Shown here: positions 1 through 64,000 of the stretch, one piece after another
Layout: each line of letters begins with the position of its first letter
Position numbering within the stretch: position 1 is the first letter of the stretch
DNA from: a virus
Taxonomy: Duplodnaviria > Caudoviricetes
Length of the DNA: 64,000 bases
Strand: one strand, 5' to 3'
IMG/VR virus record: IMGVR_UViG_3300048502_000133
Coordinates: 21,431-85,430 of that record
Translations under genes and position numbers: made by a program
The notes under the pieces: generated by a model
What the model was told of the DNA's origin: nothing
Seen by the model: only the letters and a program-made list of their open reading frames with translations
Database searches by the model: none

Positions 1-1
1 T

Positions 2-766
2 GTAGTCGCGGGAGCACAGAACGCCCTGGCGTATGAACCCTATAGAAACGGGTTTTCCGCGTTTCGGGCCAACGGGATCGCCGCGACCGCCACGCTCGAT
101 CTCGCGCTCCATCGCCCCTGGATCCTACCAGGCCCTCGTATCTACCCCAATGACCCGTTGTACTTCAAGCGCAACCCCCGGCAGAATCCGTATATTCGCG
201 AATATGGCGCCCGCGTCTACCGGACAGCCCAGGCACTGGTGCCCTTCGGCGTGAAATCTTTCGCGCTCTGGGCCGATGCCAATATCCTGGGCCTGTTGCC
301 CGTCGAAGCCAACGCCCCGCCGATGGCAGGCCCCCGCGAACGGGGCGTGTCCCCGGAAGTCTGGGGATCGCTGATCTGCGAAGGAGCATCGTACGCGCGT
401 GCGGGAGGCGCCCAGGAAGTCCACGCCGGAGCGCTGCTCTGGCGCCCGGACACCGGAGCGTATCTCAGTAACGCGCTGCGGTATCTACGCTCCAGCGGGA
501 TCCGGCGCTTGCCGGTGGAGGGCGTCACCCTGGCGGTCACCGGCTCCTGGGGCGTCGAAGACGCCCGGCAAGCGTTCGCGATGCTGCGGGACACCATCGC
601 CCAGGTCTACCCACGCGCGGAGTACCAGATCAGCGTCCAGGCGATGGGCATCCTGGCGGAAAACACCTACGAAGTCCTGGCGCCGCTGTGTGATGCGTTC
701 TACTACCCGGCGCTTTCCGGCGCCGCGCTTGACGGAATCCTGGTCCCGGTCGCCCCTACAGCCTAG
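2..766 (+). CDS. GH-A (TIM-barrel) glycoside-hydrolase-like protein, catalytic glutamates apparently lost; 5' end outside window
   Basis: Frame is open from base 2. Aligns by eye with 44286..45329 (GVSPEVWGSLI vs SLAPEVFGALL; GAYLSNALRYLRSSG vs GGYMDKAIAYLRAAG) but has WADAN for WNEPN and VQAMG for VGEWG. Confidence 0.55.
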   Translation, partial: VVAGAQNALAYEPYRNGFSAFRANGIAATATLDLALHRPWILPGPRIYPNDPLYFKRNPRQNPYIREYGARVYRTAQALVPFGVKSFALWADANILGLLPVEANAPPMAGPRERGVSPEVWGSLICEGASYARAGGAQEVHAGALLWRPDTGAYLSNALRYLRSSGIRRLPVEGVTLAVTGSWGVEDARQAFAMLRDTIAQVYPRAEYQISVQAMGILAENTYEVLAPLCDAFYYPALSGAALDGILVPVAPTA

Positions 767-780
767 AGAACGGAGAAGTC

Positions 781-1617
781 ATGTATTCCGCAGCATCACC
801 TTCACTTACTACCCCCGGCGGGAGAGGGCTAGGGTACCGGCGGAGGCTGGATCACCCGGCGGTGCTTCCGCGTATCGGCCACCTCCCGCTCACCGACGCA
901 CTGCCCCCGCTGGTCGATCTCCGGCCCCAATTTATGGGCGTCGTGGATCAAGCCCAGTACGGCACCTGCACTGCCAACGGCATGGCCGCGCAGATAGAGC
1001 ACGCCATGATCCGACAGGGTATCAAGGTCTACCAGCATCGCTCTCGCAGTTTCCTGTACTACTGGAGCGGCAAGCTGGAGGGACAGGTCACCGTCCTGGA
1101 CAATGGCCGCGATCCCCGCGACGTGCTGGACGCCGCCAACAAATACGGCACGCCGCCCGAAAGCGAGTGGGGCTACTACCCGATCGTCAGCGTGGAAGAA
1201 GTCCCCTCCGCGAAAGCGGATCAGGACGCGACACGCCGCCTGGTCACCAAGGGAATGATGGTCGATCCGACACTCAGCGCGGTGAAAACGGCGCTGACGC
1301 ATGGGTACGGCGTCGGTATAGCTACCAGTGTCTGGTCCTCTTTTGAAGGCTCCCAGGCGCTGGGTACGGGCGTCTGCCCCCTGCCTGTGCGCGGTGAATC
1401 CCTGCTGGGCTACCACTGGATGGTGATCGTCGGGTATGCCGACATCGCCGGTCTTCCTGGGGTACCGCCGGGCTATTTCGTGGTGCGTAACTCCTGGGGT
1501 ACCGGCGTCGGGCTCAAGGGGCACTGGCTGCTGCCTGAAGCGTGGCTCACTGCCATTGACCCGAACGGGAATCCGCTCACCCAGGAACTGATCGCGGTAG
1601 AAACGGTCACCCCGTAG
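781..1617 (+). CDS. Papain-like cysteine peptidase (family C1)
   Basis: DLRP..DQ..YGTCTAN (oxyanion Gln, catalytic Cys), YHWMVIVGY (His), VVRNSWG (Asn). Confidence 0.9.
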   Translation: MYSAASPSLTTPGGRGLGYRRRLDHPAVLPRIGHLPLTDALPPLVDLRPQFMGVVDQAQYGTCTANGMAAQIEHAMIRQGIKVYQHRSRSFLYYWSGKLEGQVTVLDNGRDPRDVLDAANKYGTPPESEWGYYPIVSVEEVPSAKADQDATRRLVTKGMMVDPTLSAVKTALTHGYGVGIATSVWSSFEGSQALGTGVCPLPVRGESLLGYHWMVIVGYADIAGLPGVPPGYFVVRNSWGTGVGLKGHWLLPEAWLTAIDPNGNPLTQELIAVETVTP

Positions 1618-1640
1618 CCGAACACTGCATAGACACGCAC

Positions 1641-1684
1641 ACGCCCCCTCCGTCCTCAAAAAGGGACGGAGGGGGCGTTTTTTG
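1641..1684 (+). terminator. Rho-independent terminator between convergent late and early operons
   Basis: 15-bp perfect stem ACGCCCCCTCCGTCC/GGACGGAGGGGGCGT followed by a T tract. Confidence 0.9.
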
Positions 1685-1689
1685 CGTTC

Positions 1690-2697
1690 TCACGATGCTA
1701 CAAGCTGATCCGCCAGCGAGAGTGCATCTACCGGCCAATACACGCGCGGGCGCGGCTGCAAAATACCGCGTAGACGCCCTCCGCCCCCAGGCTTACAATA
1801 CAGCACTACCCGGCGCCACTGGCCGGGCAAGGCATCCAGGCCATACAGTGCCCCGACCAGCGCGCCGCAGATAGCGCCGTTCGTGTCCGTATCGCCGCCG
1901 CTGCCTACGGTGCGCACCATCGCCTCTTCGCAGGTAGGCGCATGGAGCGCCTGGTAAAACGCGTTCTGCAGCGCCACCAGCACCCGCCCGCTGCTGGTGA
2001 CGAACGCCGGAGGCTCCGACCGCGCCGCTTCCAGGGCATGGGTCACTTCGCGGCTCCGCCCGTTTTTCTGGTCCCAGGCCCGCGCGACCGCGTAGGCACC
2101 CTCTGGGTCCAGCCCTTCGCGAATCACCGCCGCCAGCGCCACCAGATACGCCTTTGAGGCATCCTTGCAGACCTGATTCGGGTGGGTCATCGTGGTGTCC
2201 AGATCAACCCACAGCGCCAGCTGCCAGTCCGGGAGCCGGTGCCCCCAGATCGCCAGCGGGCTCTGCCGCATCAGCGCTCCGTTTGCCTGGCTGTCCGGAT
2301 TCGCGACCGCCCGCCCGGTACTCGCCAGCGGCGCGCCTCTGCGGCGTGCCTCCGCCATACCGCGCGTGGCGCGCCCGACCGTTCCGCCCACGTCGAAGGG
2401 CGCGCTTTCCAACCAGTCGGTATAGGCGCCCGCCACGTCCTCTTCATCGTACGCCCCACAGCGCACCAGCGACCGGGCCAGCGCCAGCGCCAGCTCAGAG
2501 TCATCGGTGGGCTGCCCCGCGATGGTCTGCCAGATCGGGCTGGGTCCGATGGTCCGAACGCCGCCGGGGAAGGCGTCCTCGATAGCCTCCGGCGGCATGA
2601 ACTCCACCTGGCTTCCCAGGGCATCGCCGGTCAACTGCCCCAGCAGGCACCCTGCGGCCCTGCTGCGCAGCGGCTCCGGTATGGTTCTCTTCTGCAT
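1690..2697 (-). CDS. draG: ADP-ribosylglycohydrolase (DraG/ARH family)
   Basis: GDALG, GQPTDDSELAL, NGALMR and GGDTDTNGAICGALVGA metal-binding motifs intact. Confidence 0.92.
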   Translation of the reverse strand: MQKRTIPEPLRSRAAGCLLGQLTGDALGSQVEFMPPEAIEDAFPGGVRTIGPSPIWQTIAGQPTDDSELALALARSLVRCGAYDEEDVAGAYTDWLESAPFDVGGTVGRATRGMAEARRRGAPLASTGRAVANPDSQANGALMRQSPLAIWGHRLPDWQLALWVDLDTTMTHPNQVCKDASKAYLVALAAVIREGLDPEGAYAVARAWDQKNGRSREVTHALEAARSEPPAFVTSSGRVLVALQNAFYQALHAPTCEEAMVRTVGSGGDTDTNGAICGALVGALYGLDALPGQWRRVVLYCKPGGGGRLRGILQPRPRVYWPVDALSLADQLVAS

Positions 2698-2700
2698 GGT

Positions 2701-3363
2701 CTACTCCAGTCTTCGATAGATATACAGTGCATCACGCATCCCCATATAGCGCGGGAGCCGGTGGATCTCCTCCGGCCCCCGCCGCCCTTCCTCCAGGTGC
2801 GCAAAAAACGCCTTCGTTCCGGTGCATCCTCCCTCACCTTCTCCTATGTAAATCAGCGTGTCGCCCTCATACGCCGCCAGCGCGTCGGCTGCCATTTCGG
2901 TATCGAACGGTGGCCAGCACAAAAACAGCGTGTGATCCTGGTGTCTCGACAGCACCTCATGGGAGCCCGTCAGTACCTCTGTCCAGTAGCGATAGGGGTT
3001 CCCGATTTTCAGTAATTCATTCCAGCTACCGTCATCGTAGGCGACCACCTCCACGCCCCGCGCCTCCAGCAGGGCTGCCCAGTACCCCAGGCCCGCGCCT
3101 ATCTCGACAATCGGCCCATGCTTCGCGATAAGCGAGAGCGCCCGTTCATCGGGGATTGCCCAGGAAAACGCCCGTACCAGCTGCTGGCGCGTGGCCCAGT
3201 CCACGTCATAGGTGCCCTCTCCGTAGTACGCCTGCAGGAAAGGAAAACGCGATCCGATGCCGGTGTAGGCTGCCTGCATGTGGCGTAGGTAGGGGTTAGC
3301 CTGTACGGCCCCCTTCAACCGGGCCAGCGTCTCCGCGATCGCCTCGATCTGGTCCTGCATCAC
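2701..3363 (-). CDS. Class I SAM-dependent methyltransferase-like protein
   Basis: IVEIGAGLGYW motif I, VVAYD, LFLCWPP. Confidence 0.7.
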   Translation of the reverse strand: MMQDQIEAIAETLARLKGAVQANPYLRHMQAAYTGIGSRFPFLQAYYGEGTYDVDWATRQQLVRAFSWAIPDERALSLIAKHGPIVEIGAGLGYWAALLEARGVEVVAYDDGSWNELLKIGNPYRYWTEVLTGSHEVLSRHQDHTLFLCWPPFDTEMAADALAAYEGDTLIYIGEGEGGCTGTKAFFAHLEEGRRGPEEIHRLPRYMGMRDALYIYRRLE

Positions 3364-3680
3364 GACTTCTCCTCCCTCAACGCTGCCTGGGCCAGATCAA
3401 GATACACATCGGCCCCTTCGCGCAGCCGATGCGCTTCAGCAGCGAGAGTACCGGCGCGATCGCGTAACGAGCTTTCTAGCGCGGTTAATTCCATTGCCAG
3501 CGCCGCCCACCGCGCGCGCTCCTCCATCGTGTCTTCCAGCGTGAACGGCACCTGAGCGGCGCCGCGCAGCGCTTCTGCCAGCTCCAGAGCGCGGAGCCGG
3601 AGCTTCTCCACCCGTAGCGCTCCTTTGTACGCCCGCGCGACCTTCTCCACCTCCGCAGCCGCGTCCTCTAGCGTGGGCAT
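3360..3680 (-). CDS. Hypothetical helical protein
   Basis: ORF overlap-coupled to neighbours; no recognisable motif. Confidence 0.6.
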   Translation of the reverse strand: MPTLEDAAAEVEKVARAYKGALRVEKLRLRALELAEALRGAAQVPFTLEDTMEERARWAALAMELTALESSLRDRAGTLAAEAHRLREGADVYLDLAQAALREEKS

Positions 3681-3973
3681 GGCATCGTCCCTTCAAAGTG
3701 CTCCCCGAAGATAGTGATCCCGCCGGGGCAGAACGACAGCACTGCAACGGCGCGCACCAGCTCATTGAACATGGTCGCGGTGTCTGTCCCGGCTTTCCGG
3801 GCGCTGGGGCTAGTGATGCGGTACAGCAAGGCCTCTCCAGACGGGCCTAGCTTTTCCTCTGCCCAGCGTCGTGCCCAGGTCAGATCCTGCTCCTGTGCCC
3901 CGCCGCGTGCCTGCAGCTCCTGGATACGCAGCGGCACTGCCAGCGCCAACATGGCCCCCAGTAACGGGTTCAT
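3668..3973 (-). CDS. Hypothetical phage protein
   Basis: ATG with AGGAGG upstream; coupled to next gene. Confidence 0.6.
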   Translation of the reverse strand: MNPLLGAMLALAVPLRIQELQARGGAQEQDLTWARRWAEEKLGPSGEALLYRITSPSARKAGTDTATMFNELVRAVAVLSFCPGGITIFGEHFEGTMPCPR

Positions 3974-4135
3974 GGGTACGCCTCCTTACGTCTTTCTGGA
4001 CACCTACAGCGTGATATGCAGGCGTGTAATAGGGTGCTGGTGGGGTATCAAAAAAGTGTGCCAGGCTCCCCAGGAGCACAAAGATCAACGCTGTTGCCGC
4101 GATCATGACCAGCGCTGTTGCCCACTGTTCCCGGC

Positions 4136-4510
4136 TCACAGGTGTTCCTCCTCTTCCACGCGGGCACCTGCCGCCGGGATGCTCTCCAGCTGGCCCAGCT
4201 GGCGGGCTGCCTCCAGTACGCGGTAGATCGCAATATCGACGTTGTTCTTTGCGCGCGCCACGACACCTTCTACCAGCGGATCCAGACGATCCAGCGCCTC
4301 CTGGATAACCACGAACTCCTGATCCACCAGCGCGGCGCGATCGGCGGTCTCCGGCGGCCACGATCCTTTCAGCTCCTGTAGCGATTCACGCAGTCGCCCT
4401 GCTGCCTCCTGGACGTTCCCTGCGGCGCTTCGTTCGTTATACGCGTCATCTACCTGCGTGAGCCGTACCGCAAGATTGCGCACGCCCTGCTGCCGTAACC
4501 CTGTAGTCAC
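4136..4510 (-). CDS. Hypothetical protein
   Basis: GTG at 4510 preceded by AGGAGGA; helical composition. Confidence 0.55.
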   Translation of the reverse strand: MTTGLRQQGVRNLAVRLTQVDDAYNERSAAGNVQEAAGRLRESLQELKGSWPPETADRAALVDQEFVVIQEALDRLDPLVEGVVARAKNNVDIAIYRVLEAARQLGQLESIPAAGARVEEEEHL

Positions 4511-4688
4511 TGTCTTTCCTCCTGCACCGGCAGAACGCACCGGGCGAGGGCCAGGGTGTTCCCGCACCCCGTCGCACCACGTCTCGTAGCGGCTACTAGG
4601 CGCCTTCGCGGGAACGTCAGCGCCGTTTGTCTCTCACACCGTTCACGTAGCACGTAAACCTTGCCCGGTCTGTTCTGCCGGTACCCCT

Positions 4689-5327
4689 TCAATTCCAGGC
4701 TGCCTGGTGCTCCAGCTTGCCGCGCGTGATGACCGTCTCCGCCACCCCGTTGTACATGCGGCAGTCCTTGACCGTCCCTGCCAGCAGCAGCACGTCCCCG
4801 ACCTGGGCGCTGGCCCGCGTGGCGAACCACACCAGGATCCGGCCCTGCTCATCCTTCATCTTCAGCATCGTGCTGACCCCGTACGAACCGTAAATCTCCT
4901 TCGCGATCAGGATTTCCACCTGGGTGATGATTTTCGATCCCACCGGCGCAACGTGCGTATTGGCGCTTGCCGGGAGCGCGGCGATCTGGGCCTGCTTGGC
5001 TGCCTGGCGTGCCAGGTACCGATCGTACGCGTTGACTGCGTTCGCCACGAAGGGCGCCTCATACGCCTTGCAGGTATCGCCCGCCACTGCCTGCACCATG
5101 CGCAGCGTGAACTCATCCCCGCTGGTGTACTGGGTACGCATCCAGCCGATCGCCGCCTGTGCCTTCGCTTCGTCTTCCTCTTCCGTCAGCGCCACGATGG
5201 CCATATCCACCGTTGACGTGATGCCCTGCTCCATCGCGGTCTTCTTGCTGACCCACCCGTACTGGCGAATCGCGGCGGCTACGCTGGTGGCGAACCCGAT
5301 AACGTTGATAGTGGCCTTGCTGCTCAT
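4689..5327 (-). CDS. Phage protein with C-terminal OB-fold-like nucleic-acid-binding domain
   Basis: C-terminal beta-rich segment (GSYGVSTMLKMKDEQGRILVWF..GDVLLLAGTVK..YNG..ETVITR); directly downstream of an operator-promoter. Confidence 0.6.
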   Translation of the reverse strand: MSSKATINVIGFATSVAAAIRQYGWVSKKTAMEQGITSTVDMAIVALTEEEDEAKAQAAIGWMRTQYTSGDEFTLRMVQAVAGDTCKAYEAPFVANAVNAYDRYLARQAAKQAQIAALPASANTHVAPVGSKIITQVEILIAKEIYGSYGVSTMLKMKDEQGRILVWFATRASAQVGDVLLLAGTVKDCRMYNGVAETVITRGKLEHQAAWN

Positions 5328-5368
5328 GGTCCCGACTCCTTCAGTGCTGCTCTCTTACCGACAAGAGT

Positions 5369-5397
5369 AGCATACCATACGTTGCAACGCGTGTCAA
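5369..5397 (-). promoter_or_regulatory. sigma70 promoter with CGTTGCAACG operator in spacer
   Basis: Minus strand TTGACA-cgCGTTGCAACGtatgg(17 nt)-TATGCT. Confidence 0.9.
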
Positions 5398-5603
5398 CCC
5401 CCATCTATCAAACTCCGCGCGTTTATCTCCTCCTGGAGCCGGTCTTTGAGTGTCTTCAGCGACTGCTGGGTACGGCGTACCGAACGGCGTAGATCCGCCG
5501 GGAGTTCGGAGACGCCTACGTTTTCGACCAGCTGCTGCGCGCGAGAGACAATCGAGAGCACGCGCCGGGTCTCCTTGAGCAATTGATCATCCTTGAGCGG
5601 CAT
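5394..5603 (-). CDS. Small hypothetical protein
   Basis: 69 aa ORF; its TGA stop lies inside the TTGACA -35 box of the next promoter. Confidence 0.55.
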   Translation of the reverse strand: MPLKDDQLLKETRRVLSIVSRAQQLVENVGVSELPADLRRSVRRTQQSLKTLKDRLQEEINARSLIDGG

Positions 5604-6699
5604 GTGGTCTTCCTAGCGCGTAATCTTTAGTGATCACACCGGCACTGGCGGCGCCGCGCAACGTAGGCGGCATGTAGAATCTGCCGGTGATCTTGCCGAA
5701 CAGCTTGCCGCGCCCGTTCGTGCCGTACTCGCGAAAATGCCCGCGCGCGGTGTGCAATCGTACCGTCCTGGTGGGTCCGCCCGCTTCTCCACGTACTGCC
5801 CGCACCTTGGGCGTTTTTAAGGGATCCAGCGTCAAGACTTTATACTCCGTCAGCGGGAGTTTTCCCATGATGCGCCGGGTCTTCTGCGCGCCTTCCGGCG
5901 CCGCGCGATCCTCCAGCAGGATGTTGTTGCAGTGCAGGAGCGAGAACGCCCAGAGCGACACGCACGCACAGTACGCACTCCCCAGCTGGTCCTTGCGGTA
6001 CAGCTCTTCCGCCCTCGCGCTTCCCCTTTTGGCAAGGCGATCCGCCTCCAGCAAGGCCATGATTTCCGGAGTTTCCACGAACGCACCCAGGCAGAGGTGC
6101 CCGTCTTCATCCAGCCAGAAGGACTGGCCTGCGGTGAGCCGGACAACATCATCACGTTTGTACTTGATAAACCCGCTGAGAGACATAAGCCACCGAAGAC
6201 GCGGTTCCTGGTGGTGGCGGAAGAACCACCGGGACGCCGCCGCCGCGCGATCTTCTTTTATGGTAGGCTCCATGATCTGAGAAAAGCGCTCCGGCGTCAT
6301 GCTGGCGATGCTGCGTATATCCTGGCACTCAATGAGCGCCGCTGCCCCCTCAATGGCTGGGTTTACCACCCCGTTCGCGGTGTAGACTCTATCCCACTCC
6401 ACCCACGTCAGCGGGTATGGAGGCACGAGTGAGCCGTAGCGCTCCGTAAAGAGGGTGGAGAACATCGTTTCATCGTTCAGATCTCCGGACACCCACTCCA
6501 GGGAGAGCCCGGTACTGAGGGTGTCGCTGGCGTAGTTGACCCGGAGCGCTGTTGCCCCGCGTATCACCTCCAGCACCATCTCTGCCTCTTTGTACGTGTG
6601 GAGCGCGTACGGGTTCTTCTTGAGCGCTTCGCGTGGGATGCGCTGATGCAAGAGCGTTTTCTTCCGGGCCATCTCCAGGTACTCATCTCGCAGGCTCAT
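5587..6699 (-). CDS. Hypothetical phage protein with basic H-x-x-RGH-x-R C-terminal motif
   Basis: Likely start MSLRDEY at 6699; C-terminus LHTARGHFREYG..FYMPPTLRG..GVITKDY resembles a recurring phage motif. Confidence 0.7.
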   Translation of the reverse strand: MSLRDEYLEMARKKTLLHQRIPREALKKNPYALHTYKEAEMVLEVIRGATALRVNYASDTLSTGLSLEWVSGDLNDETMFSTLFTERYGSLVPPYPLTWVEWDRVYTANGVVNPAIEGAAALIECQDIRSIASMTPERFSQIMEPTIKEDRAAAASRWFFRHHQEPRLRWLMSLSGFIKYKRDDVVRLTAGQSFWLDEDGHLCLGAFVETPEIMALLEADRLAKRGSARAEELYRKDQLGSAYCACVSLWAFSLLHCNNILLEDRAAPEGAQKTRRIMGKLPLTEYKVLTLDPLKTPKVRAVRGEAGGPTRTVRLHTARGHFREYGTNGRGKLFGKITGRFYMPPTLRGAASAGVITKDYALGRPHAAQG

Positions 6700-6998
6700 C
6701 CTCGCGATCCCCAGGGGAGACCGTCCGGCGCCCGCTGGGCGTCCCCGGCTGCCTCCATGCAATAGGTACAGACGAAGCCCGCCGGTACCCAGCCCTGCCC
6801 GTCTACCCAGGTCTCATCCTGCAGTTGAGGCAGCGGTAGGATCCGATCGCCGCAGCCCTTGCAGACCACGGCCTCTACCAGCAACCGGGCCTGGCAGACG
6901 GGACAGGCGATCGATCCCTCGATCGCCACGTCCACTACGGTCGCTGCCTGGCAGAAGTCGCACGAAGTAACGTAGGTACGAATCATCTGTTGTATCAC
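6696..6998 (-). CDS. Multi-CxxC zinc-finger protein
   Basis: Four CxxC pairs; GTG start overlaps upstream stop. Confidence 0.6.
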   Translation of the reverse strand: MIQQMIRTYVTSCDFCQAATVVDVAIEGSIACPVCQARLLVEAVVCKGCGDRILPLPQLQDETWVDGQGWVPAGFVCTYCMEAAGDAQRAPDGLPWGSRG

Positions 6999-7261
6999 GC
7001 CTGTACCCCCTTCTTCTCTGTCCCCGGCACTGCATGAATCCCCCACTGGATCGCCTTCACAACCGCCGCAGCGTGCTTGCAGACGTTGCCATGCTGGCCC
7101 GCCTGGCAATCGCAGGAGAGGTTCGTCCAGGAGCGCCCCGTTACCACGATGGTGTAGTCCTTGACCCGGTACTGCCCAGGACGCTCCTTGTAGACAATCA
7201 GCCTCTCCGCGACCGCGCGTTGCCAGGCTGCCTGCCACGTATTGACGATCTTCTCACTCAC
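6995..7261 (-). CDS. SWIM zinc-finger protein
   Basis: SCDC..(8)..CKHAAAV motif; first gene after an operator-promoter. Confidence 0.85.
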   Translation of the reverse strand: MSEKIVNTWQAAWQRAVAERLIVYKERPGQYRVKDYTIVVTGRSWTNLSCDCQAGQHGNVCKHAAAVVKAIQWGIHAVPGTEKKGVQA

Positions 7262-7297
7262 TGCCGTTCTCCTTAGTGGTCCCTGTCTCTACTAAGA

Positions 7298-7326
7298 AGA
7301 ATACCATACGTTGCAACGCGTGTCAA
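7298..7326 (-). promoter_or_regulatory. sigma70 promoter with CGTTGCAACG operator
   Basis: Minus strand TTGACA-cgCGTTGCAACGtatgg-TATTCT. Confidence 0.9.
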
Positions 7327-7332
7327 GGGGTA

Positions 7333-7533
7333 TCAGACAGATTCCGCAGGGACGCGCGGCGGCGGGCCTGGTTCGTTGCACTTGGCCCGGAGTCTGTCTA
7401 TCTCGACAAGCAGGCGCCGGACGCTGCTGATAGAGACGCGGGCCAGATCTTCTTCTTCAGGCGTGGCGTACTGCGCGATCGCCCGCATCATGTACTCCCA
7501 GTCAGCGTTCAGGCGACCGGGTATTACGTCCAT
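7333..7533 (-). CDS. Small hypothetical protein
   Basis: 66 aa ORF coupled to upstream gene. Confidence 0.5.
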   Translation of the reverse strand: MDVIPGRLNADWEYMMRAIAQYATPEEEDLARVSISSVRRLLVEIDRLRAKCNEPGPPPRVPAESV

Positions 7534-8096
7534 GGGTTGCCGCCCCTGGCGATGATCTCGTGTGCGTTCGGTACCGGGTAGCCCGGCTGCCCGCCCAGCT
7601 CAATTCTGGGGTAGGCGCTATACGGGCGTGCGTGCTCTTCGGTAACGATCTGGAAGTCTCCCCGCGCGCCTATCGTGCGGGTCAACAGCCCCGCCCAGAG
7701 GTGTGTAAGGATCGCCCAGGGCGTGTGGGGTTGATTGATCATGCCTGGGTTCCCCAGGTAGCGCTGGAAGTCTTCGGTAGTGAGTATCAAGCGCACGTCT
7801 ATATCACGCGGGTCGCGGCGCTTCAGTGCAGAACCCACCAGGAACGGGCGCGTGCCGTAGGCCATATGCACCCAGGCGCCGAACTCGTTGAGCGCCAGCC
7901 ACTGGGGCATCCCCACCCCGATCGGCTGCGGGTGCTGTCCCGTCGCGGTCTTCTCCCCTTGCTGAATATCCGCAAGGAAGAACGCCCCGCAGCTGGCGCA
8001 TACGTAGGTAGACGGCGTAGGGAAAGACGGTTCGCCCCATGCCTCCAGGCGAAGGTGCGCACAGGTGGCCAGTTTTGAGGCTTCAGGGTCTGCCAT
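7524..8096 (-). CDS. Pol-beta-superfamily nucleotidyltransferase with N-terminal zinc ribbon
   Basis: PFLVGSALKRRDPRDIDVRLIL (GS + DxD); N-terminal CAH..CASC. Confidence 0.75.
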   Translation of the reverse strand: MADPEASKLATCAHLRLEAWGEPSFPTPSTYVCASCGAFFLADIQQGEKTATGQHPQPIGVGMPQWLALNEFGAWVHMAYGTRPFLVGSALKRRDPRDIDVRLILTTEDFQRYLGNPGMINQPHTPWAILTHLWAGLLTRTIGARGDFQIVTEEHARPYSAYPRIELGGQPGYPVPNAHEIIARGGNPWT

Positions 8097-8106
8097 GGGT
8101 GCTCCT

Positions 8107-8625
8107 CTAGCTTTCTCGCGGCATGGGCACTTGCGCACCGCGCAGGGCCACGACGCGTGGATTAGTCGTTAACAGACGCAGCACACGCACGCGCGTCAGT
8201 GGGTGCAAAATGATCCGGGTGTGGTTTTTCTCGTACCACGCCGCTACTTCCCAGGCGCCGGTGATCGCCCGCCCAGCGCCCATCCAGTCAGCGACCATCT
8301 CTCGTACATAGCGCTCCGGCATCTTGAGCACAGCCGTTTCGCCGTTATCGTTCCGCAGGATCCAATGCTGCCAGTGGTGCTTATTGGCGTGCTGGTGATG
8401 GAGCCATGCCGCGTCGAAGTCCCGGCGCCGCTGCTCCAGGCGGGCGGCGTTCGTGGTCTTCTTGCCATAGAAGAAGGTCACGTACGGCCCCCACTCCGCA
8501 GGGGTGAGCTTTGACCAGTCGTGTAGCACCAGCCGCCACCAGGGGGCGCCCGTCGCCAGCCCTGCCAGGAAGACATAGTACTTGTGCCGCAGGATATACC
8601 GGGCATATTTCAGGTGCGCAATCAT
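8107..8625 (-). CDS. DUF5662-like HD-type metal-binding protein
   Basis: RHKYYVF..LHDWSKL..AWLHHQHANKHHWQHW..MPERYVREMVADWMGAG. Confidence 0.8.
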   Translation of the reverse strand: MIAHLKYARYILRHKYYVFLAGLATGAPWWRLVLHDWSKLTPAEWGPYVTFFYGKKTTNAARLEQRRRDFDAAWLHHQHANKHHWQHWILRNDNGETAVLKMPERYVREMVADWMGAGRAITGAWEVAAWYEKNHTRIILHPLTRVRVLRLLTTNPRVVALRGAQVPMPRES

Positions 8626-8647
8626 GGGTGCTCCTTCCTTTCGGGTA

Positions 8648-9148
8648 TTACAGCGTGTCGCCTTCGGGTGTCTGCTGTGCGAACTCCTCCCGCTTCTTCG
8701 TGGCGGCGCTGAGTAGCCAGGCTTTCCAGGTATCCAGGCTCACCTCTGTCCACCCTTTGGGGTTGCTCAGGTTGTGGTACCAGAGGCAATGCACGTCCTC
8801 ATCATAGACCACGATCAGCACCGGGCATCCTAGCAACCGCCCCGCGCGCCGGGCAATCTCTGCCTGCACGCCGCCATGGTAGCGCTCCAGAATGGCGGCA
8901 AAATACGCCGGAGAAGGCGTAGCGCCCCAGTCTTTACCGTCCTTGTAGCGATCCCGAAGCGTCAGTTCCAGGGCAACTATCGGGTGCCACTCCCCACCCG
9001 CAAATGCCCACTCCACAGAGTCAATATCCAGCGGGTACGGCGCCCCGGCGCCGAACTTCCGCCGCGCCTCTACATAGGGAATCGTCCGATCCAGCCCGTC
9101 TTCCCGTTGCCGCGCTTTATGGCCACCAGGGAGAGTATCTTTACTCAC
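8648..9148 (-). CDS. Possible PD-(D/E)xK nuclease-fold protein
   Basis: YPLDIDSVEW..IVALELT, then CPVLIVVY pattern. Confidence 0.45.
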   Translation of the reverse strand: MSKDTLPGGHKARQREDGLDRTIPYVEARRKFGAGAPYPLDIDSVEWAFAGGEWHPIVALELTLRDRYKDGKDWGATPSPAYFAAILERYHGGVQAEIARRAGRLLGCPVLIVVYDEDVHCLWYHNLSNPKGWTEVSLDTWKAWLLSAATKKREEFAQQTPEGDTL

Positions 9149-9615
9149 GACAGGTATCCCTTCACATACGTCTGATAATCTTCTGCCACGCGGTCATTCA
9201 AGGCGTGCCGGAGCACCGGAGCGAACGCCCCTGGTTCTTCTTCATCCAGGCTCTCCAGGTCGTATTCATGGACAACCTCCAGCCACCGGGCGTGCTGCTC
9301 TCGCCGCTCTTCGTTTCCATCGGCAATCATGACGTATGCCGGACACGCACAGGGGCTATTCAGGAGGGTGCCGTAGGCGTCGTACCAGAGATCTCGCTGG
9401 CCGCGCGTGTACTCCAGCAGCTCCTCCAGCTCCGCCGCCTGCTCCACTACCCGTACGCTGGTCTCCATGTGAGCAACGTAGCTCTGGGCCAGCTCATACC
9501 AGGGCGCCTTCGGCGTGAGGCGCGCCAGGTGCTCTTGCAGCTCCTGGCGTTGCTCCTTGAGCTGCCTGAGCAAGCCACGCAGATTTTCGCTGCGCTGCAG
9601 TGGAGTTGGGTTCAT
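9145..9615 (-). CDS. Hypothetical protein
   Basis: ATG with GGAGGA RBS; coiled-coil N-terminus. Confidence 0.6.
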   Translation of the reverse strand: MNPTPLQRSENLRGLLRQLKEQRQELQEHLARLTPKAPWYELAQSYVAHMETSVRVVEQAAELEELLEYTRGQRDLWYDAYGTLLNSPCACPAYVMIADGNEERREQHARWLEVVHEYDLESLDEEEPGAFAPVLRHALNDRVAEDYQTYVKGYLS

Positions 9616-10018
9616 GGTTCCTCCCCTTGAATCTGTGTGGCTGCTTTGCCCTGTCCAATTGCGTATCTACGTGCCACGCCTCACCCGTCCAGTCCATATG
9701 TGGAAGATCCGGGCGTCCCCCGATCGCGCCCCAGCGCTCCAGGTAACGGACCGCATGTACAGCCCCTTGCCCGTACTTTCCTCCGTAGAGGGCACGAAAC
9801 CGCCGCACAAGGTAGCGTACAAACGTGACAGAGACAAAGTGCTGGTTCGCCTTCCGACAGAGCCCACAGCGCCCCTTTTTGAGGTGGAGCGCGTAGCCAT
9901 ACAGGGTGTAGAAGCGCCCGGCGTAGGGGCAGACCACGCAGATGCGCAGGAGCCCTGTCTCCGTATCTGCCCAGGTCGCGGGGAGCGCGCGCTTCTCCGC
10001 CACCACCCACTCCGTCAC
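9494..10018 (-). CDS. Hypothetical Cys/His-containing protein
   Basis: GTG start coupled to upstream stop; C-terminus overruns the next gene by about 120 nt (possible indel). Confidence 0.4.
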   Translation of the reverse strand: MTEWVVAEKRALPATWADTETGLLRICVVCPYAGRFYTLYGYALHLKKGRCGLCRKANQHFVSVTFVRYLVRRFRALYGGKYGQGAVHAVRYLERWGAIGGRPDLPHMDWTGEAWHVDTQLDRAKQPHRFKGRNHEPNSTAAQRKSAWLAQAAQGATPGAARAPGAPHAEGALV

Positions 10019-10380
10019 AACCGGCGCGCCTCCTCTCCGGCCAGTTCGCTGATAGCCTCCTGCAGGAGATCGCCTGCCGCCTGCTGCAGGGTCTGCACCC
10101 GGTCGCTGATCTGCTCTACCATCACCTGCGTGGCCTTGATCACCGCGATTAGCTCCGGCACCGCGCGGGCAAGAAAGATCACGTCCTTGAGCGCTGCCAG
10201 CGCCCCTTCTCCTCTGGTCCCGCAGATCAAAAGTACTCTGGTGTTTCCGCCCGCGTCGGCCCCCAGGGCCACCGGCGCCTGACCGCCTAGAAAATCCTCC
10301 GCAAAGTACAGCATCGCATTGGAAAGCTGCGGGTGTGCCGCAACCAGCGCGGAGAGGGAGTCGAGATCGTCTCGTTTCAT
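10015..10380 (-). CDS. Hypothetical protein
   Basis: ATGA-coupled ORF. Confidence 0.6.
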   Translation of the reverse strand: MKRDDLDSLSALVAAHPQLSNAMLYFAEDFLGGQAPVALGADAGGNTRVLLICGTRGEGALAALKDVIFLARAVPELIAVIKATQVMVEQISDRVQTLQQAAGDLLQEAISELAGEEARRL

Positions 10381-10730
10381 GCGCCGTTCGCCTCCTGCCA
10401 GTAACGCGCGTAGGTACGCAGCTGCTCAAGCTCTGCGCGTTCAATAACCTGATACGTCTCCCCCAGAGCCAGGGTCATGTCGGCGCGCAGTCTTTCCAGG
10501 CTCTCCGCGATCGCCGCGCCCACAGCCGCCAGTGCAACCGTCCGGCCCTGGAGGTACAGATCCAGAAGAATCTCCCCCCAGTCGTTGCCGGTGTGCGTGT
10601 CGTCATGCCCCGGCCCACCCCAGCGGGCGTCCTGACGCGTGCGCTCCCCAATGATCGTCGCCCGCGCCCGACACCGATCACAGGTCAATACATTATCCCC
10701 GTCACAGGCGGGGCAGGGTGTCATGAACAT
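10377..10730 (-). CDS. Hypothetical protein with N-terminal CxxC pairs
   Basis: CPAC..CDRC; coupled ORF. Confidence 0.6.
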   Translation of the reverse strand: MFMTPCPACDGDNVLTCDRCRARATIIGERTRQDARWGGPGHDDTHTGNDWGEILLDLYLQGRTVALAAVGAAIAESLERLRADMTLALGETYQVIERAELEQLRTYARYWQEANGA

Positions 10731-11032
10731 TAATTCTGATCCGCCTTTCTGTTGCGCAAAAGCTCCCCCAGATCCGGCGGCTGCAGCCCTCGCAGGTGTT
10801 CGTCTTCCTGGTCGTTAACCTCCTTGATTTCGTCTGGACGCGGGAGCCGGACAGAGTGTACGTCTTTGACCCCGCACACCGGGCACTTGCACCGGACTAC
10901 GCGCTCTCCTACACGATGCGCAACCATAATGTCTTTCTCGCCGCAATTGCCGCAGGTGCCCATCATGAAATAGACCCCCTGCTCCACACGATCGCAGTTC
11001 TGGCAATGGCACCGCGCGTCTAGTCTATACAC
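10730..11032 (-). CDS. Zinc-ribbon protein
   Basis: CQNC, CGNC and CPVC motifs. Confidence 0.55.
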   Translation of the reverse strand: MYRLDARCHCQNCDRVEQGVYFMMGTCGNCGEKDIMVAHRVGERVVRCKCPVCGVKDVHSVRLPRPDEIKEVNDQEDEHLRGLQPPDLGELLRNRKADQN

Positions 11033-11534
11033 CTGCTGCCTCCTTTCGGCGGGTGACTTCCTCCCACCCTCTTCCGTTCCAGCGCTCTACCGGCCCCAGG
11101 TGATTACAGGGAGGTACACCGTCTTTCCTGCTGGCGCCCTTCGGCTTCGGGCGCGTCCAGAACAGCTGCTCCTTGAGATCTTCAACACTCCTGCCGCTGT
11201 CCGGTACGTAGAGCGCGCGGCAGTTCTTGCAGCGCATGAACCACGTCGCGCCCATCAGCGTCTGCTGGTTCTTTCGCAAGACGGCGACCGTCTCCAGCAA
11301 CTCCGGGATCGCCTGTCTGGACAGCGCCATGAACTCCGCGTCCGGGATGAGCACCTGTACATCCTCCCCGGACAGCACCAGATCCCCGTCCGGCCCGTCG
11401 ATGCTGACAAAATAAGCGCCGCCGACTGCGTAGCCCATATCATCGTGTTCTTGGCCGGTCTCTGCCGTCCATGGCCCTGGAGAGGCTTTTTCAAGCGCCT
11501 CCCGTATCTCCTGTTCGCGGGCTTCGCTTATCAC
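11025..11534 (-). CDS. Ead/Ea22-like phage protein with C-terminal Cys motif
   Basis: EIREALEKASPGPW..DAEFMALSRQAIPELL pattern. Confidence 0.6.
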   Translation of the reverse strand: MISEAREQEIREALEKASPGPWTAETGQEHDDMGYAVGGAYFVSIDGPDGDLVLSGEDVQVLIPDAEFMALSRQAIPELLETVAVLRKNQQTLMGATWFMRCKNCRALYVPDSGRSVEDLKEQLFWTRPKPKGASRKDGVPPCNHLGPVERWNGRGWEEVTRRKEAAGV

Positions 11535-11844
11535 GCGTGTCCTCCTTTACCGCGTTGTACACGTCTACTGACGCCGTCAGCTCCTCCACCCGTTGCAGGT
11601 ACTCGCTTATGGGACAGCTCCCCGGTACCGCAAACCACGCCGCCGCCGCCACCACTCGCTGCATCGCCGCATACTCCCGGCCACCCAGCACGACAGTGCC
11701 GGGGACGTGTGCCGGGCAGCGGGTGACACGCAGCGTGACGATGCTGTGCGGTATTCGGTACACCTCCGCAGGTTCCCCGCAGAGCGCGAACGGGATCTCC
11801 TCCTCCGGCACGTCAACTACTGCCCCACATGTTTCCCCAGTCAT
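11491..11844 (-). CDS. Hypothetical protein
   Basis: Coupled ORF with Cys/His residues. Confidence 0.5.
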   Translation of the reverse strand: MTGETCGAVVDVPEEEIPFALCGEPAEVYRIPHSIVTLRVTRCPAHVPGTVVLGGREYAAMQRVVAAAAWFAVPGSCPISEYLQRVEELTASVDVYNAVKEDTRDKRSPRTGDTGGA

Positions 11845-12281
11845 GACGGGGAGTACTTGCGCGTAGAGTCCCCTTTATAGCCCCGGATCACCGCCCGGAG
11901 CCGGTCTATTTCGCTGTGCAGCGCCCGGATCACTTCGGCGGCGCCATCCATGCGATTGTTACGGGCCACCCTATCCGGCCTCTCGTGGTGCCCGTAGGCC
12001 ATCTCCACCCAGGTGTACGGGCTGGATCCGTCTTCGTAGTCTTGAGCCTTGAGCCAGCGCACGAACTGATCCCGGTGGTCATCGCCTATGCTTGACTCGC
12101 TCCAGTTTTCGTAGGATCCGTCCGACCCCACCATGAACGTGAAGACGGTATTTACAGGCGCCACCAGCGTGCTGGACACCATGCCGCCGGCAAAGATACT
12201 TCGTGCCTTATCGCGTGCTTTCTCTGCCAGCTCCAGAGAGAACGCCGAAACCACGATCGCGTGGTGCTCTGTGTTGCTCAT
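11841..12281 (-). CDS. Hypothetical phage protein
   Basis: ATG at 12281 with AAAGGAGGAG RBS just downstream of an operator-promoter. Confidence 0.7.
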   Translation of the reverse strand: MSNTEHHAIVVSAFSLELAEKARDKARSIFAGGMVSSTLVAPVNTVFTFMVGSDGSYENWSESSIGDDHRDQFVRWLKAQDYEDGSSPYTWVEMAYGHHERPDRVARNNRMDGAAEVIRALHSEIDRLRAVIRGYKGDSTRKYSPS

Positions 12282-12301
12282 CACTCCTCCTTTCATCGGA
12301 C

Positions 12302-12330
12302 ACCATAGCACACGTTGCTACGCGTATCAA
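12302..12330 (-). promoter_or_regulatory. sigma70 promoter with operator variant CGTAGCAACG
   Basis: Minus strand TTGATA-cgCGTAGCAACGtgtgc(17)-TATGGT. Confidence 0.85.
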
Positions 12331-12581
12331 GTAGATTGTGCGATCTTTTCCAGCTCTTTCCTGCGGCGCTTGACACACTCCTTGCAATCTCCCCGCTGCC
12401 CGCCAGGCCCGGTATCCGTCACTTTCGCGGTGTACATCCAGCGCCTGCACAGGCTCATGCCGTCGATAATCCGCTTGGTGGTGTCCATTCCCTCTACCTC
12501 TATCGTGTACGCCAGCGCGGCTTCTACGGTGCTCAGGATTCCCAGGTTGGCAGGGGCAGGTACCAGCCCCCAGTGCTCCGG

Positions 12582-13217
12582 TTACGTCTGATCCGCGTTA
12601 CCGGCGCCCTCCGGTGCGGGCCGGTTCAGTCGAGTCTCCGGTATCAGCTGTAAATCAATCGCCACGCGGAACGCCATTGCCGCGATGTGCTGCAGCTCTT
12701 CATACATCGCCGCAGGATCATGCTCTTTCTTCCAGACTTCGGCCTTGAGTTCATCCAGCTCCTCCAGGATCACCGCGTACCCTTCGTGCGCGCTGGCAAT
12801 AGGTCCATGCTTCCGGACAGCTTTCCAGAGACCCGCCTGGACCATGGCCTGCATCTGCTCATGGCCTTTGGTCACCTGCAGGGCGTACGACTCACCTGCA
12901 AACGGGCTCATCATTTCGGGAGATCGTCCGGTCTTTTGGCGCATATCGACGGGCTTCTCCTTCGATGTTTCCGGCGCGTCTAGTGCATCCAGCTCCTCGT
13001 GCGTAATCTCTTTGGCCATATAGCGCGGTCGTATAGTTTTGGAGAAAAACGCGCCTTTCGACTCTGCCGCACGAAACTGACTATAGACACCAGCCGCCAC
13101 GCCCGTATAGACATACACCCTTGTAGGCTCACCCTTGAACTCCACTACCAGCGTCTTTTTATCCGCGATGTAGCCAATAGCGTGGATATTTGAGGATTCT
13201 ACGGTCTCCAGCTTCAT
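12582..13217 (-). CDS. KTSC domain fused to MazG-like (all-alpha NTP pyrophosphatase) domain
   Basis: N-term VESSNIHAIGY..TLVVEFK..Y.Y.GV..Y..F..AESKG.FF...IR (KTSC); C-term SAHEGYAVILEELDELKAEVW..EELQHIAAMA (EExxE..EE). Confidence 0.8.
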   Translation of the reverse strand: MKLETVESSNIHAIGYIADKKTLVVEFKGEPTRVYVYTGVAAGVYSQFRAAESKGAFFSKTIRPRYMAKEITHEELDALDAPETSKEKPVDMRQKTGRSPEMMSPFAGESYALQVTKGHEQMQAMVQAGLWKAVRKHGPIASAHEGYAVILEELDELKAEVWKKEHDPAAMYEELQHIAAMAFRVAIDLQLIPETRLNRPAPEGAGNADQT

Positions 13218-13426
13218 TCTTTCTCCTTTTCGTATAGAAGCACACCGGACTGCCATATCTTCAGCGGAAACATGGGGACTATCGACAGGAAAATGACTCT
13301 CCGTACCAGCTCTTCGTTTCCATTTTCCTCTGTGATTCTATTCCCCCATCTCCCGATAAATGCCCCAACCCAGAGATCTTGCGGCACGAATTTCAAGCGA
13401 ACTCGCCACTGCCATCGTATCTCCAT
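13214..13426 (-). CDS. Small hypothetical protein
   Basis: MEIRWQW..QDLWVGAF; RBS present; coupled to KTSC gene. Confidence 0.5.
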   Translation of the reverse strand: MEIRWQWRVRLKFVPQDLWVGAFIGRWGNRITEENGNEELVRRVIFLSIVPMFPLKIWQSGVLLYEKEKE

Positions 13427-13619
13427 CACCTCTCCAGCTTCTCCATCCACCCCTTGTAGATCTGCGGAAACACAGGTTGTTTTGCGTGGGTGTTGCAGAG
13501 GTACCAGTCGTACCCGTCTGCATGTTTGTTTCAATCCTCACCCGGCCTTGCGACCGGATGCGACAGCATCAGCGCCAGCGCTTCCAGCTGGATTAGATAG
13601 AACGGCGTGAGCGACCAGA

Positions 13620-14087
13620 CTAGATCTCGCGCGCGCTTTGATCGACTTGACACCGCTGGTCCTCCTCACTGGGCGGATCTTTGAGCTGCCAGATCCAGAC
13701 GATCACGCGCGCCGCTACGTGTCCCGCAAGGAGAATGCCTTCCTCGTCCTTGTCCCCGGTTATCCAGGTACTGCCGGGTAGCTCCGCCTGTACCCGCAGG
13801 CCCAGCGGCGCCATGTCCGTTTCCTCCTCCCCGCTCCTCCCCCAGGCCAGTGCCACCCGCTGGGTGCCGTCCAGGATAAAGTTGTAGGCCCAGGCCCAGG
13901 GTTTCCGGTCGATACCCATGAGGAGCGTACGCGGGTCTTCCACCAGATGCGTCATATGATGGTGAAGTTGCCGCAGCGCATCATGCAACTGCGGTGAGCA
14001 CTCAGGGGGCACCTTTCTCTCCGATAAGTACCTCCGCCTCCCTTGATACGCCACCAGCCACTGCTTGGACATACCAGTACTCCTCAT
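13620..14087 (-). CDS. Hypothetical protein
   Basis: 155 aa ORF in operon; start uncertain. Confidence 0.5.
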   Translation of the reverse strand: MRSTGMSKQWLVAYQGRRRYLSERKVPPECSPQLHDALRQLHHHMTHLVEDPRTLLMGIDRKPWAWAYNFILDGTQRVALAWGRSGEEETDMAPLGLRVQAELPGSTWITGDKDEEGILLAGHVAARVIVWIWQLKDPPSEEDQRCQVDQSAREI

Positions 14088-14289
14088 CCGGCATGACGCA
14101 CCGCAACACCCCAGGAAGCGATCGCGCCGCGTGATCCTTCGGCAACCCTTCTAGCGCCTCCCGCAGCGCTTTCGCCAGCGGCTCCCAGCCCTCCCTCCGG
14201 GAAAAAAGATCCGCAGGAAGGTTCTCCAGCCGGGTTGCCGTCTCGACAAGCGCGTTGATCCGCTCTGTCAGCTCCTGCCGTTCATTCAT
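14002..14289 (-). CDS. Hypothetical protein
   Basis: ATGA-coupled ORF. Confidence 0.55.
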   Translation of the reverse strand: MNERQELTERINALVETATRLENLPADLFSRREGWEPLAKALREALEGLPKDHAARSLPGVLRCVMPDEEYWYVQAVAGGVSREAEVLIGEKGAP

Positions 14290-14750
14290 GTCCTGAACTT
14301 CTCCAGCTTCCCTTTGCCGCTCCCCGCGTAAATGCCCACCACTACCGGCGTCCCTTCGTCCAGCCCGCCGCCCAGCTCCAGCAGCCCGGCCTGCAGCGGC
14401 GGCGTGGTGCCGCGCACCACCAGCCGGAACTCCGCGCGCTGGGTCTGGAGATCTAGCTGTGTCGATGCGTTATCGATGTACCCAGGGAAATAGCGCTCTA
14501 CCTCGTGCCCACCCGCAGTCAGGGGCAGGACCGCCGCCGCCCCCTGCTCTGACTCCAGCCGGATAAAATCCCCACCGGGCCAGCGGATCGTGATCCCCCA
14601 GTCGGTGTCCTCCTCCGGAATGATCTCTCCCTTCGACGTGCGCGTAGAGAACTCCGGTACCAGCTCCACTGACGCACCAGTATCTGCGTTCGCCCAGTCC
14701 AGGTGGCGCAAGATGGAGGCTATCTCCCAGGCCCGCGCCTCGCTAAACAC
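14286..14750 (-). CDS. Hypothetical protein, paralog of 14743..15510
   Basis: IIPEEDTDWGITIRWPGGDFIRLESEQGAAAVLP. Confidence 0.65.
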   Translation of the reverse strand: MFSEARAWEIASILRHLDWANADTGASVELVPEFSTRTSKGEIIPEEDTDWGITIRWPGGDFIRLESEQGAAAVLPLTAGGHEVERYFPGYIDNASTQLDLQTQRAEFRLVVRGTTPPLQAGLLELGGGLDEGTPVVVGIYAGSGKGKLEKFRT

Positions 14751-15510
14751 CCTTCTTTCCTTTTCCCTTGAGGGCGCCCACGACGATCTCCGCTACCTGC
14801 GTGCCCCAACGCGCCTGGGCCTCCTCGCGCTCCTTGCGTGCTGCCTCCTCCCCCGCCCGGAGCCCTGCCATGAACGCTTCGCTGCCGACCGGCCCATCCT
14901 TCGCCTGCTGCACTGTCGCCTCGTTCGCGGTCCAGACCGGCACTGCAGCCTCCCACCGCTGGAGCTGTACCGGGTCTTCCACCTTCGGGAAGTCCGTTTG
15001 CACCTCCGTAGGCGTGACTACCTGCTTCCACTGCTTGCCTTTCCTGGGCGGCTCCGCAGCGGCAATACCGATCAAGACCCTGGCACCGGGCTGTACATGA
15101 TCGAAGAAGTCAGATCCCGCAGGCGTGGCGCGCGGGCGGCGCCCGCTGATCGTCATGGTGAAGAGCTTGTCGGTATTCGGCGCGCTCGTCATGTCGATGT
15201 TGACCACGTTACAGGTCTGTACATAGCCCGGCACCGCCGCCGCCGGGCCACCGGCGCTCTCCTGTGTCGCGGCTTTGGGGGGCATGACCATCGCCGCCCC
15301 TGGCGGGCTTTCAATACGCATGGAGTCCCCGCCCGGCCAGTTCACCAGCACGTACCAGTAGCTATCCTCCGCCGGAATCTTTTCCCCGGTCAGGTCCAGC
15401 AGGTAGTCATCCGGGAGTACCTGCACCTGTGCCCCTCCAGCCACCACCCAGGGCGCGATTTTCAGCGCCTGGGCAGCGGTCCACGCCTGCTCATTGGTTA
15501 GACTGCTCAC
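14743..15510 (-). CDS. Hypothetical protein, paralog of 14286..14750
   Basis: KIPAEDSYWYVLVNWPGGDSMRIESPPGAAMVMP. Confidence 0.65.
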   Translation of the reverse strand: MSSLTNEQAWTAAQALKIAPWVVAGGAQVQVLPDDYLLDLTGEKIPAEDSYWYVLVNWPGGDSMRIESPPGAAMVMPPKAATQESAGGPAAAVPGYVQTCNVVNIDMTSAPNTDKLFTMTISGRRPRATPAGSDFFDHVQPGARVLIGIAAAEPPRKGKQWKQVVTPTEVQTDFPKVEDPVQLQRWEAAVPVWTANEATVQQAKDGPVGSEAFMAGLRAGEEAARKEREEAQARWGTQVAEIVVGALKGKGKKGV

Positions 15511-15886
15511 CGCGTAGCTCCTCCACTTCCTGCACCACCAGCACCGCGCGCCGATCGGCGCGTGCTACTTTCACCTGCTCTACCCGGAGATCGATATGGC
15601 GGATGCTGTCGTCTACGATCACCCTCCCCTTGAGGGCGTCTACCAGCGGCTTGACGGCGCCGTAGGCGTTGTCCTTATCCATGAACCGCGTCGTTGGGTA
15701 TTCCAGGGTCACCACGACTGATGCCAGGGGAAAGGGCGCCGGTGGGTGCTGCAGGTTAATCTGCAGGCCCAGGTGCCGTAAAATAGGCGCCAGGACCGAT
15801 CGACGCTTGCCCCAGTTCATACGGCTGTTGGGGTTCGGCAGTACGCCCAGTGCTTCATAGCGATATATCCGTCCTACACTTCCCAT
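15491..15886 (-). CDS. rusA: RusA-like Holliday junction resolvase
   Basis: PNPNS..; DKDNAYGAVKPLVDALKG..VDDS acidic catalytic pattern. Confidence 0.85.
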   Translation of the reverse strand: MGSVGRIYRYEALGVLPNPNSRMNWGKRRSVLAPILRHLGLQINLQHPPAPFPLASVVVTLEYPTTRFMDKDNAYGAVKPLVDALKGRVIVDDSIRHIDLRVEQVKVARADRRAVLVVQEVEELRGEQSNQ

Positions 15887-16173
15887 CCCGAAGGGCTCCA
15901 TCCGTCGCTGGCCTGCTCCACCTGCAGCCGGGGCTGTACCCACTCGCCGCCGGTTTCCTTGTCTTCCGCGCACCGGCGGGCGTGATCGCGGTCATGCTTC
16001 GCCAGAGTGAGTTCGTGCGTCAGCACATGCAGCTCCTCCAGCAGACTCTCTACCTCCTCCAGGCTAAACACGTCGCCCGGCGTCGGTGCTCTCCCCAGAT
16101 CGGCACGCAGGCGGGCGTTGTCTGCTTTCAAGCGCATGTTCACTAGCTGCTGCGTGGGGCGCCGCTTCCTCAC
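15874..16173 (-). CDS. Hypothetical coiled-coil protein
   Basis: Coupled ORF. Confidence 0.55.
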   Translation of the reverse strand: MRKRRPTQQLVNMRLKADNARLRADLGRAPTPGDVFSLEEVESLLEELHVLTHELTLAKHDRDHARRCAEDKETGGEWVQPRLQVEQASDGWSPSGWEV

Positions 16174-16631
16174 GCTTTCTTCCTCCCTTTCTTCTTTTCC
16201 GGCGCCTTCGTTACGCCGAAGACCAGCGCATCCCGCGCGGCTTTCTGGCGTGCGAAGGCATCTACTGCCGCCTGCCGACGATCGCCGCCTGTGCCCGTAA
16301 TTTTGATGCGCTGGTACAGGTTTTCCCGGTACCAGTTCTTATCGCGCGGCGCGTTGTCGTAGGGCGTGTCCATGGTGTCGGATCCGGTGATCTGCTGAAA
16401 ACAAGACCGGCAGTAGATGTTCCAGTTCTTCGCCGGTGGGCCGTAGTACGCCCGGCGCTCCGGCGGCGCGTAGCGGGAGTCCTGCAGACCCAGAAAGCAC
16501 GTAGAACAGTGACACGCGGCAACACGACGCGGATCACTGGTTTCCTCCAGCTCTCGCTCTTCTCGATCGAAGTCGTCCTCCCGAACGGGCTTCCAGAAGG
16601 GGGTCCAGCGGCGCGAAGGAGGGGCGCTCAC
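16170..16631 (-). CDS. Hypothetical protein with Cys pairs
   Basis: GTG at 16631 overlaps upstream stop; CHCSTC, CRSC. Confidence 0.55.
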   Translation of the reverse strand: MSAPPSRRWTPFWKPVREDDFDREERELEETSDPRRVAACHCSTCFLGLQDSRYAPPERRAYYGPPAKNWNIYCRSCFQQITGSDTMDTPYDNAPRDKNWYRENLYQRIKITGTGGDRRQAAVDAFARQKAARDALVFGVTKAPEKKKGRKKA

Positions 16632-16873
16632 CGGGCTAACCCAGGCCCGTAGACCACAACCACCAGACCCGCGATCGTTGCCACGAAGATCGCGGCCAAC
16701 GCCGCAGAGCCCGGCCCGCCTCCTGCCATGATAAATGCCGCCCCTGCGGCGGTCAGCAGCGCAGCCGCAGCAAGGAACGCCACTGCCACAAACCCCAGCC
16801 ATACCGCCGCGCAGAAAAATACCGCCATCCGGATCGCCTGGGCCATGCTGGGTGGGCGTCGTTTCTGGGCCAC
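16628..16873 (-). CDS. Small membrane protein (2 TM)
   Basis: Two long hydrophobic Ala-rich stretches after a basic N-terminus. Confidence 0.6.
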   Translation of the reverse strand: MAQKRRPPSMAQAIRMAVFFCAAVWLGFVAVAFLAAAALLTAAGAAFIMAGGGPGSAALAAIFVATIAGLVVVVYGPGLAR

Positions 16874-16886
16874 GCTGAACTCCCCA

Positions 16887-17180
16887 CTAGACTACGCAGA
16901 ACAACTTATGCAACCCAGGGCGCGGCTCCAGATAGTATTCCGATCGCCGCACCGGGCCAGCGGAGAAGGCGTACCCTGCAGGGCCGGTGATGTGGACTGC
17001 CACCAGATCGATGGTGATGCAGAACCCACCATCCAGCACCATATACGCTCCTTGAGACGTACTCTTCGCCTCCTCCACTGTCCCCTCAAACGTAGGCCCG
17101 CCGGTGATGTGCAGCTCCACCCGATTGCCGGGCGCCAGCCTACCGGCCAGCACGCCTCCTTCCTGATTTCGCCCCATCAC
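16887..17180 (-). CDS. Hypothetical small beta-barrel-like protein
   Basis: AAAGGAGG RBS; follows an operator-promoter. Confidence 0.6.
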   Translation of the reverse strand: MMGRNQEGGVLAGRLAPGNRVELHITGGPTFEGTVEEAKSTSQGAYMVLDGGFCITIDLVAVHITGPAGYAFSAGPVRRSEYYLEPRPGLHKLFCVV

Positions 17181-17204
17181 CGCCTCCTTTCGTTTGCTGG
17201 TCCT

Positions 17205-17234
17205 ACTCTATCACACGTAGCAACGGGTGTACAA
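17205..17234 (-). promoter_or_regulatory. sigma70-like promoter with operator variant CGTTGCTACG
   Basis: Minus strand TTGTAC-accCGTTGCTACGtgtga(18)-TAGAGT. Confidence 0.7.
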
Positions 17235-17239
17235 GTGGG

Positions 17240-17593
17240 TTATGGGCGCCACTTGCGGAGAAGTTCATGCCCGCGCGGGTCAATCGTGATACCTATCTCA
17301 CTGGCCTTGAACCCTGGAAAACGGGTCTCATACTGCTGGTCCAGCAGGATAGCCTCCTCACAGAGGGTATGCGCCCACTCTTCGCGCGTACAGATGTTTT
17401 TCTCGATCAACAGGCGAATAATCGCGCTCTGCTCTGCCCGCAGGATCATGCTTAACTCGCGGTGATCCCGGACAGCATCGCACTCCGGATCGCCAACGGG
17501 GCGCGTCCCCAGTTGCCAGCCCGCGAAGACGGTGCGCCATTTCCGAAGCACCAGCAGCGCCGTACGTAACTCATCTATCGTGCGCATTGACAT
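17240..17593 (-). CDS. Hypothetical phage protein
   Basis: 117 aa ORF with RBS. Confidence 0.6.
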   Translation of the reverse strand: MSMRTIDELRTALLVLRKWRTVFAGWQLGTRPVGDPECDAVRDHRELSMILRAEQSAIIRLLIEKNICTREEWAHTLCEEAILLDQQYETRFPGFKASEIGITIDPRGHELLRKWRP

Positions 17594-17715
17594 CAGGTTC
17601 TCTCTCTTTTCGCTCCCGGTACTCCCGGCGGCGTGGGCTCCTGGTACTTCGCCGCAGAAAGCGAGAGCTTCTGCACCAGGCTCAATAGGATCCGCTCCTT
17701 GTCGGTCATCTCCAT

Positions 17716-18579
17716 CTAGGCGCTCCTGAAGGCTTCAAACGCGGGCTTGTACATGATCCCGAAGTGCAGCGGCGGTGCGGCGTTCGCGGCGTCCAGGAGG
17801 GTAAACACCAGGCACCCCTCTACCTTTCCGCTGGCGCGCGCCAGCTTGAACAGTAGCTCCAGGTTCGACGCCTGCAGCTCCAGACTGACCTTTGACGTGT
17901 CCCAGCCTGCTTCGGTGATAAACACCGGCAGTTTGAACCGGGTCTCCAAATCCGCCAGCATCGCCGTAAAATGCTCCGCCTGCAGCCCGCCCGCCTGATC
18001 CAGGTACGGGTGCCAGCCGATGCACTGGACGCGCTTCGTGAACCCGGCAACGTGCGAGATAGCCTCTGTGAGGTAGGCGCCCCCGGAGGTAACATGCGCG
18101 AACAGCCCACCGGTGATCACGCGCGATTGCGGGCTCACCCGCGCCAGGACGTTAAGCGCCCCTTCCAGCAGCGTGCCGTAAACCAATGGATGCAGCCCGG
18201 TTTCCCCTGGGTTAGAGTTAGGTTCGTTCCAGATCTCGACGTAATCAATCACGTCTCCGCCGCCGATGCGCGCCAGCGCGTTTTCAAACGCGGTGAGCCA
18301 GGTCTGAATATGCGCCGCCGGGACGGTCGCGGTCGTCCACTGCGCGGGGCTGATCTGGGGCGTCAGGGCCATGCCGCACAGCAGCACCATCTTCATCGGT
18401 TCGTTTTTACGCATGTACGTGATATAGCCATCGTTCAGGCCGGGTGTCGCTTCGATACGCAATGCAGTGCAGCCGCGCGCCTGCATTGCGCGGTATTGAT
18501 CCGTCCCCAGGTAGGTGTTGGTCTCCTGGGAGAGCGCCACCCCCTTGACAAACGGATCGGCGCCCGTCTCTTCTTCCAC
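17716..18579 (-). CDS. Clan GH-A glycoside hydrolase (GH5/GH39-like)
   Basis: YVEIWNEPN (acid/base Glu), IGWHPY, PVFITEAGW (nucleophile Glu). Confidence 0.85.
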   Translation of the reverse strand: MEEETGADPFVKGVALSQETNTYLGTDQYRAMQARGCTALRIEATPGLNDGYITYMRKNEPMKMVLLCGMALTPQISPAQWTTATVPAAHIQTWLTAFENALARIGGGDVIDYVEIWNEPNSNPGETGLHPLVYGTLLEGALNVLARVSPQSRVITGGLFAHVTSGGAYLTEAISHVAGFTKRVQCIGWHPYLDQAGGLQAEHFTAMLADLETRFKLPVFITEAGWDTSKVSLELQASNLELLFKLARASGKVEGCLVFTLLDAANAAPPLHFGIMYKPAFEAFRSA

Positions 18580-18587
18580 AGTTCCTC

Positions 18588-19106
18588 CTAGTAGTTCTTC
18601 ACGAGATGCACATGGCCCGACGCGCTCAGGTATGGGTAGAGCCCGCCCGGATCCGGGCCTGCGTAGACCAACACAGAGCCGCGCGTGTTGCTGGAAGCCG
18701 GTATCCCCTCGCCGGGCTCAAATTGAATCCGCCCGTACCAGAAGACCAGCGCGTCGGGCCAGATCCAGAGATCCTTGAACCACCGGGTATCGGTGCTTGA
18801 CGGTACCAGCAGGATCCCACGCTGGAAACTCCCGCGCTCATACTCCTGCCGGAAGCGGTCTACCCATTTCGAGAGGTGCGGCTGCGTGTAGGGCGGATTG
18901 GCGAAAACTGTTCGTGCAGGGGTACCCGGTGCAACGTGCCAGGGGGTCGTGAGCCCGTCTTCTACCGGCGTGTAGTGCCGCTGGGCCGGGATGCGCCGCC
19001 CCATATCCGCGCAGGGGTCCAGCTCAATGCCCCCCAGCGCACGAGAGATGACCTCTACCACGTCCAGCGGCGTGTACCATTGTGTGCGGTCTAGCTTATC
19101 GGACAT
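18588..19106 (-). CDS. Phage DNA N6-adenine methyltransferase
   Basis: QWYTP..IELDPCA..VFANPPY..W...F....ILLVPSSTDTRWF. Confidence 0.88.
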   Translation of the reverse strand: MSDKLDRTQWYTPLDVVEVISRALGGIELDPCADMGRRIPAQRHYTPVEDGLTTPWHVAPGTPARTVFANPPYTQPHLSKWVDRFRQEYERGSFQRGILLVPSSTDTRWFKDLWIWPDALVFWYGRIQFEPGEGIPASSNTRGSVLVYAGPDPGGLYPYLSASGHVHLVKNY

Positions 19107-19356
19107 CAAAGGGCGCCCCTACCAGAAAACCACGCAAGATGCGCAGCTGCCGATGCGCCCGATCGACACAGGCGCGGCGCAAGAATATCTCTATCTGGGT
19201 ATCGTCTGCGAACGCCGCCGCGCGCAGCAGCCCGTATTCCGCGTCAGTGAGTGAGAGCAAAATACGCGGCTCCCGGACAGGGAGACCTTTTTCTCGCTCA
19301 AGCTGGAGCGCGTCCAGCGCTGCACCGACGCGCGCCACCTTCTCTTCCGGCGTCAC
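19096..19356 (-). CDS. Small protein, possible ribbon-helix-helix
   Basis: RILLSLTDAEYGLLRAAA..IEIFLRRA; GTG coupled to upstream stop. Confidence 0.45.
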   Translation of the reverse strand: MTPEEKVARVGAALDALQLEREKGLPVREPRILLSLTDAEYGLLRAAAFADDTQIEIFLRRACVDRAHRQLRILRGFLVGAPFDVR

Positions 19357-19868
19357 GGGTGGAGTTCCCGCAGCGCTTTTTCGAGCAGGTAGCGCGCCTC
19401 TTCGTAGCCCTTGAGATCGCTTTCCTCCGGGCGTGTGTACGGGCGGCTCAGGCAGAGTTCGTGGAGATCCGTCAGCTGTGAGATCGCCCCGAACATCGCC
19501 TGAGTCCAGGCGTTCATGTAAACCGCCAACCGCCAGGTCGTACCGCATCTCCGACATATGCCCACACTCTCTGTCTCTACGGGAAGTTCATGCAACGGCG
19601 CCATGAGATCCAGACACTTCTTGTGGAGCGTGCCCTGCATCAGGGAGTTACACGCCCGCAGTGCCGCCGCACGCCGCATCAGCATATGGAGCGCGTCCGG
19701 CCCATCCTGGGCGGGAAGCGTTGCCTCCACTGCGGCGTCAAGAAAAATTGTTTCCTGGGCCAGCATCCCGAACCGGGTATAGCAGGCAAACAAGATCGCG
19801 CTGATCTCCGGATCTCCACCAGCGAGACGCAGCGCCGCCATGCGCACGCGCGCTACCTCTAACGTCAC
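19353..19868 (-). CDS. Hypothetical protein
   Basis: Coupled ORF with CRRC. Confidence 0.55.
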   Translation of the reverse strand: MTLEVARVRMAALRLAGGDPEISAILFACYTRFGMLAQETIFLDAAVEATLPAQDGPDALHMLMRRAAALRACNSLMQGTLHKKCLDLMAPLHELPVETESVGICRRCGTTWRLAVYMNAWTQAMFGAISQLTDLHELCLSRPYTRPEESDLKGYEEARYLLEKALRELHP

Positions 19869-20437
19869 CCCTCTTCACCCTCCGACTCCGATTGCGTCAT
19901 GCCGTAATACCCCAGGATGCTGGTTGCCGCCTCCCGAAGCAGCCAGGCGGCAGTTGCCTTTTCCTCCGGACTTGCATCCTTGTTCGGGAAGGCACGCAGC
20001 AGTTGACCCAGGAAGGCTGACTTGAACATGTTGTATCGGCACTCCTTGCAGGGCAGAAAGCCCTCCTGCTCCAGGCGCTCCTGCACCTGCCGATACAGAT
20101 CCGCCCGGTACTGTACCCGCCCGGAGCCGGTAAGCTGGCTGGTGATCGCCATGGAGCGCACCGCGCACCCCTTGAGGCAGTTCCCCAGGGCAGCGTCTGC
20201 CAGGCGCTCCAGGTGCTCTACTTCGTCATACATGCGCGCGAACAGCAGGTACCCTGTCACAGAGGGCACGTCCGATCCATCCTTCTGGGCCGCGATAAAT
20301 CGATGCACTACGTCCACGCCCGGCATCAGCTTCTCTGCCGCCGCGCAGACCGTCACAAGGTTGCGTGCTTCCTGGAGGTTTCCTTTGGCCAGAAGCCGTA
20401 TCGCCTCCACCACCTGATCGCTCTGAAGCGTCAGCAT
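19865..20437 (-). CDS. Hypothetical protein
   Basis: 190 aa ORF with CLKGC and CKEC. Confidence 0.6.
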   Translation of the reverse strand: MLTLQSDQVVEAIRLLAKGNLQEARNLVTVCAAAEKLMPGVDVVHRFIAAQKDGSDVPSVTGYLLFARMYDEVEHLERLADAALGNCLKGCAVRSMAITSQLTGSGRVQYRADLYRQVQERLEQEGFLPCKECRYNMFKSAFLGQLLRAFPNKDASPEEKATAAWLLREAATSILGYYGMTQSESEGEEG

Positions 20438-20461
20438 GTCCCCACTCTCCCGTCTGTAGTG

Positions 20462-21244
20462 TTATGCCCAGCGATACCCAAACCGGGCGGCACGCGCCGC
20501 CAGCGATTGCTCCAGTTCGTACTGGTCTTTCCAGGCAGTCAGGATAACCAGCGCCGCCCCGCGTATGCTGAGCTGTGACGCCAGAAGATAGATCCCGCGC
20601 GCCACTGCGGCGCCGTTCAGGAGTACGTCAGTGAAAATCAACGACTTCGCCGCCTGGGCCACGTCTGCGGCATGGGCGTGCGACAGCCCGCGCGCCGTCA
20701 ATGCCCGGACTAACGCGGCGGTGAGATCCCCGGCGCCCGGTACGCCCTTGACACCGTGCTCCAGATACGCCGCCAGGAGGCGCGCGTGGGTAGCGGTGCG
20801 CTCCCCTGCTAGCTGGTGCTCCAGGTCTTTTGCCTTGGTCTTGAGCGAGAGGTGCATGAAGCTAATAGACGCGTGATCCCGCCGCAGCAGGCGCGCCTGG
20901 AGCGCGTTCGGCACGCCCAGCGCCGCCAGCGCCGCGACGAGTTGCTTGCGCGCGTTGACCATCGGCGTCCCGCGCGTCTCGCTGAGTATTGCTTCTACCG
21001 GGATACCTGTCCGGTTCGCGGTCAGGGCGAACACCAGCCGGATCAACATGTCGCGCCGCCGCTGCTGGGCGGCGATGCGCGGTGTCTGGGTGCTGCTTTG
21101 TTCTCGTGCAGTCCGGGTGCCTTCCAGCACCCAGTCAAAATCAGGCAGGGCAGCCAACGTCTCCACCGGCGCCGCGTAGGGATGCGGGATCGGCGCGCAC
21201 TTCAGGGAATTACGATCGTAGCGAAAAGCAACGGCTGCACTCAT
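20462..21244 (-). CDS. Protein with DnaA C-terminal (domain IV)-like HTH
   Basis: TGIPVEAILSETRGTPMVNARKQL..LGVP..QARLLRRDHASI matches the Bac_DnaA_C pattern (RDHTT-like). Confidence 0.6.
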   Translation of the reverse strand: MSAAVAFRYDRNSLKCAPIPHPYAAPVETLAALPDFDWVLEGTRTAREQSSTQTPRIAAQQRRRDMLIRLVFALTANRTGIPVEAILSETRGTPMVNARKQLVAALAALGVPNALQARLLRRDHASISFMHLSLKTKAKDLEHQLAGERTATHARLLAAYLEHGVKGVPGAGDLTAALVRALTARGLSHAHAADVAQAAKSLIFTDVLLNGAAVARGIYLLASQLSIRGAALVILTAWKDQYELEQSLAARAARFGYRWA

Positions 21245-21978
21245 AAAGGCGTTTCTCTCTTGGCGTGGTCATTCAGGATGCGGGCGTACTCCGCCAGCAG
21301 CTCCACTGCGAGTGTCTGGGAGACCTGTGCAGGGAGCGGCGGTACGTCCAGATCCAGTGTTTCCGCGCGCTTGGCCATATTCCGGAGGCGCTGCATCGTG
21401 TCGGCGGAGGCGGCGACAGCGGGGCCTTGCGGCAGAGCAGGGAGATCCGCGCGGCGCCCGATCTGGGCGGGCGGGGTCTGGGGAGATCGCGCACCAGCAG
21501 GATACTGCGGCGCCTGCTGTTTGGGGGTGGGGCTTCCGGCCTGTTGACCGGGCGCCTGGGGGACAGGCTGGGTATCGTGAAAAATCTGCATAACCTGAAC
21601 GGACTCCGTATCGTCTCCCAGCTCATCTGCCGCGACGTAGCCCACGTCCAGGGCGTCTCTGAGCGCGCGTGCTTTGGCGCGCGTCTCTGCCATCCTGATA
21701 ATGTGGGGAACAATACTCTTCCCCACGTTGACGACATTCGCGTCTCCGACACCAGAAAAGCTGCGCTCCGGAAGCGTGTCGGTAGCGGCAAAAACCGCTT
21801 CTGCGGTCATGACTGCCGTACCGCCATTCGTTTCATCCGGGAGCTGGACAACCTTCGTGCTGATGCGGATAAGCCCCTCCTCATGCGCCAGGTGCAGCAG
21901 CCCTGGGTACAGGATTGCAGGCTTGCCCTGCCGCAGCATGATCCACTGTTTGGTCTCCTCTGTCGTTAACGGGCGCAT
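21241..21978 (-). CDS. Probable single-strand annealing recombinase (Rad52/Redbeta-like)
   Basis: GKPAILYPGLL..SFSGVGDA..IRMAETRAKARALRDAL..AADEL core plus Pro/Gln linker and short C-terminal helical domain. Confidence 0.55.
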   Translation of the reverse strand: MRPLTTEETKQWIMLRQGKPAILYPGLLHLAHEEGLIRISTKVVQLPDETNGGTAVMTAEAVFAATDTLPERSFSGVGDANVVNVGKSIVPHIIRMAETRAKARALRDALDVGYVAADELGDDTESVQVMQIFHDTQPVPQAPGQQAGSPTPKQQAPQYPAGARSPQTPPAQIGRRADLPALPQGPAVAASADTMQRLRNMAKRAETLDLDVPPLPAQVSQTLAVELLAEYARILNDHAKRETPL

Positions 21979-22213
21979 CGCGTCCCCCTCTACAGCACCG
22001 CGCACCGCGCACTGTCCCCGCCGGATACACTTCTGGCACGCTAGCCAGTGCGCAACTTGCTGGCACCGCCACTATACACCTGTTGAAGTAAGAATACAAT
22101 AGAAGATAGACGTGTAAAGTAGAATAAAACAGAATGGAGTATTGTAGTGTGCTATGGTATAGTGCTTCTACGCGCGGGTATCCCGGTGCGTAGAAGGAAA
22201 GAGGGGAGAGCAT

Positions 22214-22579
22214 GTGAGCGCGCAGGCAGCACAACTTGCCCGCAAGGATATACCTGCGGGCGACTGGACACCAGAGGCGATCGTCACCATCAAAGAGATA
22301 GAGGAGGTGCTGGGCATCCCGAACGCCACTGTCTACCGCTGGAAAAGAGCCGGGCTTATCGAGGCGCGCATCCCGTTAGGGGTTCGCCGCTACGGGCTCC
22401 AGATAAGCGTGCGGAGTTTACACAGAGCGCTCCTGAGCCTTTCGGAGGATCGCGGCGTGGCTGCAGCCCGCCTTGAGCGCTATGTACATGCCAGAGAGCA
22501 CGCGATCGCGGTACGGGGAGGGCAGCGGCTTCTCTCGCCGGTCTTCCTCCCGGACTGGTTGGCGGCGAACCCCCAATAA
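22214..22579 (+). CDS. HTH DNA-binding protein (excisionase/MerR-like)
   Basis: VTIKEIEEVLGIPNATVYRWKRAGLI; divergent from early operon across an AT-rich intergenic region. Confidence 0.75.
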   Translation: MSAQAAQLARKDIPAGDWTPEAIVTIKEIEEVLGIPNATVYRWKRAGLIEARIPLGVRRYGLQISVRSLHRALLSLSEDRGVAAARLERYVHAREHAIAVRGGQRLLSPVFLPDWLAANPQ

Positions 22580-22618
22580 AGATGAGACGCGCGGCGGTGC
22601 TGACCGCGCGCCCCAAGA

Positions 22619-23755
22619 ATGATCCATCGCCACACGATGCAACGGGTCCACAGGTGGAGACAGGAACCCGCTGCACCAGGAGTACTCTTCCAGGATACGT
22701 GGCGCCTCATAAGGGCGCAACCCTTTGCCTGGAATTGCCTCTTGCTGCGGGCGTCGTTTGGCCGGAAAGTACAACGACTGATGCAACAGGATATAGATAT
22801 TCATGCACCGGCGCCCTCCCTTACAACGGAGCTTCGTCAGCGTCTGATGCAGGTAGGACTGAGCAAGTCACGCGCAAACGCCCTGGTACTCGCGTTTGAC
22901 CCGGACGTAATAGAACAGCAGCTCAACTGGCTCCCGGAGCGCCCCCACGTCAACAACCCCGGCGCGTACATAGAGACCGCGATCAGGGGGAATTTTGATC
23001 CCCCAGGAGCGCGCCCAGGAAGACGGGCGCCCGTACGAGACACCGCTATAGACCCGCAGAAATACATCACCGGCAAAGTCGCCTTTTGTCCCACCTGCGG
23101 CGCGCGGCCCTGCTGCTGTGCCGATCTCGACTCCGTTGACTGGAGCAACCCTACGGCGCTCTTACACGTAGCAACGGATAGCGTCTCCAGAGAGCAAGAA
23201 GTCAACCCGCCTATCCAGGGTGTGCATAACCTGGGGGAAAGCGTACAGAACTCTGGGGATAGTTTTGTCCCTCCTACGCCACCGGCGCCCGCCCCCCTAG
23301 AAGAGAAGAAGCGCGGACAAGGTACGCGACCGCGCACCGATACGGCCCGCCCAGGCCACGCGACTATCCAGCCCGCCCAGCCCGCCCCGGAACCTGTACC
23401 GGCGCTGTCCAGTGCGGAAGAAGAGCCCGGAGAGTCCTCCCGCGCACAGCGCCTTGTCGTTGACGACCCGATACTGGCCGGACACTTCACTATTTTTACC
23501 GAAGCCCTCATGTACGAACCGGATCTGAGCGCTGCGGCGAAGTACACCTTGCTCTGCCTGCTGCAATATCATCGGCGCGGCGGCGGTGTATTTCCCGGAA
23601 GAGCAGAGCTGGCCCGCGTGATCCAGGTCACCGAAAAGACCCTGCGAGGGTATCTACAAGAGCTAATAGACAAGAAATATCTAAAAATAGAGAAGGGCTT
23701 CGGATCGCCCAGCACCTACGTGGTGCTCTACAATACAGCGCCGACCAATCGGTAA
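22619..23755 (+). CDS. Replication initiator-like protein (C-terminal winged HTH)
   Basis: LSAAAKYTLLCL..VFPGRAELARVIQVTEKTLRGYLQELIDKKYL (HTH_36-like); VNNPGAYI motif in N-terminal half; iterons immediately downstream. Start uncertain. Confidence 0.7.
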   Translation: MIHRHTMQRVHRWRQEPAAPGVLFQDTWRLIRAQPFAWNCLLLRASFGRKVQRLMQQDIDIHAPAPSLTTELRQRLMQVGLSKSRANALVLAFDPDVIEQQLNWLPERPHVNNPGAYIETAIRGNFDPPGARPGRRAPVRDTAIDPQKYITGKVAFCPTCGARPCCCADLDSVDWSNPTALLHVATDSVSREQEVNPPIQGVHNLGESVQNSGDSFVPPTPPAPAPLEEKKRGQGTRPRTDTARPGHATIQPAQPAPEPVPALSSAEEEPGESSRAQRLVVDDPILAGHFTIFTEALMYEPDLSAAAKYTLLCLLQYHRRGGGVFPGRAELARVIQVTEKTLRGYLQELIDKKYLKIEKGFGSPSTYVVLYNTAPTNR

Positions 23756-23950
23756 AAATTACCGCTTTACACCATTTCGGTAGATTCTACCGAAATGGCA
23801 AAAAAGGGCCATTTTGAGGGCTCTCCATTTCGGTAGATTCTACCGAAATGATCGGTAGTTTTTACCGGATCACTATTTATACATATATATACATATAGGT
23901 ACGATCGATCGATCGCGCGAAGAGACCAACAAGCGGCGGTAGAAACTACC
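23747..23950. repeat. Probable replication origin: palindromic iterons, AT-rich tract, GATC cluster
   Basis: Two identical 25-bp palindromes CATTTCGGTAGA-T-TCTACCGAAATG (23773-23797, 23826-23850), three degenerate CGGTA..TACC copies, TATTTATACATATATATACATATA, three tandem GATC (23903-23914). Confidence 0.8.
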
Positions 23951-23974
23951 ACTCCCGGAGCGTCCCTTTTTACC

Positions 23975-24005
23975 CGTTGCAACACCCCCCGCGATACCGT
24001 ATGCT
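23975..24005 (+). promoter_or_regulatory. Promoter whose -35 box is the operator core
   Basis: CGTTGCAACA with TTGCAA(23977)-N17-TATGCT(24000). Confidence 0.7.
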
Positions 24006-24053
24006 AAGGGCAGGCCCGGCGTGCGCCCGGCACTAGAAGGAAAGAGGAAGCAC

Positions 24054-24542
24054 ATGGAAACTTTTGAGTATGGAGATGGTCTCCACGTAGAAGCCCAGGA
24101 TCTCACCGCCGATCAAGACCCGATGCTGGCGGGTCCGTACGGCGTCCCCTTTGACGAGACCGTCACCATGGCAGCGGATTGGCTGGGGTACCAGCTCCGC
24201 GATCTGCTGGATCTGGTGCATCGGCTGTTCCCGCTCCTCCCGCTCCTCCCGCTCCGCTCCCAGGACGTAACCCTGGTTATCCAGCCGGACAAGGGGCGGA
24301 TCTTCCTTCGCCACGAAACCGGCCTGATGGTCTACGTCTGCATCACAGAGAACACGAGTGAGTCCACCTCCTGGTCACGTTCCTTCGCCCTATCGGAGCG
24401 CGCCCATGACGGCAACAGCAGCCCGGAGTACGTCCGACAGCGGGCGCTGGCACTGGCGGCGGCGATCACCTCTCAGGAGGTGGAGCGCCAGGGCGATAGC
24501 ATCCCGGTACCCACGCACGCCCCCCACTACATGGATAACTGA
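24054..24542 (+). CDS. Hypothetical protein
   Basis: ATG with GAGGA RBS after promoter. Confidence 0.6.
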   Translation: METFEYGDGLHVEAQDLTADQDPMLAGPYGVPFDETVTMAADWLGYQLRDLLDLVHRLFPLLPLLPLRSQDVTLVIQPDKGRIFLRHETGLMVYVCITENTSESTSWSRSFALSERAHDGNSSPEYVRQRALALAAAITSQEVERQGDSIPVPTHAPHYMDN

Positions 24543-24571
24543 TTTTCCCCGGTTTTCCCTCTGGCACATGC

Positions 24572-24600
24572 TTGACACGCGTTGCAACGTATGGTACGAT
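24572..24600 (+). promoter_or_regulatory. sigma70 promoter with CGTTGCAACG operator
   Basis: TTGACA-cgCGTTGCAACGtatgg(17)-TACGAT. Confidence 0.9.
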
Positions 24601-24665
24601 GCTCTTGTCAAGTGAAACACGAGTGAGACGGTGAAGCGCTCACTCCAAGAAGGAGGACGGTAAAC

Positions 24666-25883
24666 GTGACCGCAATATCTACCCTTACAGCCGTACCGGC
24701 GCCCGCCACCACGCCAGCTCAGGTGATCCGCCAGGTTGAAAACGACCTGAACAGCGTACTGATCGAGCGTCAGCCCGTTGTCCGTCTTCTGCTGGCCTGT
24801 GCGGTCGCCGGGCAGCACCTCTGCCTGCTGGGGCAGCCCGGTACGGCGAAGACGTTTCTGGTAGACCAGTTCGCCCGCCGGGTGATTGACCCTGCCAACA
24901 CGCCGAACGTGATTCCGATGTTCGATGTGCTCATGAGCAAGTTCACCACGCCGGAAGAGATCTTCGGGCCGGTCAATGTCGCGGCGCTCAAGAACGGCGC
25001 CTACGAGCGGGTGATCGAAGGCTCCCTCCCGCAGGCCCGCTTCGCCCACCTGGACGAAGGCTGGAAAGCGAACAGCGCGATCATGAACAGCCTGCTGAAA
25101 CTGACCAACGAGCGCAAGTACAAGCATGGTACCCAGTGGCTGGACGCGCCGCTGCAAGCGCTGGTCATCAGTTCCAACGAGATGCCCCAGGAGGACAACC
25201 TGACGGCAATCTGGGATCGCATGGCGTGCCGCGTTGAAGTGCCCAAGCTGTCTCCGGCGGGGCGGCGCGAACTGAACTTCCGGTTCACGCGTCCCGGTGG
25301 CTGGCCGGTACCGGTGCCCCAGGCATACATCACCGTCCAGGAATTGGAGCAGGCCCGCGTTGACGCAAGTTTCCTGCCCGTCTCCGATCAGATTCTAGAC
25401 TCTGCCCTGGAGCTGATCGACGCGGTAGAGCAGAAGGGGGTGCGCGTCTCTGAGCGGCGCCAGGGCATCATGTGGGGCGTCGTCCGGGCTCACGCGTACA
25501 TCGAAGGGCGCCAGGAGGTAGAGCCTGAAGATCTCCAGATCCTGGAACACATTCTGTGGAACGACCTGGGCCAGCGGGTGGAAGTCAGCAAGGCGATCGC
25601 GGATTGTATCGGCAAGTTCGTTTCCGAAGGGAAGAACATTTCTGACTCGCTGGCGGAAGATATGCAGGTGTTCCTGACCAAGCTACCCAAGCTGGACAGC
25701 AAGCAGCGCAGTGTCGAGGCAGGGCTTATGAACGACAAGATCAAGATCGCGATGAAGGCGCTCAAGGCGCTCAAGAACACCGCGATTAACGAGGACCGTT
25801 CGTACGCGACACTGGATCGCTACCTGCAGGAAGCGCGCGGCTTCAACGCGCAAGTGGTCGCGGTCTTCAACGCTCCGGCGTGA
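24666..25883 (+). CDS. MoxR/RavA-family AAA+ ATPase
   Basis: GQPGTAKT Walker A, FTTPEEIFGP, HLDEGWKAN Walker B, ISSNE, WDR, RVSERR. Confidence 0.9.
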   Translation: MTAISTLTAVPAPATTPAQVIRQVENDLNSVLIERQPVVRLLLACAVAGQHLCLLGQPGTAKTFLVDQFARRVIDPANTPNVIPMFDVLMSKFTTPEEIFGPVNVAALKNGAYERVIEGSLPQARFAHLDEGWKANSAIMNSLLKLTNERKYKHGTQWLDAPLQALVISSNEMPQEDNLTAIWDRMACRVEVPKLSPAGRRELNFRFTRPGGWPVPVPQAYITVQELEQARVDASFLPVSDQILDSALELIDAVEQKGVRVSERRQGIMWGVVRAHAYIEGRQEVEPEDLQILEHILWNDLGQRVEVSKAIADCIGKFVSEGKNISDSLAEDMQVFLTKLPKLDSKQRSVEAGLMNDKIKIAMKALKALKNTAINEDRSYATLDRYLQEARGFNAQVVAVFNAPA

Positions 25884-25930
25884 ACGGTGCGAGAGGGGTG
25901 GGCTCTTACAAAGCGCGCCCCTCTGCCCTC

Positions 25931-25959
25931 TTGATAAGCGTTGCAACGTGTGTTATTCT
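25931..25959 (+). promoter_or_regulatory. sigma70 promoter with CGTTGCAACG operator
   Basis: TTGATA-agCGTTGCAACGtgtgt(17)-TATTCT. Confidence 0.88.
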
Positions 25960-25997
25960 CGCTGTAGGTAGTGTTTGCGAGTGGTGGAGGAAGAGAC

Positions 25998-27629
25998 GTG
26001 ACAGAGTTTTTCCGGCAAGTGCGCGACGGAAGCGCGGCAGTCAGTCACTCCGGCTGGGACGTGGCAAGCTATCAGGACGGGCTCCGGGAATTGCCGGGGC
26101 TGGCGGAGGCAATCGAACGCAGCACGCCGCTGCTGGAGACTGCCCCCGGTCTGTTCCGGGATGCCTACTGGCTGGCAAACCAGTGGGTAGACGCCCCCAA
26201 CGCGCAGATCGATCCGGTGGTACCGCTGCAGGGCGGGCATCGTTTGCATCCTGAACTCCTGCGGGAAATGGCCGGTACGACCGAATACCGCAAGCTGCGC
26301 GCCATGGGTACCGCGAATGACCCATTGCTTTCCGCGATCGCTGCCACCGGGCTGGCGGAGGGTATCATCCTGGCACTCCCTGAAAGCGCGAAGGAGAAGA
26401 TCAACCAGGCCCAGCAGCTGCAGGAGCAGTTAGGTCAGCTGCAGCAGGCGGCGAATACGCTCTCCAGCCAGGCTGAAGACCTGGAAGACCTGGCACAGCA
26501 GCTGGAGAACCTGGCACAGCAACAGCCCAGCCCGCAGCATCAGGAGCAGGCGGCAGACGCGGCGGCGGAAGCCTTCGCTGCGGCCCAGCAGGCGGCACAG
26601 GCCCAGCAGCAGGTTGGGGACATGCACGTTGCGATCCAGCAGGTTGCCCTTGAACCAGGCGAAGTGGACCAGACCAGACGCGGCGCCAAACAGGCACTGG
26701 CCCAGGCAGCAGGCGCTATCGAGGAGCTGCAGGAGGGGCAGGAGGCGTTCATGCCCTCCTGGGGGCGTACTGGCCCGGTAGGGGCGACTACCCGACAACC
26801 GGCGGAGGCGATCGCGCTGATGAAGCGCCTCTCCGCTGAACGGCACCTGGCACTGGTTGCGCGTGTTGCCGGGCGGCTCATCCCGTCTGTTCTCGCGGTC
26901 CAGAAGACCAAGATGGACCATAAAGCCGCAAGTATTACCGACATAACGCGCGGTCATGACCTGGAGCGCATGATCACCGGAGAGATGGCCCTGCTGACGG
27001 ATTCCGGGCTGGAAGACCAGTTCTGGGCGAAGTACTCCGATGACGGGCTGCTGCTCTACCAGCAGGAGGAGAAGGTACCCCAGGAACGCGGCCCCATCAT
27101 CGTGGCGATCGATGAGTCAGGCAGCATGGCGGCAGGTATCGGGGACGCGACCCGCCACGCCTGGGCGAAGGCGGCGGCGCTGTCGATTCTCGCGGTCGCC
27201 AGCCGCCAGAAGCGCTGGGTGCGCGTCCTGCTGTTTTCCGATAGCGGCGACCTCGACACGATGGACTTTGATCCACGCCCGAACGGCGATCCCGCGAAAC
27301 GCTGCACGACTGAGCGCCTGCTGGCGCTGGCTAGTCACGATTTTGGCGGCGGCACGTACTACGATGGCTGGATGGCCCGCGCGATTCGTACCGTCACGAA
27401 CGAGCAGCCGAAAGCCGATGTGATCCTCATCTCCGATGGGCTCTGCGGGGTTAGCGACGAAAACCTGAAGCGCTGGAGGAAGCAGCGGGCGGAAAAGGAG
27501 ATGCGGGCATACGCCATTCTCATCGGGTGTACCGATTACATGGGCACCCTGGGCAGGATCTGTGACTCTGTGATGACCCTTGAATCTATCACCCAGGACC
27601 AGGCAGTCCAGACACTCTCCGTAGTCTGA
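25998..27629 (+). CDS. VWA-domain protein (ViaA/CoxE-like) with Gln/Ala coiled-coil
   Basis: GPIIVAIDESGSM MIDAS, FGGGT, DVILISDG; GTG with GGAGG RBS. Confidence 0.9.
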   Translation: MTEFFRQVRDGSAAVSHSGWDVASYQDGLRELPGLAEAIERSTPLLETAPGLFRDAYWLANQWVDAPNAQIDPVVPLQGGHRLHPELLREMAGTTEYRKLRAMGTANDPLLSAIAATGLAEGIILALPESAKEKINQAQQLQEQLGQLQQAANTLSSQAEDLEDLAQQLENLAQQQPSPQHQEQAADAAAEAFAAAQQAAQAQQQVGDMHVAIQQVALEPGEVDQTRRGAKQALAQAAGAIEELQEGQEAFMPSWGRTGPVGATTRQPAEAIALMKRLSAERHLALVARVAGRLIPSVLAVQKTKMDHKAASITDITRGHDLERMITGEMALLTDSGLEDQFWAKYSDDGLLLYQQEEKVPQERGPIIVAIDESGSMAAGIGDATRHAWAKAAALSILAVASRQKRWVRVLLFSDSGDLDTMDFDPRPNGDPAKRCTTERLLALASHDFGGGTYYDGWMARAIRTVTNEQPKADVILISDGLCGVSDENLKRWRKQRAEKEMRAYAILIGCTDYMGTLGRICDSVMTLESITQDQAVQTLSVV

Positions 27630-27639
27630 TCGTTCACGC

Positions 27640-27679
27640 AGCCCCTGTGGCCCTGAAAAAGGCGCTACAGGGGCTTTTC
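27640..27679 (+). terminator. Probable intrinsic terminator
   Basis: AGCCCCTGTGGCC..GGCGCTACAGGGGCT stem followed by TTTT. Confidence 0.65.
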
Positions 27680-27703
27680 CCGTATACGCAGGAGAAAGGG
27701 ACC

Positions 27704-28015
27704 ATGGCCACCTTACAAATGCCCTCAGTGCCTAGAATGGTGCTTTACTACGCGTACGGCACGCCCCATGGGGAGTTCCCCGAAGGCGCTAGGCGCGCCG
27801 CGATTATCACCGAAATAGATGATCCTACCCGCATTGACACTCCCGTAGGGCTCTGTGTCTTGAACCCCACCGGCATGGCGTTTTTGCGTCATGTGCCCTA
27901 CGCCCGCTATCCCGGCGATCCCGGCCACTGGGACTGGCCCCCGTTTGTCGCCGGACTCTCCCTGCCCGATCCCGATCCGGTGGCCCCTGTGCATACGGAC
28001 TGGGGAGAGCTGTGA
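27704..28015 (+). CDS. Conserved small phage protein
   Basis: PSV.RMVLY..AAIITEI..VGLCVLNPTG..V.Y..PG.W.WP pattern common in phages; function unknown. Confidence 0.7.
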   Translation: MATLQMPSVPRMVLYYAYGTPHGEFPEGARRAAIITEIDDPTRIDTPVGLCVLNPTGMAFLRHVPYARYPGDPGHWDWPPFVAGLSLPDPDPVAPVHTDWGEL

Positions 28016-28335
28016 GCACCTACAGGCCCTTGGGTATGCTGATGGTCATGCACTTCTGCGCGCAGTGCGAGACAGGCAGCGCTACCTCCGCCCTGGAGAT
28101 AGCGCGGGCCGATGGGGCTGTGCAGTGCCTGCGGTGTAAAACCTGGAAGTCTGCTGATCCGTCCACGCTGAGAGAAATACAGAAATATCTCACTGAAGCG
28201 CGTCGGCAAGGGTTGACACACGTTGCAACGTATGATACCATTCCTGTAACGGAACCGCAGACACCGGAGGCAGTCCGGGACGGTCCGGGAGCACAGGAGG
28301 CAGCAGATGTTCAAGCCCACGATTACCCCAATTAG
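28012..28335 (+). CDS. Zinc-ribbon protein whose 3' part reads through the next promoter
   Basis: CAQC..CLRC; residues GLTHVATYDTI are encoded by the promoter-operator. Confidence 0.5.
   Translation: MSTYRPLGMLMVMHFCAQCETGSATSALEIARADGAVQCLRCKTWKSADPSTLREIQKYLTEARRQGLTHVATYDTIPVTEPQTPEAVRDGPGAQEAADVQAHDYPN
28213..28241 (+). promoter_or_regulatory. sigma70 promoter with CGTTGCAACG operator
   Basis: TTGACA-caCGTTGCAACGtatga(17)-TACCAT. Confidence 0.9.
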
Positions 28336-29395
28336 TACGGTCAAGGCACTGGCGGCGGGTCTGTCCGTTCTGCCGGATCCAGATGAGGAGGACGTGGTTT
28401 CTCCCGTTGCGGTGCCGGTCACTCCAGGCCCGGTCACCATGGCGACACTGGCCCACGCGACGGACGGGATTCCGCTCCTGGGGTACACCGTCTGGTGGTA
28501 TGTGCCCAGCAACGCCTGTGTCAAGCAGGACGCCTGGAACCAGGCGTGGAACGGGCGCGGGCTCCCCAAGATTCCGGCGAATCCCTGCACACCGCGCGCG
28601 GCGCTGCGGGCCGGTATCGAAGACTGGCTGGAAGATCGGGCGAAGGCGATGGGCTCTATCTACGGGCGGTACTCCACGAGTACCGAAGCCAGCCAGGTAA
28701 GCCTGATCCGGGTGATCAACTCCGCTGCCAGTCCGGAGACCGTCTTCGTCATCGTGATCGAACAGCGCGATCTGGCGAAGTACGGCCTGCAGCACGCGAC
28801 CGGGCTGCGGGTCTTCCTGAACAAGGAAGCAGGGACGATGTGGTGTACGGTCCAGGGGTCCGGCGGTGTTGAAGACGTGGTGCCGGAGCCCGCGATCGCG
28901 GCGGAGATTGCCCAGTATTGGGGTAAATACACGAACGCCCTGGTAGCGCGGGACGTGACCAACGCGCTGAATGAGGCACTGTCGCGCGTCGGCATGGTAC
29001 GCGTCAAGCGCGAAGGTGGGGTCTATTTTCTTCCCGCCAACTCCCGCCCGATAGCCGATGAACTCAACGAGTTTCTGGCTGCGGCGGTGCCTGGGGCGTA
29101 CATCTCGCTGCTGGGTGTCCCGGATGCAGGCGCGTCGAAAGTGGCTCTGATGCGCGGTGCTACAGACGGGCTTCTGGCAGAGATAAACGAAGAGGCGCGC
29201 GTGGTGGCCCGCTACGAGAGCGAGAAGGAGACGGTGCGCGTCAAGACCCTGGCGGGCGCGATGGGCCGGATCACGCAGCTGCGGGCGAAGGTCTCCGCTA
29301 CAGCGTCTCTCCTGGAAATGTCGAAAGACTCCCTGGAAGAGTCGCTAGGGACGCTGACGCGGCGCGTAGAAGACCTGATGCTGGATGAAGATTAA
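28307..29395 (+). CDS. DUF6744/DUF3150-like phage protein
   Basis: LGYTVWW..P..A...A..; GGVYFLPA; typical partner of phage AAA-VWA pairs. Family assignment from memory. Confidence 0.6.
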   Translation: MFKPTITPISTVKALAAGLSVLPDPDEEDVVSPVAVPVTPGPVTMATLAHATDGIPLLGYTVWWYVPSNACVKQDAWNQAWNGRGLPKIPANPCTPRAALRAGIEDWLEDRAKAMGSIYGRYSTSTEASQVSLIRVINSAASPETVFVIVIEQRDLAKYGLQHATGLRVFLNKEAGTMWCTVQGSGGVEDVVPEPAIAAEIAQYWGKYTNALVARDVTNALNEALSRVGMVRVKREGGVYFLPANSRPIADELNEFLAAAVPGAYISLLGVPDAGASKVALMRGATDGLLAEINEEARVVARYESEKETVRVKTLAGAMGRITQLRAKVSATASLLEMSKDSLEESLGTLTRRVEDLMLDED

Positions 29396-29415
29396 CCCCC
29401 ATGCGGCAACGCCAG

Positions 29416-29446
29416 AGACCCGGCCAGTACTTCTGGCCGGGTCTTT
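29416..29446 (+). terminator. Hairpin/terminator abutting next promoter
   Basis: AGACCCGGCCAG-TACTT-CTGGCCGGGTCT then TT. Confidence 0.65.
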
Positions 29447-29472
29447 CGCTATGCGTTGCAACGGAGTATGCT
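29444..29472 (+). promoter_or_regulatory. Weak -35 promoter with perfect CGTTGCAACG operator
   Basis: TTTCGC-N17-TATGCT; operator at 29454-29463. Confidence 0.7.
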
Positions 29473-29506
29473 AGAGGGAAGACACACACAGAGAGAGGGA
29501 AGGACC

Positions 29507-29818
29507 ATGATAGACACACCCGCACCACCGGCGAATGAATTACTGACCCTGGCACAGGTAGAAGAGCTGACCGGCATTTTGCCTGCAAGTCTGCGCGGGC
29601 TGATTCTGCGCGGGCGGCTCAAGGCTACCCGGCAAGTCGAATTAGGGCACGATCTCCAGGATCGGCGGCGCCAGTCCGGCGGCGGCGGCGTCTGGTTAGT
29701 CAGTCGCGGCGATCTGCATAGCTACCTCCAGTCTCGTACCCCGACCGGACGGTACCGGGCAGTAAGCCCGCAGTACGAAAACCCAGAAGGAATGGATCCA
29801 CTGGCGCGAACCAGTTAA
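29507..29818 (+). CDS. HTH DNA-binding protein (HTH_17/excisionase-like); candidate operator-binding regulator
   Basis: LLTLAQVEELTGILPASLRGLILRGRLKA..WLVSRGDLHSYL. Confidence 0.75.
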   Translation: MIDTPAPPANELLTLAQVEELTGILPASLRGLILRGRLKATRQVELGHDLQDRRRQSGGGGVWLVSRGDLHSYLQSRTPTGRYRAVSPQYENPEGMDPLARTS

Positions 29819-29877
29819 TATCCCCCTTATCGGCGCGTGTGGGCATGGTATTCTTTCCCGCGAGGAGGAGAGTTACC

Positions 29878-30375
29878 ATGCCTACACGTCACACCAGAAG
29901 GGCAGCCGTCGCCGCGTCTACGCCGCGATCTAGCCGCTGGGCGCTCCATGAAACATCCGTCGCTATCGAACGTCCGGACGGCTCCCAGAGCAAGGTTGCC
30001 GCCAGCAGGGACGGCGCGGGCACCTACCACCTGCACCCTAGTTTTGTCACCACCCTTGACCGAAAGCAGTACCGCCCGCGCTTTGCCGCCTACCTGGACG
30101 GGGACGTGCGCGACGATCGCGCCCTGGCGCCGCTCCTCCCTCTCTCGATTGAAGAGGCGCGTACCCTCCTCCATCGGCGCCATCCACCCCTTGCCGCAGT
30201 GCTGGAGCATTGCGTGTTTGGCGAAGAAAAGACCCAGGAGCACGCGGAAAAGTGCTGCAAGCCTCCGGTGGCCCGCCAAACCATCAATGAGCGCCGCGAT
30301 CGGGCCGTTCGCCTCCTTGCAGGCTGGACAGATAACGCGCGAGAGCTGCGAACTTGCGAACTTGCTCCACATTAA
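29878..30375 (+). CDS. Sigma70 region-4-like HTH protein, probable late-transcription regulator
   Basis: C-term LAAVLEHCVFGEEKTQEHAE..RQTINERRDRAVRLL; position directly before packaging genes. Confidence 0.55.
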   Translation: MPTRHTRRAAVAASTPRSSRWALHETSVAIERPDGSQSKVAASRDGAGTYHLHPSFVTTLDRKQYRPRFAAYLDGDVRDDRALAPLLPLSIEEARTLLHRRHPPLAAVLEHCVFGEEKTQEHAEKCCKPPVARQTINERRDRAVRLLAGWTDNARELRTCELAPH

Positions 30376-30379
30376 GTGA

Positions 30380-30408
30380 TTTACGTGCCTGCGAAAATGC
30401 GCTATGGT
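30380..30408 (+). promoter_or_regulatory. Candidate late promoter (no operator)
   Basis: TTTACG-N17-TATGGT immediately after the putative late regulator. Confidence 0.45.
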
Positions 30409-30547
30409 GTCCATGACTCGTGGTGTTTCTACTCTGCAACCGGGCGTCTCACCTGCTTTCAGGGCCTCAACAACGGACGTGCTCCAACAACCGATGTGCT
30501 TCACTGCTGGACAGCCCACCACGAGTCTTTTTCTGCAAGGAGGCGCT

Positions 30548-30772
30548 GTGCCAAAGTACAGCTGGCCAGCGGATGAACCGCTGGCTAAAACACTCGCATC
30601 CCTCAACGTGCTTCCGGCGATCAAGAGCGATCCCAAAGTGCTCCCGCACAACGGGCACAACTGGCGGCGTACGGCGTTCGGTACCTATCGCTGCAGCAGG
30701 TGCGCACTGCAGTCCCGCACCCCAACAGACGTAGAACTGCGCTGCACGCGCATCCTGCGTGAGGAAGACTAA
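30548..30772 (+). CDS. Small Cys/His protein
   Basis: GTG after AAGGAGG; HNW..CSRC. Confidence 0.55.
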   Translation: MPKYSWPADEPLAKTLASLNVLPAIKSDPKVLPHNGHNWRRTAFGTYRCSRCALQSRTPTDVELRCTRILREED

Positions 30773-30775
30773 CTA

Positions 30776-31294
30776 ATGGCGCTGCAGTACACCGATGAAG
30801 ACCCCGACCAGCTTCTCGCAAACCCCAGTAATTTTCGGGTACACCCTACCCGTCAGCAGCGGGCTGTTGAGGCGATCCTGCACGAGATAGGCTACGTTGC
30901 GCATGTCCTGGTCAACCAGCGCACCGGGCATATCATCGACGGGCACCTGCGTACGACATTGGCGCTGCGGGCCGAAGAGATCAGCATCCCGGTCGCGGTC
31001 GTGGATCTCTCGCTTGAAGATGAACAGCTGCTCCTGGCGACATTCGACAGCTACGGGCTCTCTACCGTCTTCGATCAGGAAGTCCTGAAGGAACTCCTGC
31101 GGCAGGTACAGACCGAAGACGCGACGATCACCGGGCTCCTTGCCCAGCTGGCGGAGCGGGCCGACCTGTACCCCCAGGAGGAGGTCTCCAAACGTGGCGG
31201 GAAAACAGACCCCACGAGTGGCGAGGAGAAGGCGCCGCCGGAGCCCGTCTCCTGCACCTGCCCTAACTGCGGGCACACGTACATGGAGTTATAA
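30776..31294 (+). CDS. ParB/Srx-like protein with C-terminal CPNCGH
   Basis: LLANPSNFRVH..IGY..VLVNQRTGHIIDGHLR. Confidence 0.8.
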   Translation: MALQYTDEDPDQLLANPSNFRVHPTRQQRAVEAILHEIGYVAHVLVNQRTGHIIDGHLRTTLALRAEEISIPVAVVDLSLEDEQLLLATFDSYGLSTVFDQEVLKELLRQVQTEDATITGLLAQLAERADLYPQEEVSKRGGKTDPTSGEEKAPPEPVSCTCPNCGHTYMEL

Positions 31295-31299
31295 ATCCC

Positions 31300-31806
31300 A
31301 TGAGTGATCTCCACTACACCTATCAACCCCCCATGCGTCTCGTGCGCCCGGTATCTAGCAGCCCGTATTCCGCGTCAGTGGTACCGGAGCGCGTCGTCCC
31401 CTGGGAGCATGGGCCGCTGCAAGAAGAAATGGACCGGATTCTGACCAGAGAAGCGATCGCCGCGCACCTGGAGGCTGACGCGCCGGTCCTTACGTGGGCA
31501 ATGCCGCTGTGGCGCTGGATCCGGCTCTACGTGTTCGCGTGCCATCCCCGCTGGGGCTTCAGCCTGGGAGCAATGGGCAGCGGCGCTACGTCCCCGTACG
31601 TGGAAGGGCCGCTCCCGGAGACGCTGGGCCTGCTGATCCAGCAAGATCCGCTGGCCTTCATGGGTCTCGCGCCCGATCCCGACGCGCCGCCGCTCTCGAC
31701 CATCGCGCACTTCTGTCTTGTTCCGCAGTGGCTGATCACGCTCTGGGAAGACCTGGACAACTACAGCGCGGCTGATGCTGCCGCCCGTATCCGGGATGCG
31801 GCATGA
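31300..31806 (+). CDS. Hypothetical protein
   Basis: ATGA-coupled to terminase small subunit. Confidence 0.55.
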   Translation: MSDLHYTYQPPMRLVRPVSSSPYSASVVPERVVPWEHGPLQEEMDRILTREAIAAHLEADAPVLTWAMPLWRWIRLYVFACHPRWGFSLGAMGSGATSPYVEGPLPETLGLLIQQDPLAFMGLAPDPDAPPLSTIAHFCLVPQWLITLWEDLDNYSAADAAARIRDAA

Positions 31807-32519
31807 CGCGATCGATCTCCATTCCGCCGCCGCCGGACACGTCCCGGCTCCATGGAAAGGCGCTGGCAGCCTGGGTATGCTACCGCGACCTGGGCGCGTC
31901 GCGTACCCTGGAGGAGACCGCGACCACGCTGGGCTACGCCAGCCGCGACTCCATCAAGCGCTGGTACCGGGAATATAATTTTCCGGCAATGGCCCGCCAG
32001 TGGGACGCGCACCGGCAAGCGACACTGGACGCCGACGCGCTCAAGCACCAGCAGGAGCTTATCCGGGCACGCCGCGAAGAACGCCTCCAGATAGCGACCA
32101 GTTACCGGATGATGAGCCTGGCAACGCTCAAGCAGCACTACAGTGACGGTACACTGCCGCCCAATGTGGCCCTGGCAATGGCCCAGTTTGCCTCAAAAGA
32201 AGAACGGGCAGATCTGGGCGAACTGGAGACGCGCATCGGTCTGCAGGTGGAGGAGGAAACCGAAGTCCTGCACCAGCCCGCCGGTTCGCCTCTCGCGGCG
32301 CTGCGATCCCTGAGCCCGGAGAAGCGCCAGCTGCTCCTGGAACTCTTGCAGGAAGCCACCGGGTACCGTATGGATGAGGAGGAGGATCTGTTCGATGCAG
32401 CGTACCTAGAGGATGAAAGCGAACATGGAGACGAGCGTAGCGCCGTTCCTGGGCTGGGCCACTCCGGAGCTGCAAGCCGCATATCGGGCGGAACAGAGCC
32501 TCTATCGCTTCGTGCGTGA
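31803..32519 (+). CDS. terS: Terminase small subunit (probable)
   Basis: N-terminal HTH (YRDLGASRTLEETA..IKRW..W..RA..WD); lies immediately before terL. Confidence 0.7.
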   Translation: MTRSISIPPPPDTSRLHGKALAAWVCYRDLGASRTLEETATTLGYASRDSIKRWYREYNFPAMARQWDAHRQATLDADALKHQQELIRARREERLQIATSYRMMSLATLKQHYSDGTLPPNVALAMAQFASKEERADLGELETRIGLQVEEETEVLHQPAGSPLAALRSLSPEKRQLLLELLQEATGYRMDEEEDLFDAAYLEDESEHGDERSAVPGLGHSGAASRISGGTEPLSLRA

Positions 32520-34098
32520 AGCCTGGCATGTGCTGGAGCCCTCCACCCCCTTCGTGGACGGCTGGCATATCAAAGTCATCTGTGAGCACCTGGAAGCCGT
32601 TACGCATGGGAAGATCCACCGGCTGGTGATCAACATCCCGCCCCGGCACGCCAAGTCTCTGATCGTCGCGGTATTCTGGCCCTGCTGGGTGTGGACCCAG
32701 CAGCCCGGCACCCGCTGGTTGTTTGCCAGCTACGCGCAGACGCTCTCCATCCGCGACTCCCTCAAGTGCCGGAGACTGGTGCTCTCTCCCTGGTACCAGC
32801 GCTACTGGGGCGATCGGGTGAAACTCAGTAGCGACCAGAACGCAAAAGGGCGCTTTGAGAACACCGCGACCGGGTATAGACTCGCTACCAGCGTGGACGG
32901 CGTAGGGACGGGCGAAGGCGCGGATATTGTGGTCGCGGATGACCCGAACAACGCGACCGAAGCCGAATCCGACCTGATCCGATCGACGGTGAACCGCTGG
33001 TGGGATGAGGCTATGTCCTCCCGCCTGAATGACCCGGAGACCGGCTCCTTCGTGATCATCCAGCAGCGGGTACACCAGGAGGATTTATCCGGCCATGTGC
33101 TGGCAAAAGGCGACTATGAGCACCTGTGCCTGCCCGCAAGTTACGAGCCCGATCGGCCTGCAAAGACCATTCTAGGTGCCTACGATCGACGCACCGTTGC
33201 GGATCAGCCTCTCTGGCCGCAGCGTTTCACCCGCCGGTCTATCAACCGGCTGGCGCGCGCCATGGGACCGTACGCCGCCGCAGGGCAGCTCCAGCAGCGC
33301 CCGGCCCCGCGCGAAGGCGGTATTTTCCAGTACGACTGGTGGGGCACGTACACCCCCGCCAATCTCCAGATGGGGCGCTGCTCCCTGGTGCTGCAGGCGT
33401 GGGACACCGCCTTCAAAGAGGGCGCGGAGAATGATTATTCCGTCTGTGCGACCTGGGGCGTATTCCCGAACGGGTACTACCTCCTGGACCTGTTCCGGGA
33501 GAAAGTCAGTTTCCCGAAGTTAAAACGAGAGGCGATCGCCCAGCACGCCCGGTGGCGCCCGTCAGTGGTGCTGATCGAAGACAAAGCCTCCGGGCAGAGT
33601 TTACTCCAGGAACTCCGGGCCGATACGGTTATCCCGATTATTCCGGTCAAAGTAGGGCCGCACGAAGACAAGATCTCCCGCGCTACCAGCGTGTCCCCCA
33701 TTGTCGAATCCGGGAAATGCTACCTCCCCGAAGGAGCGCCATTTCTGGAGGCTTTCTTGAGCGAACATGGGAACTTCCCCAACGGCGCCCATAAAGACAT
33801 TGTGGACACCACCGTCATGGCCCTTCGCCGCCTGTCCTCCGGCGAAGTCGGCGTGGCGCTGGAAGAAGACGATGCCCTGCCTATGGAGGACGTGGCTGTG
33901 GACCCCTGGGGCAACCCGATAGAGGTGGATTCCGGAGTCCGGCGCCCCCTGATCAAGATGAGCCAGGAAGACCTGGAGGATCACGATCTTGGAAAGCTAC
34001 TCACCAGAGACCCGCACACCCACCGCACCGCGCCCACGCCCGTCAGTGTTCCTCCCTTTGGTCTTGACCTGTCTGGGGCGTTTTTTGATGACCTGTAA
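32413..34098 (+). CDS. terL: Terminase large subunit
   Basis: INIPPRHAKS Walker A, IVVADDP Walker B, IQQRVHQEDL, YAAAGQLQQRP, QAWDTAFK..DYS, IEDKASG, FPNGAHKDIVD. Confidence 0.97.
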   Translation: MKANMETSVAPFLGWATPELQAAYRAEQSLYRFVREAWHVLEPSTPFVDGWHIKVICEHLEAVTHGKIHRLVINIPPRHAKSLIVAVFWPCWVWTQQPGTRWLFASYAQTLSIRDSLKCRRLVLSPWYQRYWGDRVKLSSDQNAKGRFENTATGYRLATSVDGVGTGEGADIVVADDPNNATEAESDLIRSTVNRWWDEAMSSRLNDPETGSFVIIQQRVHQEDLSGHVLAKGDYEHLCLPASYEPDRPAKTILGAYDRRTVADQPLWPQRFTRRSINRLARAMGPYAAAGQLQQRPAPREGGIFQYDWWGTYTPANLQMGRCSLVLQAWDTAFKEGAENDYSVCATWGVFPNGYYLLDLFREKVSFPKLKREAIAQHARWRPSVVLIEDKASGQSLLQELRADTVIPIIPVKVGPHEDKISRATSVSPIVESGKCYLPEGAPFLEAFLSEHGNFPNGAHKDIVDTTVMALRRLSSGEVGVALEEDDALPMEDVAVDPWGNPIEVDSGVRRPLIKMSQEDLEDHDLGKLLTRDPHTHRTAPTPVSVPPFGLDLSGAFFDDL

Positions 34099-34109
34099 CT
34101 GGAGGCGGT

Positions 34110-35708
34110 ATGCCCAACAACCATCCGCGCGAAACGGCCCCGCGCCAGGAATCGCTGGCAGAGTTCGCGCATACCGTCTCTGACAGCTCCGATCGCCTGG
34201 CGGTTCTGCTCAACGAAGCGCGTGCCCGCGTCTCCCAACGCCCCGATCCCGGTGACCCGCCCGACCGGCCCACTTCCCCGGATCGCGCCTCTGCGGTCAC
34301 CCGCACCACGTACCCGACCGGCGATCAGGGCGGCGATCCCCTGATGAAGTCCAGCTACCTCACGACTGACGTAAGCAACCGCGCCCGGAAGATCTCCCTG
34401 TATCAGGCGTTCCTGGGCGAATCCCCGGTGTCAGGGGCAATTGAAGCTATTGCCGCCCGGCTGGTCTCCGGCGGCTGGGTGCTAAAGCCCGTCGATGCGA
34501 AGCACCCCAACGAAGAGACCAGAGAACCCCTACAAGAACTCCTTGACTGGTGCAACCCGGACGAAGAGTTCGGGCAGATGCTCCACGACACCGCGACCGA
34601 TCTCCTGTGGGCAGGCGAAGCCTACTGGGAAATCACCAGCAAGTCCAGCGTCTACTGGGGGCGGAAAGTCCCGTACGAGCTATTTACGGTAGACCCGATC
34701 TCCATGGATTACGTGCTGGCCCCCAACCGCAAGCAAATAGCGGGCTACGTCCAGCAGGGCGAAGACGGGAAGCCCATCCCGCTCAAGCCCTCGCAGATCA
34801 TCCGCTGGTGGTTTCCGGACCCGCGCAACCGCTTCAAGGCGCTGTCTCCGCTGGAAAAGCTGCTCAACCCCGTGGTCACTGACACGTATTTACAGTTATC
34901 TGATCAGAAATACTTTCAGCAGGGGAACCGCTCCGGTACGGCAATTTTGTTGAAAAACGGCAATCAAGCCCTGGCGTCCCGCCTGCTGCGCTGGATCACT
35001 GAGCAATACCTGGGCGTCAAGAACGCGCACAAGCCGCTGATCCTGTTTGGTGAGCAATCGGACATGGACATACGCGACGTGCCCGACCACAGCTCCATAG
35101 ACGTGGTGGAGCGCCGCAAGTACTCCCGCGATGAAATCCTCTCCGGCTACAAAGTCCCGCCGCACCTGATGAGCGCCCTCGAAGGTACCGGGCAGGGTGG
35201 GCAGGCAGTGGGCGACACCATGGAGAAGCAGTTCGTGCATACGGCTGTGGACCCCATCCGCCAGCGCATCATGAGCAAGGCGACGTTCCGTATCTGTGTG
35301 CAGGGCTTTGGTATTGACGACTGGGTGATCGACACCACGTACGCCGATCTCCGCGACTCCGATAGAGTTCTGGAGAACATGAAGACCCGCATCTTTACCG
35401 GGCTCTCCACCATCAACCGGGAACTCGCGGAGCAAAAGCAGCCGTCCATCGAAGGCGGCGATATTCCCATTCTGGTGCTGGGCTCTACGATTGTCCGGGT
35501 AGATTCACTGCCCAACCTGCCCATGACGCCACCGGCGCCCGGCGGTGCCGCAGGGGCAGGTGGCGACGAAGACCCGACCGGCAGTGGGTTTACGGGAGAC
35601 CCGAAAGACGATCCCAGGGACAAGCAGGCCGCCGCCCAGAAGCCGAAAACGCCCGCAGACGCCAAGGGAACAACGGGTCACCCAACCGGCCCGGACCTCT
35701 CCGATTGA
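34110..35708 (+). CDS. Portal protein
   Basis: PN..EEFGQML..DLLWAGEAYWEI; LSPLE; RDEILSGYKVPP; TINRELAE..P.IEGGD. Confidence 0.92.
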   Translation: MPNNHPRETAPRQESLAEFAHTVSDSSDRLAVLLNEARARVSQRPDPGDPPDRPTSPDRASAVTRTTYPTGDQGGDPLMKSSYLTTDVSNRARKISLYQAFLGESPVSGAIEAIAARLVSGGWVLKPVDAKHPNEETREPLQELLDWCNPDEEFGQMLHDTATDLLWAGEAYWEITSKSSVYWGRKVPYELFTVDPISMDYVLAPNRKQIAGYVQQGEDGKPIPLKPSQIIRWWFPDPRNRFKALSPLEKLLNPVVTDTYLQLSDQKYFQQGNRSGTAILLKNGNQALASRLLRWITEQYLGVKNAHKPLILFGEQSDMDIRDVPDHSSIDVVERRKYSRDEILSGYKVPPHLMSALEGTGQGGQAVGDTMEKQFVHTAVDPIRQRIMSKATFRICVQGFGIDDWVIDTTYADLRDSDRVLENMKTRIFTGLSTINRELAEQKQPSIEGGDIPILVLGSTIVRVDSLPNLPMTPPAPGGAAGAGGDEDPTGSGFTGDPKDDPRDKQAAAQKPKTPADAKGTTGHPTGPDLSD

Positions 35709-35774
35709 CCCCGTTTTGACCCCGTTTTGACCCACCTGTGACCCGGCTCTATACGCATATCTGGAGGGCACGCC

Positions 35775-35981
35775 ATGGAAGAGATTCCCGAAACACCCGA
35801 AGAGACCTCCGCAGACCCCGCAGCTGGAAAACTTCTAGAGCTGGTATCCGGCGCGGTCTACGTCCCCGTACCGGAGCCCGTCTCCCGCCGCGATCGCCGG
35901 GCACATGCCGCGCGCTGGAAACGGTCTATCCGGCCTAACGGGCGTGCCCGCAAGCTGTCGAACTACGGTGCCCGCGTATGA
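35775..35981 (+). CDS. Small hypothetical protein
   Basis: GGAGG RBS; coupled to next gene. Confidence 0.55.
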   Translation: MEEIPETPEETSADPAAGKLLELVSGAVYVPVPEPVSRRDRRAHAARWKRSIRPNGRARKLSNYGARV

Positions 35982-36472
35982 TCCGGTCGCGCATCGTCCG
36001 GCACGAGCTGCAGAACCCGCTGCAGCTGATCCCGCACCCCTTGCACTTCACGCCCAGGCTCCCCGGTGACCCGGCCCGCGTGGCGCTTACTGAAGTCATC
36101 AAGCGCATCGGGTTTCAATCGCCGGTGATCGTCAACAGCGATACCGGCTACCTGCTGGACGGGCACACGCGCCGCCTGATTGCCCTGGAGCTGGGTATTG
36201 TCCAGATCCCGGTCTGCGTGGTGACGGTCACCCCTGAAGAGGAAAAGATCCTGCTGGCAGTCTTCGATCACACCCGCGACATGGCGATAACCGACAAGGA
36301 CATGCTGCACGATCTCTGTACCAGCCTGATTCCGCTCAACCTGGATCAGGCGATCATGAACCTGCTGGACGATCTTCTCGCGCGGGCAAGGAAGCTCCCG
36401 TTCCTCCCTACGGCACTCCCGGAAGAGCCCCGGACAACGCACGCCTGCCCCAATTGCGGGCACAAGTGGTAA
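35978..36472 (+). CDS. ParB/Srx-like protein, paralog of 30776..31294
   Basis: IGFQSPVIVNSDTGYLLDGHTR; ends CPNCGHKW. Confidence 0.8.
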   Translation: MIRSRIVRHELQNPLQLIPHPLHFTPRLPGDPARVALTEVIKRIGFQSPVIVNSDTGYLLDGHTRRLIALELGIVQIPVCVVTVTPEEEKILLAVFDHTRDMAITDKDMLHDLCTSLIPLNLDQAIMNLLDDLLARARKLPFLPTALPEEPRTTHACPNCGHKW

Positions 36473-36692
36473 GGAGCCCGCAATTGGACCCAGAGAACGA
36501 CGCGCTGGAGACTCCGGCCCCACCGTCCTGGTTTCCATTGGTACGCGTGGTTCTGGATGCCAGTTCCGAAATGCACGATCTGCGGGCACCTGAAACGGTA
36601 CCGCCGCTCTCGATGAGCCCGCTGGAGACTCCGGCCCTACTCACCGAAAAGAAGCTGAACGCGTTCCTTGACGCGCTCTGGAGGAACGGCTA

Positions 36693-36851
36693 ATGCCTAC
36701 CCCGATCCCGCCCAACCAGGCAGGCCAGCCCCAACCGGGCGGCAACCCCAGCAATCCGGTCACCCCGACCTACCCACTGCCGCCCCCTCCCGCTCCGCAG
36801 ACCCTTACGCTGGCTCAGGTGGCGTGCCTGACCCCGAAACAGGTTGGCTGA
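36693..36851 (+). CDS. 52-aa Pro/Gln-rich protein (below ORF-track cut-off)
   Basis: GGAGGA RBS; ATG overlaps TAA of upstream ORF; MPTPIPPNQAGQPQPGG..KQVG. Confidence 0.45.
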   Translation: MPTPIPPNQAGQPQPGGNPSNPVTPTYPLPPPPAPQTLTLAQVACLTPKQVG

Positions 36852-36907
36852 TCTCCTGACGCGATCCCACCCCTCGCTCCCTGGACAGTCCAAAGGACGT
36901 GCCCTGC

Positions 36908-39001
36908 ATGGCAGCTTCTCAATCGCTTGCACAGATTCTTTTTGATCCGGTCGCCACCACGAGCCCGAACAACCGGCCCTATGTAGACATTGGGAACCTT
37001 TCCAACGCCCCGATCCCGGTCGCGGTTATGTCAGGCGGTACCGCCGCCACGCAGTACACCAGCGCCGCTACGGTCTCCGGCAACCCTACTGGTATGGCAA
37101 TTGTGTTCAACAACGCCGGTACCTGGGCCACCGCTGGCTCCGTTACCCCGCTCCCGATCTCCGGCACCATCACCCCCGGATCGTCTGCCGCCATCAATGA
37201 CGGCGTGGTGACCACCCAGAAGGCAACGGTCGCGCAGTTCCACAACGCCGACAACCAGAACCCCGGCGGTACGGCCTACGGGCTACTCACCGGCGGCGTG
37301 GCCCAGCTGCTCAACATTGACGGCAACATCGATCGTCAGCGTGAGACAGGCACCGATAACGTCCCGGCCCAGGGCATCTCGACCGGATCCATGCAGATGG
37401 CCATGAGTTTCAACGGCCTGATGAGTGTGGACGCGACGGGCGCCGGTGTCCGCACCTTTACCCCGACCAGCCCCTCTACCTCCAACAGCGGCACCATCGC
37501 CGGTGTCCCCTGGTGGATCAAGCCTGGCACCGTTCTTTCCATCGACACCGGCGTCAATCAAGAATGGATCGTGGTCACCGCGACCAACGGTACCGTCCTG
37601 TCCAACGGGCAAGTCGTGACGGCTGGCACCACCTTCCAGGCAACCACGCTGCGCGCGCGCTCCGGTACCACGAATATCCCGTTTACCGGATTTACCTATA
37701 ACCAAGAACGGGACGCCGCCGGTGAGCTGGACGGCGCGACGGGCTCCGGTACCGCGCTGGCTGTCGATTATCTCTACAATGGCGGCGCCGGTGCAACGAG
37801 CGGCAACTACGATCGGGAACGATCGCTCTCCGGCCTGGGCCTGTTCGCGGGTGCCCTGAGCACCGCCACCCAGGGCACGTCAAGCCTGGTCTTCTCCGGC
37901 ACGCCGACCGGCCTGCAGCCCGGCACGCCGATCTTCCTCTACACCAGCTCCGCCGCCGGTACGGTCCCGTCCGAAGTGGTCTACGTCTCCACGCTCTACG
38001 TGTCCGGTACCACCGTACCGATCACCAGCACCATCCAGACCGCCGGTATCACCTACGCCCGCTTCAGCGCCAACAGCGTGATCGGTCCCGGCATCGCGGG
38101 CTTCCTGCCTACGGGCGAGGGCGCCGAAATCGCCGGTATCTTCTCCAACGCCCAGCAGCTGTACTACCTGATCCGGTCTGCCGAAGTAGACGCCATGCCG
38201 CTGGCAAGCGTGCCGATGGAAAACGCCGGGCTGTACAACGGCACCACCTTTGATCGCCAGCGTTCGGTGCTCAGTGACGCCCAGGCAGCCATTGGTATCG
38301 AAGCCGCGACGGACATGCTCTACAACGGTTCGACGTTCGATCGTGCCCGCAGCGCCACTGCGGACGCGATGGCTATCACCGGCGTCGAAGCCGCGTCGGA
38401 CATGCTCTGGAACGGCTCCAGCTTCGATAGAGCCCGTTCTGCGGTCTCCGATGCCCTGGCCACCACCGGCATCGAAGCGGCAAGCGAAATGCTCTGGAAC
38501 GGCTCCAGCTTTGACCGCGCCCGCAGCGCAACGATAGGCGATAACGTGGCGCCTACCGGCATCGGCGCCGATAGTTTCTACGTCGTGACCGCTGCCGCCG
38601 GTGGCGTGGCGTCTCTCTCACCGCTGCGCACCCCATCGGTCTTCAAGACCATTACCGCGACGGCGTCAGGCTCCACCGCGCTGTGGACGCCCGCCGGTGG
38701 GAAAAAGTTCCGCGCGATGCGGTATATCATCGAAGTCACCGGCAACGCCGCGATTGCGTCCGGCGGCGTCCTGACCATCGATCTCCTGGACAGCGCCGCG
38801 TCGTTCAACAACACCCATTCTGTGTGGGTACCGGCGTCGGCCCAGGCCACCACCCCAGGCGGCGGCTTCTCGACCGGCTGGATCGATCTGGGCAACGGCT
38901 ACCTGTCCACAACCGCGAACAACATCCTGAACGTCTCGCTGTCAGCCGCGCTCACCGCTGGCCTGGTACGCGTGACCATAGCAGGCACCGAAGAGTCGTA
39001 A
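36908..39001 (+). CDS. Gly/Thr/Ala-rich beta-structured virion (fibre/decoration-like) protein with 29-aa repeats
   Basis: Composition typical of virion fibres; four (Y/W)NG(S/T)(S/T)FDR repeats. Confidence 0.65.
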   Translation: MAASQSLAQILFDPVATTSPNNRPYVDIGNLSNAPIPVAVMSGGTAATQYTSAATVSGNPTGMAIVFNNAGTWATAGSVTPLPISGTITPGSSAAINDGVVTTQKATVAQFHNADNQNPGGTAYGLLTGGVAQLLNIDGNIDRQRETGTDNVPAQGISTGSMQMAMSFNGLMSVDATGAGVRTFTPTSPSTSNSGTIAGVPWWIKPGTVLSIDTGVNQEWIVVTATNGTVLSNGQVVTAGTTFQATTLRARSGTTNIPFTGFTYNQERDAAGELDGATGSGTALAVDYLYNGGAGATSGNYDRERSLSGLGLFAGALSTATQGTSSLVFSGTPTGLQPGTPIFLYTSSAAGTVPSEVVYVSTLYVSGTTVPITSTIQTAGITYARFSANSVIGPGIAGFLPTGEGAEIAGIFSNAQQLYYLIRSAEVDAMPLASVPMENAGLYNGTTFDRQRSVLSDAQAAIGIEAATDMLYNGSTFDRARSATADAMAITGVEAASDMLWNGSSFDRARSAVSDALATTGIEAASEMLWNGSSFDRARSATIGDNVAPTGIGADSFYVVTAAAGGVASLSPLRTPSVFKTITATASGSTALWTPAGGKKFRAMRYIIEVTGNAAIASGGVLTIDLLDSAASFNNTHSVWVPASAQATTPGGGFSTGWIDLGNGYLSTTANNILNVSLSAALTAGLVRVTIAGTEES
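38231..38530 (+). repeat. Four tandem 87-nt (29-aa) coding repeats
   Basis: Units start at 38231, 38318, 38405 and 38492: L(Y/W)NG..FDR.RS...DA.A.TG(I/V)EAA..M. Confidence 0.9.
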
Positions 39002-39177
39002 TCTGCCAGTGCCGGAGCGTTTGACCGGGCGCCCCGCAGCACATTTTCCCAGGCTTCCTGGGCTGGTTTTCCTTTCGCCAGCCTGGTAGCCTTCAGGCGG
39101 CGGTATGGCGCACCCTGGCCGCATGACCACACACATGCGTCCTTGCATACCGCCGCCCCCTTTTGCTAGAATGTCCA

Positions 39178-39297
39178 GCAGGAGAAACGCCCTGGCGGTA
39201 TCAGCCCCAGGGCGCTATCCTTGAGTCGGGCTCCGCGCATTGCGCACAACGCCCTTGAGCCCCCAGGTAGTGTTACCTGGGGGCTCCGTCTTTTCTT
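39178..39297 (+). ncRNA. Candidate ~120-nt small RNA
   Basis: TTGCAT-N18-TAGAAT (39143-39172, extended TG) upstream; hairpin CGCCCTGG..CCAGGGCG; terminator GAGCCCCCAGG/CCTGGGGGCTC plus T tract; no good ORF. Confidence 0.45.
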
Positions 39298-39308
39298 CCA
39301 GCAGCTGA

Positions 39309-39614
39309 TTACCGGAGTCTGTCCAGCGCCGCCTCTGCCTGTTCGAGCGCCAATCGTGCCGCCTCTACTTTGCCCGCCCGGTACCGCAGCAGCCCGCCCT
39401 GCTGGGCCAGCGCAAAGCCAATCCGCGCTATGAGCGCCATATCGTCCAGCGTCGCCTCCCGGAGCCGTTGTGTCTCTATCAGGGCAACAGCGATAGTATT
39501 TTGTAGTCTGTCTTCCTCACAGGCTACCGCGTTCGCTGCCTGCTCCCTGGCATCCAGCAGCCGCGCGTAGCGATCGTTCTGTGCCCGATCGCGGTACGCA
39601 GTACCTAGCATCAT
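39309..39614 (-). CDS. Hypothetical helical protein (leftward island)
   Basis: ATG after GGGGAGGG. Confidence 0.55.
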   Translation of the reverse strand: MMLGTAYRDRAQNDRYARLLDAREQAANAVACEEDRLQNTIAVALIETQRLREATLDDMALIARIGFALAQQGGLLRYRAGKVEAARLALEQAEAALDRLR

Positions 39615-39725
39615 CCCTCCCCCAGGCTGCACTGATACACATTCTCAATAAATACCCGCCGATCATCCCAAATTCGCGGCCCCGGAGCCGCCCCGCCCCG
39701 AAAAGGCTCTGATACTCATTCTCAC

Positions 39726-39932
39726 CTACTCAGGCCCCTCCCGCGCCTTGATCGTCGCCCCCAGGCACTGCTGCGTGGTAAAGAGATAGGTCTTCCGGTG
39801 GGGCTTCGTTTTCGGCGCGACCGCTACGCTGTAGTGTTGTGGCCCTCGCCAGAAGGCATACGGGCTCACCTCCGCCTGGACGGTCTCCGTGGTCAAGGCA
39901 TCGGCCCAGACCTTCGCCTCGTGCTCATTCAT
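39726..39932 (-). CDS. Small hypothetical protein
   Basis: 68 aa; ATGA-coupled to upstream 56-aa ORF. Confidence 0.55.
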   Translation of the reverse strand: MNEHEAKVWADALTTETVQAEVSPYAFWRGPQHYSVAVAPKTKPHRKTYLFTTQQCLGATIKAREGPE

Positions 39933-40099
39933 CCGCGCAACTCCCGCGCTAAGTCCTCAGACCAGCACGCTTGCCAGTCTGTCCAGCGCCCATAGCGCCG
40001 CTTGAGCCGGGTCATTTCCGGTAGATTCCCCGCGCTAATATCGGGCCATATATCATGCCAGCAGGCGTCATAGTGCCGAAGCTGCGAGGGACATGCCAT
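39929..40099 (-). CDS. 56-aa Trp-rich ORF (below ORF-track cut-off)
   Basis: MACPSQLRHYDACWHDIWPD..WTDWQACWSEDLARELRG; stop overlaps next ATG. Confidence 0.4.
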   Translation of the reverse strand: MACPSQLRHYDACWHDIWPDISAGNLPEMTRLKRRYGRWTDWQACWSEDLARELRG

Positions 40100-40126
40100 G
40101 GGGCTTCAGCCCCTGTGGTTCATGAC
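40062..40126 (-). mobile_element. Possible IS200/IS605 (IscB/HEARO-type) end remnant
   Basis: Minus strand GTCATGAAC-CACAGGGGC-TGAA-GCCCCATGG..TATGAC: GTCA start, CTGAAG-loop hairpin, closing GTCAT/ATGAC pair. No transposase or iscB ORF nearby. Confidence 0.35.
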
Positions 40127-40171
40127 CTCGTACGTACAAGGGCTCCGACACCCGGAGCCCACCACCACTGC

Positions 40172-40732
40172 CTACCGCGCGTACACCGTTGTCGGATCCA
40201 CCGCGAAGGTCTCCTGCCGCACGATTGCCGCCGCCTTCAGCGCCGCGACCAGCACCTCCAACTCCGCAATCTCCCGGACCCGCCCCGCTGCCTGTGCATT
40301 GCTGACCGTCTCACGCAGCACCTCGCGGCTATGGCGGATGGCGTCTACCTTCTGTGTGACCGCGTGCATCGCCTGGTTGATAGCTACTTCCTGCTCGACT
40401 GCCGTTGCCTGTGCGGTCGTGGTGTGCATCGTCTGCTCCTTCGTCTTCGTGTCTTCCTCATCTGCAAGCAGCATACCATACGTTGCAACGCGTGTCAACC
40501 CCTCCGCCGGTATTTGCTCTCCTGCTTCCCCAGGATCTCCCGTGCGTTCTACACTGCGTACCTGCTCTACGCGTAGTACGCTGCCGCGCTCCCAGTGCCG
40601 GAAGTTCTGCCCGGCAGTCGGTCCATCCCAGATGACCAGTACCAGCGTCCCGCCGCCCAGCAGGGCGCGCACGACGCCCTGCACCTTGTAATTGTTCGCG
40701 CGCGTCACGCGATCGCCTGCCTTGAGTACCAT
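40172..40732 (-). CDS. SH3-like N-terminal ORF read in frame through an internal promoter into a second ORF (internal ATG 40429)
   Basis: Internal promoter 40470-40498 and AGGAG RBS precede ATG 40429; both 186-aa and 85-aa products are possible. Confidence 0.6.
   Translation of the reverse strand: MVLKAGDRVTRANNYKVQGVVRALLGGGTLVLVIWDGPTAGQNFRHWERGSVLRVEQVRSVERTGDPGEAGEQIPAEGLTRVATYGMLLADEEDTKTKEQTMHTTTAQATAVEQEVAINQAMHAVTQKVDAIRHSREVLRETVSNAQAAGRVREIAELEVLVAALKAAAIVRQETFAVDPTTVYAR
40470..40498 (-). promoter_or_regulatory. sigma70 promoter with CGTTGCAACG operator
   Basis: Minus strand TTGACA-cgCGTTGCAACGtatgg-TATGCT, identical to 5369-5397. Confidence 0.9.
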
Positions 40733-40744
40733 CGGGCTTCCCTC

Positions 40745-41035
40745 CTACGCGCTCACCGCCACGCGGTCACGACGCACCGCGCGCCGCTCATACCAGTGCA
40801 GGGTGCCTACCAGCTTGCCGTTCTCCATCCGCTGGACCCCGTACGGCCCCTGCGCAAAGCGATCCTTGTGCCCGCGCGACTCGCATGTCTCCGCGTGCCA
40901 GCGCTTCTCCCAGACCAACCCGCAGCCCTCGCAGCGCCACAGAGCGCTCTTTACGGTACGCTCCACATAGGTGCCGGTGATCGTGGGCTCCATGACCGCA
41001 GTTTCGCTGGCTTCTACAAACGTACTTTTGCTCAT
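40745..41035 (-). CDS. Zinc-finger-like small protein
   Basis: CEGC..HAETC; RBS GAGGGG. Confidence 0.6.
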   Translation of the reverse strand: MSKSTFVEASETAVMEPTITGTYVERTVKSALWRCEGCGLVWEKRWHAETCESRGHKDRFAQGPYGVQRMENGKLVGTLHWYERRAVRRDRVAVSA

Positions 41036-41049
41036 TGCCCCGCCCCTCG

Positions 41050-41271
41050 CTACAGGCTTATCGTGCTGCCCACTACCCACGCTTCAATACGCTGTACCTG
41101 CCGGTTCGCCCGGATCGCCCGCCCCTGGGCCGCGCTATATGCTTCTACCCCGTAGGTGCCGCGCTTCCGGTTACGCGCATCCTGCTCATCACAATTCGCC
41201 ACATATGCCTTGCGCCGCGCCCGCGCCAATGCTTCTGCCTTATACTCTTCGGTAATGACGATGGTGTTCAT
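41050..41271 (-). CDS. Small hypothetical protein
   Basis: First ORF after an operator-promoter; GGGAG RBS. Confidence 0.6.
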   Translation of the reverse strand: MNTIVITEEYKAEALARARRKAYVANCDEQDARNRKRGTYGVEAYSAAQGRAIRANRQVQRIEAWVVGSTISL

Positions 41272-41311
41272 TGCTGCTCTCCCGTTCGTTCCGTCTCTCT
41301 CATCTGGCTAA

Positions 41312-41340
41312 AGCATATCACACGTTGCAACGCGTGTCAA
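41312..41340 (-). promoter_or_regulatory. sigma70 promoter with CGTTGCAACG operator
   Basis: Minus strand TTGACA-cgCGTTGCAACGtgtga-TATGCT. Confidence 0.9.
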
Positions 41341-41362
41341 CTAGCAAAATGGAGCAACATCT

Positions 41363-41782
41363 ATGTCTGTCTTGATCGGCACCACCACGCACAGCACCCC
41401 GATGATGGGCGGCACCCATACACGCTGCGGGCTCCTGTACAACCCGGCAAGCGCGACCTACGATACCGCAGAGTACAACTGCGCGGTCTGTACCGCGCTC
41501 AACGAGTGTGCGGCGCTGGATGCTGACGCGTACTTTGAGCTGGATCAGCGCAACCTGGCGATCCTCCGCGTAACGGGCGAGGCACCGGCGCCGGTCTTTC
41601 CGCCGGACTGCATTGTGATCTCCCGTTCGCTCCTGGCACAACTACCCGTAGAGGAGGCACTGGACCGGCTCCATAGGGTGTTCTTCGCCATGCCCTCCCC
41701 CGCCGCCCTGGCTGCCAGCGACACAGCCCCGGCGACCCTCCTTCCCATCATGGATGTGCAGACGGAAGAAGCCCCGGCGTGA
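41363..41782 (+). CDS. Cys/His zinc-binding hypothetical protein
   Basis: HTRCG..YNCAVC; GGAG RBS. Confidence 0.55.
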   Translation: MSVLIGTTTHSTPMMGGTHTRCGLLYNPASATYDTAEYNCAVCTALNECAALDADAYFELDQRNLAILRVTGEAPAPVFPPDCIVISRSLLAQLPVEEALDRLHRVFFAMPSPAALAASDTAPATLLPIMDVQTEEAPA

Positions 41783-42039
41783 AAGTACTCTTTGCCCCAC
41801 CCCCGCACAGAAAAGAGCCCCACTGGTCTACCGGGCGCCGCGTGCGCTGCTTTCTCTGCGCTGCTGTCCTGCAGCTGGAAGACGGCGACGCGCGCGACAC
41901 CTGGGCCGTTCGCGGCCTCACTGGCGACGCAGGGGCGACGATCACCTGCGGGAACTGCACGAGCCCTCTTGAGATTCGTCGCGCCGATCGCCAGGACACC
42001 ACCTACACGTATCCTAGCTGGAGCACCCTGAAGGAATAG
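41779..42039 (+). CDS. Zinc-ribbon protein
   Basis: HW..VRCFLC..L.LE..D..CGNC. Confidence 0.6.
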   Translation: MKVLFAPPPHRKEPHWSTGRRVRCFLCAAVLQLEDGDARDTWAVRGLTGDAGATITCGNCTSPLEIRRADRQDTTYTYPSWSTLKE

Positions 42040-42042
42040 CGG

Positions 42043-42345
42043 ATGAAACTCATACAACTCCCCCAGACCGCGAAACCGTTCCTGCACTGGGCACATGGCT
42101 GGACGGTGCGCTGCTTCAAGTGCCAGGCCCTCCTGGAGCTGGAACACACCGATCTGCTGCAGCAGCTGGGCGTTCGCGCCGACAAGGACACAGACGAAGC
42201 CCGCGCGTTCTGTATCCACTGCGGTACCGCGTTCAGCGTGCATCGGAACATGCCTATCAGCGAACCCGGCACGCCGATCACCGACCATTCCAACATGACG
42301 GTAGACGTGCATCCTACAACCAACCCGGTACCCGCAGGAGGCTAG
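42043..42345 (+). CDS. Zinc-ribbon protein, paralog of 41779..42039
   Basis: HW..VRCFKC..LELE..D..CIHC. Confidence 0.6.
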   Translation: MKLIQLPQTAKPFLHWAHGWTVRCFKCQALLELEHTDLLQQLGVRADKDTDEARAFCIHCGTAFSVHRNMPISEPGTPITDHSNMTVDVHPTTNPVPAGG

Positions 42346-42346
42346 G

Positions 42347-43222
42347 ATGGGCTACGCACCGACACGCTTGATTCCTGTCCCGGAGACGGTGCGGCGATCC
42401 GCCCGGCTGGTGAGCCTGCATCCCCGCCTGTCTCCGCATGGCAGGCACGCCGCCCGCCTGCTCACGACGCGCGCCAGCGTCTCCCGCCAGTTCCTGTCCC
42501 GGATAGCCCAGGAAATCGAGGCGGCAGACCCCATTGAATCCGCTGCCTGGGGTGGTGGTGCCGCGCGGGCCTGGATCCGCCGCGTCTACCTGGAAGAGCG
42601 CCTGGCGTGCCCGGATCCGGTCGATCTCCGCCCGCTGCTTCCGCCTTCGCTGGCACTGGTAGAATCTACCGGGCCGTTACCCATCCATGAGATCACGCTG
42701 GCCGGGCCTGGCTCTGGGCAGGAGCACCTGGCAACCATGCGCCGCACCGCCGCGCCGGTAGTTTCTACCGATCATGGGCTCTCCCCGGACTACGACACGA
42801 TCATCCGATCGGTGCATCATGCGCTTTCCACCGGGCGATCGGTCGCGCTGACGTATCTCCACACGAACCCGATAGAGACCTACGAAGAGAGTATTTTACC
42901 CCAGATCATCAAGACCGGCGTACCGGCGCCTGTCGATGCCCACGTAGACGGGCATCGACAGGCACAACAGACGTTCAAGAAGCTCTCCCGGACCTATCTT
43001 GGCACGTCAGACCCCAGGGTGAGCCTGTCAGCCCTGGACGTGTCCGACCGGACCAAAGACCCCGCACCGGCGGATATGCGCCTGCTGCGCGATCTGCCGC
43101 TCCACTCGCGCAGTGAACTCCAGGCAGGATGTAATCACGTATTGGATCGTGCCCATGCCGAAGGAACTCTCTCCGACCGACTCCGTAACCAATGTCGATC
43201 CGGGGACCAACCCGGAGGGTGA
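42347..43222 (+). CDS. Head-module protein: N-terminal phage AWGGxAxxxW domain fused to degenerate zeta-toxin-like domain
   Basis: SAAWGGGAARAW; C-terminal half aligns with 45343..46539 but the P-loop is LAGPGSGQEH (no Lys-Ser). Confidence 0.6.
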   Translation: MGYAPTRLIPVPETVRRSARLVSLHPRLSPHGRHAARLLTTRASVSRQFLSRIAQEIEAADPIESAAWGGGAARAWIRRVYLEERLACPDPVDLRPLLPPSLALVESTGPLPIHEITLAGPGSGQEHLATMRRTAAPVVSTDHGLSPDYDTIIRSVHHALSTGRSVALTYLHTNPIETYEESILPQIIKTGVPAPVDAHVDGHRQAQQTFKKLSRTYLGTSDPRVSLSALDVSDRTKDPAPADMRLLRDLPLHSRSELQAGCNHVLDRAHAEGTLSDRLRNQCRSGDQPGG

Positions 43223-43616
43223 AGGCGATGGGCCACCGAAGCCCGCGCCCAGCCCGGCGCCCGCGAAATCTTCATCCGATCCCGCGCCAGCCCCGGACGC
43301 ACCCGCTGACGCTGACACCGGCACCGCCCCGCCGCCCTCTCTCGCGGCGCATCACGAAGCCGTCAACGCCGATCACCTGCAGGCGCTCACGCAGGCGCGC
43401 GCGGCGAAGTCCACGCCTGGAAAGGAGCCCGCTGATGGCAAGCCCGATACCGACCAGGGAACCAGACCCCCGCCCGCTGCTGGAAAACCTGGAGCGCGCG
43501 ATCCTCGCATGGCACCGGGCACGCCAGGCACACCCACAGCAGGGCGGGTACAGCCCGTACAACCAGCGCCTGGAGGCGCTGGGCCAGGTGCCGGACGCCG
43601 CCCGCCCAGTCGTTGA
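43155..43616 (+). CDS. Pro/Ala-rich low-complexity protein
   Basis: ATG 43155 overlaps upstream gene; 3' end uncertain. Confidence 0.4.
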   Translation: MPKELSPTDSVTNVDPGTNPEGEGDGPPKPAPSPAPAKSSSDPAPAPDAPADADTGTAPPPSLAAHHEAVNADHLQALTQARAAKSTPGKEPADGKPDTDQGTRPPPAAGKPGARDPRMAPGTPGTPTAGRVQPVQPAPGGAGPGAGRRPPSR

Positions 43617-43668
43617 CGCGTTGACGAAGGTTCTGGAGGTAGGCTCATGTGGCCCCTGTTTGTCGTAA
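43435..43668 (+). CDS. Small helical protein
   Basis: AAAGGAG RBS then ATG; overlaps previous ORF. Confidence 0.45.
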   Translation: MASPIPTREPDPRPLLENLERAILAWHRARQAHPQQGGYSPYNQRLEALGQVPDAARPVVDALTKVLEVGSCGPCLS

Positions 43669-44276
43669 AAAGCACAGAGAGCGCGCAGATCTCGCTCCGC
43701 CGCTACGTGCGCGCGGCTACCCCCTGCCCCGGCAACCCCTGGCGCGGCTACCACGACGCATCGGTGATCGTGGGCGAAGAATCCTACGTACCGTACACCC
43801 CTATTGGCGACACGCACCCGCACGACGATCCGCTGTGGCCCGCGCACTGTACCTGTGGCTACCAGTTCACGCCAGAGGACGAATGGCAACGCGTCCACGA
43901 TCACCTCTACATCCGGGCCGATGACAGCGGCGACCCCTTCACCGTACACCAGCTCCCGATAGGCGCCGTCCTGGAAGTGCCCTGGATGCGCCAGCGATCG
44001 CGCCGCCCGTCACCGGAAGACCTGGCGAAGGGCACGAACCTGGGGCTGTTGTCCATCCACTACTGGCGCGACTGGGCAGGCACCCGCGAACCGCTGCTGG
44101 TCGAATGTCCTACCGGGAACTGGATTATTGACCAGACCTCCAGCAACGGCGACGGCTGGACCGTCACCGGCACGCCTCCCCTGCTGACCGCCCGCCCGTC
44201 GATTCTTTTACCGGGCTACCATGGCTGGTTGACCGATGGCGTGCTTTCCGACGATCTGGAAGGACGCACCTACTGA
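43647..44276 (+). CDS. Phage protein with C-terminal DUF6527-like domain
   Basis: WP.HC.CG; W.VTG.PP.LT.RPSI..PGYHGWLTDG. Confidence 0.55.
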   Translation: MWPLFVVKSTESAQISLRRYVRAATPCPGNPWRGYHDASVIVGEESYVPYTPIGDTHPHDDPLWPAHCTCGYQFTPEDEWQRVHDHLYIRADDSGDPFTVHQLPIGAVLEVPWMRQRSRRPSPEDLAKGTNLGLLSIHYWRDWAGTREPLLVECPTGNWIIDQTSSNGDGWTVTGTPPLLTARPSILLPGYHGWLTDGVLSDDLEGRTY

Positions 44277-44285
44277 GGAGGACGT

Positions 44286-45329
44286 ATGGCCGTACAGGGC
44301 ATCGTCAGCAAGATCTACGACAGCAGCCAGCGTACGGGCATCGGATCCGCCTGGCTGGCGGATCTGGCCCACCTCTCCCCGTCGCCGCACCATCTGCTGA
44401 TCCGGGCCAGCGTGGTAGCAGACACGCTGACCAATACGGTCAACACCCAGGCGCTGGTGGGCGATCTGCGGCAGTACAGCGCGGCAGGCTTCCCGGTCTA
44501 TCTGGTCCTGGACCATGGCTTCGATGTGTTCGATCTCTTGCGCCCCGGTGCAACGATGGACAGTGCCGCGAACGCGCCGCTGGGCTTCAACGGTGATCGG
44601 CTCCTCTCCCGCTACATCAACCACTTCTCGCTGCAAGCAGTCGCAGTCGTGCAGCACCTGCAGGGGCTGATCGCGGGCGTGTTCATCTGGAATGAGCCCA
44701 ACCTGGACAGCAGCACGCTTGCGCCGGGCCAGATCCCCACGAAGCCCTCCAGTCTCGCGCCGGAGGTGTTCGGCGCGCTGTTGTACTCCACGACCAAGCG
44801 CCTCCGGGCCGCGTGTCCCTGGCTCCAGGTGATCTACCCCGGCGCGCTGTCCTGTCTGGTTGGCTTCGATACCGACGCGCGCGGCCCCTGGATCGGCGGG
44901 TACATGGACAAAGCTATCGCGTATCTGCGCGCGGCGGGCGCCGTCGAGCCCTGGGAATGGGACGGTGTGTGCCTCAATCTGGAGGGCGTCGTCACTGAGT
45001 CCTATATGCGCTATACCGCAGGGGCAATCGACGATCTCAAAGGCCCCACGCATTGGGGCGTCTCCGGGCCGCTGGTCGTGGGCGAGTGGGGCGTGTCCAA
45101 TGGTGGCCCCGGCGTGCTCAGTGCCGACAAGATGCACGCCGCGTTCACCGCGATCAACGATCACAGCGACCTGATGTTCTTCTTCTCGCACCACGCGCTG
45201 GAGCCCGGCAACCCCACCAGCTACGGCTGTACCGCCTACAGCCAGTCCAACGGCATATTTATCCCTACCACGTTGCTCCCCTGGCACGCCCTGGTAACGG
45301 ACGAACTCGCCCGGCTCTACGCCAGCTAA
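44286..45329 (+). CDS. Clan GH-A glycoside hydrolase in head module
   Basis: GVFIWNEPN acid/base; PLVVGEWG nucleophile. Confidence 0.8.
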   Translation: MAVQGIVSKIYDSSQRTGIGSAWLADLAHLSPSPHHLLIRASVVADTLTNTVNTQALVGDLRQYSAAGFPVYLVLDHGFDVFDLLRPGATMDSAANAPLGFNGDRLLSRYINHFSLQAVAVVQHLQGLIAGVFIWNEPNLDSSTLAPGQIPTKPSSLAPEVFGALLYSTTKRLRAACPWLQVIYPGALSCLVGFDTDARGPWIGGYMDKAIAYLRAAGAVEPWEWDGVCLNLEGVVTESYMRYTAGAIDDLKGPTHWGVSGPLVVGEWGVSNGGPGVLSADKMHAAFTAINDHSDLMFFFSHHALEPGNPTSYGCTAYSQSNGIFIPTTLLPWHALVTDELARLYAS

Positions 45330-45342
45330 AGGAGGCGCCGCT

Positions 45343-46539
45343 ATGGCTGTCTTGACCACCGGCGCCCGCCGGGTGCTCCTCGCGGGCATCGTGGCCAGTC
45401 TCCAGGAATCCGGATCCACGCACTGGGTCACTCTCAAATCCAGCGCCGGGCTGGTTACCCACGTCTGCGTGGACGCCTCCGGCACGATCACCCATGGGCC
45501 TGGGCATCTGCGGGGACACAACATCAACCACCTGCCCGCCGCGCCGCCGCGTACCTCCGGCGACACGAAGACGCATACGTCCAGTAAAAAAGTATCCGGA
45601 GATCTTCCGGCGGAAGTCACGCACCATGCCCCCGGCGCGCCCGCGCCCGCCGGTGCCGCGCACTTTGGCGATGACGAGCCCGCTGGACCAGTACCGGACA
45701 GCTCCCCGGAGAGCGCGCAAGCTGCCTACGGCGCCGCCCATAGCGTGCTGGTCGCGGATACATCCCCGGAAATCCACACGTCGTTCAAGTCCTGGGTCAC
45801 CGGCAACATGCAGCAGGCGGTCGCGGCGTATCGCAAGCGGTTCGGCAACGTGATCAATGTCGATGACGCGCGCGAACTCAGCCCGGACTACGCCCACTCC
45901 AAAGAATCCCGTACTGCCTTTGCCAACGCGGTACAGAGCGGCGCCGGTGAGCTGGCCTGGAACGCCTACACACAGATGCTGGAGGAGCCCCCACCTCCCG
46001 GAAAATCGCCGCTGGTTGCGTTTCTGGCAGGCGGTGCCGGTTCGGGCAAGTCGAGCGCAGTCGGCAACGTACCGGGCCTGAATAACACCATAGCGCACGC
46101 CCACATTGTCTTCGACTCCACCATGAGCCGCCTGGACGACGCGGTAGAGCGCATCAACATGGCCCTGGCGGCAAAGCATGACGTGCTGATCGCCTATGTC
46201 CATCGTGACGCGGTAGACGCCTTCACCAACGGCAACCTGCCCCGCGCGGAAAATGACGGGCGAACGGTCCCAATCGCCTACCACGCCGCCGGGCACGCGG
46301 GCGCCGCCGAAGTGATCCGGGCGCTGCAAGAAAAATACAAGGGTGACAAGCGGGTAGAGATACGCGCCATCGACAACTCACGCGGCAAGGGCAAGCAGGC
46401 GGAAGTCCCGCTTTCCGCGCTCTCGCATGTGCAGTACAACCAGGAAGCACTCACCAACCAGCTGCACGAAGAGCTGGAGAAAGCACACCATGCCGGGGAA
46501 ATCTCGCGCCGGGTCTACGCTGCAACCCGGTCCCGATGA
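45343..46539 (+). CDS. Shared N-terminal domain plus zeta-toxin-like P-loop kinase
   Basis: FLAGGAGSGKS; VINVDD; IVFDSTM..IAYVHRD..R...GRTVP..H; leader ends LQE|S followed by the 39-aa shared motif. Confidence 0.8.
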   Translation: MAVLTTGARRVLLAGIVASLQESGSTHWVTLKSSAGLVTHVCVDASGTITHGPGHLRGHNINHLPAAPPRTSGDTKTHTSSKKVSGDLPAEVTHHAPGAPAPAGAAHFGDDEPAGPVPDSSPESAQAAYGAAHSVLVADTSPEIHTSFKSWVTGNMQQAVAAYRKRFGNVINVDDARELSPDYAHSKESRTAFANAVQSGAGELAWNAYTQMLEEPPPPGKSPLVAFLAGGAGSGKSSAVGNVPGLNNTIAHAHIVFDSTMSRLDDAVERINMALAAKHDVLIAYVHRDAVDAFTNGNLPRAENDGRTVPIAYHAAGHAGAAEVIRALQEKYKGDKRVEIRAIDNSRGKGKQAEVPLSALSHVQYNQEALTNQLHEELEKAHHAGEISRRVYAATRSR

Positions 46540-46732
46540 CAAAGCACCGCGCGTCCCGCAGCATATCAAGGACGCGATCATGGGCCAGCTGGTAGAGAAT
46601 TTACGCCAGGCAAGTCTGGATCCGGCCTATGAAGAAAAGCGCGCCGACGCCCGCCAGCGGGCATCAGATAGTATGACGAACCGCGCGCCGCGCGCACCCG
46701 ACGCGGCCCCCACACAAAAACCCAAACCGTAG
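46490..46732 (+). CDS. Small protein overlapping the zeta gene 3' end (possible antitoxin/partner)
   Basis: ATG 46490 with GGAG upstream; 80 aa. Confidence 0.45.
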   Translation: MPGKSRAGSTLQPGPDDKAPRVPQHIKDAIMGQLVENLRQASLDPAYEEKRADARQRASDSMTNRAPRAPDAAPTQKPKP

Positions 46733-46865
46733 GCGATCAGCGATTACGCGAACGCTATTGCACTGTGCCCGTGCCCGGTACGGGCCAGCGGCGCCCGTAC
46801 ATCCGGTGTACGGACCAGCGGCGCCCGGATCTACCCCGCCAACTAATACCCCCTCTGGAGGACCG

Positions 46866-49800
46866 ATGGCCCTATACCACGCCTTTGCGGAAATCCGGCG
46901 CGACCTTGCACGCCGTCTGCAAGAATCCGGCGGCGGGCACTGGATAACGCTGGTGTCCGATGAAGATATTGAGACGCACGTATTTGTCGGCGGCGGCGGG
47001 CAGATCACCAAAGGCCCCAAGCATCTGGTAGGCGCCAATATCGCGCATCTTCCCGCCCCGCCCCATCATGGGGATGTTATCTCCGGCGGCAAGAAGCCCA
47101 GCAAGGTGATCGAGCACAAGCCCGGCACCAAGGGGGCAAAAAACGCCGCCAAGAAGGCGACGGAGCACCCTAGCTACCACGAACACCAAGAGACGAAAAC
47201 CGCGCACGTCTACGGCAAATGGGGTCCAGGCGTCGGCTATGACGTGCAGGTAGACAACCCGCTCCCTGAAATGAGCGCGGATCACGCGCACCTGGGCTAC
47301 CAGGCAGCCGTAGACGAACAGAAGCTCAAGGCGGGCGGGCTCCACCACGCAGGCATCGCTCCGGCACTGGAAGCCCGCACGCACAACGAAATCACCGCCG
47401 CCCAGCACGAAGCGCTCCGGCATGGCCTGCTGGCGGGAGATCTCCATGAGGCCAACTTTGCCGACACACTGGCCGGGCACAAGAGCGATCACGCCCTGGC
47501 GAAGAAGGTCGCGCACGACGCGATCGACGCGCACGTCAAGGCGGGCGCCCTGGAGCAGTCCACAGCGGAAGATCTCCACGCCGGGCTGGATATGGGCCTG
47601 CTCACGCCCGCACAGATCCACGCCGGGAATGACCACGCCATGCAGCAGCACCTGGCGGGTATGGCCCAGGCGAAGCAGCACAAGGCGCTGCAGGACGCGC
47701 ACGCGGCGGTAGACACCGTAGGCCCGAACTCCCCGTTCAACGCGGTCAAAGCCCACGCCGATCTTGACTCCGGCACCGTCTCCCCCGAAGAGATGCTGGA
47801 GAAGGTGGACAAGCTCAAGAAGATGGAAGCGCACCAGGCGCTGACCAAAGCAGAAGTCCAGGGCATCTTCGATACGCCAACGACGCCCGCCGATCTCGCG
47901 CAAAAACTGCATCAAGATCTCACCAACGGCGACATGAGCCCCGAAGCGATACACGCGGAACTGGCAGACCAGAAGGCTGCCTATACGGCGCATGTGGGTT
48001 CGTTCCTGGACACGGAGCACCAGGCAGGCAACCTGGGCCTGACCGACGCCGACGCGGCGGATCTCAAGGCTGCCCTGCAGAAGGGCGACCTCACGCCGCA
48101 GTACGTGCATGGCGTGGTCAAGCAGCTCAAGGCCGCGAACGACCAGAGCAAGCTCATGGACGACATGAACAAGGCCCACGATACGATCGACGCGGTAGTC
48201 TCCGCCGGGCTGGTCCCGTATCACCTTAGCTCCCTGCACCAGCAGGCTGCGGCAGGTGACACCGCAGGCGTCTACAAGACCCTGGAAGAGCAGGCGGCGC
48301 TCTTTACCGCGAACGAAGACGCGCTCAAGGCGATGGTCAAGGCAGGCACGCTGACGCCAAGCGAAGCCGACGACATTAAACACAGCATCCTCTCCGGCGC
48401 AACCCCCAATACCGAAGACGCCGCCGGAAACGCCGCCAATCTGGTGACAGAGCAGAAGATCAAGGGCGCGCACGATCTGCTGCAGCAGGCATACGACCAT
48501 GGCGCGATCGGGCTCTCCGCGAAGGGCCACTACCAGACCTCTCTCCTGACCGGGCTCAAGAGCCCCCAGGAAATCTCCAGCCTGCTGTCCACGCAGTACG
48601 GGTATACCCCGGAGACCGCCGCGACCGCGCACGCGATCGACGCCGCCAAGCAGGCGGGCCAGATCACCTATAACCAGGCATCGGATCTGCAGGATCTGGT
48701 CTTCAACGGCTCCTATTCCCAGGAGTACGTCAAGGACAAGCTGCAGGAGATGATCGGCGGGCACGACGCCCTCCACAACGCGGTAGACGGCGCGGTCAGC
48801 GCGGGCATCCTGGATCCGGACACCGCGACCTACATCAAGGAAGGCGTCCACAACGGCAACGTCACGCCCGGCGAGGCCCAGGAGCTTATCCAGACCCTCA
48901 CGTCTGCGGTAGACCAGACCAACGCGGCGGCACACACAGCGGATCAATCGACACTCGCGCCGGTCGCGGTGCCCATGGACGGGCACGCCGGTATCGACGC
49001 GCACCACCAGGCGGGCATCATCACGTCAGATCATGCCCACGATCTCCACGACTCACTGGACGCGGGGTTTATCGATCAGCAAGATCTCAACGCCATGCTG
49101 GGCTCCGCGAAAGCCGCCCACGACGCCCAACAGGAAGTCGCCGCACACACCGGCACGCTCCAGCAGGCGATAGACGACGCGCACGCCGCCGGAGGCATCG
49201 ACGCCGCTACCCACCAGCTCCTCCATGGGCACCTGGCGCATGGGTCCATGAGCCCGGAGGAAGTCTACGGCGCCCTGGGCAATCACATGACCGGCGCCGC
49301 CGCAGCGGATCTGATTCCACCGCTCGACACCCGCCCGACGCTCAACATGGCCCAGTGGTCCAAGAAAGGCAACGACGCCGCGCAGAAAGTGTGGGACAAG
49401 CACCACTCCAGCGAGGAAACCGCCGCGAACCGGGTCAGCAAGCGCCTGCAAAAGCTGATTACGCCGCAGGAGGCCGAAGCGCTCCATGACGCGATCGTCG
49501 GCGGCACCTATGGCGGAGGCTACAAAACCTACCACCCCGGCAACCCTCACGCTGCCCTGGCACGCCTGATTACAGAGCACTGGAACGCTTCTTCCACGAA
49601 ATTAGGCTCCCTGGTAGGGATGCACGCGGTTACGGATGAGTTCGGGCTTCCCGGCTTCCAGAACGATCCGGGCATTGGCGATGCGGACTACAACACCGCC
49701 ACCAAGATCTATAAGCAGCACACCAAGGCCGCCAGGGCCTGGGCGCGCGCGGTCTACGATGAAACACAGTCACACTTTGCCCAGGAAGGCGTTACGCACG

Positions 49801-51482
49801 TCTCATTGGCGCGCGGCGGCGGCGTGTGGGGCGAAACACCAGGAAGTAAACACAAGGCTCTGCAGGACGCCGCAGCGGAAGCAGGGTTCGGCAATGCTGC
49901 GGTCGCGCACGTTGCCGCTGGGAGTCACTATCAACGCCCGCTGGCCAGCTGGGCGTTGAACCAGGGCTTCAGCAAGGAAGGCAACGGCGAAAACGGCGTT
50001 ACCCACATGGCCACCTTCCCGGTCTCGCACATCTTCTCCCACTCTGGATCCGGGCCAGGCACCAGCTACGAAGTAGAGTACGTCCCTATGGGGCATAACC
50101 AGGATCACCTGGTCATTCGCGGCGATGATGCCCGGCGCGCACTGGTCACAAAGATCCAGAAAGGCGAAGGCGTCTCGATTCAACCAGGGCAGGGCGGCAA
50201 GGCGTCACTGCTGGGCAAGGCAGACTACGATCCGAACACAGAGTACGCCGAAGGGCCGTACGCCGCCGGTGCGAAGAGCCCCGCCGGTGTGCCGTTAGCG
50301 TCCGGCGCGCACGCCGCAGGGAGCCCCGCCGGTACGACCCCCAAGAAGCCCGCCAAACCCAAGACCAAAGAGCAGGAAGAAGCCGCCTTCAACAAGTCCC
50401 TGGCGAAACTGGGCGTGGATCCGCACAAAGTCCCTGAATACGGCAACATGACCGTCCCTACCGCGCTCAAGCACGCCCTGGCAGCGGGTCATATCGACAA
50501 GGCCGAACACGACACCATGCACGCCAAGTGGAAGAGCAAGTACGCCTCGAAATCCAGCGTCATGTACGCCCTGCAGCAGCTGAGTTACAACCACCTCCAC
50601 AAGCAAGCGCTCCACCACATCACCGGCGCCCTTGCCAACGGAGAGATTACCGGCCAGCAAGCCGTCCACTACCTGGAGCAGATCCAGCACCAGTCCTACA
50701 AGCCCGCGCTCACCGACCTTGCCCCGAAGGACAAGACCCACGAAGGCGCGCGGGCGTTCTCACTGGCAACCGCCTATGAGGACGCCGGACACATCTCCGG
50801 TAAGCACCTGGCGCATATCGCCCAGGCGCTGAATGATGAGCCCAATAGCACCATCGAAAAGCACCTCTCCAAGTACTACCAAGGTGCTGATAACACCCTG
50901 ATGAACTACCAGGCCAGCACTGCCGCGAAGACGATCGCGCACGCCGCCTTCAACAGCCAGCCCGGTACACACGCGATCAGCAACGACCACATCAACAACA
51001 TCATGTACGACCTGAACCACCACGCGACCGACCAGGCCAGTTTCCATCTCCTGGCGCATCTGCTGCCCAGGGGCGGCACCCTGGGACCAACCGCGTTGCA
51101 GCACGTCGAACGCGCCCACAGCGCCGGGCACCTGACCTACCAGCAGCGCATGGCGCTCAGGTCCGGGCTACTCAGCGGCGACACAAGCCCCGACGCCGCG
51201 CTGCACACGCTCAAGACGGAACATAACTACGACGCCGCCAACCCCATAGGGACGCACGTAGGTGCCAACCAGTACCCGGCGGAGTCCAGTTCAATGATCG
51301 CCAAGCAGGCCCTGGCAAACGCTCTGGCGGCAGGCCACATCACCCCGCTGGAGCACGACGCGCACCTGAACAGCCTCAAGGGCACCGTCTACAGCGACAA
51401 AATCCCAGATCTTCATACCGCGCTTGCCCATGCCGCCACCGCGCACCAGGCGAATCAAACGCACAGCACCCAGGCAGCCTAA
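46866..51482 (+). CDS. ~1540-aa His/Ala-rich protein: shared N-terminal domain, helical repeats, ADP-ribosyltransferase-like domain
   Basis: GGAGG RBS; VSLARG..PLASW..YEVEY (R-S-ExE); more than 12 A..AG.I/L repeats. Confidence 0.75.
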   Translation: MALYHAFAEIRRDLARRLQESGGGHWITLVSDEDIETHVFVGGGGQITKGPKHLVGANIAHLPAPPHHGDVISGGKKPSKVIEHKPGTKGAKNAAKKATEHPSYHEHQETKTAHVYGKWGPGVGYDVQVDNPLPEMSADHAHLGYQAAVDEQKLKAGGLHHAGIAPALEARTHNEITAAQHEALRHGLLAGDLHEANFADTLAGHKSDHALAKKVAHDAIDAHVKAGALEQSTAEDLHAGLDMGLLTPAQIHAGNDHAMQQHLAGMAQAKQHKALQDAHAAVDTVGPNSPFNAVKAHADLDSGTVSPEEMLEKVDKLKKMEAHQALTKAEVQGIFDTPTTPADLAQKLHQDLTNGDMSPEAIHAELADQKAAYTAHVGSFLDTEHQAGNLGLTDADAADLKAALQKGDLTPQYVHGVVKQLKAANDQSKLMDDMNKAHDTIDAVVSAGLVPYHLSSLHQQAAAGDTAGVYKTLEEQAALFTANEDALKAMVKAGTLTPSEADDIKHSILSGATPNTEDAAGNAANLVTEQKIKGAHDLLQQAYDHGAIGLSAKGHYQTSLLTGLKSPQEISSLLSTQYGYTPETAATAHAIDAAKQAGQITYNQASDLQDLVFNGSYSQEYVKDKLQEMIGGHDALHNAVDGAVSAGILDPDTATYIKEGVHNGNVTPGEAQELIQTLTSAVDQTNAAAHTADQSTLAPVAVPMDGHAGIDAHHQAGIITSDHAHDLHDSLDAGFIDQQDLNAMLGSAKAAHDAQQEVAAHTGTLQQAIDDAHAAGGIDAATHQLLHGHLAHGSMSPEEVYGALGNHMTGAAAADLIPPLDTRPTLNMAQWSKKGNDAAQKVWDKHHSSEETAANRVSKRLQKLITPQEAEALHDAIVGGTYGGGYKTYHPGNPHAALARLITEHWNASSTKLGSLVGMHAVTDEFGLPGFQNDPGIGDADYNTATKIYKQHTKAARAWARAVYDETQSHFAQEGVTHVSLARGGGVWGETPGSKHKALQDAAAEAGFGNAAVAHVAAGSHYQRPLASWALNQGFSKEGNGENGVTHMATFPVSHIFSHSGSGPGTSYEVEYVPMGHNQDHLVIRGDDARRALVTKIQKGEGVSIQPGQGGKASLLGKADYDPNTEYAEGPYAAGAKSPAGVPLASGAHAAGSPAGTTPKKPAKPKTKEQEEAAFNKSLAKLGVDPHKVPEYGNMTVPTALKHALAAGHIDKAEHDTMHAKWKSKYASKSSVMYALQQLSYNHLHKQALHHITGALANGEITGQQAVHYLEQIQHQSYKPALTDLAPKDKTHEGARAFSLATAYEDAGHISGKHLAHIAQALNDEPNSTIEKHLSKYYQGADNTLMNYQASTAAKTIAHAAFNSQPGTHAISNDHINNIMYDLNHHATDQASFHLLAHLLPRGGTLGPTALQHVERAHSAGHLTYQQRMALRSGLLSGDTSPDAALHTLKTEHNYDAANPIGTHVGANQYPAESSSMIAKQALANALAAGHITPLEHDAHLNSLKGTVYSDKIPDLHTALAHAATAHQANQTHSTQAA

Positions 51483-51493
51483 AGGAGGCGAGA

Positions 51494-54271
51494 ATGGCAG
51501 ACGGTAAGTGGGTCACGCTCAAGTCACACACCGGCATGGTGACCCATGTGCATCTGGACGACAGCGGGAACATCGACAAAGGCCCGCACGTCCTCCTGGG
51601 GCACAACATTGCGCATCTCCCGGCGAGTCCCAGTTTTCCCACGCACCCGCAGCATGGCGGCGCGCTTCCCCACAGCATGGACGATCTCAGCCCGTCAGCT
51701 GATGGACCGGGTATGATGAACGAGATCCTGGCGAAGCAGCACCCGGACTATGCCTACATGGCACCGGGCCACCCGCTCCCGGCCAAGCACCAGGACCAGG
51801 CACCCGGCGCCTATCACCAGGCGCTGGACCAGCAAAAGAACGTCAGTAGTTTACAGTCCACCCCTCCCCCTGCTGCACCGACGCCCGCCGGTACGGACTA
51901 CAACCAGGGCGAACACGCAGCGAAAGCCCAGGCCGCGCTCAAACACGCCTATGACGAAGGGGCGCTGACCACCGGCTCTCACGCGTCCCTGATGAAGAAA
52001 CACGCCGCAGCGGAGATGTATAGTCCCCAGGAGGCGAAAGACGAATACGACCGGCTGATCCGGGTGGGCGAACGCGCCCGCGCGCTCCAGCACCTGGACA
52101 CAGCGGTCAACAAGGAAGAGCTACCGCAGCGCATCGCGGATGAGATCAAGCTGGAGCTGCAGGGCAGCAAGCGCTCGGACCAGCTGGCACTGATGCACGA
52201 ACTCCTGGCAACGAGGGTCGCGGAGAACGCCGGGCATAAGGAAACCGCGACGAACATCCTGAAGGATGCCGCGAACAGCGGCTTTGGGGACGCCGAACTG
52301 ATGCCCCACATGCAGGCACTCCTCTCCCCGAAGAAGAACGTAGACTACCAGGGCATCGGTACCGCGCTCAACAGTCAGCTCAAGGAGAAGGTCAAGAACG
52401 ATGCGTTCACGCGCGGGCTCCTGGGCCAGCAAGACCTGGAAGAGCTGAACAGCGGCGACACGCCCACCCTCTCCGCGAAATCGCTTCGGCTGCAGATACG
52501 GGCGTTGTCCTCCATGCACGCCCTCACCCGGATCGGGAATCTCCCCGCAGGGCCGATCAAGACCGCCGCCCATAACGCGTTTAGCCGGGCGCTGGGCATC
52601 GACATACCGGACGAAAACACCGATGAAGGGCGCGGGCAGGTGGCACACGTCGCCAAGCTGCACAAAGCCCTGGGCCTGTTTGAAAAACAAGCCCAGCACG
52701 ACGCCCAGGCATCCAGCCTTCAGGACAAGACCGCATCGGCGCAACTAGGGGCGGTACAGTACAAGGGCAAGCTGGCCCAGCTGGCGGCGGCGGGCGCCGC
52801 TGGCGACACGATCCACCAGAGCAATAAATCTTTCGGCACGCCGAATACCGCCCCGACCTGGCACTTTTCGGTGTCCGGCGTCCCCGGCGGCGCCGGGCCG
52901 CATGAGCACGCGTCGTTCGCGAAGTCCGTCGCCCACAGCACCAGTACGCTGACGCCCGCAGTCATCACCGCGACCAAGAAGGTGGAACAGGCGGGCTTGT
53001 ACAAGCCTGACGGGAGCCTGTACAAGCCGCAGCAGCTCAAAGCCTCCACCTCCAAGACGCTGGGCGACCGCTTCAAGAAAGCAGGCATCACCGCCGATCA
53101 GGCAACCGCGCTCTACAACGTGATGGGCCTGTACGACAACTTCCACAGCGATCCCCATGAGAAACTGGCCAGCGGTATCTTGCAGCGCTGGCAGCATCAG
53201 GTTTCCAACAGCGTGGGCTCCTCCGCCATCCAGCAGGCAGCAAGCGAGTTGTTCGGGACGACATGGTGGAATGGCAGCAAACCACCGTTTGTTACCCAGG
53301 AGAACTACGATCAAGGCAGAGCGATCGCCGCGAACCCGGCCTACAGCGCCCCGCTCAAGGCCGCACTCAGCGAAATCTACAACAACACCCAGGAGTACTA
53401 CAAAGCGCGGGGAATTACGCACGTCGCGGTCGCGCGCGGTGTCAAGCGGCTCAAGCACCCCGCCTTCCAGCAGGCGGCACAGGCAGCGTTCGACAGCGGG
53501 AAAGACAGCATCACCTACCAGCTGGAGCCGGGCTCCGCCGATGAAATACCGCTCTCCAGCTTCGCCACAGACCCCATGGTCTGCATCGGCAAGGCGGACA
53601 ACCCCTACAAAACCAGCATGAACTTTCAGGTACCCAACGGCAACGACGTAAGCTCCGGCGGCATCAGTACAGTGCTCTACGCGCAGATCCCGGTAGAGCA
53701 CATCTTCAGCTGCCCGCATACAGGTCAGGGATGCCTGGGAGAGAGCGAGGTAGGGGTGCTGGGGCACGCGCGCGCCTATACGGCCATCGCCGCGAAGGGC
53801 AGTCTGGAGCCGTATGTGCCGATTTTCAAGAAGATTCAAACAAATGGCTACACGCCGCCTGCAGAATCTGCCATCATAGGCAATACCAGGAGTGTTTCTG
53901 AGGCGTCCCGGCGCCCGAAACGCCGCGTATGGCTTGACGCTGGCAGCCCTGAGAACCCGGATTGGATTAAAATGGGCCGCTGGGACTTCCATGGCACACC
54001 CGAAGAGCAGGCAGAGCAGGTAATCGAGGGGGCAGACCCCAAGGACGCCCAGGCAAAACTGGATGCCTTCCTGCGGACGCCCGCCGCCGCGCCTATGCCG
54101 GAATACGTCCGGCACGCACTGCGCAAGAAGGGGCTTTCGGTTCCGAATGGCCCTACCCTGGGGCGCGAGGACAAGATCGGTGAAACGGCACTTGCCGCAC
54201 ACAACGCCGCCCGCGCGCAGATCAAGGCCGATCTCCAGAAACGCCTCTCCCGCCATCTCCCCCCATCCTAA
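51494..54271 (+). CDS. 925-aa protein: shared N-terminal domain, helical region, ADP-ribosyltransferase-like domain, small C-terminal module
   Basis: AAGGAGG RBS; VAVARG..PLSSFAT..IPVEHIFS..GESEV (R-S-ExE). Confidence 0.78.
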   Translation: MADGKWVTLKSHTGMVTHVHLDDSGNIDKGPHVLLGHNIAHLPASPSFPTHPQHGGALPHSMDDLSPSADGPGMMNEILAKQHPDYAYMAPGHPLPAKHQDQAPGAYHQALDQQKNVSSLQSTPPPAAPTPAGTDYNQGEHAAKAQAALKHAYDEGALTTGSHASLMKKHAAAEMYSPQEAKDEYDRLIRVGERARALQHLDTAVNKEELPQRIADEIKLELQGSKRSDQLALMHELLATRVAENAGHKETATNILKDAANSGFGDAELMPHMQALLSPKKNVDYQGIGTALNSQLKEKVKNDAFTRGLLGQQDLEELNSGDTPTLSAKSLRLQIRALSSMHALTRIGNLPAGPIKTAAHNAFSRALGIDIPDENTDEGRGQVAHVAKLHKALGLFEKQAQHDAQASSLQDKTASAQLGAVQYKGKLAQLAAAGAAGDTIHQSNKSFGTPNTAPTWHFSVSGVPGGAGPHEHASFAKSVAHSTSTLTPAVITATKKVEQAGLYKPDGSLYKPQQLKASTSKTLGDRFKKAGITADQATALYNVMGLYDNFHSDPHEKLASGILQRWQHQVSNSVGSSAIQQAASELFGTTWWNGSKPPFVTQENYDQGRAIAANPAYSAPLKAALSEIYNNTQEYYKARGITHVAVARGVKRLKHPAFQQAAQAAFDSGKDSITYQLEPGSADEIPLSSFATDPMVCIGKADNPYKTSMNFQVPNGNDVSSGGISTVLYAQIPVEHIFSCPHTGQGCLGESEVGVLGHARAYTAIAAKGSLEPYVPIFKKIQTNGYTPPAESAIIGNTRSVSEASRRPKRRVWLDAGSPENPDWIKMGRWDFHGTPEEQAEQVIEGADPKDAQAKLDAFLRTPAAAPMPEYVRHALRKKGLSVPNGPTLGREDKIGETALAAHNAARAQIKADLQKRLSRHLPPS

Positions 54272-54295
54272 CACCCCGCTCAAGGAGGAGTACCC

Positions 54296-55846
54296 ATGCA
54301 CCTCTCAGAAGCTCTCCCCTCCCCGCAGGTGGCAGGCGCGGTGAAGGAGAAAGGGCCAATCTACGCGAAGATTCGCGGAACGTGGCTCAAGAAAGATTCC
54401 CTCTCGCTCAACAACCGCTTCTATCCCGCCGCGACGGTAGAGGCAGCGGTGGCCAGCGCCCAGCGCCGGATCGCGGACGGCGCGCTTCCGCCGATCAAGA
54501 TGATGAGTTCGCACGCCGCCGGGGACGCCGATAGCGTCTACGACACCGTAGGCAAGCTGACCAAAGTGTGGTTGGACGGAGACGACGCCTGGTATGAGGG
54601 CGAGATACCGAACACGAGTGCTGGCCGCGATCTGGCAGCGCTTCTGCAGGGCGGCTTCCATGACGGCGTATCGCTCTACGCCGAAGGTGGGAGCGCCGAA
54701 GTGGCAGAGGGTGAAATGAACGGCAAGCGCGTGTCCATCGTCAAAAAGATGGAGCTGGAGCGCCTGGACCATACCGTCCGTCCGGGCGTCAAGAGCGCGC
54801 GCAACCGGGAAGTCGTGATTCTGGAATCAGTAGACCCTGCCCGCGTCTCTGAGATCACGCCCGCCGCCCCGAAGCCGTTCTCCGCGTTTGACCCGTTCTA
54901 CCAGCAGATGCTGGACGCGATCACCGGCAAGCCCACCAGTGCTGATGATGTCTATCAACCCGAAGCCGCGATCCCACCGGAGAGCGCCGCCGCGCCGCCC
55001 GCAGACCTCACGCCAACATCCCCACAGGAGAACGCTATGGCTGGCACCACGCCGGATCTGGCTGCCCAGATCGATCTGATCCTTGAGGAACGACTTCAGG
55101 CGCTCAATGTGCCCGCCGCGACCCTGGGCGGTGCGCTGGATAACCTGATCACCTACCTTGCCGCTGACAGCGTGCAGGAAGAGGGCAGGATGATCTCTGC
55201 CGACAACCGGCAGAAGCTCTCCGCTGCCCATGACCACATCGCCGGTATTCTGGGCATGGACTGCGCGGGCGGGCAGGACGAAGGCGAGGGCTCAGACGAT
55301 GAGCCCGACGATCGCCCGGAAGACGACACCGATCCGGACGGCGAAGACGCCATGGACGACAGCGAAGGCAACAACGCCGGAGCCGACGCCCAGCGCAAGC
55401 AGTTCAAGGGCGCCAAAGCCCGCAAGGCAGCCCAGGAACGTCAGGCCCCGATTCCGCAAGAAGCCCTGATCGCGCGCGCTGTTGCCGCAGCGCTCCGCGA
55501 AGCCGGGGTGACCCCGAAGACGCCGCCGAAGCCCGCCCGTCCCGTCGATCCGGTGACCGCGCAGCTGGCAGCGATGCAGGCCCAGATCACCGCGCTCACC
55601 GAAGCCATCCCCAACGCGATCAAGGTCGCGGAGAAGGCAAGCTGGCGCCAGAACCCGAAGCGACAGACCCAGATCGTGGAAAACGACGACGCGGCGCCTG
55701 GCGACGGGCCGATCCGCGAACGACAGGATGCCTTGACCGCGCGTATGGCCGACAAGAACGTACCGATCGAACGCCGCGTCCATGAAGCCGCGATACTCAT
55801 TGAACAAGCGCTCAAGGAGCGCGATGAAGTGATGGGTATCTTCTAG
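54296..55846 (+). CDS. T4 gp21-like prohead protease fused to scaffold region
   Basis: [36 protein letters not shown] resembles gp21 (NKRLYP..GVSSRG..D..P); acidic and coiled-coil C-terminus; directly precedes capsid. Confidence 0.8.
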
Positions 55847-55960
55847 TACCTGTCCCCCGTAGGTACTCTTCAGCGACCCCCCTATGGTGCCCACAGGCAT
55901 CCCCGCCTGTCTCTTCGGGACACCGCCCCTCATCCCTCCCATTGTTGGAGGACATGGTAC

Positions 55961-57418
55961 ATGGCCGGTTTGCAAGACCTTCGCGAAGCTATCACCCTTG
56001 GCAGCGGTGCTGGCCCGCTAGTCCAGAAGATCATCTCTCCGCTGTTGCTGGAGTACGTCCGTAAATTCGCCCCGCTCCGCGTGGCCCTGCCCACGCAGAC
56101 CTGGGATACGGACATTTACTTCTTCAACCAGCGCACCGCTCTGCCGCAGGCCCAGTTCGTGCTGGAGGCGCCCGGTACATACACCGGCACCACCGGCTAC
56201 GTTGCCCCGACCACCAGCACCTACCAGCAGCTCCAATTCCCGATCAAGCACTTCCAGAGCAACGGCGACGTGTCGCTGTTCGCCCAGAAGGTTGCCCGCG
56301 TCAACGGCAGCTTGCTTGACCTGGAAATCGAAGGCGCTGTCCGGTCGATGGGCTGGATGGAAGACCTGACCCATATCTTCGGGTCTGCCGCCGCGACCAT
56401 TCAATCCTACCGGCCCGCCTGGGACGGTTTCCGCCAGCTCACCGCCAGCCAGAATAAGATCGACGCCACGCAGCTGGGTACCAACGGTGTCCTGACGCTG
56501 CCCATGCTCGACTCGCTGATCGACGCGATCAGAACGCCCCTGGCTGCCAACCCCCAGGACGATAGCTTCTTCTTCGTGATGAGCCCGAAGATGCAGTCCC
56601 GCCTGGTCCAGCTCACCACCCCCATCACCCGTCTTGGGCTGGAGCGCCGACCCTTCAAGCCGATGAACGATGGCGGCGCGATGGGCGCCCCGGTGACCGT
56701 CGATAACAGCGATCCGGGCGTGGAAGTCTACAGCTACCGGAACATTCCGATCGTGCTGTCCAGCTTCCTCTCTACCCCCGGCGCGATGGGCGCGGTCTCG
56801 CTCTCCGCCAACGCCACCGCAAGCACCCTGCCCGCCACCACCCGCTACTACCGCGTCACTGCGGTTACCGTCTACGGGGAGACGCTAGCCAGTGCGGAAG
56901 TCTCGATGGCCCCGACACTCAACCAGTCCATCCAGCTCACCTGGAGCACCCCGACCATCATCGATCCGGCAAGCGGTGCCACCCTGCCAGTGCTGTACTA
57001 CTGCATCTGGGAAGGCGCCACCACCTTGACCGAAACCCTGCTGGCCATTGTCCACGCCTACACCGCAACCGCCCCTGAAACCCCCGTCACCAGCTGGATT
57101 GACTCCGGCGCCGCCACCTCGTCTACCGGCGGGCTCCAGGGTACAACCCCCTACTGGCAGGGCGGTGCCAATGGCGACGGGTACACCTACCCGAACGTCT
57201 CCGTTGCCGGTAACCCGAACGGCTACGGGTCTGAGCAAATCTATCTCGTAACGCGTGACCCGAACTTCGTGGTTGTGCCCCGCGTGAACGATCTCACCCC
57301 GCAGCTGTTGGCACTCGTGAACGCCCGTACGCGGCAGTTCGCGGTGACCGCAGACGAAGTGCTTGCAGTACGGGCGGGCGCGTTCCTCTCGACTCTCCAG
57401 CGTGTACGCTACGCATAG
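55961..57418 (+). CDS. Major capsid protein with Ig/FN3-like insertion
   Basis: HK97-type layout after protease; insert YYRVTAVTVYGETLAS..QLTWSTP..YYCIW..WIDSG. Confidence 0.85.
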   Translation: MAGLQDLREAITLGSGAGPLVQKIISPLLLEYVRKFAPLRVALPTQTWDTDIYFFNQRTALPQAQFVLEAPGTYTGTTGYVAPTTSTYQQLQFPIKHFQSNGDVSLFAQKVARVNGSLLDLEIEGAVRSMGWMEDLTHIFGSAAATIQSYRPAWDGFRQLTASQNKIDATQLGTNGVLTLPMLDSLIDAIRTPLAANPQDDSFFFVMSPKMQSRLVQLTTPITRLGLERRPFKPMNDGGAMGAPVTVDNSDPGVEVYSYRNIPIVLSSFLSTPGAMGAVSLSANATASTLPATTRYYRVTAVTVYGETLASAEVSMAPTLNQSIQLTWSTPTIIDPASGATLPVLYYCIWEGATTLTETLLAIVHAYTATAPETPVTSWIDSGAATSSTGGLQGTTPYWQGGANGDGYTYPNVSVAGNPNGYGSEQIYLVTRDPNFVVVPRVNDLTPQLLALVNARTRQFAVTADEVLAVRAGAFLSTLQRVRYA

Positions 57419-57452
57419 GTAGTCCTGGCGACTCCTGGCGGCATGTTCCGCT

Positions 57453-57493
57453 ACCGCCCAGCGTCTCTCCGGCGGCGCTGGGCGGTTCTCTTC
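57453..57493 (+). terminator. Terminator-like hairpin after capsid gene
   Basis: ACCGCCCAGCG/CGCTGGGCGGT stem followed by TCTCTTCT. Confidence 0.65.
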
Positions 57494-57517
57494 TAGAACC
57501 CCTGGAGAAAAGCATCC

Positions 57518-58072
57518 ATGACGCGCGACATTGCTCTGTTGGTAGCAGAAAACGGCGATACTGTTGCAGCGGTCAACCAGCACGTATACACCGTAGAAGA
57601 CGGCTTCCTGTTCATTGACGTACGCCCCTACCGCCATCACCCCCAGTACCCGGAGCCCGGTGCGGACGCCGAAGCCGACGCCTACGCGCTCTGTTCATTG
57701 CTTCGTTCAGAGTGGGTCTACGGTGTGGAGCAAAAGGTGCGGGCCTACCGTCCAGCCCGCAGGGAGGAAAGCGCCGCATGGTTGGCGAACCCCGCCAATG
57801 AGGCGCGCTACACCGGCATGAGCGAGGAGCAGGTACGCACCCAGCGCGCCGAAGCCGCCCGCGCCGCCCAGCACCTGGCAGACCAGGCCCCGGTAGTGAG
57901 CCCGGTACCGGCCCCGGAGCGCGTAGCTGCCAGCCCCGCGCCGAAGCCGCCGGTCAAGAAAACTCTCCCGCCGCCCAAGAAACCGGCGCCGGTCAAGAGC
58001 ACTCCCCCGCCGGATCTGACGATAACGCTACCGACACCCTCCGCTCCGAAGGGTGATCCAGAGGAGGAGTGA
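57518..58072 (+). CDS. Hypothetical virion-associated protein, Pro/Lys-rich C-terminus
   Basis: Position after capsid gene; GGAG RBS. Confidence 0.6.
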   Translation: MTRDIALLVAENGDTVAAVNQHVYTVEDGFLFIDVRPYRHHPQYPEPGADAEADAYALCSLLRSEWVYGVEQKVRAYRPARREESAAWLANPANEARYTGMSEEQVRTQRAEAARAAQHLADQAPVVSPVPAPERVAASPAPKPPVKKTLPPPKKPAPVKSTPPPDLTITLPTPSAPKGDPEEE

Positions 58073-58075
58073 TCT

Positions 58076-59017
58076 ATGCCCCGCCTCTACCTGAAAATGA
58101 GCGATCTCCTGATGGACCCGATCATGCAGGTGGGCGGGTGGGCAGTCGGCACCACCTCCATGCTCAGTGAAGACGTGGTAAACGGCCTGATCGCCGCCGC
58201 CTGTGCCCGCCTGGACATGGCCACGAACCGGCGGCTGATGCTTCCGGGCATCACCACGCTCTCCGGAAACGTGTTGGCGGGTGCCACGTCGATTCCGGTC
58301 ACCAGCGCGGTCAACCTGGACGGCACCCCGCTGCTGGCGCTCCTGATAGGCACCGGCGGCACCCAGGAAATGGTCATGGTGGACTCACTCACGATCACCA
58401 CCTGGCGTACGCCTATCCCGGCGACGGTCAACCTGATACCGGGTACCAGCCTTACCTACCCGCACAGCGCCGGAGACCCCGTAGTTGCCTACGCGGTCGA
58501 ACATATCCAGGAGCGCGGCTCCAGTACCAGCCCCAGTGATCAGTACTTTGACCTGACCCAGGAAGGACAGCTGGCCGCAGCCCATGCCCCGCGTGCCAGT
58601 ATGGGTGCCAGCGCCCGCTACGTCTTCCTGAACGCCTTCCCTGTCCAGCAGATCTACAGCGCGTCGATCATCTACCCCTGGTCCAACCAGGGCAACCCCT
58701 TTCCCCCTTCGGATCTCTACATCGCCCCATCCGAGGGCTATTGCCGCTTCCCGGTGGGCTACTACGTCCCCCAGGACAGCACGATCGTGATGACCTACAG
58801 AGGCGGCTACGGGACGCTTCCCGAAGATCTGCGGCGTGCGGTGATTCTGGAAGTGACCGGCCAGCTGGCGCTCTCGCGCAACCCGTACGGCGCGCAAAGC
58901 GTCGGGTCTGGAGTGCGGCACGTCTCCTGGGGCACCGGCAAGCGCAACCGCGCGAACCTGCTGTCTGAGGAAGCATCGGATATTGCCGCAGCCTACACGA
59001 ACCTGGCGGTCGCCTGA
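58076..59017 (+). CDS. Head-tail adaptor (connector) protein
   Basis: LIAAAC.RLD..TNR; TYRGGYGTLPEDLRRAVILEV..RN. Confidence 0.75.
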   Translation: MPRLYLKMSDLLMDPIMQVGGWAVGTTSMLSEDVVNGLIAAACARLDMATNRRLMLPGITTLSGNVLAGATSIPVTSAVNLDGTPLLALLIGTGGTQEMVMVDSLTITTWRTPIPATVNLIPGTSLTYPHSAGDPVVAYAVEHIQERGSSTSPSDQYFDLTQEGQLAAAHAPRASMGASARYVFLNAFPVQQIYSASIIYPWSNQGNPFPPSDLYIAPSEGYCRFPVGYYVPQDSTIVMTYRGGYGTLPEDLRRAVILEVTGQLALSRNPYGAQSVGSGVRHVSWGTGKRNRANLLSEEASDIAAAYTNLAVA

Positions 59018-59820
59018 TGATCATCCAGAATGCCTTTGTCACCGTTCAGCGTGCCGGAAACTACGTCTACGGTGGCCCGCTGGAAGGACCGATCTTCGTG
59101 CAGATAGACGATGGTTCCGTCAGCGAGGACACCGGCGGCGTGGACATTATGGCCGGAAGTTCCACTGCGGGCGCCCCCACGCTGCCCAAGACCCTCTACT
59201 CCATGGTGGGCCTGGATATTCAGCGCGGCGACGTGATCACCATTCTGGCACTGACCGGGCAGCCCGACCCGCCGCAGAACAACCCGTTCTATGTGCTCCG
59301 GGTACAGAAGCCCGGCGATCCGCTGGCGGCGACCGAGGTGTCCATGAACCGCTATGACATGTTGAATCTGGCGTGTACATGGTTCCCGGTGATCACCGCA
59401 GCGACGCCCGGCGCCGCGCGCACCGCGACGTACGATGTGTATTCTCACCAGGGCGTGGGCGCGAACACCGCGTCATTGAACGACACCTGGACGGCGCCGG
59501 ACGACCTGACCGACACGCAGCGGATCGGGTACCTGTCGCCCCGCCCGATCACTATCTCCCTCAATGAGTTCGCTATCCAGCACGAGATGACCCCGATGGG
59601 CCTGATGGAGTGGGAGCCGCCGGTTATCATCTGCGAACGCAATCTGGTCAACCCGTACCTCTACCCCTACCAGAAGGGGGATCTGATAGTGCTTCCGGAT
59701 CTCCGGCGCATCGTCATAGAGGATCTGGGCCACTTCCTGCAGCGCACCGGCGTGATCATGGCCTGCATCTACAAAGTTAGCGTGCGGGAGCCTGCGGATG
59801 CGGTCTATACCATCAGTTAG
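59017..59820 (+). CDS. Probable head-closure protein (two beta-barrel-like halves)
   Basis: DIQRGDVI and YQKGDLIV repeats; position. Confidence 0.55.
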   Translation: MIIQNAFVTVQRAGNYVYGGPLEGPIFVQIDDGSVSEDTGGVDIMAGSSTAGAPTLPKTLYSMVGLDIQRGDVITILALTGQPDPPQNNPFYVLRVQKPGDPLAATEVSMNRYDMLNLACTWFPVITAATPGAARTATYDVYSHQGVGANTASLNDTWTAPDDLTDTQRIGYLSPRPITISLNEFAIQHEMTPMGLMEWEPPVIICERNLVNPYLYPYQKGDLIVLPDLRRIVIEDLGHFLQRTGVIMACIYKVSVREPADAVYTIS

Positions 59821-59829
59821 GAGCGTAGC

Positions 59830-59925
59830 GTGCATCTTCAGCTCAGTACTACGGACGGCCTGATCGGTCTCCTGGTGATTATTGCGCTGCTGCTGGCCAT
59901 TGTGTGGCTGGTGCGGCACCTGTAA
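59830..59925 (+). CDS. 31-aa single-TM peptide (below ORF-track cut-off)
   Basis: AGGAG RBS, GTG start: MHLQLSTTDGLIGLLVIIALLLAIVWLVRHL. Confidence 0.5.
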   Translation: MHLQLSTTDGLIGLLVIIALLLAIVWLVRHL

Positions 59926-59934
59926 GGAGCGGTC

Positions 59935-60267
59935 ATGGAAGGACGCATTACGATGGTGGCTCCGCTGGCACCCCGCCCGATTTATCTTCGGGACGGCGCC
60001 GCGTACCAGGCAGACAAAGACGATCTGATCTACGCGTTTCCTATTCACGAACAGATGCTCCGGGACGCGGGCTGTGTCGATGTACCGGCAGGAGAAATCC
60101 CGGCTCCTCTTGTAGAGCTGGCACCGACACCCGCCGATACCGTCCCGGAAAACGGCTGGCAGGTAGTGCCTTCTGCTACAGATTCGCATGACCAAATTAC
60201 TGTAAGTATAGTACATACACCAGAAGCACCGGACCCCAAGAGCCGACGCCGCGCTCCGGTGCAGTGA
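59935..60267 (+). CDS. Hypothetical neck-region protein
   Basis: AAGGAG RBS; coupled to next gene. Confidence 0.55.
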   Translation: MEGRITMVAPLAPRPIYLRDGAAYQADKDDLIYAFPIHEQMLRDAGCVDVPAGEIPAPLVELAPTPADTVPENGWQVVPSATDSHDQITVSIVHTPEAPDPKSRRRAPVQ

Positions 60268-60692
60268 ACAACTCGTTTAGTCCAGGATCTATCGGTCAGG
60301 TCATCCGGGACGCCCTGACCACCTATCTTTCCGACGCGCTCCAGGAGTTCGGGCAAGAGCTACAAGACGACGCCCAGGGCGCGGCCCCGTCGCTGACGGG
60401 AGATCTGGAGGAGTCCATCCGCTGGACGCAGCTGGGTCAGCTGGGCGGTGAACTCTCCATGCTGGGCTACGGCGAACCCGTCATGGTGGGGCATATCGTC
60501 AGTCGCTGGGGCACCACGCGCTACCCGCTTCGGCGCCTCAAGTACAAGACGGGCGGCTACGTCAAAAGCAACCCGTTTCTCTACCGCGCGCTCCAGGCGC
60601 CTGTCTCCGATCCGACGCAACGGGCGCTTCGTTCCTACGTCTACGATCACCTGGCTGATCTTGGCCTGGCGCCGCGCGACGTACTGGTCTAG
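60264..60692 (+). CDS. HK97 gp10-like tail component
   Basis: AQGAAPSLTGDLEESI..GYG.PV..GH..NPFLYRAL. Confidence 0.75.
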   Translation: MNNSFSPGSIGQVIRDALTTYLSDALQEFGQELQDDAQGAAPSLTGDLEESIRWTQLGQLGGELSMLGYGEPVMVGHIVSRWGTTRYPLRRLKYKTGGYVKSNPFLYRALQAPVSDPTQRALRSYVYDHLADLGLAPRDVLV

Positions 60693-60700
60693 GAGGGACT

Positions 60701-61393
60701 ATGCCCGCTGCTGGACCGTCGCCCATCTCCGGCCTGTTTGAATACGCCCTGCGGCAGGTTATCGCCATTGTGGGTTCCGTCTACAACACCCCCACGACGC
60801 CGCTGGTCGATGAAATGGGCAACGCCATTACGGTCCCGTTTGTCACAGAGTATTCGATGGACAAAGTGGGACCGATCGTGGTCTACACCTCCATTACCCC
60901 TGGACCGCTGGGCCTGGGCAACAACTACGGCCTGCAGCAGCCCACCGTAGACGGCACCCAGTGGCGCTTTCAGGCCCGCAGCCCTGGGTGTAAGGTCACC
61001 TTCGGCATTTACACCGCGAACGAAGCCAGCAGGCGGTACCTGGCTGATTATCTGGTATGGGGCGTCGTATCGGCGTACGCGATCACCACGAACGGCCTGA
61101 TACTCCAGAGCTATATCCTGCGGGAACTCCGCAACCGAAACATGCACCCCATTCTGGACAACCTCTTTGACCCGATAGAGTACCCCCAACCGATCCTCTC
61201 TGATCCCCGCCCGTTCGGGCTGCCGTATCTCTCCATGGTGCGGATGAACTTTAATCTGCAGGTGGGCTGGTACCAGTCTTCGACGGGTACAGGCGTCGGT
61301 CCCATTACTCTCGCGAACACGTCTGAGATCGCCCCGGACACCAACTACGAGGTTGTGATCCCGATCATGGCGCCCATCCCCCAGCTCACCTGA
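60701..61393 (+). CDS. Probable tail terminator/completion protein
   Basis: Position between gp10-like gene and sheath; AGGAGG RBS. Confidence 0.55.
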   Translation: MPAAGPSPISGLFEYALRQVIAIVGSVYNTPTTPLVDEMGNAITVPFVTEYSMDKVGPIVVYTSITPGPLGLGNNYGLQQPTVDGTQWRFQARSPGCKVTFGIYTANEASRRYLADYLVWGVVSAYAITTNGLILQSYILRELRNRNMHPILDNLFDPIEYPQPILSDPRPFGLPYLSMVRMNFNLQVGWYQSSTGTGVGPITLANTSEIAPDTNYEVVIPIMAPIPQLT

Positions 61394-61471
61394 TCCGCGA
61401 TCCCCCATCCAGAGCACACCGCCTAGCACGTCCAGTACGCGTACTGGTGTGCGATTGGAGCTGGTGTAGGT

Positions 61472-63380
61472 ATGCCATACGTTCCTCCGTCTGTAACGCT
61501 CAATCAGCTTGCGACACAGACAAGCCCGTCCACGCCTGCCCAGGCGCCGCGTACCGTCGCGATTCTTGGGCAGTTCCCGCAAGGCCCCGCCATCTGCCGC
61601 GTTGCGCCGAATCAAGCGGCAATCGTGGGCGGTGACCCAACCGCTGCCTCCTCAACCGGCTACAACGGGCCGCGCCTGGCGGCTGCAGTGGCAAGCCAGC
61701 TGCCCCAGGTATCGTCCTACCCGCTCTCGCTCTTGCTGATACGGTGCTTTGACGTGGAAGCCGCAGTCTCCTGCGGGCCATTCACGCTCTCCGCCGCAGG
61801 GCAGTACGCGGGCTCACGCGGGAATAATCTCTCCGTCGCCATGAACGCCCCGCAGGCGGTGATCACCGAAGTACAACGCGGCACCGCGACCTTGCCGGAA
61901 ATCCAGCTGGTAACGATCTACAACTGCGCGGGCGGATCCGGCGCCGGACTGACCCTGGCGTTCAAGGGGACCGCCGCAGGCACCCCAATCACCCCAACCA
62001 ACCTGAACACGTTCAACGCGACCGCGATCGCCGCCAGCATCAACGGTATCAGCACCATCCCAACCGCGACCGTAGGCGGGTCCGGCGGCGCGGTGACCGT
62101 TGCCCAGGCGACTACCCAGGTGACCGGCGCCGTTGCGTTCACCGTCACCTTCCCGGTGTCGCTGACCAACGGGCTCCTCTTCCACCAGTTACACCGGCGC
62201 ACAGCCGCTGCTGACGCTCTCCGCTATCACTATCACCGGCGGTTCCAACCCGGTGCCGGTGCAATCCATCGTGGTCAGTGATACGGTCCTGGGGCAGGTG
62301 GTCCAGACGCTCACGACCGGCCTGTATGACTTCAGCTCCAATCTGACGATCATGGAGGCAATCAACCGCGCGAACCCCGCCACGAACCCCGCGTCAGTGA
62401 TCAACGCGATCACCTACACCGGCTCTACCACGTTCCCGGTCAACGGGACGTACGTGCTGGTGGGCGGCAATGACGGCGCCTTCGGGTCCGTCGCCTCCGA
62501 TGCGTCGGGAGCCAACACCGTTGCGAACCGGCTGGCTCAGGTCGCAACCGGCGGCTGGGGCGAAGTGGACTTCTTCGTGGCAGCGCTGGATGCCTACAGC
62601 ATCATGGCGCCCGTCCAGACCTTCCTTGCCTCTGCCCTGGCGAATAACCTGTTCATCAAGGCGATTCTAGGCCCGGCGGCAGGCACCAGCTACACCACGC
62701 TGACGACTGCCTACCAGACCAGCAATAGCGATCGCGTGACGGTCATCGGCCATGGGGCATTGGCCGGGCCGAACCCCATCAGCCCCGGCTTGCTGGGCTC
62801 CGTCCCCGGCTTCGTGGTCGCGGGTATGGTCGCGGGCCAGAAGGCGGCAACCAGCGCGGAGTTCAACCTGTACGGCGTGACCCCCCAGGGGGCTCTCCTC
62901 GCAGGCACCGACCGACGCCGGTACCGCGCAGTATCTCACCGTTGCCCAGCTCAACGCGCTGGCCAGTGCAGGCTTCACCGTCTTCCAGTACAGCACCACC
63001 CTGGGGCGCCTGGTCACTCGTGACCTGATCACGACCGCACCACAGACGGACTCGTACGGAATCAAAACTGGTTCATGTACCTGTCGGAACGTGACTGCTT
63101 CGACACCCTGGCGTACCTGCTGGTTGCGGCCTATCAGCCTATCCTGGGCTCCCCCTCCTCAACCGCCGCGCAAGTGGTCGCGCAGATGAACAGCATCGGC
63201 ACCCAGCTGATGGCGGCGTACTACCTGCGGTATCACAACGGTGCCACAGTAAGTACCGCCTACAATGTGGTGACCAACGTGGTCACTGTCAACATTGGGT
63301 ACGCGGATCGGCGCCCTCTCAACACGATTATCATCAACCTCGCGCCGGTGACCCCCCGGCGGCATCGTAAGAGAGGATAG
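61472..63380 (+). CDS. Contractile tail sheath protein, split into three ORFs by indels
   Basis: YVPPSV..AILGQFPQGP start; reading frame restored by removing one G (~62168), removing a CGAC duplication (~62912) and adding one A (~63066). Confidence 0.75.
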
Positions 63381-63388
63381 GCAAGGAT

Positions 63389-63990
63389 ATGGCTAACAAT
63401 TTTCCTATCTCTCCCGTCATCTCCGTTCCGCAGACCGCCATCGCTAACCCTACGGACGGTCTGGTTGCGGGGAGTAACTACACCCAGCTGCGCGAAGCAG
63501 CGTTCATCAATCTCTGGGTAGTCGGCCCTTCCGCGATGGTCCAGGTGCCCTTTATCACCGGACTGCGCTACACAGAGTCGTACGAGGACTTTCAGCTGGT
63601 GCCTACCGCTGGCACGTTCTACCGCACGCCCAAGATCGGGTCTCGTATCTACAACGGCACGATCACCCGTTATCAGACGGTCTACAACACCATGAAAGCC
63701 ATGGTGCGCGCCGCCTACGCCGCCCAGCAAAACGGCGATATACGGCTGGATAAAATGCCGGTGCAGCTCCTGATCAGCTATGAGCTGCAGGCTACAGCGG
63801 TGTCAATCAAGGGAGCCAGCTGGCAGAGGAGAAGTGGGGCTTTGATCGCGTCTACTTCACGTCCAACGACAACAACCTTGTCGGGTCTGCCACCAGCGCC
63901 AGTGAGGAGACGATCTCCTTCATCACCACCGGCGAATCGTACAACGCCACAGTGCCTGGTATTCAGCTGATCAGCAGTACTCTGCGTTGA
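63389..63990 (+). CDS. Tail tube protein with one apparent -1 indel
   Basis: Adding one G at ~63790 gives YELQGYSGVNQGSQLAEEKWGFDRVYFTSNDNNL..EETISF..LR*, a tube-like C-terminus. Confidence 0.65.
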
Positions 63991-64000
63991 TACCACTGCT

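Follow-up and report, generated by a model that had tools for sequence, protein, structure and literature searches.

We analysed a 64,000-nucleotide window from an 85-kb viral record that is 79% complete and belongs to an uncultured phage, and focused on an open frame on the minus strand (1690..2697) that starts with ATG, is preceded by GGAG and encodes a protein of 335 aa (P0001). Domain searches identified this protein as a DraG-like ADP-ribosylglycohydrolase (ARH), since it matched PF03747 (ADP_ribosyl_GH) over profile positions 1-285 of 287 with E 4.8e-59 (200.8 bits against a cut-off of 26.2) and the PHROG family 'ADP-ribosylglycohydrolase' with E 1.4e-34. The original prediction of an intact ARH active site was borne out, with both expected motifs present: TDD at residues 64-66 (nt 2508-2500) and DTDT within GGDTDTNG at residues 267-274 (nt 1899-1876). 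The full set of catalytic and metal-binding residues comprises E32, T64-D65-D66, D102, N139, H172, D269, D271 and T272. In the alignment to DraG (2woc), which is the nearest solved relative (E 7e-28), E32, D65 and D102 fall on the catalytic residues E28, D60 and D97. Using the list of DraG metal and catalytic residues given in PMC8120803, we found that E28, D60/D61, D97, D243, D245 and T246 are all matched in the phage protein, by E32, D65/D66, D102, D269, D271 and T272, respectively. These positions are invariant across an alignment of the 43-member clade to which the ARH belongs. All 53 clade-invariant residues are kept in the phage protein, and its C-terminal extension (residues ~296-335) is specific to the clade. 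The best explanation of these sequence features is that the gene encodes a DraG/ARH1-type mono-ADP-ribosyl hydrolase that depends on metal and is predicted to be active.

Comparison with solved structures additionally points to the type of bond that is cleaved. Matches to ARH3 structures (E about 1e-12) were weaker than the match to DraG, indicating that the enzyme is probably specific for arginine-ADP-ribose. We also considered soluble derivatives of ADP-ribose, for example O-acetyl-ADP-ribose, an immune-signal conjugate or a by-product of NAD turnover, as the substrate in place of a mark on protein. ARH3-type members act on O-acetyl-ADP-ribose (PMC8120803), and the inositol-monophosphatase-family domain (PF00459) that is fused to several cellular members of the ARH clade could point to a small phosphorylated substrate. 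However, the best matches of the phage ARH are arginine-specific and, among the families searched, the record holds no NAD-salvage, Nudix-type or signal-related partner, making a role on small molecules quite improbable. Two closer assignments were rejected. The protein is not a true DraG ortholog, as TIGR02662 scored 134.6 bits against an equivalog cut-off of 337.05 and the record has no nif genes and no adjacent DraT; nor is it a Tri1 ortholog, as NF041672 scored 72.5 bits against an equivalog cut-off of 490. The NF041672 match begins at profile position 65, indicating that the Tri1-type N-terminal extension that occludes the toxin is absent. Searches for Macro and NADAR domains across the 85-kb record came back empty, leaving the ARH as its sole recognisable ADP-ribose eraser.

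The organisation of the region supports the earlier description of the ARH as the last gene of a leftward operon. All called genes from 21791 down to 1690 lie on the minus strand, and a hairpin with a 16-bp stem containing 12 G-C pairs is located at 1641..1678, where the ARH, ending at 1690, converges with the last plus-strand gene (781-1617). Given its T-run on the plus strand, this hairpin is a candidate terminator that probably serves both convergent transcription units. Directly upstream of the ARH is a gene on the same strand (2701..3363) encoding a class I SAM-methyltransferase-like protein of 220 aa (phrog_19090 E 3.5e-41, with a weak Methyltransf_23 match), whose homologs in haloarchaeal viruses and jumbo phages carry the annotation SAM MTase. 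Its stop codon is 3 nt ahead of the ARH ATG, and the two genes are therefore probably co-translated. The nearest promoter-like site upstream on this strand is a sigma-70-like sequence, TTGACA-17-TATGCT (10/12), at 5397-5369(-), which heads a unit of ~3.7 kb and 5-6 genes with the ARH in the terminal position. This putative promoter is the only indication that the ARH may be expressed early.

The same record also encodes two giant proteins within its head-morphogenesis module, which is marked by a terminase large subunit (32413-34098; PF17289 E 1.4e-14) and a portal protein (34110..35708, plus strand; PF04860 E 7.7e-24). The first, P0002 (46758..51482, plus strand, with a likely true start at ATG 46863), carries ART domain 1 at residues 881-1135 (49398..50162; A1 profile E 7.1e-50 to 2.7e-50). 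The second, P0003 (51494..54271, plus strand, 925 aa), carries ART domain 2 at residues 508-780 (53015..53833; A1 profile E 4.6e-63). P0003 is directly followed by a putative prohead protease or scaffold gene (54296..55846, plus strand), for which the match to PF03420 (Peptidase_S77) was weak and below the cut-off (E 3.4e-4), so that the two ART genes lie between the portal and this gene. Just ahead of them is a third cargo-like protein of 398 aa with a zeta-toxin kinase domain (45343..46539, plus strand; PF06414 E 7.2e-10). It has an N-terminal domain of ~40 aa in common with both ART proteins (alignment A3), with the pattern W-[VI]-T-L..S....THV.....G.I..GP..L.G.NI.HLPA.P. No Pfam or PHROG family, MuF included, was detected in P0002 or P0003, and no small ORF was found between or directly after the ART genes.

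That the record contains two ExE ART domains, as the original prediction had claimed, was upheld by profile, motif and fold, with no direct Pfam ART match. In domain 1 the motifs are the R in LARG (49809-49817), the S in PLASW (49941-49952) and the ExE in YEVEY (50070-50081); in domain 2 they are R648 in VARG (53432-53440), S689/S690 in PLSSF (53552-53563) and E750xE752 in GESEV (53741-53752). Across an alignment of 34 sequences the R and the second E are invariant and the S and first E are at least 90% conserved, and there is no conserved stretch of 7-10 columns. AF2 models of domains 1 and 2 reached pLDDT values of 84.8 and 87, respectively. In the model of domain 2 the R lies in strand 126-133, the S in strand 170-174 and the ExE opens strand 235-239. 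The top 21 structural matches of domain 1 were all ARTs (HopU1 Z 6.0, C2-I 6.0, Tre1 5.6). For domain 2, the top 17 VIA-align matches were nearly all R-S-E ARTs (TreX Z 5.9, C2-I 5.5, ART2.2 5.5), with the Listeria ART of an ART-ARH pair at Z 5.3. For both domains these fold matches are modest, with Z 4.2-6.0 over 86-174 aligned residues. Foldseek of the ART domain against the PDB returned no significant row, with ARTs enriched at E 0.02-0.3; searches of the PDB with a single sequence or a profile gave zero true matches, and PF07357, PF18760 and PF03496 had no match on the record. A penicillin-amidase identity was rejected, as the best ESM Atlas score of 0.84 was below the useful range.

The family to which both ART domains belong comprises 311 homologs, with up to 11 tandem copies within one protein, and the Pfam DRAT model (cut-off 25 bits) scored 36.5 bits in the homologous domain of P0134, 27.1 in that of P0137 and, below the cut-off, 18.1 in that of P0167. 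Judged by sequence and fold model, both domains of the phage are R-S-ExE, DraT-like ADP-ribosyltransferase domains. The closest homologs, P0124 and P0125, are again encoded by two adjacent giant genes directly 3' of terminase and portal genes. Among cultured phages, tblastn with the ART domain yielded a single partial match, in Bacillus phage HSE3, and three short stand-alone homologs are on contigs of 0.9-2.4 kb that are too short to reveal a partner.

To trace the origin of the ARH, we compared it with cellular genes. Identity to Chloroflexota genes was 55-63%, and members of the clade were present in 21 of 401 sampled Chloroflexota genomes and spread across phyla at 45-60% identity. A conserved operon around the cellular genes was rejected, as the commonest neighbour family occurred in just 6 of 80 loci, and neither a Nudix nor a WYL regulator was seen beside the clade members. 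None of the 401 Chloroflexota genomes contained the phage ART family, which argues that the ARH did not co-evolve with these ARTs. These sequence relationships indicate that the phage captured the ARH from a patchy, partner-less cellular clade of Chloroflexota type, and the host of the phage is probably a member of the Chloroflexota. Related phages were difficult to find: comparing the first 6 kb with 50,697 phage records by megablast gave no match, and neither did scanning IMG/VR for a pattern taken from the ARH protein alone. In the absence of close relatives, related phages could be reached solely via the terminase, at 36-55% identity, and the five records recovered in this way carry neither the ARH nor the ART family and are thus uninformative on pairing.

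The cellular origin raises the question of whether the gene does anything for the phage. Its identity to cellular genes and its terminal place in the unit would suit a recently acquired host gene that is carried as a passenger with no adaptive role. This is very improbable, since the frame is intact with 53/53 clade-invariant residues, GC3 is host-like at 0.80, and the gene has its own ribosome-binding site and is tightly coupled to the upstream gene. In addition, an identity of about 60% to cellular genes indicates that the capture was not very recent. Alternatively, the cellular clade could serve to undo the marks of injected phage ARTs, in which case the phage copy, once this phage is established, would erase the marks of superinfecting phages that inject ARTs, its own kin included, as a form of superinfection exclusion. 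Iyer et al. (2022, PMC9503650) predicted that writer-less ARH systems of cells act against viral ARTs, the patchy, multi-phylum and neighbour-less distribution of the clade is the profile of an accessory conflict gene, and the phage protein retains every residue that is invariant in it. However, competition of this kind is pure inference with no experimental precedent and, unless the two activities were separated in time, would also weaken the ARTs that this phage itself injects; we consider it improbable.

Since the original prediction had cast the ARH as a possible eraser for the phage's own ARTs, with co-occurrence of the two across phages proposed as a check, we examined other phages that carry an ARH. 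In three further unrelated phage lineages, an ARH is found together with a head-module or Alt-like ART, either unlinked or adjacent. All 11 of 11 Streptomyces phages encode a head-module ART (gp9) and an unlinked ARH annotated as 'hydrolase' (gp78), which count as one event because the phages form a single cluster. The IMG/VR phage G014 (50 kb, with terminal repeats) encodes an ARH of the same clade and a 929-aa PF03496 ART, and has no structural genes in common with the phage studied here. In the T4-like Citrobacter phage Ci1, the genes for the ARH and an Alt-like ART lie side by side in divergent orientation. Co-occurrence is nevertheless not general. Among 35 ARH-bearing IMG/VR records, many of which are fragments or probable host flanks, the two ART families tested were found in 0/35 (phage ART family) and 3/35 (PF03496), with neither in 32/35. 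Furthermore, PF03496 was missing from 5/5 ARH-bearing jumbo phages, and 13 Mycobacterium phages with VIP2-like ARTs were absent from the ARH matches.

A role in self-protection is therefore backed by the pairing in three other lineages and by the experimental precedent of Bxa/BAH, and is weakened by the distance of about 47 kb and by the many ARH-bearing viral records that lack both tested ART families. We tentatively favour, at a little short of an even chance, that the ARH acts in trans as an antidote to the two ART domains of the phage itself. In support of this, a single record holds an intact DraG-like eraser and two intact DraT-like writers. Against it, the ARH is about 47-50 kb from the ART genes, on the opposite strand and under a different promoter, whereas the partners are neighbours in Bxa/BAH, DraT/DraG, Tre1/Tri1 and Ci1; moreover, the cellular genes most closely related to it lack a partner and a conserved neighbourhood. 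A complex prediction of ART domain 2 with the ARH, which was run without controls, scored 0.00 and counts neither for nor against the antidote reading; BAH likewise does not bind Bxa. If the antidote reading is correct, a host-type promoter would drive the leftward unit that ends with the ARH, while the ART proteins would be made together with the head proteins and probably loaded into the capsid via their common N-terminal domain. As the ART proteins build up in the producing cell, the ARH would remove their arginine marks, as BAH does for Bxa, and it could also strip marks laid at entry. We infer both the packaging of the ART proteins in the virion and the functional link between ARH and ARTs.

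Two further explanations bear on the same observations. The ARH may be an orphan antitoxin that erases the marks of a host ADP-ribosylating defence, such as the ART toxin of a toxin-antitoxin or abortive infection system, independently of the phage ARTs. The phage NADAR protein AdfN, co-opted from cellular sources, erases DarT1 marks (PMC11825919), and an ARH-fold antitoxin, DarG3, is known in DarHTG (PMC13069673). Capture of the gene from cells, its position in a host-promoter-driven unit away from the ARTs, and the lack of the tested ART families in most ARH-bearing viral records also fit counter-defence of this type. In contrast, an ART-based defence is neither known from the presumed host group nor was one identified there, the nearest solved and curated relatives of the ARH target protein arginine rather than DNA, and it would be left unexplained why four phage lineages combine an ARH with a head-module or Alt-like ART. 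On balance, we regard counter-defence as somewhat unlikely. A reversible cycle, in which the capsid carries the ARTs and the zeta-type kinase, host proteins are marked on entry and the ARH erases the marks later, is distinctly unlikely. In such a cycle, unmodified host polymerase would transcribe the ARH from a separate promoter regulon, and the enzyme would clear the marks of its own or rival phages once the phage needs the targets back. If true, writing would fall to virion cargo and erasing to an expressed gene, and the two would together form a timer whose eraser is a stolen copy of a host anti-ART enzyme.

We next compared the locus with known systems. In the Bacteroides stercoris prophage PhiBxa, the head-module toxin Bxa ADP-ribosylates arginine, and the ARH protein BAH reverses this modification and thereby rescues cells; it neutralises Bxa enzymatically and without stable binding (Alexei et al., J Biol Chem 2024, PMC11699363). 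Both phages encode an ARH-fold hydrolase and an ART gene within the head-morphogenesis module, and on this comparison the locus studied here is most likely an unlinked form of a toxin-antidote arrangement known by experiment in another phage. The two differ, however, in several respects. Bxa is fused to MuF and lies next to BAH and Bsi, whereas here no MuF domain was detected, there is no adjacent small immunity gene, and the ARTs are members of another family, which is DraT-like and not covered by Pfam, and are present as two paralogs that share the 40-aa N-terminus with a zeta-kinase cargo. In addition, about 47 kb separate the ARH from the ARTs, it lies in a transcription unit of its own, and it stems from the Chloroflexota-type cellular clade.

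Similar logic is found in DraT/DraG (2woc, 3g9d), with which the ARH shares the conserved E-D-D and DxDT residues, some ART-family members share a match to the DraT model, and the phage would share writing and erasure on arginine. Unlike DraT/DraG, which regulates nitrogenase, the phage lacks nif context and its partners are apart. Tre1/Tri1 from the Serratia T6SS (6dre, 6drh) and the Listeria ART-ARH pair (8za7) likewise combine an R-S-E ART toxin with a DraG-like immunity hydrolase, and both halves were among the sequence or fold matches of the ARH or ART domains; there, the immunity genes lie next to the toxin genes, and their products additionally block the toxin by binding and occluding it. 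Writer and eraser genes are adjacent in both DraT/DraG and Tre1/Tri1. As with T4 Alt, which is packaged in the capsid and injected, the ARTs would be produced alongside the head proteins and reach the cell together with the DNA; no eraser for Alt marks is known in T4. AdfN is comparable as a cellular ADP-ribose eraser co-opted by a phage, but has another fold and targets the DNA marks of a host toxin (PMC11825919). Finally, the parent clade of the ARH resembles the ARG-centric, writer-less systems (Iyer et al., Viruses 2022, PMC9503650) in being partner-less, patchy, widely transferred and sometimes fused to a phosphatase-type domain, with the difference that here the gene sits in a phage that itself carries ARTs.

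Taken together, these comparisons show that the arrangement itself has already been described and that the present locus is a variant of it. Capsid-packaged phage ADP-ribosyltransferases are a widespread takeover weapon, and to our knowledge Bxa/BAH is the single experimental case that addresses how the producing cell and the late programme of the phage survive them. The locus extends the Bxa/BAH logic to a DraT-like ART family with 311 representatives that lies beyond Pfam coverage, and to a probable Chloroflexota phage in which eraser and writers are unlinked and their transcription is controlled separately. Since an unlinked pairing also exists in cultured Streptomyces phages (gp9 and gp78), the idea is directly testable in a tractable system. 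In addition, neighbourhood-based screens for toxin-immunity pairs would miss immunity genes that are unlinked in this way.

The DraG-like ADP-ribosylglycohydrolase (ARH) gene at 1690-2697(-) is an ORF of 335 open codons, with an ATG start preceded by GGAG, and its product matches Pfam PF03747 from end to end (E 4.8e-59), an assignment with which PHROGs agrees. Among solved structures, DraG of Rhodospirillum rubrum is closest (2woc, E 7e-28), followed in order by DraG of Azospirillum, an ARH from Thermus, Lmo0067 (8za7_A; the immunity ARH of Listeria), Tri1 (6dre) and ARH3. The original prediction of an intact ARH active site was borne out: E32, D65/D66 and D102 align with DraG E28, D60/D61 and D97, the last position being confirmed through the D97N mutant entry 2woe, and D269-T-D271-T272 aligns with the DxDT metal site. 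Orthology to DraG and to Tri1 was rejected, with scores of 134.6 bits against an NCBI curated cut-off of 337 and 72.5 bits against one of 490, respectively.

The source record is linear, 85,430 bp long and 79% complete according to CheckV; the window comprises its bases 21431-85430 and has a G+C content of ~63%. A GC3-guided gene call placed the packaging, head and tail genes in a plus-strand block, which reaches the record end, resumes at the record start and stops at window position 1617, while a minus-strand block runs from 21791 down to 1690 and ends with the ARH gene, which is indeed the last gene of the leftward operon. The ARH start lies 3 nt past the stop of the upstream gene, and ARH is coupled to a class I SAM-methyltransferase-like gene (2701-3363, -), whose product has its best phage relatives in haloarchaeal viruses (40-43% identity). 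A hairpin with a 16-bp stem (1641-1678) separates ARH from the convergent final gene of the late block (781-1617, +). The product of the latter shows weak similarity to papain (Peptidase_C1 E 1.3e-4; PHROG peptidase E 3.8e-3) and may act in lysis or as a virion-associated peptidase. Because the nearest upstream promoter-like site on the same strand is TTGACA-17-TATGCT at 5397-5369(-), ARH probably closes a unit of 5-6 genes, and since this promoter is host-type, early expression of the unit is plausible. The leftward block holds a second methyltransferase, of the Dam N6-adenine type (18588-19109, -; PF05869 E 4.5e-15), and a DUF5662 protein (E 3.1e-41) with an adjoining 204-aa protein that had no family match (7524-8625, -), a pair initially read as an HD hydrolase and a nucleotidyltransferase. 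On the plus strand, the cassette at 24666-29395 has a content unusual for a phage: alongside a MoxR-type AAA+ protein (PF20030 E 6.5e-44) it encodes one vWA and one DUF6744-like protein.

The two ADP-ribosyltransferase (ART)-like domains originally predicted lie in a 1574-aa protein (46758-51482, +) and a 925-aa protein (51494-54271, +). Neither region was matched directly by Pfam, PHROGs, PDB sequence searches or the DRAT, ART-PolyVal and ExoTox models, and the two are paralogous to each other (24% identity over 267 columns, E 4e-9). Exhaustive HMMER searching of 1.84 billion representatives with residues 518-790 of the 925-aa protein retrieved 311 relatives, mostly within very large proteins, and 34 of these were aligned to give the family profile, A1. 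Conserved in this alignment are an invariant T-Q, an R-G closing a strand, a near-invariant S in PLSSxS and a G-x-G-C-L-x-E-x-E motif; the R, S and ExE are present in both window proteins, and the profile recovers both domains (E 4.6e-63 and 7.1e-50). The Pfam DraT model also matches within A1-family domains of three homologues, two of them above cut-off. AlphaFold models of the domains were confident (pLDDT 87 and 84.8), and a Foldseek-independent search of 48,161 PDB representatives returned as top matches almost solely R-S-E ADP-ribosyltransferases, including TreX, C2-I, Certhrax, an iota-like toxin, ART2.2, VIP2, HopU1, SpvB, ExoS, Tre1 and the ART of the Listeria ART-ARH pair. As Z values were modest (4.2-6.0 over 86-174 residues), the fold evidence carries weight through the uniformity of this list together with the motifs. 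Profile, motifs and predicted folds thus agree with the prediction of two ExE ART domains, and identify both as genuine DraT-like R-S-ExE transferases that are probably active. One library homologue of 7059 aa carries 11 tandem A1-family domains (each E 1e-50 to 1e-59 with the A1 profile); to our knowledge, no such transferase-domain array has been described.

Both transferase genes come after those for terminase (32413-34098) and portal (34110-35708) and directly precede a putative prohead protease. An ungapped N-terminal domain of ~40 residues is common to both ART proteins (46863-47000 and 51494-51630) and a zeta-toxin-like kinase-domain protein (45343-46539); no MuF domain was detected, and the shared domain is a candidate capsid-targeting module. 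Gene position, together with published analyses of head-module ARTs (PMC9503650), suggests that the ART proteins are packaged into the capsid. At least one other phage keeps the two-ART layout, since the two best homologues in the whole library are encoded side by side, immediately behind terminase and portal: an 11.4-kb Logan contig encodes (1492-11099) a terminase, a portal with a fused 2',5'-RNA-ligase (2H) domain, and giant proteins of 1114 and 881 aa that both end in this ART family. A role for ARH in excluding rival phages that inject ARTs appears improbable.

We found no close ARH copy among cultured phages, the best being 33% identical (Streptomyces phages and jumbo phages). In a set of 5.8 billion proteins the nearest relatives are 55-63% identical; those with a name derive from Chloroflexota MAGs, and several lie on contigs 0.3-2.6 Mb long. 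The nine best loci in GTDB species genomes are likewise all from Chloroflexota or unclassified MAGs, with many other phyla next at 45-50% identity. A quick maximum-likelihood tree placed the phage protein in a clade (SH-aLRT 100) that also contains a second viral sequence, which sits on a long branch, and nine sequences of cellular origin, of which seven are named Chloroflexota and two are unclassified. The phage copy keeps all 53 invariant positions of this clade and its C-terminal extension (C301, P315-R316-P317, W321); that ARH is a mere passenger gene seems very unlikely. The cellular genes have no conserved neighbours (the commonest neighbour family occurs at 6/80 loci, and three contexts inspected by hand were unrelated), and the clade is patchy, with members in 21 of the 401 Chloroflexota genomes sampled (E 1e-60 or better). 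Chloroflexota relatives, absence of conserved neighbours and patchy spread together identify the phage ARH as a captured, accessory cellular gene without a partner, and the same gene points to a member of the Chloroflexota as the probable host. In some cellular members (P0020, P0025, P0037, P0078 and P0098) the ARH is joined to a domain of the inositol-monophosphatase family (PF00459), hinting at a possible phosphorylated sugar or nucleotide in the clade's native substrate; that the phage enzyme hydrolyses a soluble ADP-ribose derivative is nevertheless quite improbable.

Several observations favour a functional link between ARH and the transferases. ARH is the only ADP-ribose eraser found in the record, which yielded neither a Macro nor a NADAR domain, and a DraG-like eraser is matched by DraT-like writers. 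ARH and a ~1200-aa ART protein occur in exactly the same 11 Streptomyces phages, which form one cluster and count as one event although their ARTs have diverged to 39% identity. The ART gene follows the portal and a capsid-morphogenesis gene, and its product, unannotated or labelled 'ADP-ribosyltransferase', ends in an ExoTox-type ART (PF03496 E 1.3e-21 in Crosby); in this phage (MH536815.1) ART gp9 (4849-8436) and ARH gp78 (51305-52273, annotated 'hydrolase') lie near opposite genome ends. An IMG/VR phage of 50.2 kb with terminal repeats and 73% G+C encodes an ARH of the same clade (47% identity) and, 23 kb away beside head genes, a 929-aa PF03496 ART; it has no structural genes in common with the window phage. 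In the T4-like Citrobacter phage Ci1 (OR515478.1), an ARH annotated as hypothetical and an Alt-like ART of 693 aa (PF03496, E 1e-15) are encoded by divergent neighbouring genes (164438-167462), next to dda. Moreover, the head-module toxin Bxa of prophage PhiBxa ADP-ribosylates arginines and kills bacteria, and its neighbouring ARH, BAH, rescues cells purely through mark erasure, without co-purifying with the toxin (PMC11699363).

Against the link, ARH lies ~47 kb from the transferases under another promoter, and its ancestors lacked an ART partner. The A1 family was absent from all 401 Chloroflexota genomes; in a test of these two ART families, A1 occurred in 0 and PF03496 in 3 of 35 searchable ARH-bearing IMG/VR records, where many 'viral' ARHs may belong to host flanks, as near-identical cellular genes stand beside them in the tree. 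PF03496 was found in none of five ARH-bearing jumbo phages, and 13 Mycobacterium phages with VIP2-like ARTs were absent from the ARH matches. Overall, the association is recurrent but not obligatory. Counter-defence against a host ART system, for which AdfN (PMC11825919) and DarG3 (PMC13069673) are precedents, is a credible reading that we consider unlikely.

The proposal of an eraser for the phage's own ARTs is therefore partly supported. We tentatively favour, at somewhat short of an even chance, an active arginine-ADP-ribose eraser serving as a trans antidote: virion-destined transferases would build up in the infected cell, where ARH would remove their arginine marks in trans, and it may in addition reverse marks that were made upon entry. 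Phage ARHs and ART-ARH pairs were catalogued in 2022 (PMC9503650), and one pair was dissected experimentally in 2024 (PMC11699363). Unlike Bxa/BAH, the two ART paralogues and the kinase share a private N-terminal module in place of MuF. Also different here are an eraser that is unlinked from the ARTs and separately controlled, an ART family without Pfam coverage and a probable Chloroflexota host. The 11 cultured Streptomyces phages provide a tractable system for the writer-eraser idea.

Follow-up and report, generated by a model that had tools for sequence, protein, structure and literature searches.

Three genes in the head module of an uncultured Caudoviricetes virus encode proteins with a common mini-domain of ~45 amino acids (aa), which, judged from sequence comparisons, is portable and accompanies both payloads and head-assembly proteins. 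It probably labels proteins as capsid cargo that is delivered together with the DNA. We assign a probability of about one-half to the reading that it is a portable head-incorporation module on injected effectors, found here in an unfused three-gene form. The window analyzed is a stretch of 64,000 nucleotides corresponding to positions 21,431 to 85,430 of IMG/VR record IMGVR_UViG_3300048502_000133.

Gene layout and context

The three genes and the head genes around them are as follows (positions are those of the window).

34110 to 35708, plus strand: portal protein (Pfam Phage_portal, E 8e-24; PHROG 12, E 7e-32)
42347 to 43222, plus strand: paralogue of the C-terminal half of the gene 1 kinase (BLASTP against P0001, E 3e-11)
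45343 to 46539, plus strand: gene 1 (P0001, 398 aa), ORF with AGGAGG 7 nt 5' of the ATG
46866 to 51482, plus strand: gene 2 (P0002, 1,538 aa from ATG 46866), ORF with GGAGG 5 nt upstream
51494 to 54271, plus strand: gene 3 (P0003, 925 aa), ORF with AGGAGG before the ATG
54296 to 55846, plus strand: probable prohead protease that may also contain a scaffold portion (PHROG 207 head maturation protease, E 3e-8)

The TerS, TerL, and portal genes of the window were located at 31.8 to 35.7 kb by Pfam and PHROG searches. The sequence-only reading had placed the three genes between the portal and a prohead protease, and this position holds, the protease at 54296 to 55846 being weakly supported (Pfam Peptidase_S77, E 3e-4, below the cut-off). 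The three genes lie directly 5' of the probable protease gene and a presumed capsid gene, and the interval of ~9.6 kb from the portal gene to gene 1 is occupied by other genes, of which some may be on the minus strand. Strong Shine-Dalgarno sites precede all three genes, and neither promoter-like sites nor plus-strand terminator-like sites were found in the region scanned from 42 to 56.2 kb, which together fit one late head operon. An alternative TTG start of gene 2 at 46758 was rejected, ATG 46866 being the true start. A small ORF is present at 46490/46581 to 46732, and the product of 42347 to 43222 gave no match in a Pfam search.

The shared mini-domain

The ungapped 39-aa N-terminal domain proposed earlier for the three proteins was reproduced from their translations at recomputed coordinates 45421 to 45537, 46938 to 47054, and 51506 to 51622. 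A wider alignment of the copies has 50 columns, 20 of them invariant; its single gap, of 3 residues, falls where P0003 begins. Pairwise BLASTP gave E values of 3e-14 (P0001/P0002), 4e-13 (P0001/P0003; 66% identity over 41 aa), and 3e-9 (P0002/P0003), and a profile of the three copies matched exactly three places (E 2e-33 to 5e-30) in the whole 85,430-bp record.

45400 to 45549, plus strand: mini-domain copy 1 (P0001 residues 20 to 69), profile match E 2e-33
46917 to 47066, plus strand: mini-domain copy 2 (P0002), profile match E 1e-32
51497 to 51634, plus strand: mini-domain copy 3 (P0003), profile match E 5e-30

The consensus reads [HRK]-W-[IV]-T-[IL], a variable loop, and G-T-H-V-x-[IV]-D-x-x-G-x-I-x-K-G-P-x-x-L-x-G, and each copy is followed by a Pro-rich stretch (HLPAAPP, HLPAPPH, and HLPASPS), as the sequence-only reading had noted. 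That reading had also likened the domain to the N-terminal capsid-targeting sequences (CTS) of T4. The AF2 model of copy 1 is instead a folded, three-stranded beta mini-domain (pLDDT 87.9), and so confident a small fold suggests that the segment is a module with its own structure and not a linker. The mini-domain had no match in Pfam, LPD models included, even at an E value of ≤10.

Payload domains

The proposed payloads, namely a zeta-like kinase in gene 1 and ADP-ribosyltransferase (ART)-like domains in genes 2 and 3, were all recovered.

45844 to 46521, plus strand: zeta-toxin-like P-loop kinase domain (P0001 residues 168 to 393; phmmer and Pfam)
46030 to 46053, plus strand: intact Walker A motif GGAGSGKS (P0001 residues 230 to 237), aligned with GIPGSGKT of 6eph
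47166 to 47264, plus strand: second conserved segment of gene 2 (HPSYHEH ... VYGKWGPGVG ... VDNPL), alignment consensus
49407 to 50117, plus strand: ART-like domain of gene 2, a paralogue of the corresponding domain in gene 3 (E 4e-9)
49806 to 49820, plus strand: candidate catalytic R of gene 2 (LARGG), from the alignment
49941 to 49955, plus strand: candidate S of gene 2 (LASWA), from the alignment
50067 to 50081, plus strand: candidate ExE of gene 2 (YEVEY), from the alignment
53066 to 53827, plus strand: ART-like domain of gene 3 (residues ~525 to 778; R648, S689, E750, and E752), from AF2 and VIA-align

P0001 consists of a 22-aa leader, the mini-domain, the Pro-rich linker, and the zeta-type kinase. 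It matches Pfam Zeta_toxin PF06414 (39.1 bits against a cut-off of 22.3; E 7e-10) and, over residues 168 to 393, the solved Neisseria gonorrhoeae Zeta_1 toxin 6eph (phmmer E 1e-8); by sequence criteria it is a zeta-toxin kinase with an intact P-loop.

In P0002, a 17-aa leader and the mini-domain are followed by the second conserved segment, His/Ala-rich helical repeats, the ART-like domain, and further repeats; the second segment is common, whole or in part, to P0004, P0005, P0013, P0028, P0041, and P0095. P0003 has the mini-domain from residue 2 (MADGKW...), a helical region, the ART-like domain, and a C-terminal tail. The AF2 model of the gene 3 ART-like domain (pLDDT 72; pTM 0.74) was compared with solved structures by using VIA-align (wide), in which R-S-E ARTs made up 13 of the 14 top chains at Z scores of only 4.4 to 6.0; these included HopU1, 6.0 (rmsd 5.2, 179 aligned); ART2.2, 5.2; ExoS, 5.2; iota-like, 5.0; VIP2, 5.0; and C3, 4.4. 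Foldseek gave no significant match. The R, S, and ExE residues are invariant in an alignment of five ART-like homologues, and in the P0003 model they are predicted to fall on or before the strands that correspond to those of R-S-E ARTs, in which Arg is on strand 1, Ser (STS position) on strand 2, and ExE before strand 5. Curated ART families of Pfam were not matched by P0002, P0003, P0013, P0028, or P0041 at an E value of ≤0.1, and hhalign detected no similarity of the ART-like domains to examples of ART-PolyVal and ADPrib_exo_Tox. P0002 and P0003 are thus predicted to share a divergent R-S-ExE ADP-ribosyltransferase-like domain, an ART-like assignment based on modest Z scores and a five-sequence alignment.

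These motifs bear on whether the proteins could instead be structural or assembly parts of the prohead core (scaffold or inner-body-like), nucleated on the portal by the mini-domain, with secondary or inactive enzyme-like domains and no need for injection. The position of the genes immediately 5' of the protease and presumed capsid genes is consistent with such a role, as are the long helical repeats that make up most of P0002 and P0003 and the mini-domain heading a protease/scaffold polyprotein in two related loci (L005 and P0019; see below). However, the kinase Walker A motif and the ART-like R, S, and ExE residues are intact, and effector-type enzymes dominate the mini-domain family, so that we regard a purely structural role as quite improbable.

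The mini-domain family in other phages

A profile search over 1.84 billion representative proteins (cut-off, E ≤ 1e-3) yielded a family of 74 proteins. Most relatives are long phage-type polyvalent proteins with one to four mini-domain copies, and in multicopy relatives the copies are spaced 200 to 600 aa apart, between enzymatic domains. Pfam annotation, run on 40 of the 74 proteins, listed 25 families, including the payloads ART-PolyVal, ADPrib_exo_Tox, Zeta_toxin, 2H, InPase, Topoisom_I, PBECR3, SNF2, and ATLF; other payloads on mini-domain proteins were GNAT, RelA_SpoT, and a helicase. Head proteins were found in the same chain as the mini-domain (Portal_Mu in three of the 40 proteins, Phage_portal_3 in one, Phage_Mu_F in two, and Mu-like_Pro in one), DarA_C occurred in a single protein, and there was no conjugation domain among the 25 families listed. 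Payloads therefore vary widely among the homologues, and wherever the context was readable, the homologues adjoin or are fused to portal, MuF, or protease genes, in line with the payload diversity and head-module location that had been proposed.

L007, L012, and L019 (IMG/VR): order TerL, portal, domain protein, then a MuF-like gene in L007
L009, L010, L015, L016, and L023 (IMG/VR): TerL, then a portal::domain fusion, with MuF and protease next in L009 and L016
L006 (IMG/VR): portal::domain::ART-PolyVal
L005 (IMG/VR): portal, small gene, domain ... Mu-type protease/scaffold, then major capsid protein
P0019: a single chain combining portal, domain, and protease
L011 (IMG/VR): portal, followed by three domain-bearing genes in a row (Sno-type helicase, intein-containing protein, and RelA_SpoT)

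With its three successive domain-bearing genes, L011 is a direct parallel to this window. A degenerate nucleotide pattern built on the core of the domain matched 18 of 18 true instances in viral contigs, and the same pattern had one true instance only in 185,579 bacterial and archaeal genomes, in a phage-like metagenome-assembled genome contig.

These arrangements make it highly improbable that the proteins stay unpackaged and work as toxins or host-takeover enzymes at a late stage in the producing cell, or once it has lysed, with the shared domain serving some other need, for example regulation, chaperoning, or oligomerization. Zeta kinases and ARTs do also act as cytoplasmic toxins, but the domain is repeatedly part of the same chain as portal, MuF, or prohead protease and is steadily placed in head modules, which is hard to explain without an association with the head.

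The modular N-terminal tag proposed earlier is only partly borne out. The domain is real and has variable payloads; however, it is not simply an N-terminal address, because it is internal in half of the relatives, often with two to four copies per protein, and can follow the payload, as in P0095, where 2H comes first and the mini-domain downstream. The closest relatives of the window's portal are portal::2H fusions that lack the domain, which is therefore not needed for portal-linked cargo. Within the clade of this phage, 2H occurs in two settings, as part of a portal chain and, in P0095, together with the mini-domain.

Motifs upstream of the mini-domain

The mini-domain is preceded by SLQE/SG in P0001 and by RLQE/SG in P0002 (the slash marks the candidate cut position), and there is no LQE/S ahead of it in P0003. 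A conserved [LVI]-[RQ]-E-[ASG] is found 4 to 15 residues before the invariant Trp in the close subfamily, with VRE/A or LRE/A before the domain in P0009, P0028, P0034, P0041, P0048, P0064, and P0073. The count of L/I-x-E-type motifs across the three proteins was not above expectation.

One alternative reading is that the mini-domain, instead of being an address, serves for processing or as a boundary at which multi-effector head proteins are cut or separated, or else as a fold-independent spacer between payloads. Capsid entry would then be due to other features, such as the leaders, the helical-repeat bodies, or MuF-like partners. The upstream motif is shaped like the cut site of T4 gp21 type (L/I-x-E), P0003 and P0005 start directly at the mini-domain and so resemble cut products, and the relatives with one to four copies have them set between enzymatic domains. 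Proteolytic processing of polyvalent proteins has also been proposed by Iyer et al. (PMC5512222). We nevertheless consider this reading rather unlikely. The phages with family members differ in prohead protease type (S77-like here, Mu I-like in L005, and PHROG 530 in L009), and a single conserved module is unlikely to be cut by every type; other subfamilies have R-Y-x-x-x-[HRK]-W at the same place, suggesting that the residues upstream may have a structural role; no cut-like motif precedes the domain in the portal fusions L004, L009, and P0019; and a confidently predicted fold would be needless for a mere cut site.

Under the preferred reading of a head-incorporation module, the three genes would encode effectors expressed late from the head module, namely one kinase of zeta type and a pair of divergent R-S-ExE ART-like enzymes carried on long helical-repeat bodies. 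We infer that the mini-domain would dock its carrier on the portal-proximal interior of the prohead (portal or core/scaffold) during assembly, that the leaders of 17 to 22 aa may be removed at LQE/S, and that the packaged enzymes would be enclosed in the capsid, exit with the DNA, and act on their targets at once in the next host.

Comparison with known systems

Effectors of this kind are already known as polyvalent, MuF, and portal-fused proteins, and the unfused three-gene arrangement is a variant of these. In T4, the CTS proteins (Alt, IPI to IPIII, and gp67/68), which include an ART, enter the prohead, are processed by gp21 at L/I-x-E, and are injected. Similarly, ART-like and other proteins are encoded here beside an S77-type protease, an assignment that is weak in this phage, and the P0001 and P0002 leaders end in LQE/S. 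However, the T4 signal is a leader of ~10 aa, whereas the mini-domain is a widespread, folded domain of ~45 aa that is often internal or repeated. T4 Alt is cited in PMC5512222.

MuF polymorphic toxins, which have an N-terminal MuF domain (PF04233/PF06152 or MuF3/4), combine a conserved head-associated module with variable toxin domains, and their genes belong to the packaging/head module (Jamet et al. 2017, PMC5576092); gp7 of SPP1 binds the portal and is located in the capsid (PMC5576092). Payloads such as 2H, ART, zeta, RelA/SpoT, and PBECR are known from MuF and portal fusions (PMC5576092 and PMC5512222). The proteins studied here likewise have variable payloads (zeta kinase and ART-like) on a common head-linked domain, and these vary across homologues. 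However, no MuF domain was found in the three proteins by Pfam or PHROG or in the window by a small local HMM, and the mini-domain was rejected as a MuF domain by hhalign (probability, 0.15%). MuF toxins are mostly prophage-borne, whereas the mini-domain family is almost absent from bacterial genomes according to the pattern scan. MuF genes also coexist with the mini-domain in related phages, which argues against a plain MuF substitute. A further possibility, which we put forward tentatively, is that the mini-domain is a self-sufficient, folded capsid-loading handle that differs from both the T4 CTS and MuF. In many unrelated tailed phages it would dock whatever protein it is attached to, whether an effector or a scaffold/protease, on the portal-proximal interior of the prohead, and attachment alone would then suffice for a protein to be loaded and to reach the host along with the DNA.

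In the Dar system of phage P1 (DarA, DarB, DdrA/B, and Hdf), separately encoded antidefense proteins are copackaged in the head, as described in PMC5512222. The window resembles it in having several separate genes, and DarA_C occurs in mini-domain-bearing proteins, but P0001 to P0003 have no sequence relation to Dar proteins. We know of no tag shared by the Dar cargo.

Phage-type polyvalent proteins carry ART, zeta kinase, 2H, RelA/SpoT, PBECR, InPase, DarA, and SNF2 payloads and sit in portal-terminase head modules, some of them fused to portal or MuF proteins, and their delivery with the DNA has been predicted (Iyer, Burroughs, Anand, de Souza, Aravind 2017, PMC5512222); the searched text of that paper does not mention the mini-domain. 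P0001 to P0003 look like an unfused, one-payload-per-gene form of these proteins. Each has one recognizable enzymatic domain and not at least two: the only Pfam domain in the three is that of P0001, and the fold search added one ART-like domain each in P0002 and P0003, the rest being helical repeat. The payload repertoire is nevertheless the same, most mini-domain relatives are themselves polyvalent proteins, the three genes lie in a portal-terminase head/packaging module, and the mini-domain co-occurs with modules of recognized members, namely LPD1, LPD3, LPD5, ART-PolyVal, PBECR3, InPase, and DarA_C.

The shared mini-domain and its family

The three N-terminal peptides that the sequence-only reading had aligned, in the zeta-type kinase P0001 and the two ART-like proteins P0002 and P0003, proved to lie where it had placed them and to be mutually related (pairwise BLASTP E values of 4e-13, 3e-14, and 3e-9), and a profile built from the three copies found exactly those three sites when run over the full virus record. 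When 1.84 billion representative proteins were searched with a profile, the mini-domain family came to 74 members at E ≤ 1e-3, of which 12 reached E ≤ 1e-10, and a homologue search with the mini-domain alignment added one protein, P0095. W, G, and G-P never vary in the mini-domain and T hardly does; 86% of the instances have the H and 67% have the K. On the basis of a 36-row alignment, AF2 predicted with confidence (pLDDT, 87.9) a small fold in which an ordered tail comes after three antiparallel strands; the mini-domain is not a short leader peptide. DNA binding is also unlikely, since the mini-domain is not basic (median pI of 6.5 and net charge of -1 over 66 instances).

When the isolated mini-domain and seven short family members were searched against Pfam at E ≤ 10, the mini-domain itself was unmatched, the only hits being a chance one to DUF6897 (E of 0.15) and LPD3 elsewhere in the family member P0046. 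No significant match was obtained with Foldseek against the PDB, with a wide VIA-align search (maximum Z, 3.4), or in BFVD (best match, a DUF5710 protein with an E of 0.026). An ESM Atlas feature search returned no usable match; as its structural look-alikes it gave clusters of viral ddrB-ParB, Phage_portal_3, and DUF2213, which serve only as leads. The mini-domain family, apparently unannotated, is new.

Among 68 other mini-domain proteins, 29 have one copy, 21 have two, 15 have three, and 3 have four, and the first copy falls within residues 1 to 100 in only half of them. In the multicopy proteins, the copies lie between payloads, often directly upstream of an ART domain. The companion domains found in the same chains are LPD1/3/5, ART-PolyVal, ADPrib_exo_Tox, 2H ligase-like, InPase, type IB topoisomerase, PBECR3, SNF2/Sno helicases, ATLF-like peptidase, Zeta_toxin, DarA_C, GNAT, and RelA_SpoT, and the head protein companions are Portal_Mu, Phage_portal_3, Phage_Mu_F, and Mu-like protease.

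A second conserved segment, HPxY(T/H)EH ... VYGxxGPGVG ... V(D/E)NPL, follows the P0002 mini-domain at positions 47166 to 47264 and is also present, in whole or in part, in its closest relatives, P0004, P0005, P0013, P0028, P0041, and P0095; the N-terminal module shared by the P0002 subfamily is therefore about 110 aa long.

Organization of the head gene region

The IMG/VR record is 85,430 bp long, classed as linear, and about 79% complete; the window, its final 64 kb, has a GC content of about 63%. An alphaproteobacterial host is suggested by the large terminase, which is nearest in sequence to the terminases of Roseobacter and Paracoccus phages (41% to 46% identity). The genes discussed here are arranged as follows.

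Head genes and mini-domain genes in the window
31803-32519, small terminase
32413-34098, large terminase
34110-35708, portal
between portal and P0001, about 9.6 kb, genes without annotation
45343-46539, plus strand, P0001 (398 aa), zeta-type kinase
46866-51482, plus strand, P0002, ART-like protein
51494-54271, plus strand, P0003 (925 aa), ART-like protein
54296-55846, probable prohead protease (PHROG 207, E of 3e-8; Pfam S77, E of 3e-4, below the cut-off)

The true start of P0002 is the ATG at 46866 and not a TTG further upstream. Because each of the three mini-domain genes is preceded by a strong Shine-Dalgarno site and no promoter-like or plus-strand terminator-like site was found between 42 and 56.2 kb, the region fits one late operon. 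A megablast search with the 8.9-kb region against cultured phages matched nothing.

Several further elements were seen in this region. A 700-aa ORF after the portal gene (36899-39001, plus strand) had no match in Pfam, PHROG, or PDB sequence searches. Between P0001 and P0002, a small plus-strand ORF (46490-46732) overlaps the end of the kinase gene, its likelier start being the ATG at 46581, which gives ~50 aa; it is followed by a GC-rich repeat (46760-46830) in which CCAGCGGCGCCCG is present twice. Plus-strand AT skew is strongly positive (0.22 to 0.33) over positions 46000 to 56000, covering the three genes and the protease, and near 0 to 0.1 elsewhere, which probably reflects the His/Ala/Gln-rich coding composition. 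In the region 54296-57418, five [LIV]-x-E-[AS] motifs were counted in the protease gene against 1.5 expected. The same motif occurs at residues 7 and 67 of a 485-aa protein encoded downstream of the protease, for which Pfam, PHROG, and PDB gave no match; the residue 67 motif is reminiscent of T4 gp23, whose propeptide is cut near residue 65.

Genomic context of mini-domain relatives

A degenerate DNA pattern for the mini-domain core retrieved 18 IMG/VR loci, all 18 with true mini-domain instances. Wherever the flanks are readable, the mini-domain gene adjoins or is fused to head assembly genes.

Gene order in IMG/VR loci and proteins with the mini-domain (double colons mark fusions)
L007, L012, L019: TerL, portal, mini-domain protein (a MuF-like gene comes next in L007)
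L009, L010, L015, L016, L023: TerL, portal::mini-domain (then MuF and protease in L009 and L016)
L006: portal::mini-domain::ART-PolyVal
L004 (P0025): portal::mini-domain::P0002-like
L005: portal, small gene, 1598-aa protein with a mini-domain start and a Mu-type protease/scaffold end, major capsid protein
P0019: portal, mini-domain, and protease in a single chain
L011: portal, then three consecutive mini-domain genes encoding a 2719-aa helicase polyvalent protein, an intein-containing protein, and a RelA_SpoT protein

Of these arrangements, that of L011 most closely parallels the window. In this locus (L011:1-13897, from a 103-kb contig), the product of the middle mini-domain gene is 945 aa long, and its intein consists of Hint and a LAGLIDADG homing endonuclease.

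Run against 185,579 genomes of bacteria and archaea, the same DNA pattern gave a single true instance, which lies on a phage-like MAG contig, and conjugation domains were absent from the 25 listed families that co-occur with the mini-domain. Together with the head gene context, this makes the family look phage specific and head linked. In tblastn searches against cultured phages, a 50-aa mini-domain, a typed consensus, and the mini-domain protein of L007 gave no useful match, and what cultured phages share with the L009 fusion is limited to its portal part.

Six portal relatives (P0079 to P0082, P0089, and P0090; 696 to 839 aa) have a 2H phosphoesterase (PF13563) fused to the C terminus of the portal through a Gln-rich linker, without the mini-domain. 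They are 41% to 60% identical to the window portal and include its four closest relatives; the window portal (34110-35708) has no 2H extension.

Proposed role of the mini-domain

The best reading, to which we assign a probability of roughly one-half, is that the mini-domain is a head incorporation (docking) module and that P0001 to P0003 are candidate packaged effectors. Because the module recurs on effectors, on the portal C terminus, and on protease/scaffold polyproteins, we propose that the site of action common to all carriers would be the portal-proximal interior of the prohead; the mini-domain would dock its carriers there, and P0001 to P0003 would be packaged and delivered with the DNA. 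The docking reading is supported by the 2H phosphoesterase of the virus's own clade, which occurs as a direct fusion to the portal or together with the mini-domain in the separate protein P0095, as both arrangements would bring it into one and the same compartment. A complex prediction for the portal (17-row alignment) and the mini-domain (36-row alignment) scored 0.00, which carries no weight either way on binding.

The sequence-only reading had interpreted the mini-domain as an N-terminal capsid-loading tag on a candidate set of injected toxins. The part that holds is a real, head-linked domain with variable payloads, but a simple N-terminal tag does not agree with a mini-domain that is often internal and repeated, can come after the payload, coexists with MuF, and is dispensable in the portal::2H fusions.

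As the main rival, the mini-domain could be a boundary or processing module, which we consider rather unlikely. Members of the close subfamily have a conserved [LVI]-[RQ]-E-[ASG] motif 4 to 15 residues ahead of the invariant Trp, shaped like a T4 gp21-type L/I-x-E site; P0001 has SLQE|SG and P0002 has RLQE|SG, whereas P0003 and the relative P0005 begin directly at the mini-domain. Judging from these motifs, the 17- to 22-aa leaders could be removed, or the leaders themselves could be the CTS-like part. However, the upstream motif is a different one (R-Y ... [HRK]-W) in other subfamilies, the family occurs in phages with differing protease types, and [LIV]-x-E-[AS] is not above composition expectation in P0001 to P0003.

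To our knowledge, how enzymes are chosen for capsid enclosure and injection is known in only a few models, namely, T4 CTS, SPP1 gp7/MuF, and P1 Dar. SPP1 gp7/MuF binds the portal. As head-docked effectors, P0001 to P0003 would work like T4 Alt and the internal proteins, although they are not demonstrably CTS proteins, and like the P1 Dar cargo. They would also resemble MuF polymorphic toxins (PMC5576092) in operation, but a MuF domain was not found, and a distant MuF relationship was rejected (hhalign probability, 0.15%). The domains that co-occur with the mini-domain are hallmark domains of phage-type polyvalent proteins (PMC5512222), and the three-gene system would work in the same way, but each protein alone is not polyvalent. 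This split three-gene arrangement headed by the mini-domain is new.

A small, sharply conserved domain accompanies dozens of different effector enzymes as well as portal, MuF, and protease proteins, and as a general signal for cargo loading or processing it is a concrete candidate that can be tested. It would serve as an annotation handle for packaged anti-defense or host takeover enzymes in metagenomic phages and, if sufficient for loading, could be a tool for placing chosen proteins into phage particles in laboratory systems of phage and bacterium.

Payload domains

No PHROG match was obtained with P0001, P0002, or P0003. P0001 matches Pfam Zeta_toxin above the curated cut-off; its residues 168 to 393 align with the solved Neisseria Zeta_1 toxin (6eph; E of 1e-8), and it retains an intact Walker A motif, GGAGSGKS. 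A 291-aa protein encoded at 42347-43222 (plus strand) is a paralogue of the C-terminal half of the kinase (BLASTP E of 3e-11) and had no hit in Pfam.

P0002 and P0003 share a second, central domain (E of 4e-9) without a match in Pfam or PHROG. Its homologues were found in three metagenomic proteins, P0013, P0028, and P0041, which also bear the mini-domain near the N terminus, and the five-sequence alignment has an invariant Arg (THVxLxRG), Ser (PLxS[WF]), and ExE. In the AF2 model (pLDDT, 72; pTM, 0.74), the Arg is placed on strand 1, the Ser on strand 2, and the ExE just ahead of a later strand. In an exhaustive VIA-align search, R-S-E mono-ADP-ribosyltransferases made up 13 of the 14 top rows (HopU1, ART2.2, ExoS, iota-like toxin, VIP2, a Listeria ART-ARH toxin, an ART toxin and its immunity partner [6drh], C2-I, Certhrax, Vis, SpvB, and C3 among them), with modest Z scores (HopU1, 6.0). 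Foldseek returned nothing from the PDB at E ≤ 0.001, and profile-profile comparison with examples of ART-PolyVal/ADPrib_exo_Tox was negative, albeit with very few sequences. Because of these modest Z scores and the two negative comparisons, we call the central domains divergent and ART-like, with a catalytic signature that is intact, outside the curated ART families.

A homologue search with the P0003 ART region returned only P0003 itself, and among cultured phages P0003 matched nothing but one hypothetical protein, from Bacillus phage HSE3, along the ART core. This very divergent, Pfam-invisible, ART-like family on long His/Ala-rich helical-repeat bodies is new, and with the phage-borne zeta kinase P0001 it adds to the enzymes that are likely injected.

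P0002 contains 7.6% His and 16% Ala. A helical unit of ~50 aa centered on G-x-[LIMV]-[ST]-P, with GDMSPEAIHAEL and GNVTPGEAQELI as examples, occurs at least 13 times in its body (47600-49400 and 50500-51480), which could form a rod or a core.

Follow-up and report, generated by a model that had tools for sequence, protein, structure and literature searches.

Two large neighboring proteins of an uncultured Caudoviricetes phage, P0001 and P0002, are each predicted to carry an R-S-ExE ADP-ribosyltransferase (ART) fold domain. A preliminary description had already proposed this, and the assignment is now supported by conservation of the catalytic triad, by the fold of an AlphaFold2 model and by homologues that match the Pfam family DRAT. 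Since the domains appear intact and their genes belong to the head-assembly block, both proteins are probably virion-packed, injected enzymes like T4 Alt. According to our main reading, which is given a probability of roughly 60%, P0001 and P0002 are virion cargo, each with one intact R-S-ExE mono-ADP-ribosyltransferase domain, and are injected to ADP-ribosylate host proteins. What is known about head-packaged ARTs comes mainly from T4 Alt and from computational surveys; P0001 and P0002 would represent a new form of this effector type.

The window analyzed here comprises 64,000 nt of the record IMGVR_UViG_3300048502_000133 (record positions 21,431 to 85,430), and all coordinates given below are those of the window.

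Candidate ART domains in two large genes

P0001 (46866..51482, plus strand; 1538 aa) and P0002 (51494..54271, plus strand; 925 aa) are open frames preceded by strong Shine-Dalgarno sites, a GGAGG located 4 nt upstream of P0001 and an AGGAGG in front of P0002, which starts 12 nt past the P0001 stop. P0001 consists of an N-terminal tag, a long His/Ala-rich helical region, the ART domain and a helical C-terminal region, while in P0002 the tag is followed by a helical region, the ART domain and a C-terminal tail of about 145 aa. Low-complexity helical repeat makes up most of each protein; tandem DNA repeats as its source were ruled out by a repeat check. Megablast found no counterpart of the region among deposited phages.

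The ART domain of P0001 covers residues 848-1099 (49407..50162, plus strand) and is supported by a BLASTP match to the P0002 domain and by the family HMM, which covers residues 899-1089 at 1.8e-46. The ART domain of P0002 covers residues 518-780 (53045..53833, plus strand) and is supported by the AlphaFold2 model, VIA-align matches and conservation. Translation of both frames confirmed the motifs quoted in the preliminary description at the positions it gave, i.e. THVSLARG (49794-49817), PLASW (49938-49952) and EVEY (50070-50081) in P0001, and THVAVARG (53417-53440), PLSSF (53549-53563) and ESEV (53741-53752) in P0002. The predicted catalytic residues are R983 (49812-49814), S1028 (49947-49949), E1069 (50070-50072) and E1071 (50076-50078) of P0001, and R648 (53435-53437), S689 (53558-53560), E750 (53741-53743) and E752 (53747-53749) of P0002.

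Paralogy and conservation in a virus-enriched family

P0001 and P0002 are related in two separate parts. BLASTP aligned P0001 848-1099 with P0002 518-780 at an E value of 4e-9, the two copies being about 25-30% identical; for the N-termini, the E value was 2e-9. A tree of 238 domain copies places both window copies in one clade of 4 tips, and the proposed paralogy of the domains therefore holds. At E<=1e-3, a profile made from the two window domains alone retrieved 1383 representative proteins; relatives have up to 11 ART copies per protein. A word-index homology search returned the query itself only, and its 'longer' mode only 4 proteins; a related-locus search with a single ART domain as query found nothing.

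Arg is present in all 238 copies, Ser in 218, the first Glu in 222 (with Gln in a further 5) and the second Glu in 234. All four residues are kept in both window copies and in 217/238 copies of the family. In the numbering of the P0002 domain model, in which residue 131 is R648, the positions T115, Q116, R131, G132, P216, G227, G229 and E235 are invariant across 50 aligned homologues, at least 90% of which also retain W49, F70, Y112, S172 and E233. Invariant features specific to this family are Y-x-x-T-Q ahead of beta1 and G-x-G-C in the loop preceding ExE. The match of an upstream helical part (W, FG, Y..TQ), noticed earlier between the two proteins, is real because the quoted residues are conserved residues of this large family. 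Regarding the catalytic hallmarks, Arg and ExE are as had been claimed; the serine motif is P-L-[SA]-S-[WF] in both copies and not S-x-S. The conserved Ser corresponds to the first Ser of S-W-S/T in the family consensus, and the third position of this motif is Ala in the window copies and S/T in the consensus.

The family is found almost only in viruses: its DNA motif occurs in more than 120 viral contigs vs 6 hits among 185,579 species genomes. The only two cultured phages with a member are the Bacillus phages SP-15 and vB_BceM-HSE3. A limited full-text search of the literature found no description of the family. A large virus-enriched R-S-ExE ART family that is largely missed by Pfam is defined here.

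Fold of the P0002 domain

Structure modelling covered the P0002 domain. The AlphaFold2 model of residues 518-780 (pLDDT 87.9, pTM 0.88) has the canonical ART strand order. R131 is placed at the end of beta1 (strand 126-133), and S172 lies on the next core strand (170-174), which is followed by a helix (177-181). After a 12-residue loop (223-234), the strand 235-239 begins with E235 as its first residue, by which ExE is located at the strand start. Model and conservation together give the features of the R-S-E clade, namely ART strand order, an Arg ending beta1, a Ser strand followed by a helix and [Q/E]-x-E after the ARTT loop. ExE marks Arg-specific ARTs, for example CT, VIP2, iota, ExoS, ART2.2, Alt and DraT.

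The preliminary description had proposed a structural comparison with ART folds. Foldseek of the model against the PDB gave no match at E<=1e-3, with ART toxins among the weak rows. In VIA-align, the 21 best matches of 48,161 PDB representatives were all ART-fold proteins that cover model residues 1-254, with Z scores of 4.2-6.1, a range which is 'middling' by the tool's own scale; because no single score is strong, the case for the fold is made by the agreement among all top matches. They include HopU1, ART2.2, VIP2, C2-I, ExoS, C3-like exoenzymes and an anthrax lethal factor domain. HopU1, ART2.2, VIP2, C2-I, ExoS and the C3-like exoenzymes are the closest solved folds and share the N-terminal helical part plus beta core (Z 4.4-6.1, 143-173 aligned residues), but are only 8-15% identical to the P0002 domain with an rmsd of 4-5.6 A. 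Profile searches matched no PDB chain at the sequence level, all rows being chance-level, and a search of the ESM Atlas gave no usable match.

Among these matches, the anthrax lethal factor domain has an ART fold without activity. It was considered whether the window domains, too, lack catalysis and have retained an ART-like fold only as structural or scaffold parts of the prohead core, which would also suit their position, where prohead core proteins are expected, and the predominance of low-complexity helical repeat in both proteins. Such a role makes the retention of Arg, Ser and both Glu in the two copies and in most of the family hard to explain, and we regard it as extremely unlikely.

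Head-module context and a shared N-terminal tag

The head block starts with the portal protein (34110..35708, plus strand; PHROG 12 6.6e-32, Pfam Phage_portal 7.7e-24). On one strand, the order is TerL, portal, then a zeta-toxin-like kinase (45343..46539, plus strand; 398 aa; Pfam Zeta_toxin 7.2e-10), P0001, P0002 and the prohead maturation protease, with a gap of 12 nt between P0001 and P0002. The protease (54296..55846, plus strand), which starts 25 nt past the P0002 stop, has a T4 gp21/S77-like N-terminal domain according to PHROG 207 (2.8e-8), and its Pfam Peptidase_S77 score of 3.4e-4 is under the cut-off. T4 gp21-type [LIV]xE[ASG] sites that would excise the ART domains were also looked for, and an enrichment is supported for neither protein, with 3 sites observed vs 3.7 and 2.1 expected.

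The similarity of the N-termini reflects a tag of about 45 aa with the pattern HW[IV]TL...THV...G.I..GP..L.G.NI.HLPA.P. In P0001 it comprises residues 19-70 (46920..47075, plus strand), as found by alignment and a tag HMM, and in P0002 residues 1-50 (51494..51643, plus strand), found by BLASTP, alignment and the tag HMM. Over the window, this HMM detected exactly three frames, the third being the zeta-like kinase (approximately 45403-45567), which is thereby a third putative cargo protein. Three proteins from other contigs (P0009, P0012 and P0054) carry the tag, too. That it serves packaging is our guess.

Also in relatives, the ART genes are associated with the head module. A portal was detected in 23 viral records, which include near-duplicates so that the independent count is nearer 17; in these records, the ART gene is on the same strand as the portal gene in 23/23, downstream of it in 21/23 and within 10 kb of it in 21/23 vs about 3 expected. 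At distances of 13.7 and 17.3 kb, the window domains are farther from the portal than in most relatives. MuF was found within about 10 kb in 24/45 viral records, including at least eight with a same-frame fusion; in the phage studied here, MuF (Phage_Mu_F, PF04233) was detected nowhere in the 85-kb record.

The two proteins could also be active ARTs that work late in the producing cell, like T4 ModA/ModB or assembly-linked modifiers, and are neither packaged nor injected. This phage without MuF would be in line with that, as would the two Bacillus phages, in which the genes lie among small unknown genes and away from the head genes. The tight placement between portal and prohead protease, the tag common to three adjacent proteins, and the relatives just downstream of the portal, many of which are fused to the virion protein MuF, speak for packaging instead, and we consider a late intracellular function unlikely.

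Proposed course of infection

For virion cargo injected into the host, we infer enzyme activity and specificity for arginine, packaging and ejection, as well as the targets and what the hydrolase described below would do. P0001 and P0002 would be made late, alongside the head proteins, and the shared tag of about 45 aa would draw them into the prohead. At the next infection they would be ejected with the DNA and, inside the host, would catalyze NAD+-dependent ADP-ribosylation of host proteins, most likely on arginine, serving take-over or disarming of the cell as with T4 Alt. The two diverged copies probably have different targets.

T4 Alt is an R-S-E ART that is made late, packed into the head and injected, and modifies host proteins, RNA polymerase among them (PMC5512222, PMC9503650). 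It is the best working analogue of P0001 and P0002, and in the window a T4-type prohead protease gene adjoins P0002. In contrast to T4 Alt, the window encodes two paralogues that are much larger; instead of the short capsid-targeting peptide, they bear a different N-terminal tag of about 45 aa. At the sequence level, no Pfam match to the T4 Alt/VIP2 family (ADPrib_exo_Tox, PF03496) was found in P0001 or P0002, and comparing the family alignment with T4 Alt by hhalign gave a probability of 0.15%, a weak test with a single sequence as template.

Distant relationship to DraT

The preliminary description had called the domains hidden in hypothetical proteins. The term is apt, since neither Pfam nor PHROG has a model that detects the window copies: Pfam scans of P0001, P0002 and their domains gave no ART model even at E<=10, and a PHROG scan of both proteins at E<=0.1 gave no match. 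Also, a single-family scan of the genome with Pfam DRAT (PF07357) was without a match, neither protein being over the gathering cut-off. However, the homologues P0005, P0006, P0008 and P0010 exceed the DRAT cut-off (up to 83 bits) over the same stretch as the window domains, and 14/50 aligned members match DRAT at E<=0.01. As judged from these profile matches, the family is distantly related to DraT; since homologues pass the cut-off and the window copies do not, the latter are distant relatives and not members by model.

DraT and DraG are the dinitrogenase reductase ADP-ribosyltransferase and the corresponding glycohydrolase of Rhodospirillum and Azospirillum, which control nitrogen fixation; DraG removes ADP-ribose from arginine. 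DraT (catalytic half) is the nearest sequence family, with the R-S-ExE type triad in common, and the phage also encodes a DraG-like hydrolase. The latter is an ADP-ribosylglycohydrolase (ARH) of 335 aa (1690..2697, minus strand; Pfam ADP_ribosyl_GH 200.8 bits), whose best solved relatives are DraG (2woc, 7e-28; 3g9d, 1e-24), followed by Lmo0067 and Tri1. In contrast to DraT, the phage ART domains are parts of 925-aa and 1538-aa proteins in a head module instead of a nitrogen-fixation control system, and about 45 kb separate the ART genes from the ARH gene, which is situated in a divergent non-structural block on the opposite strand.

An ART fold is compatible with other chemistries, too. The proteins might use NAD+ without acting on protein arginine, i.e. 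as NAD+ glycohydrolases that deplete NAD+, as modifiers of nucleic acids or small molecules, or for attachment of NAD-capped RNA like ModB. The family-specific invariant residues of Y-x-x-T-Q and G-x-G-C might serve such functions, and the zeta-like kinase family, to which the neighboring kinase belongs, includes enzymes acting on NAD+ or UDP-sugars. The full R-S-ExE set and the DraT-matching relatives point to Arg-specific protein modification instead, and the phage hydrolase is closest to an arginine ADP-ribose remover. Little probability is therefore given to a target other than arginine in proteins.

Effector families and the hydrolase as a possible eraser

In phages, MuF-ART fusions and polyvalent proteins represent large effectors with several domains that are associated with the virion and whose genes lie next to that of the portal (Iyer et al. 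2017, PMC5512222; Iyer et al. 2022, PMC9503650). Relatives of the window ARTs are likewise fused to MuF or portal, while P0001 and P0002 are without MuF and the family is of the R-S-ExE, DraT-like type. ART-PolyVal/Tox-ART-HYD2 (PF18760), with the active site H-Y-[EDQ], gave no match in P0001 or P0002, whose pattern is R-S-ExE. The family behaves like the polyvalent/MuF effector ARTs yet belongs to the other catalytic clade.

The hydrolase is a possible eraser of the ART modification and may reverse or restrict it. An ARH as a regular partner of the ART family was rejected: it is not obligate because none of 47 other phages with the ART family has one, neither the 45 viral records nor the two Bacillus phages. 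A Macro domain was not found in the genome. As a tentative and rather doubtful extension of the main reading, the phage might subject host arginines to a writer-eraser cycle of the DraT/DraG type, in which the two writers and the zeta-like kinase are delivered from the capsid via a tag replacing MuF and a phage-expressed eraser later takes away or limits the marks, providing a timed on/off switch of the take-over; the family would then be the unrecognised R-S-E counterpart of the H-Y-D polyvalent-protein ARTs. With two diverged putative writers, a kinase bearing the same tag and a DraG-like eraser in one genome, the phage is a compact test case. If the activities are true, they would provide new reagents for Arg-ADP-ribosylation, a candidate capsid-targeting tag and a route to the host functions and defences that are switched off in the first seconds of infection.

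Phage-borne polymorphic toxins have the same architecture as the MuF fusions frequent among the relatives (PMC5512222). Accordingly, P0001 and P0002 might be MuF-toxin-type cargo that mainly harms competing bacteria or benefits a lysogen instead of taking over the host, and the co-occurrence of ART and ARH resembles Tre1-Tri1 of the Serratia T6SS and a Listeria ART-ARH pair, in which R-S-E ARTs are countered by an ARH. In those secretion systems, however, toxin and immunity genes are adjacent, whereas the phage ARH gene is far from the ART genes, and the family hardly occurs in bacterial genomes while viral contigs commonly carry it; a toxin of this type is thus very unlikely. Both systems were matched on either side: their ART chains 6drh_B and 8za7_B aligned with the P0002 model in VIA-align (Z 5.0 and 5.4, respectively), and their ARH chains 6dre_A and 8za7_A matched the phage hydrolase at 2.5e-13 and 6e-14.

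Two paralogous ADP-ribosyltransferase domains

P0001 (1538 aa; 46866-51482, plus strand) and P0002 (925 aa; 51494-54271, plus strand) are neighboring giant proteins, each with one ADP-ribosyltransferase (ART) domain, comprising residues 848-1099 and 518-780, respectively. All motifs quoted for them in the preliminary description were found at their positions, and the paralogy proposed there was confirmed by BLASTP, in which the two domains aligned with an E value of 4e-9. The N-termini of both proteins also align (E 2e-9). The predicted R-S-ExE signature is present in both copies, as R983, S1028, E1069 and E1071 in P0001 and as R648, S689, E750 and E752 in P0002. Pfam and PHROG scans gave zero matches for P0001, P0002 or either domain alone.

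Outside the ART domains, long His/Ala-rich helical regions extend over 47000-49400 and 50200-51480 (P0001) and 51900-53000 (P0002). They carry recurring G-x-[LMV]-[TS]-P-x-E units similar to SHOCT-type hairpins, and the DUF1707 SHOCT-like model was matched by one ART family member. DNA tandem repeats were not found in these helical regions.

Predicted fold

Using a 50-sequence alignment as input for AlphaFold2, a confident model of P0002 518-780 was obtained (pLDDT 87.9, pTM 0.88), in which six helices precede an alpha/beta core. In this model, R131 is located at the end of strand 126-133, S172 on strand 170-174 with a short helix thereafter, and a 12-residue loop (223-234) leads to strand 235-239 with E235 as first residue. 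The canonical order of R-S-E ARTs is beta1 Arg, S-x-S strand, ARTT loop and ExE strand, and the modelled P0002 domain has this order. The best 21 structural matches among 48,161 representative chains (Z 4.2-6.1, spanning model residues 1-254) comprised HopU1, ART2.2, VIP2, C2-I, ExoS, the Listeria ART-ARH toxin, the Yersinia RHS2 toxin, CPILE-a, Vis, Certhrax, C3larvin, Tre1, anthrax LF (VIP2-like domain), C3bot2, XopAI, SpvB, C3stau2, TreX and SidE. A Foldseek search of the PDB with the same model returned zero rows at E ≤ 1e-3. The Z scores are moderate, and it is the uniform identity of the structural matches that carries weight; the earlier reading as an ART fold is right in kind.

Family size, conservation and relation to DraT

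Among 1.84 billion representative proteins, a profile derived solely from the two window domains detected 1383 at E ≤ 1e-3, of which 166 reached E ≤ 1e-10. Many of these are giant multi-copy proteins: at least two near-full copies were present in 62 of 159 proteins tested with the core HMM, which also detected 11 copies in the homologue P0004 (7059 aa; ENA contig of 83,841 bp). A viral record of 74 kb has a 2912-aa frame with seven copies (G027:C1:44049-51611). Of 238 near-full copies, all have the Arg, 218 the Ser, 222 the first Glu of ExE (5 have Gln there) and 234 the second Glu; R, S and E are combined in 217. Also invariant are Y-x-x-T-Q, on the helix ahead of beta1, and G-x-G(-C), in the loop that precedes ExE.

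Several homologues found with the profile exceed the Pfam DRAT cut-off (P0006, 83 bits; P0005, 39; P0010, 32.6; P0008, 27.6), in each case with the DRAT stretch inside the copy defined by the family HMM, and DRAT was detected at E ≤ 0.01 in 14 of 50 aligned family members. The window's ART family is not a Pfam DRAT member by the model; based on these homologues, it is best classified as a distant DraT relative within the R-S-E clade.

In a tree of the 238 copies, one small clade (support 0.76) unites P0001 and its fragment P0003 with P0002 and the homologues P0009 and P0012. Within it, P0001 is on a long branch, and P0002 has closer relatives in P0009 and P0012 than in P0001. The duplication is therefore old within this phage lineage, with divergence of the copies since. 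In P0001, the loop Cys is lost and S-G replaces T-G. Different targets for P0001 and P0002, as suggested in the preliminary description, would be consistent with such divergence.

Genomic setting and putative virion cargo

The window corresponds to bases 21431-85430 of an 85,430-bp IMG/VR virus record (completeness estimate 79%) and has a G+C content of 62-65%. Its head and packaging block, all on the plus strand, includes the large terminase (32413-34098), the portal (34110-35708), several unknown genes, a zeta-toxin-like kinase (45343-46539), P0001, P0002 and a prohead protease with a T4 gp21/S77-like N-terminal domain (54296-55846). The genes of P0001 and P0002, each with a strong ribosome-binding site, are 12 nt apart, and 25 nt separate P0002 from the protease. 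With 41-46% identity, terminases of Roseobacter and Paracoccus phages are the closest, which suggests an alphaproteobacterial host.

P0001 and P0002 are putative virion cargo, for which several lines of evidence were counted. First, their genes are situated between portal and prohead protease. Second, an N-terminal tag of about 45 aa (HW[IV]TL...THV...G.I..GP..L.G.NI.HLPA.P) is common to the zeta-like kinase, P0001 and P0002, is absent in every other frame of the window, and recurs in ART family members from other contigs, including P0009 and P0012, which have the same overall build as P0001 and P0002 and were each located on a Logan contig of 11,429 bp, probably one and the same. Third, the family is enriched in viruses: a DNA pattern covering the T-G-x-G-C..E-x-E-x-V-V-L-G stretch occurred in more than 120 IMG/VR contigs among the matches listed (119 of 120 loci confirmed by HMM), and prokaryotes yielded six matches, all true, in 185,579 species (one genome per species). 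Fourth, among 45 viral records of at least 20 kb from these matches, a PF04860 portal was detected in 23; in all 23 the ART shares its strand, in 21 it lies downstream of the portal, and in 21 no more than 10 kb separate the two (chance expectation about 3), the independent count being nearer 17 due to near-duplicates. Finally, MuF, a head protein known as carrier of effector domains (PMC5512222, PMC9503650), was present in 24 of the 45 records, always near the ART and in at least eight in the same open frame; in one aligned family member, a portal domain is fused to the ART.

Against packaging, however, no MuF was found in the window's phage, and the ART domains are 13.7 and 17.3 kb from the portal. 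The usual place of MuF, shortly after the portal, is taken by a 700-aa ORF (36899-39001, plus strand) without Pfam or PHROG match. Also, a tblastn search of deposited phage genomes with P0002 and two other family members revealed only two phages with the family, Bacillus phages vB_BceM-HSE3 (gp023) and SP-15 (SP15_258), in which the copies, both annotated 'hypothetical protein', are located among small unknown genes and not beside head genes.

An L-(Q/R)-E-(S/A) motif was observed 3-5 residues before the tag HW in the zeta kinase (45343-45405), P0001 (46866-46928), P0009 and P0012; P0002 begins directly at the tag. The motif resembles the cut sites of T4 gp21-type proteases, and cleavage there would take off about 20 aa of leader; it may also simply be part of the tag domain.

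DraG-like hydrolase

A full-length DraG-like ADP-ribosylglycohydrolase (200.8 bits) is encoded in the divergent block (1690-2697, minus strand). Its closest solved relatives are DraG of Rhodospirillum (7e-28) and Azospirillum (1e-24); the immunity hydrolases Lmo0067 and Tri1 come next. With DraG as best relative, an arginine-linked and reversible modification by the ARTs would fit. Such a hydrolase was present in none of 45 other ART-bearing viral records and in neither of the two ART-bearing Bacillus phages, so its pairing with the ARTs is either special to the window's phage or coincidental. A Macro domain was not found in the phage genome.

Comparison with known systems

T4 Alt, an R-S-E ART packaged in the head and injected, serves as working model. 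MuF-ART fusions and polyvalent proteins form the wider theme already described (PMC5512222, PMC9503650). The present family has an R-S-ExE signature, resembles DraT, occurs in multiple copies within giant proteins and is tied to MuF and portal. A DraT-like ART in phage virion proteins is mentioned in neither of the two reviews, and full-text searches for 'DraT-like' ARTs in phage, or for ART together with zeta toxin and phage capsid, found no paper. These are weak indications of an undescribed family. The finding, although real, is not a new principle; enzyme activity, virion packaging, the targets and any part played by the hydrolase are predictions.

Other features of the window

In the GC-rich spacer between zeta kinase and P0001 (46770-46835), CCAGCGGCGCCCG occurs twice, each time preceded by a short GTAC-centred palindrome; this repeat could be a terminator, an attenuator or a regulatory repeat. 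Upstream of the packaging genes, a MoxR-type AAA+ gene (bpMoxR, 6.5e-44), a VWA protein gene and a DUF6744-like gene are clustered at 24666-29395 (plus strand), and a KTSC-domain protein (9.7e-18) is encoded at 12582-13256 in the minus-strand block.
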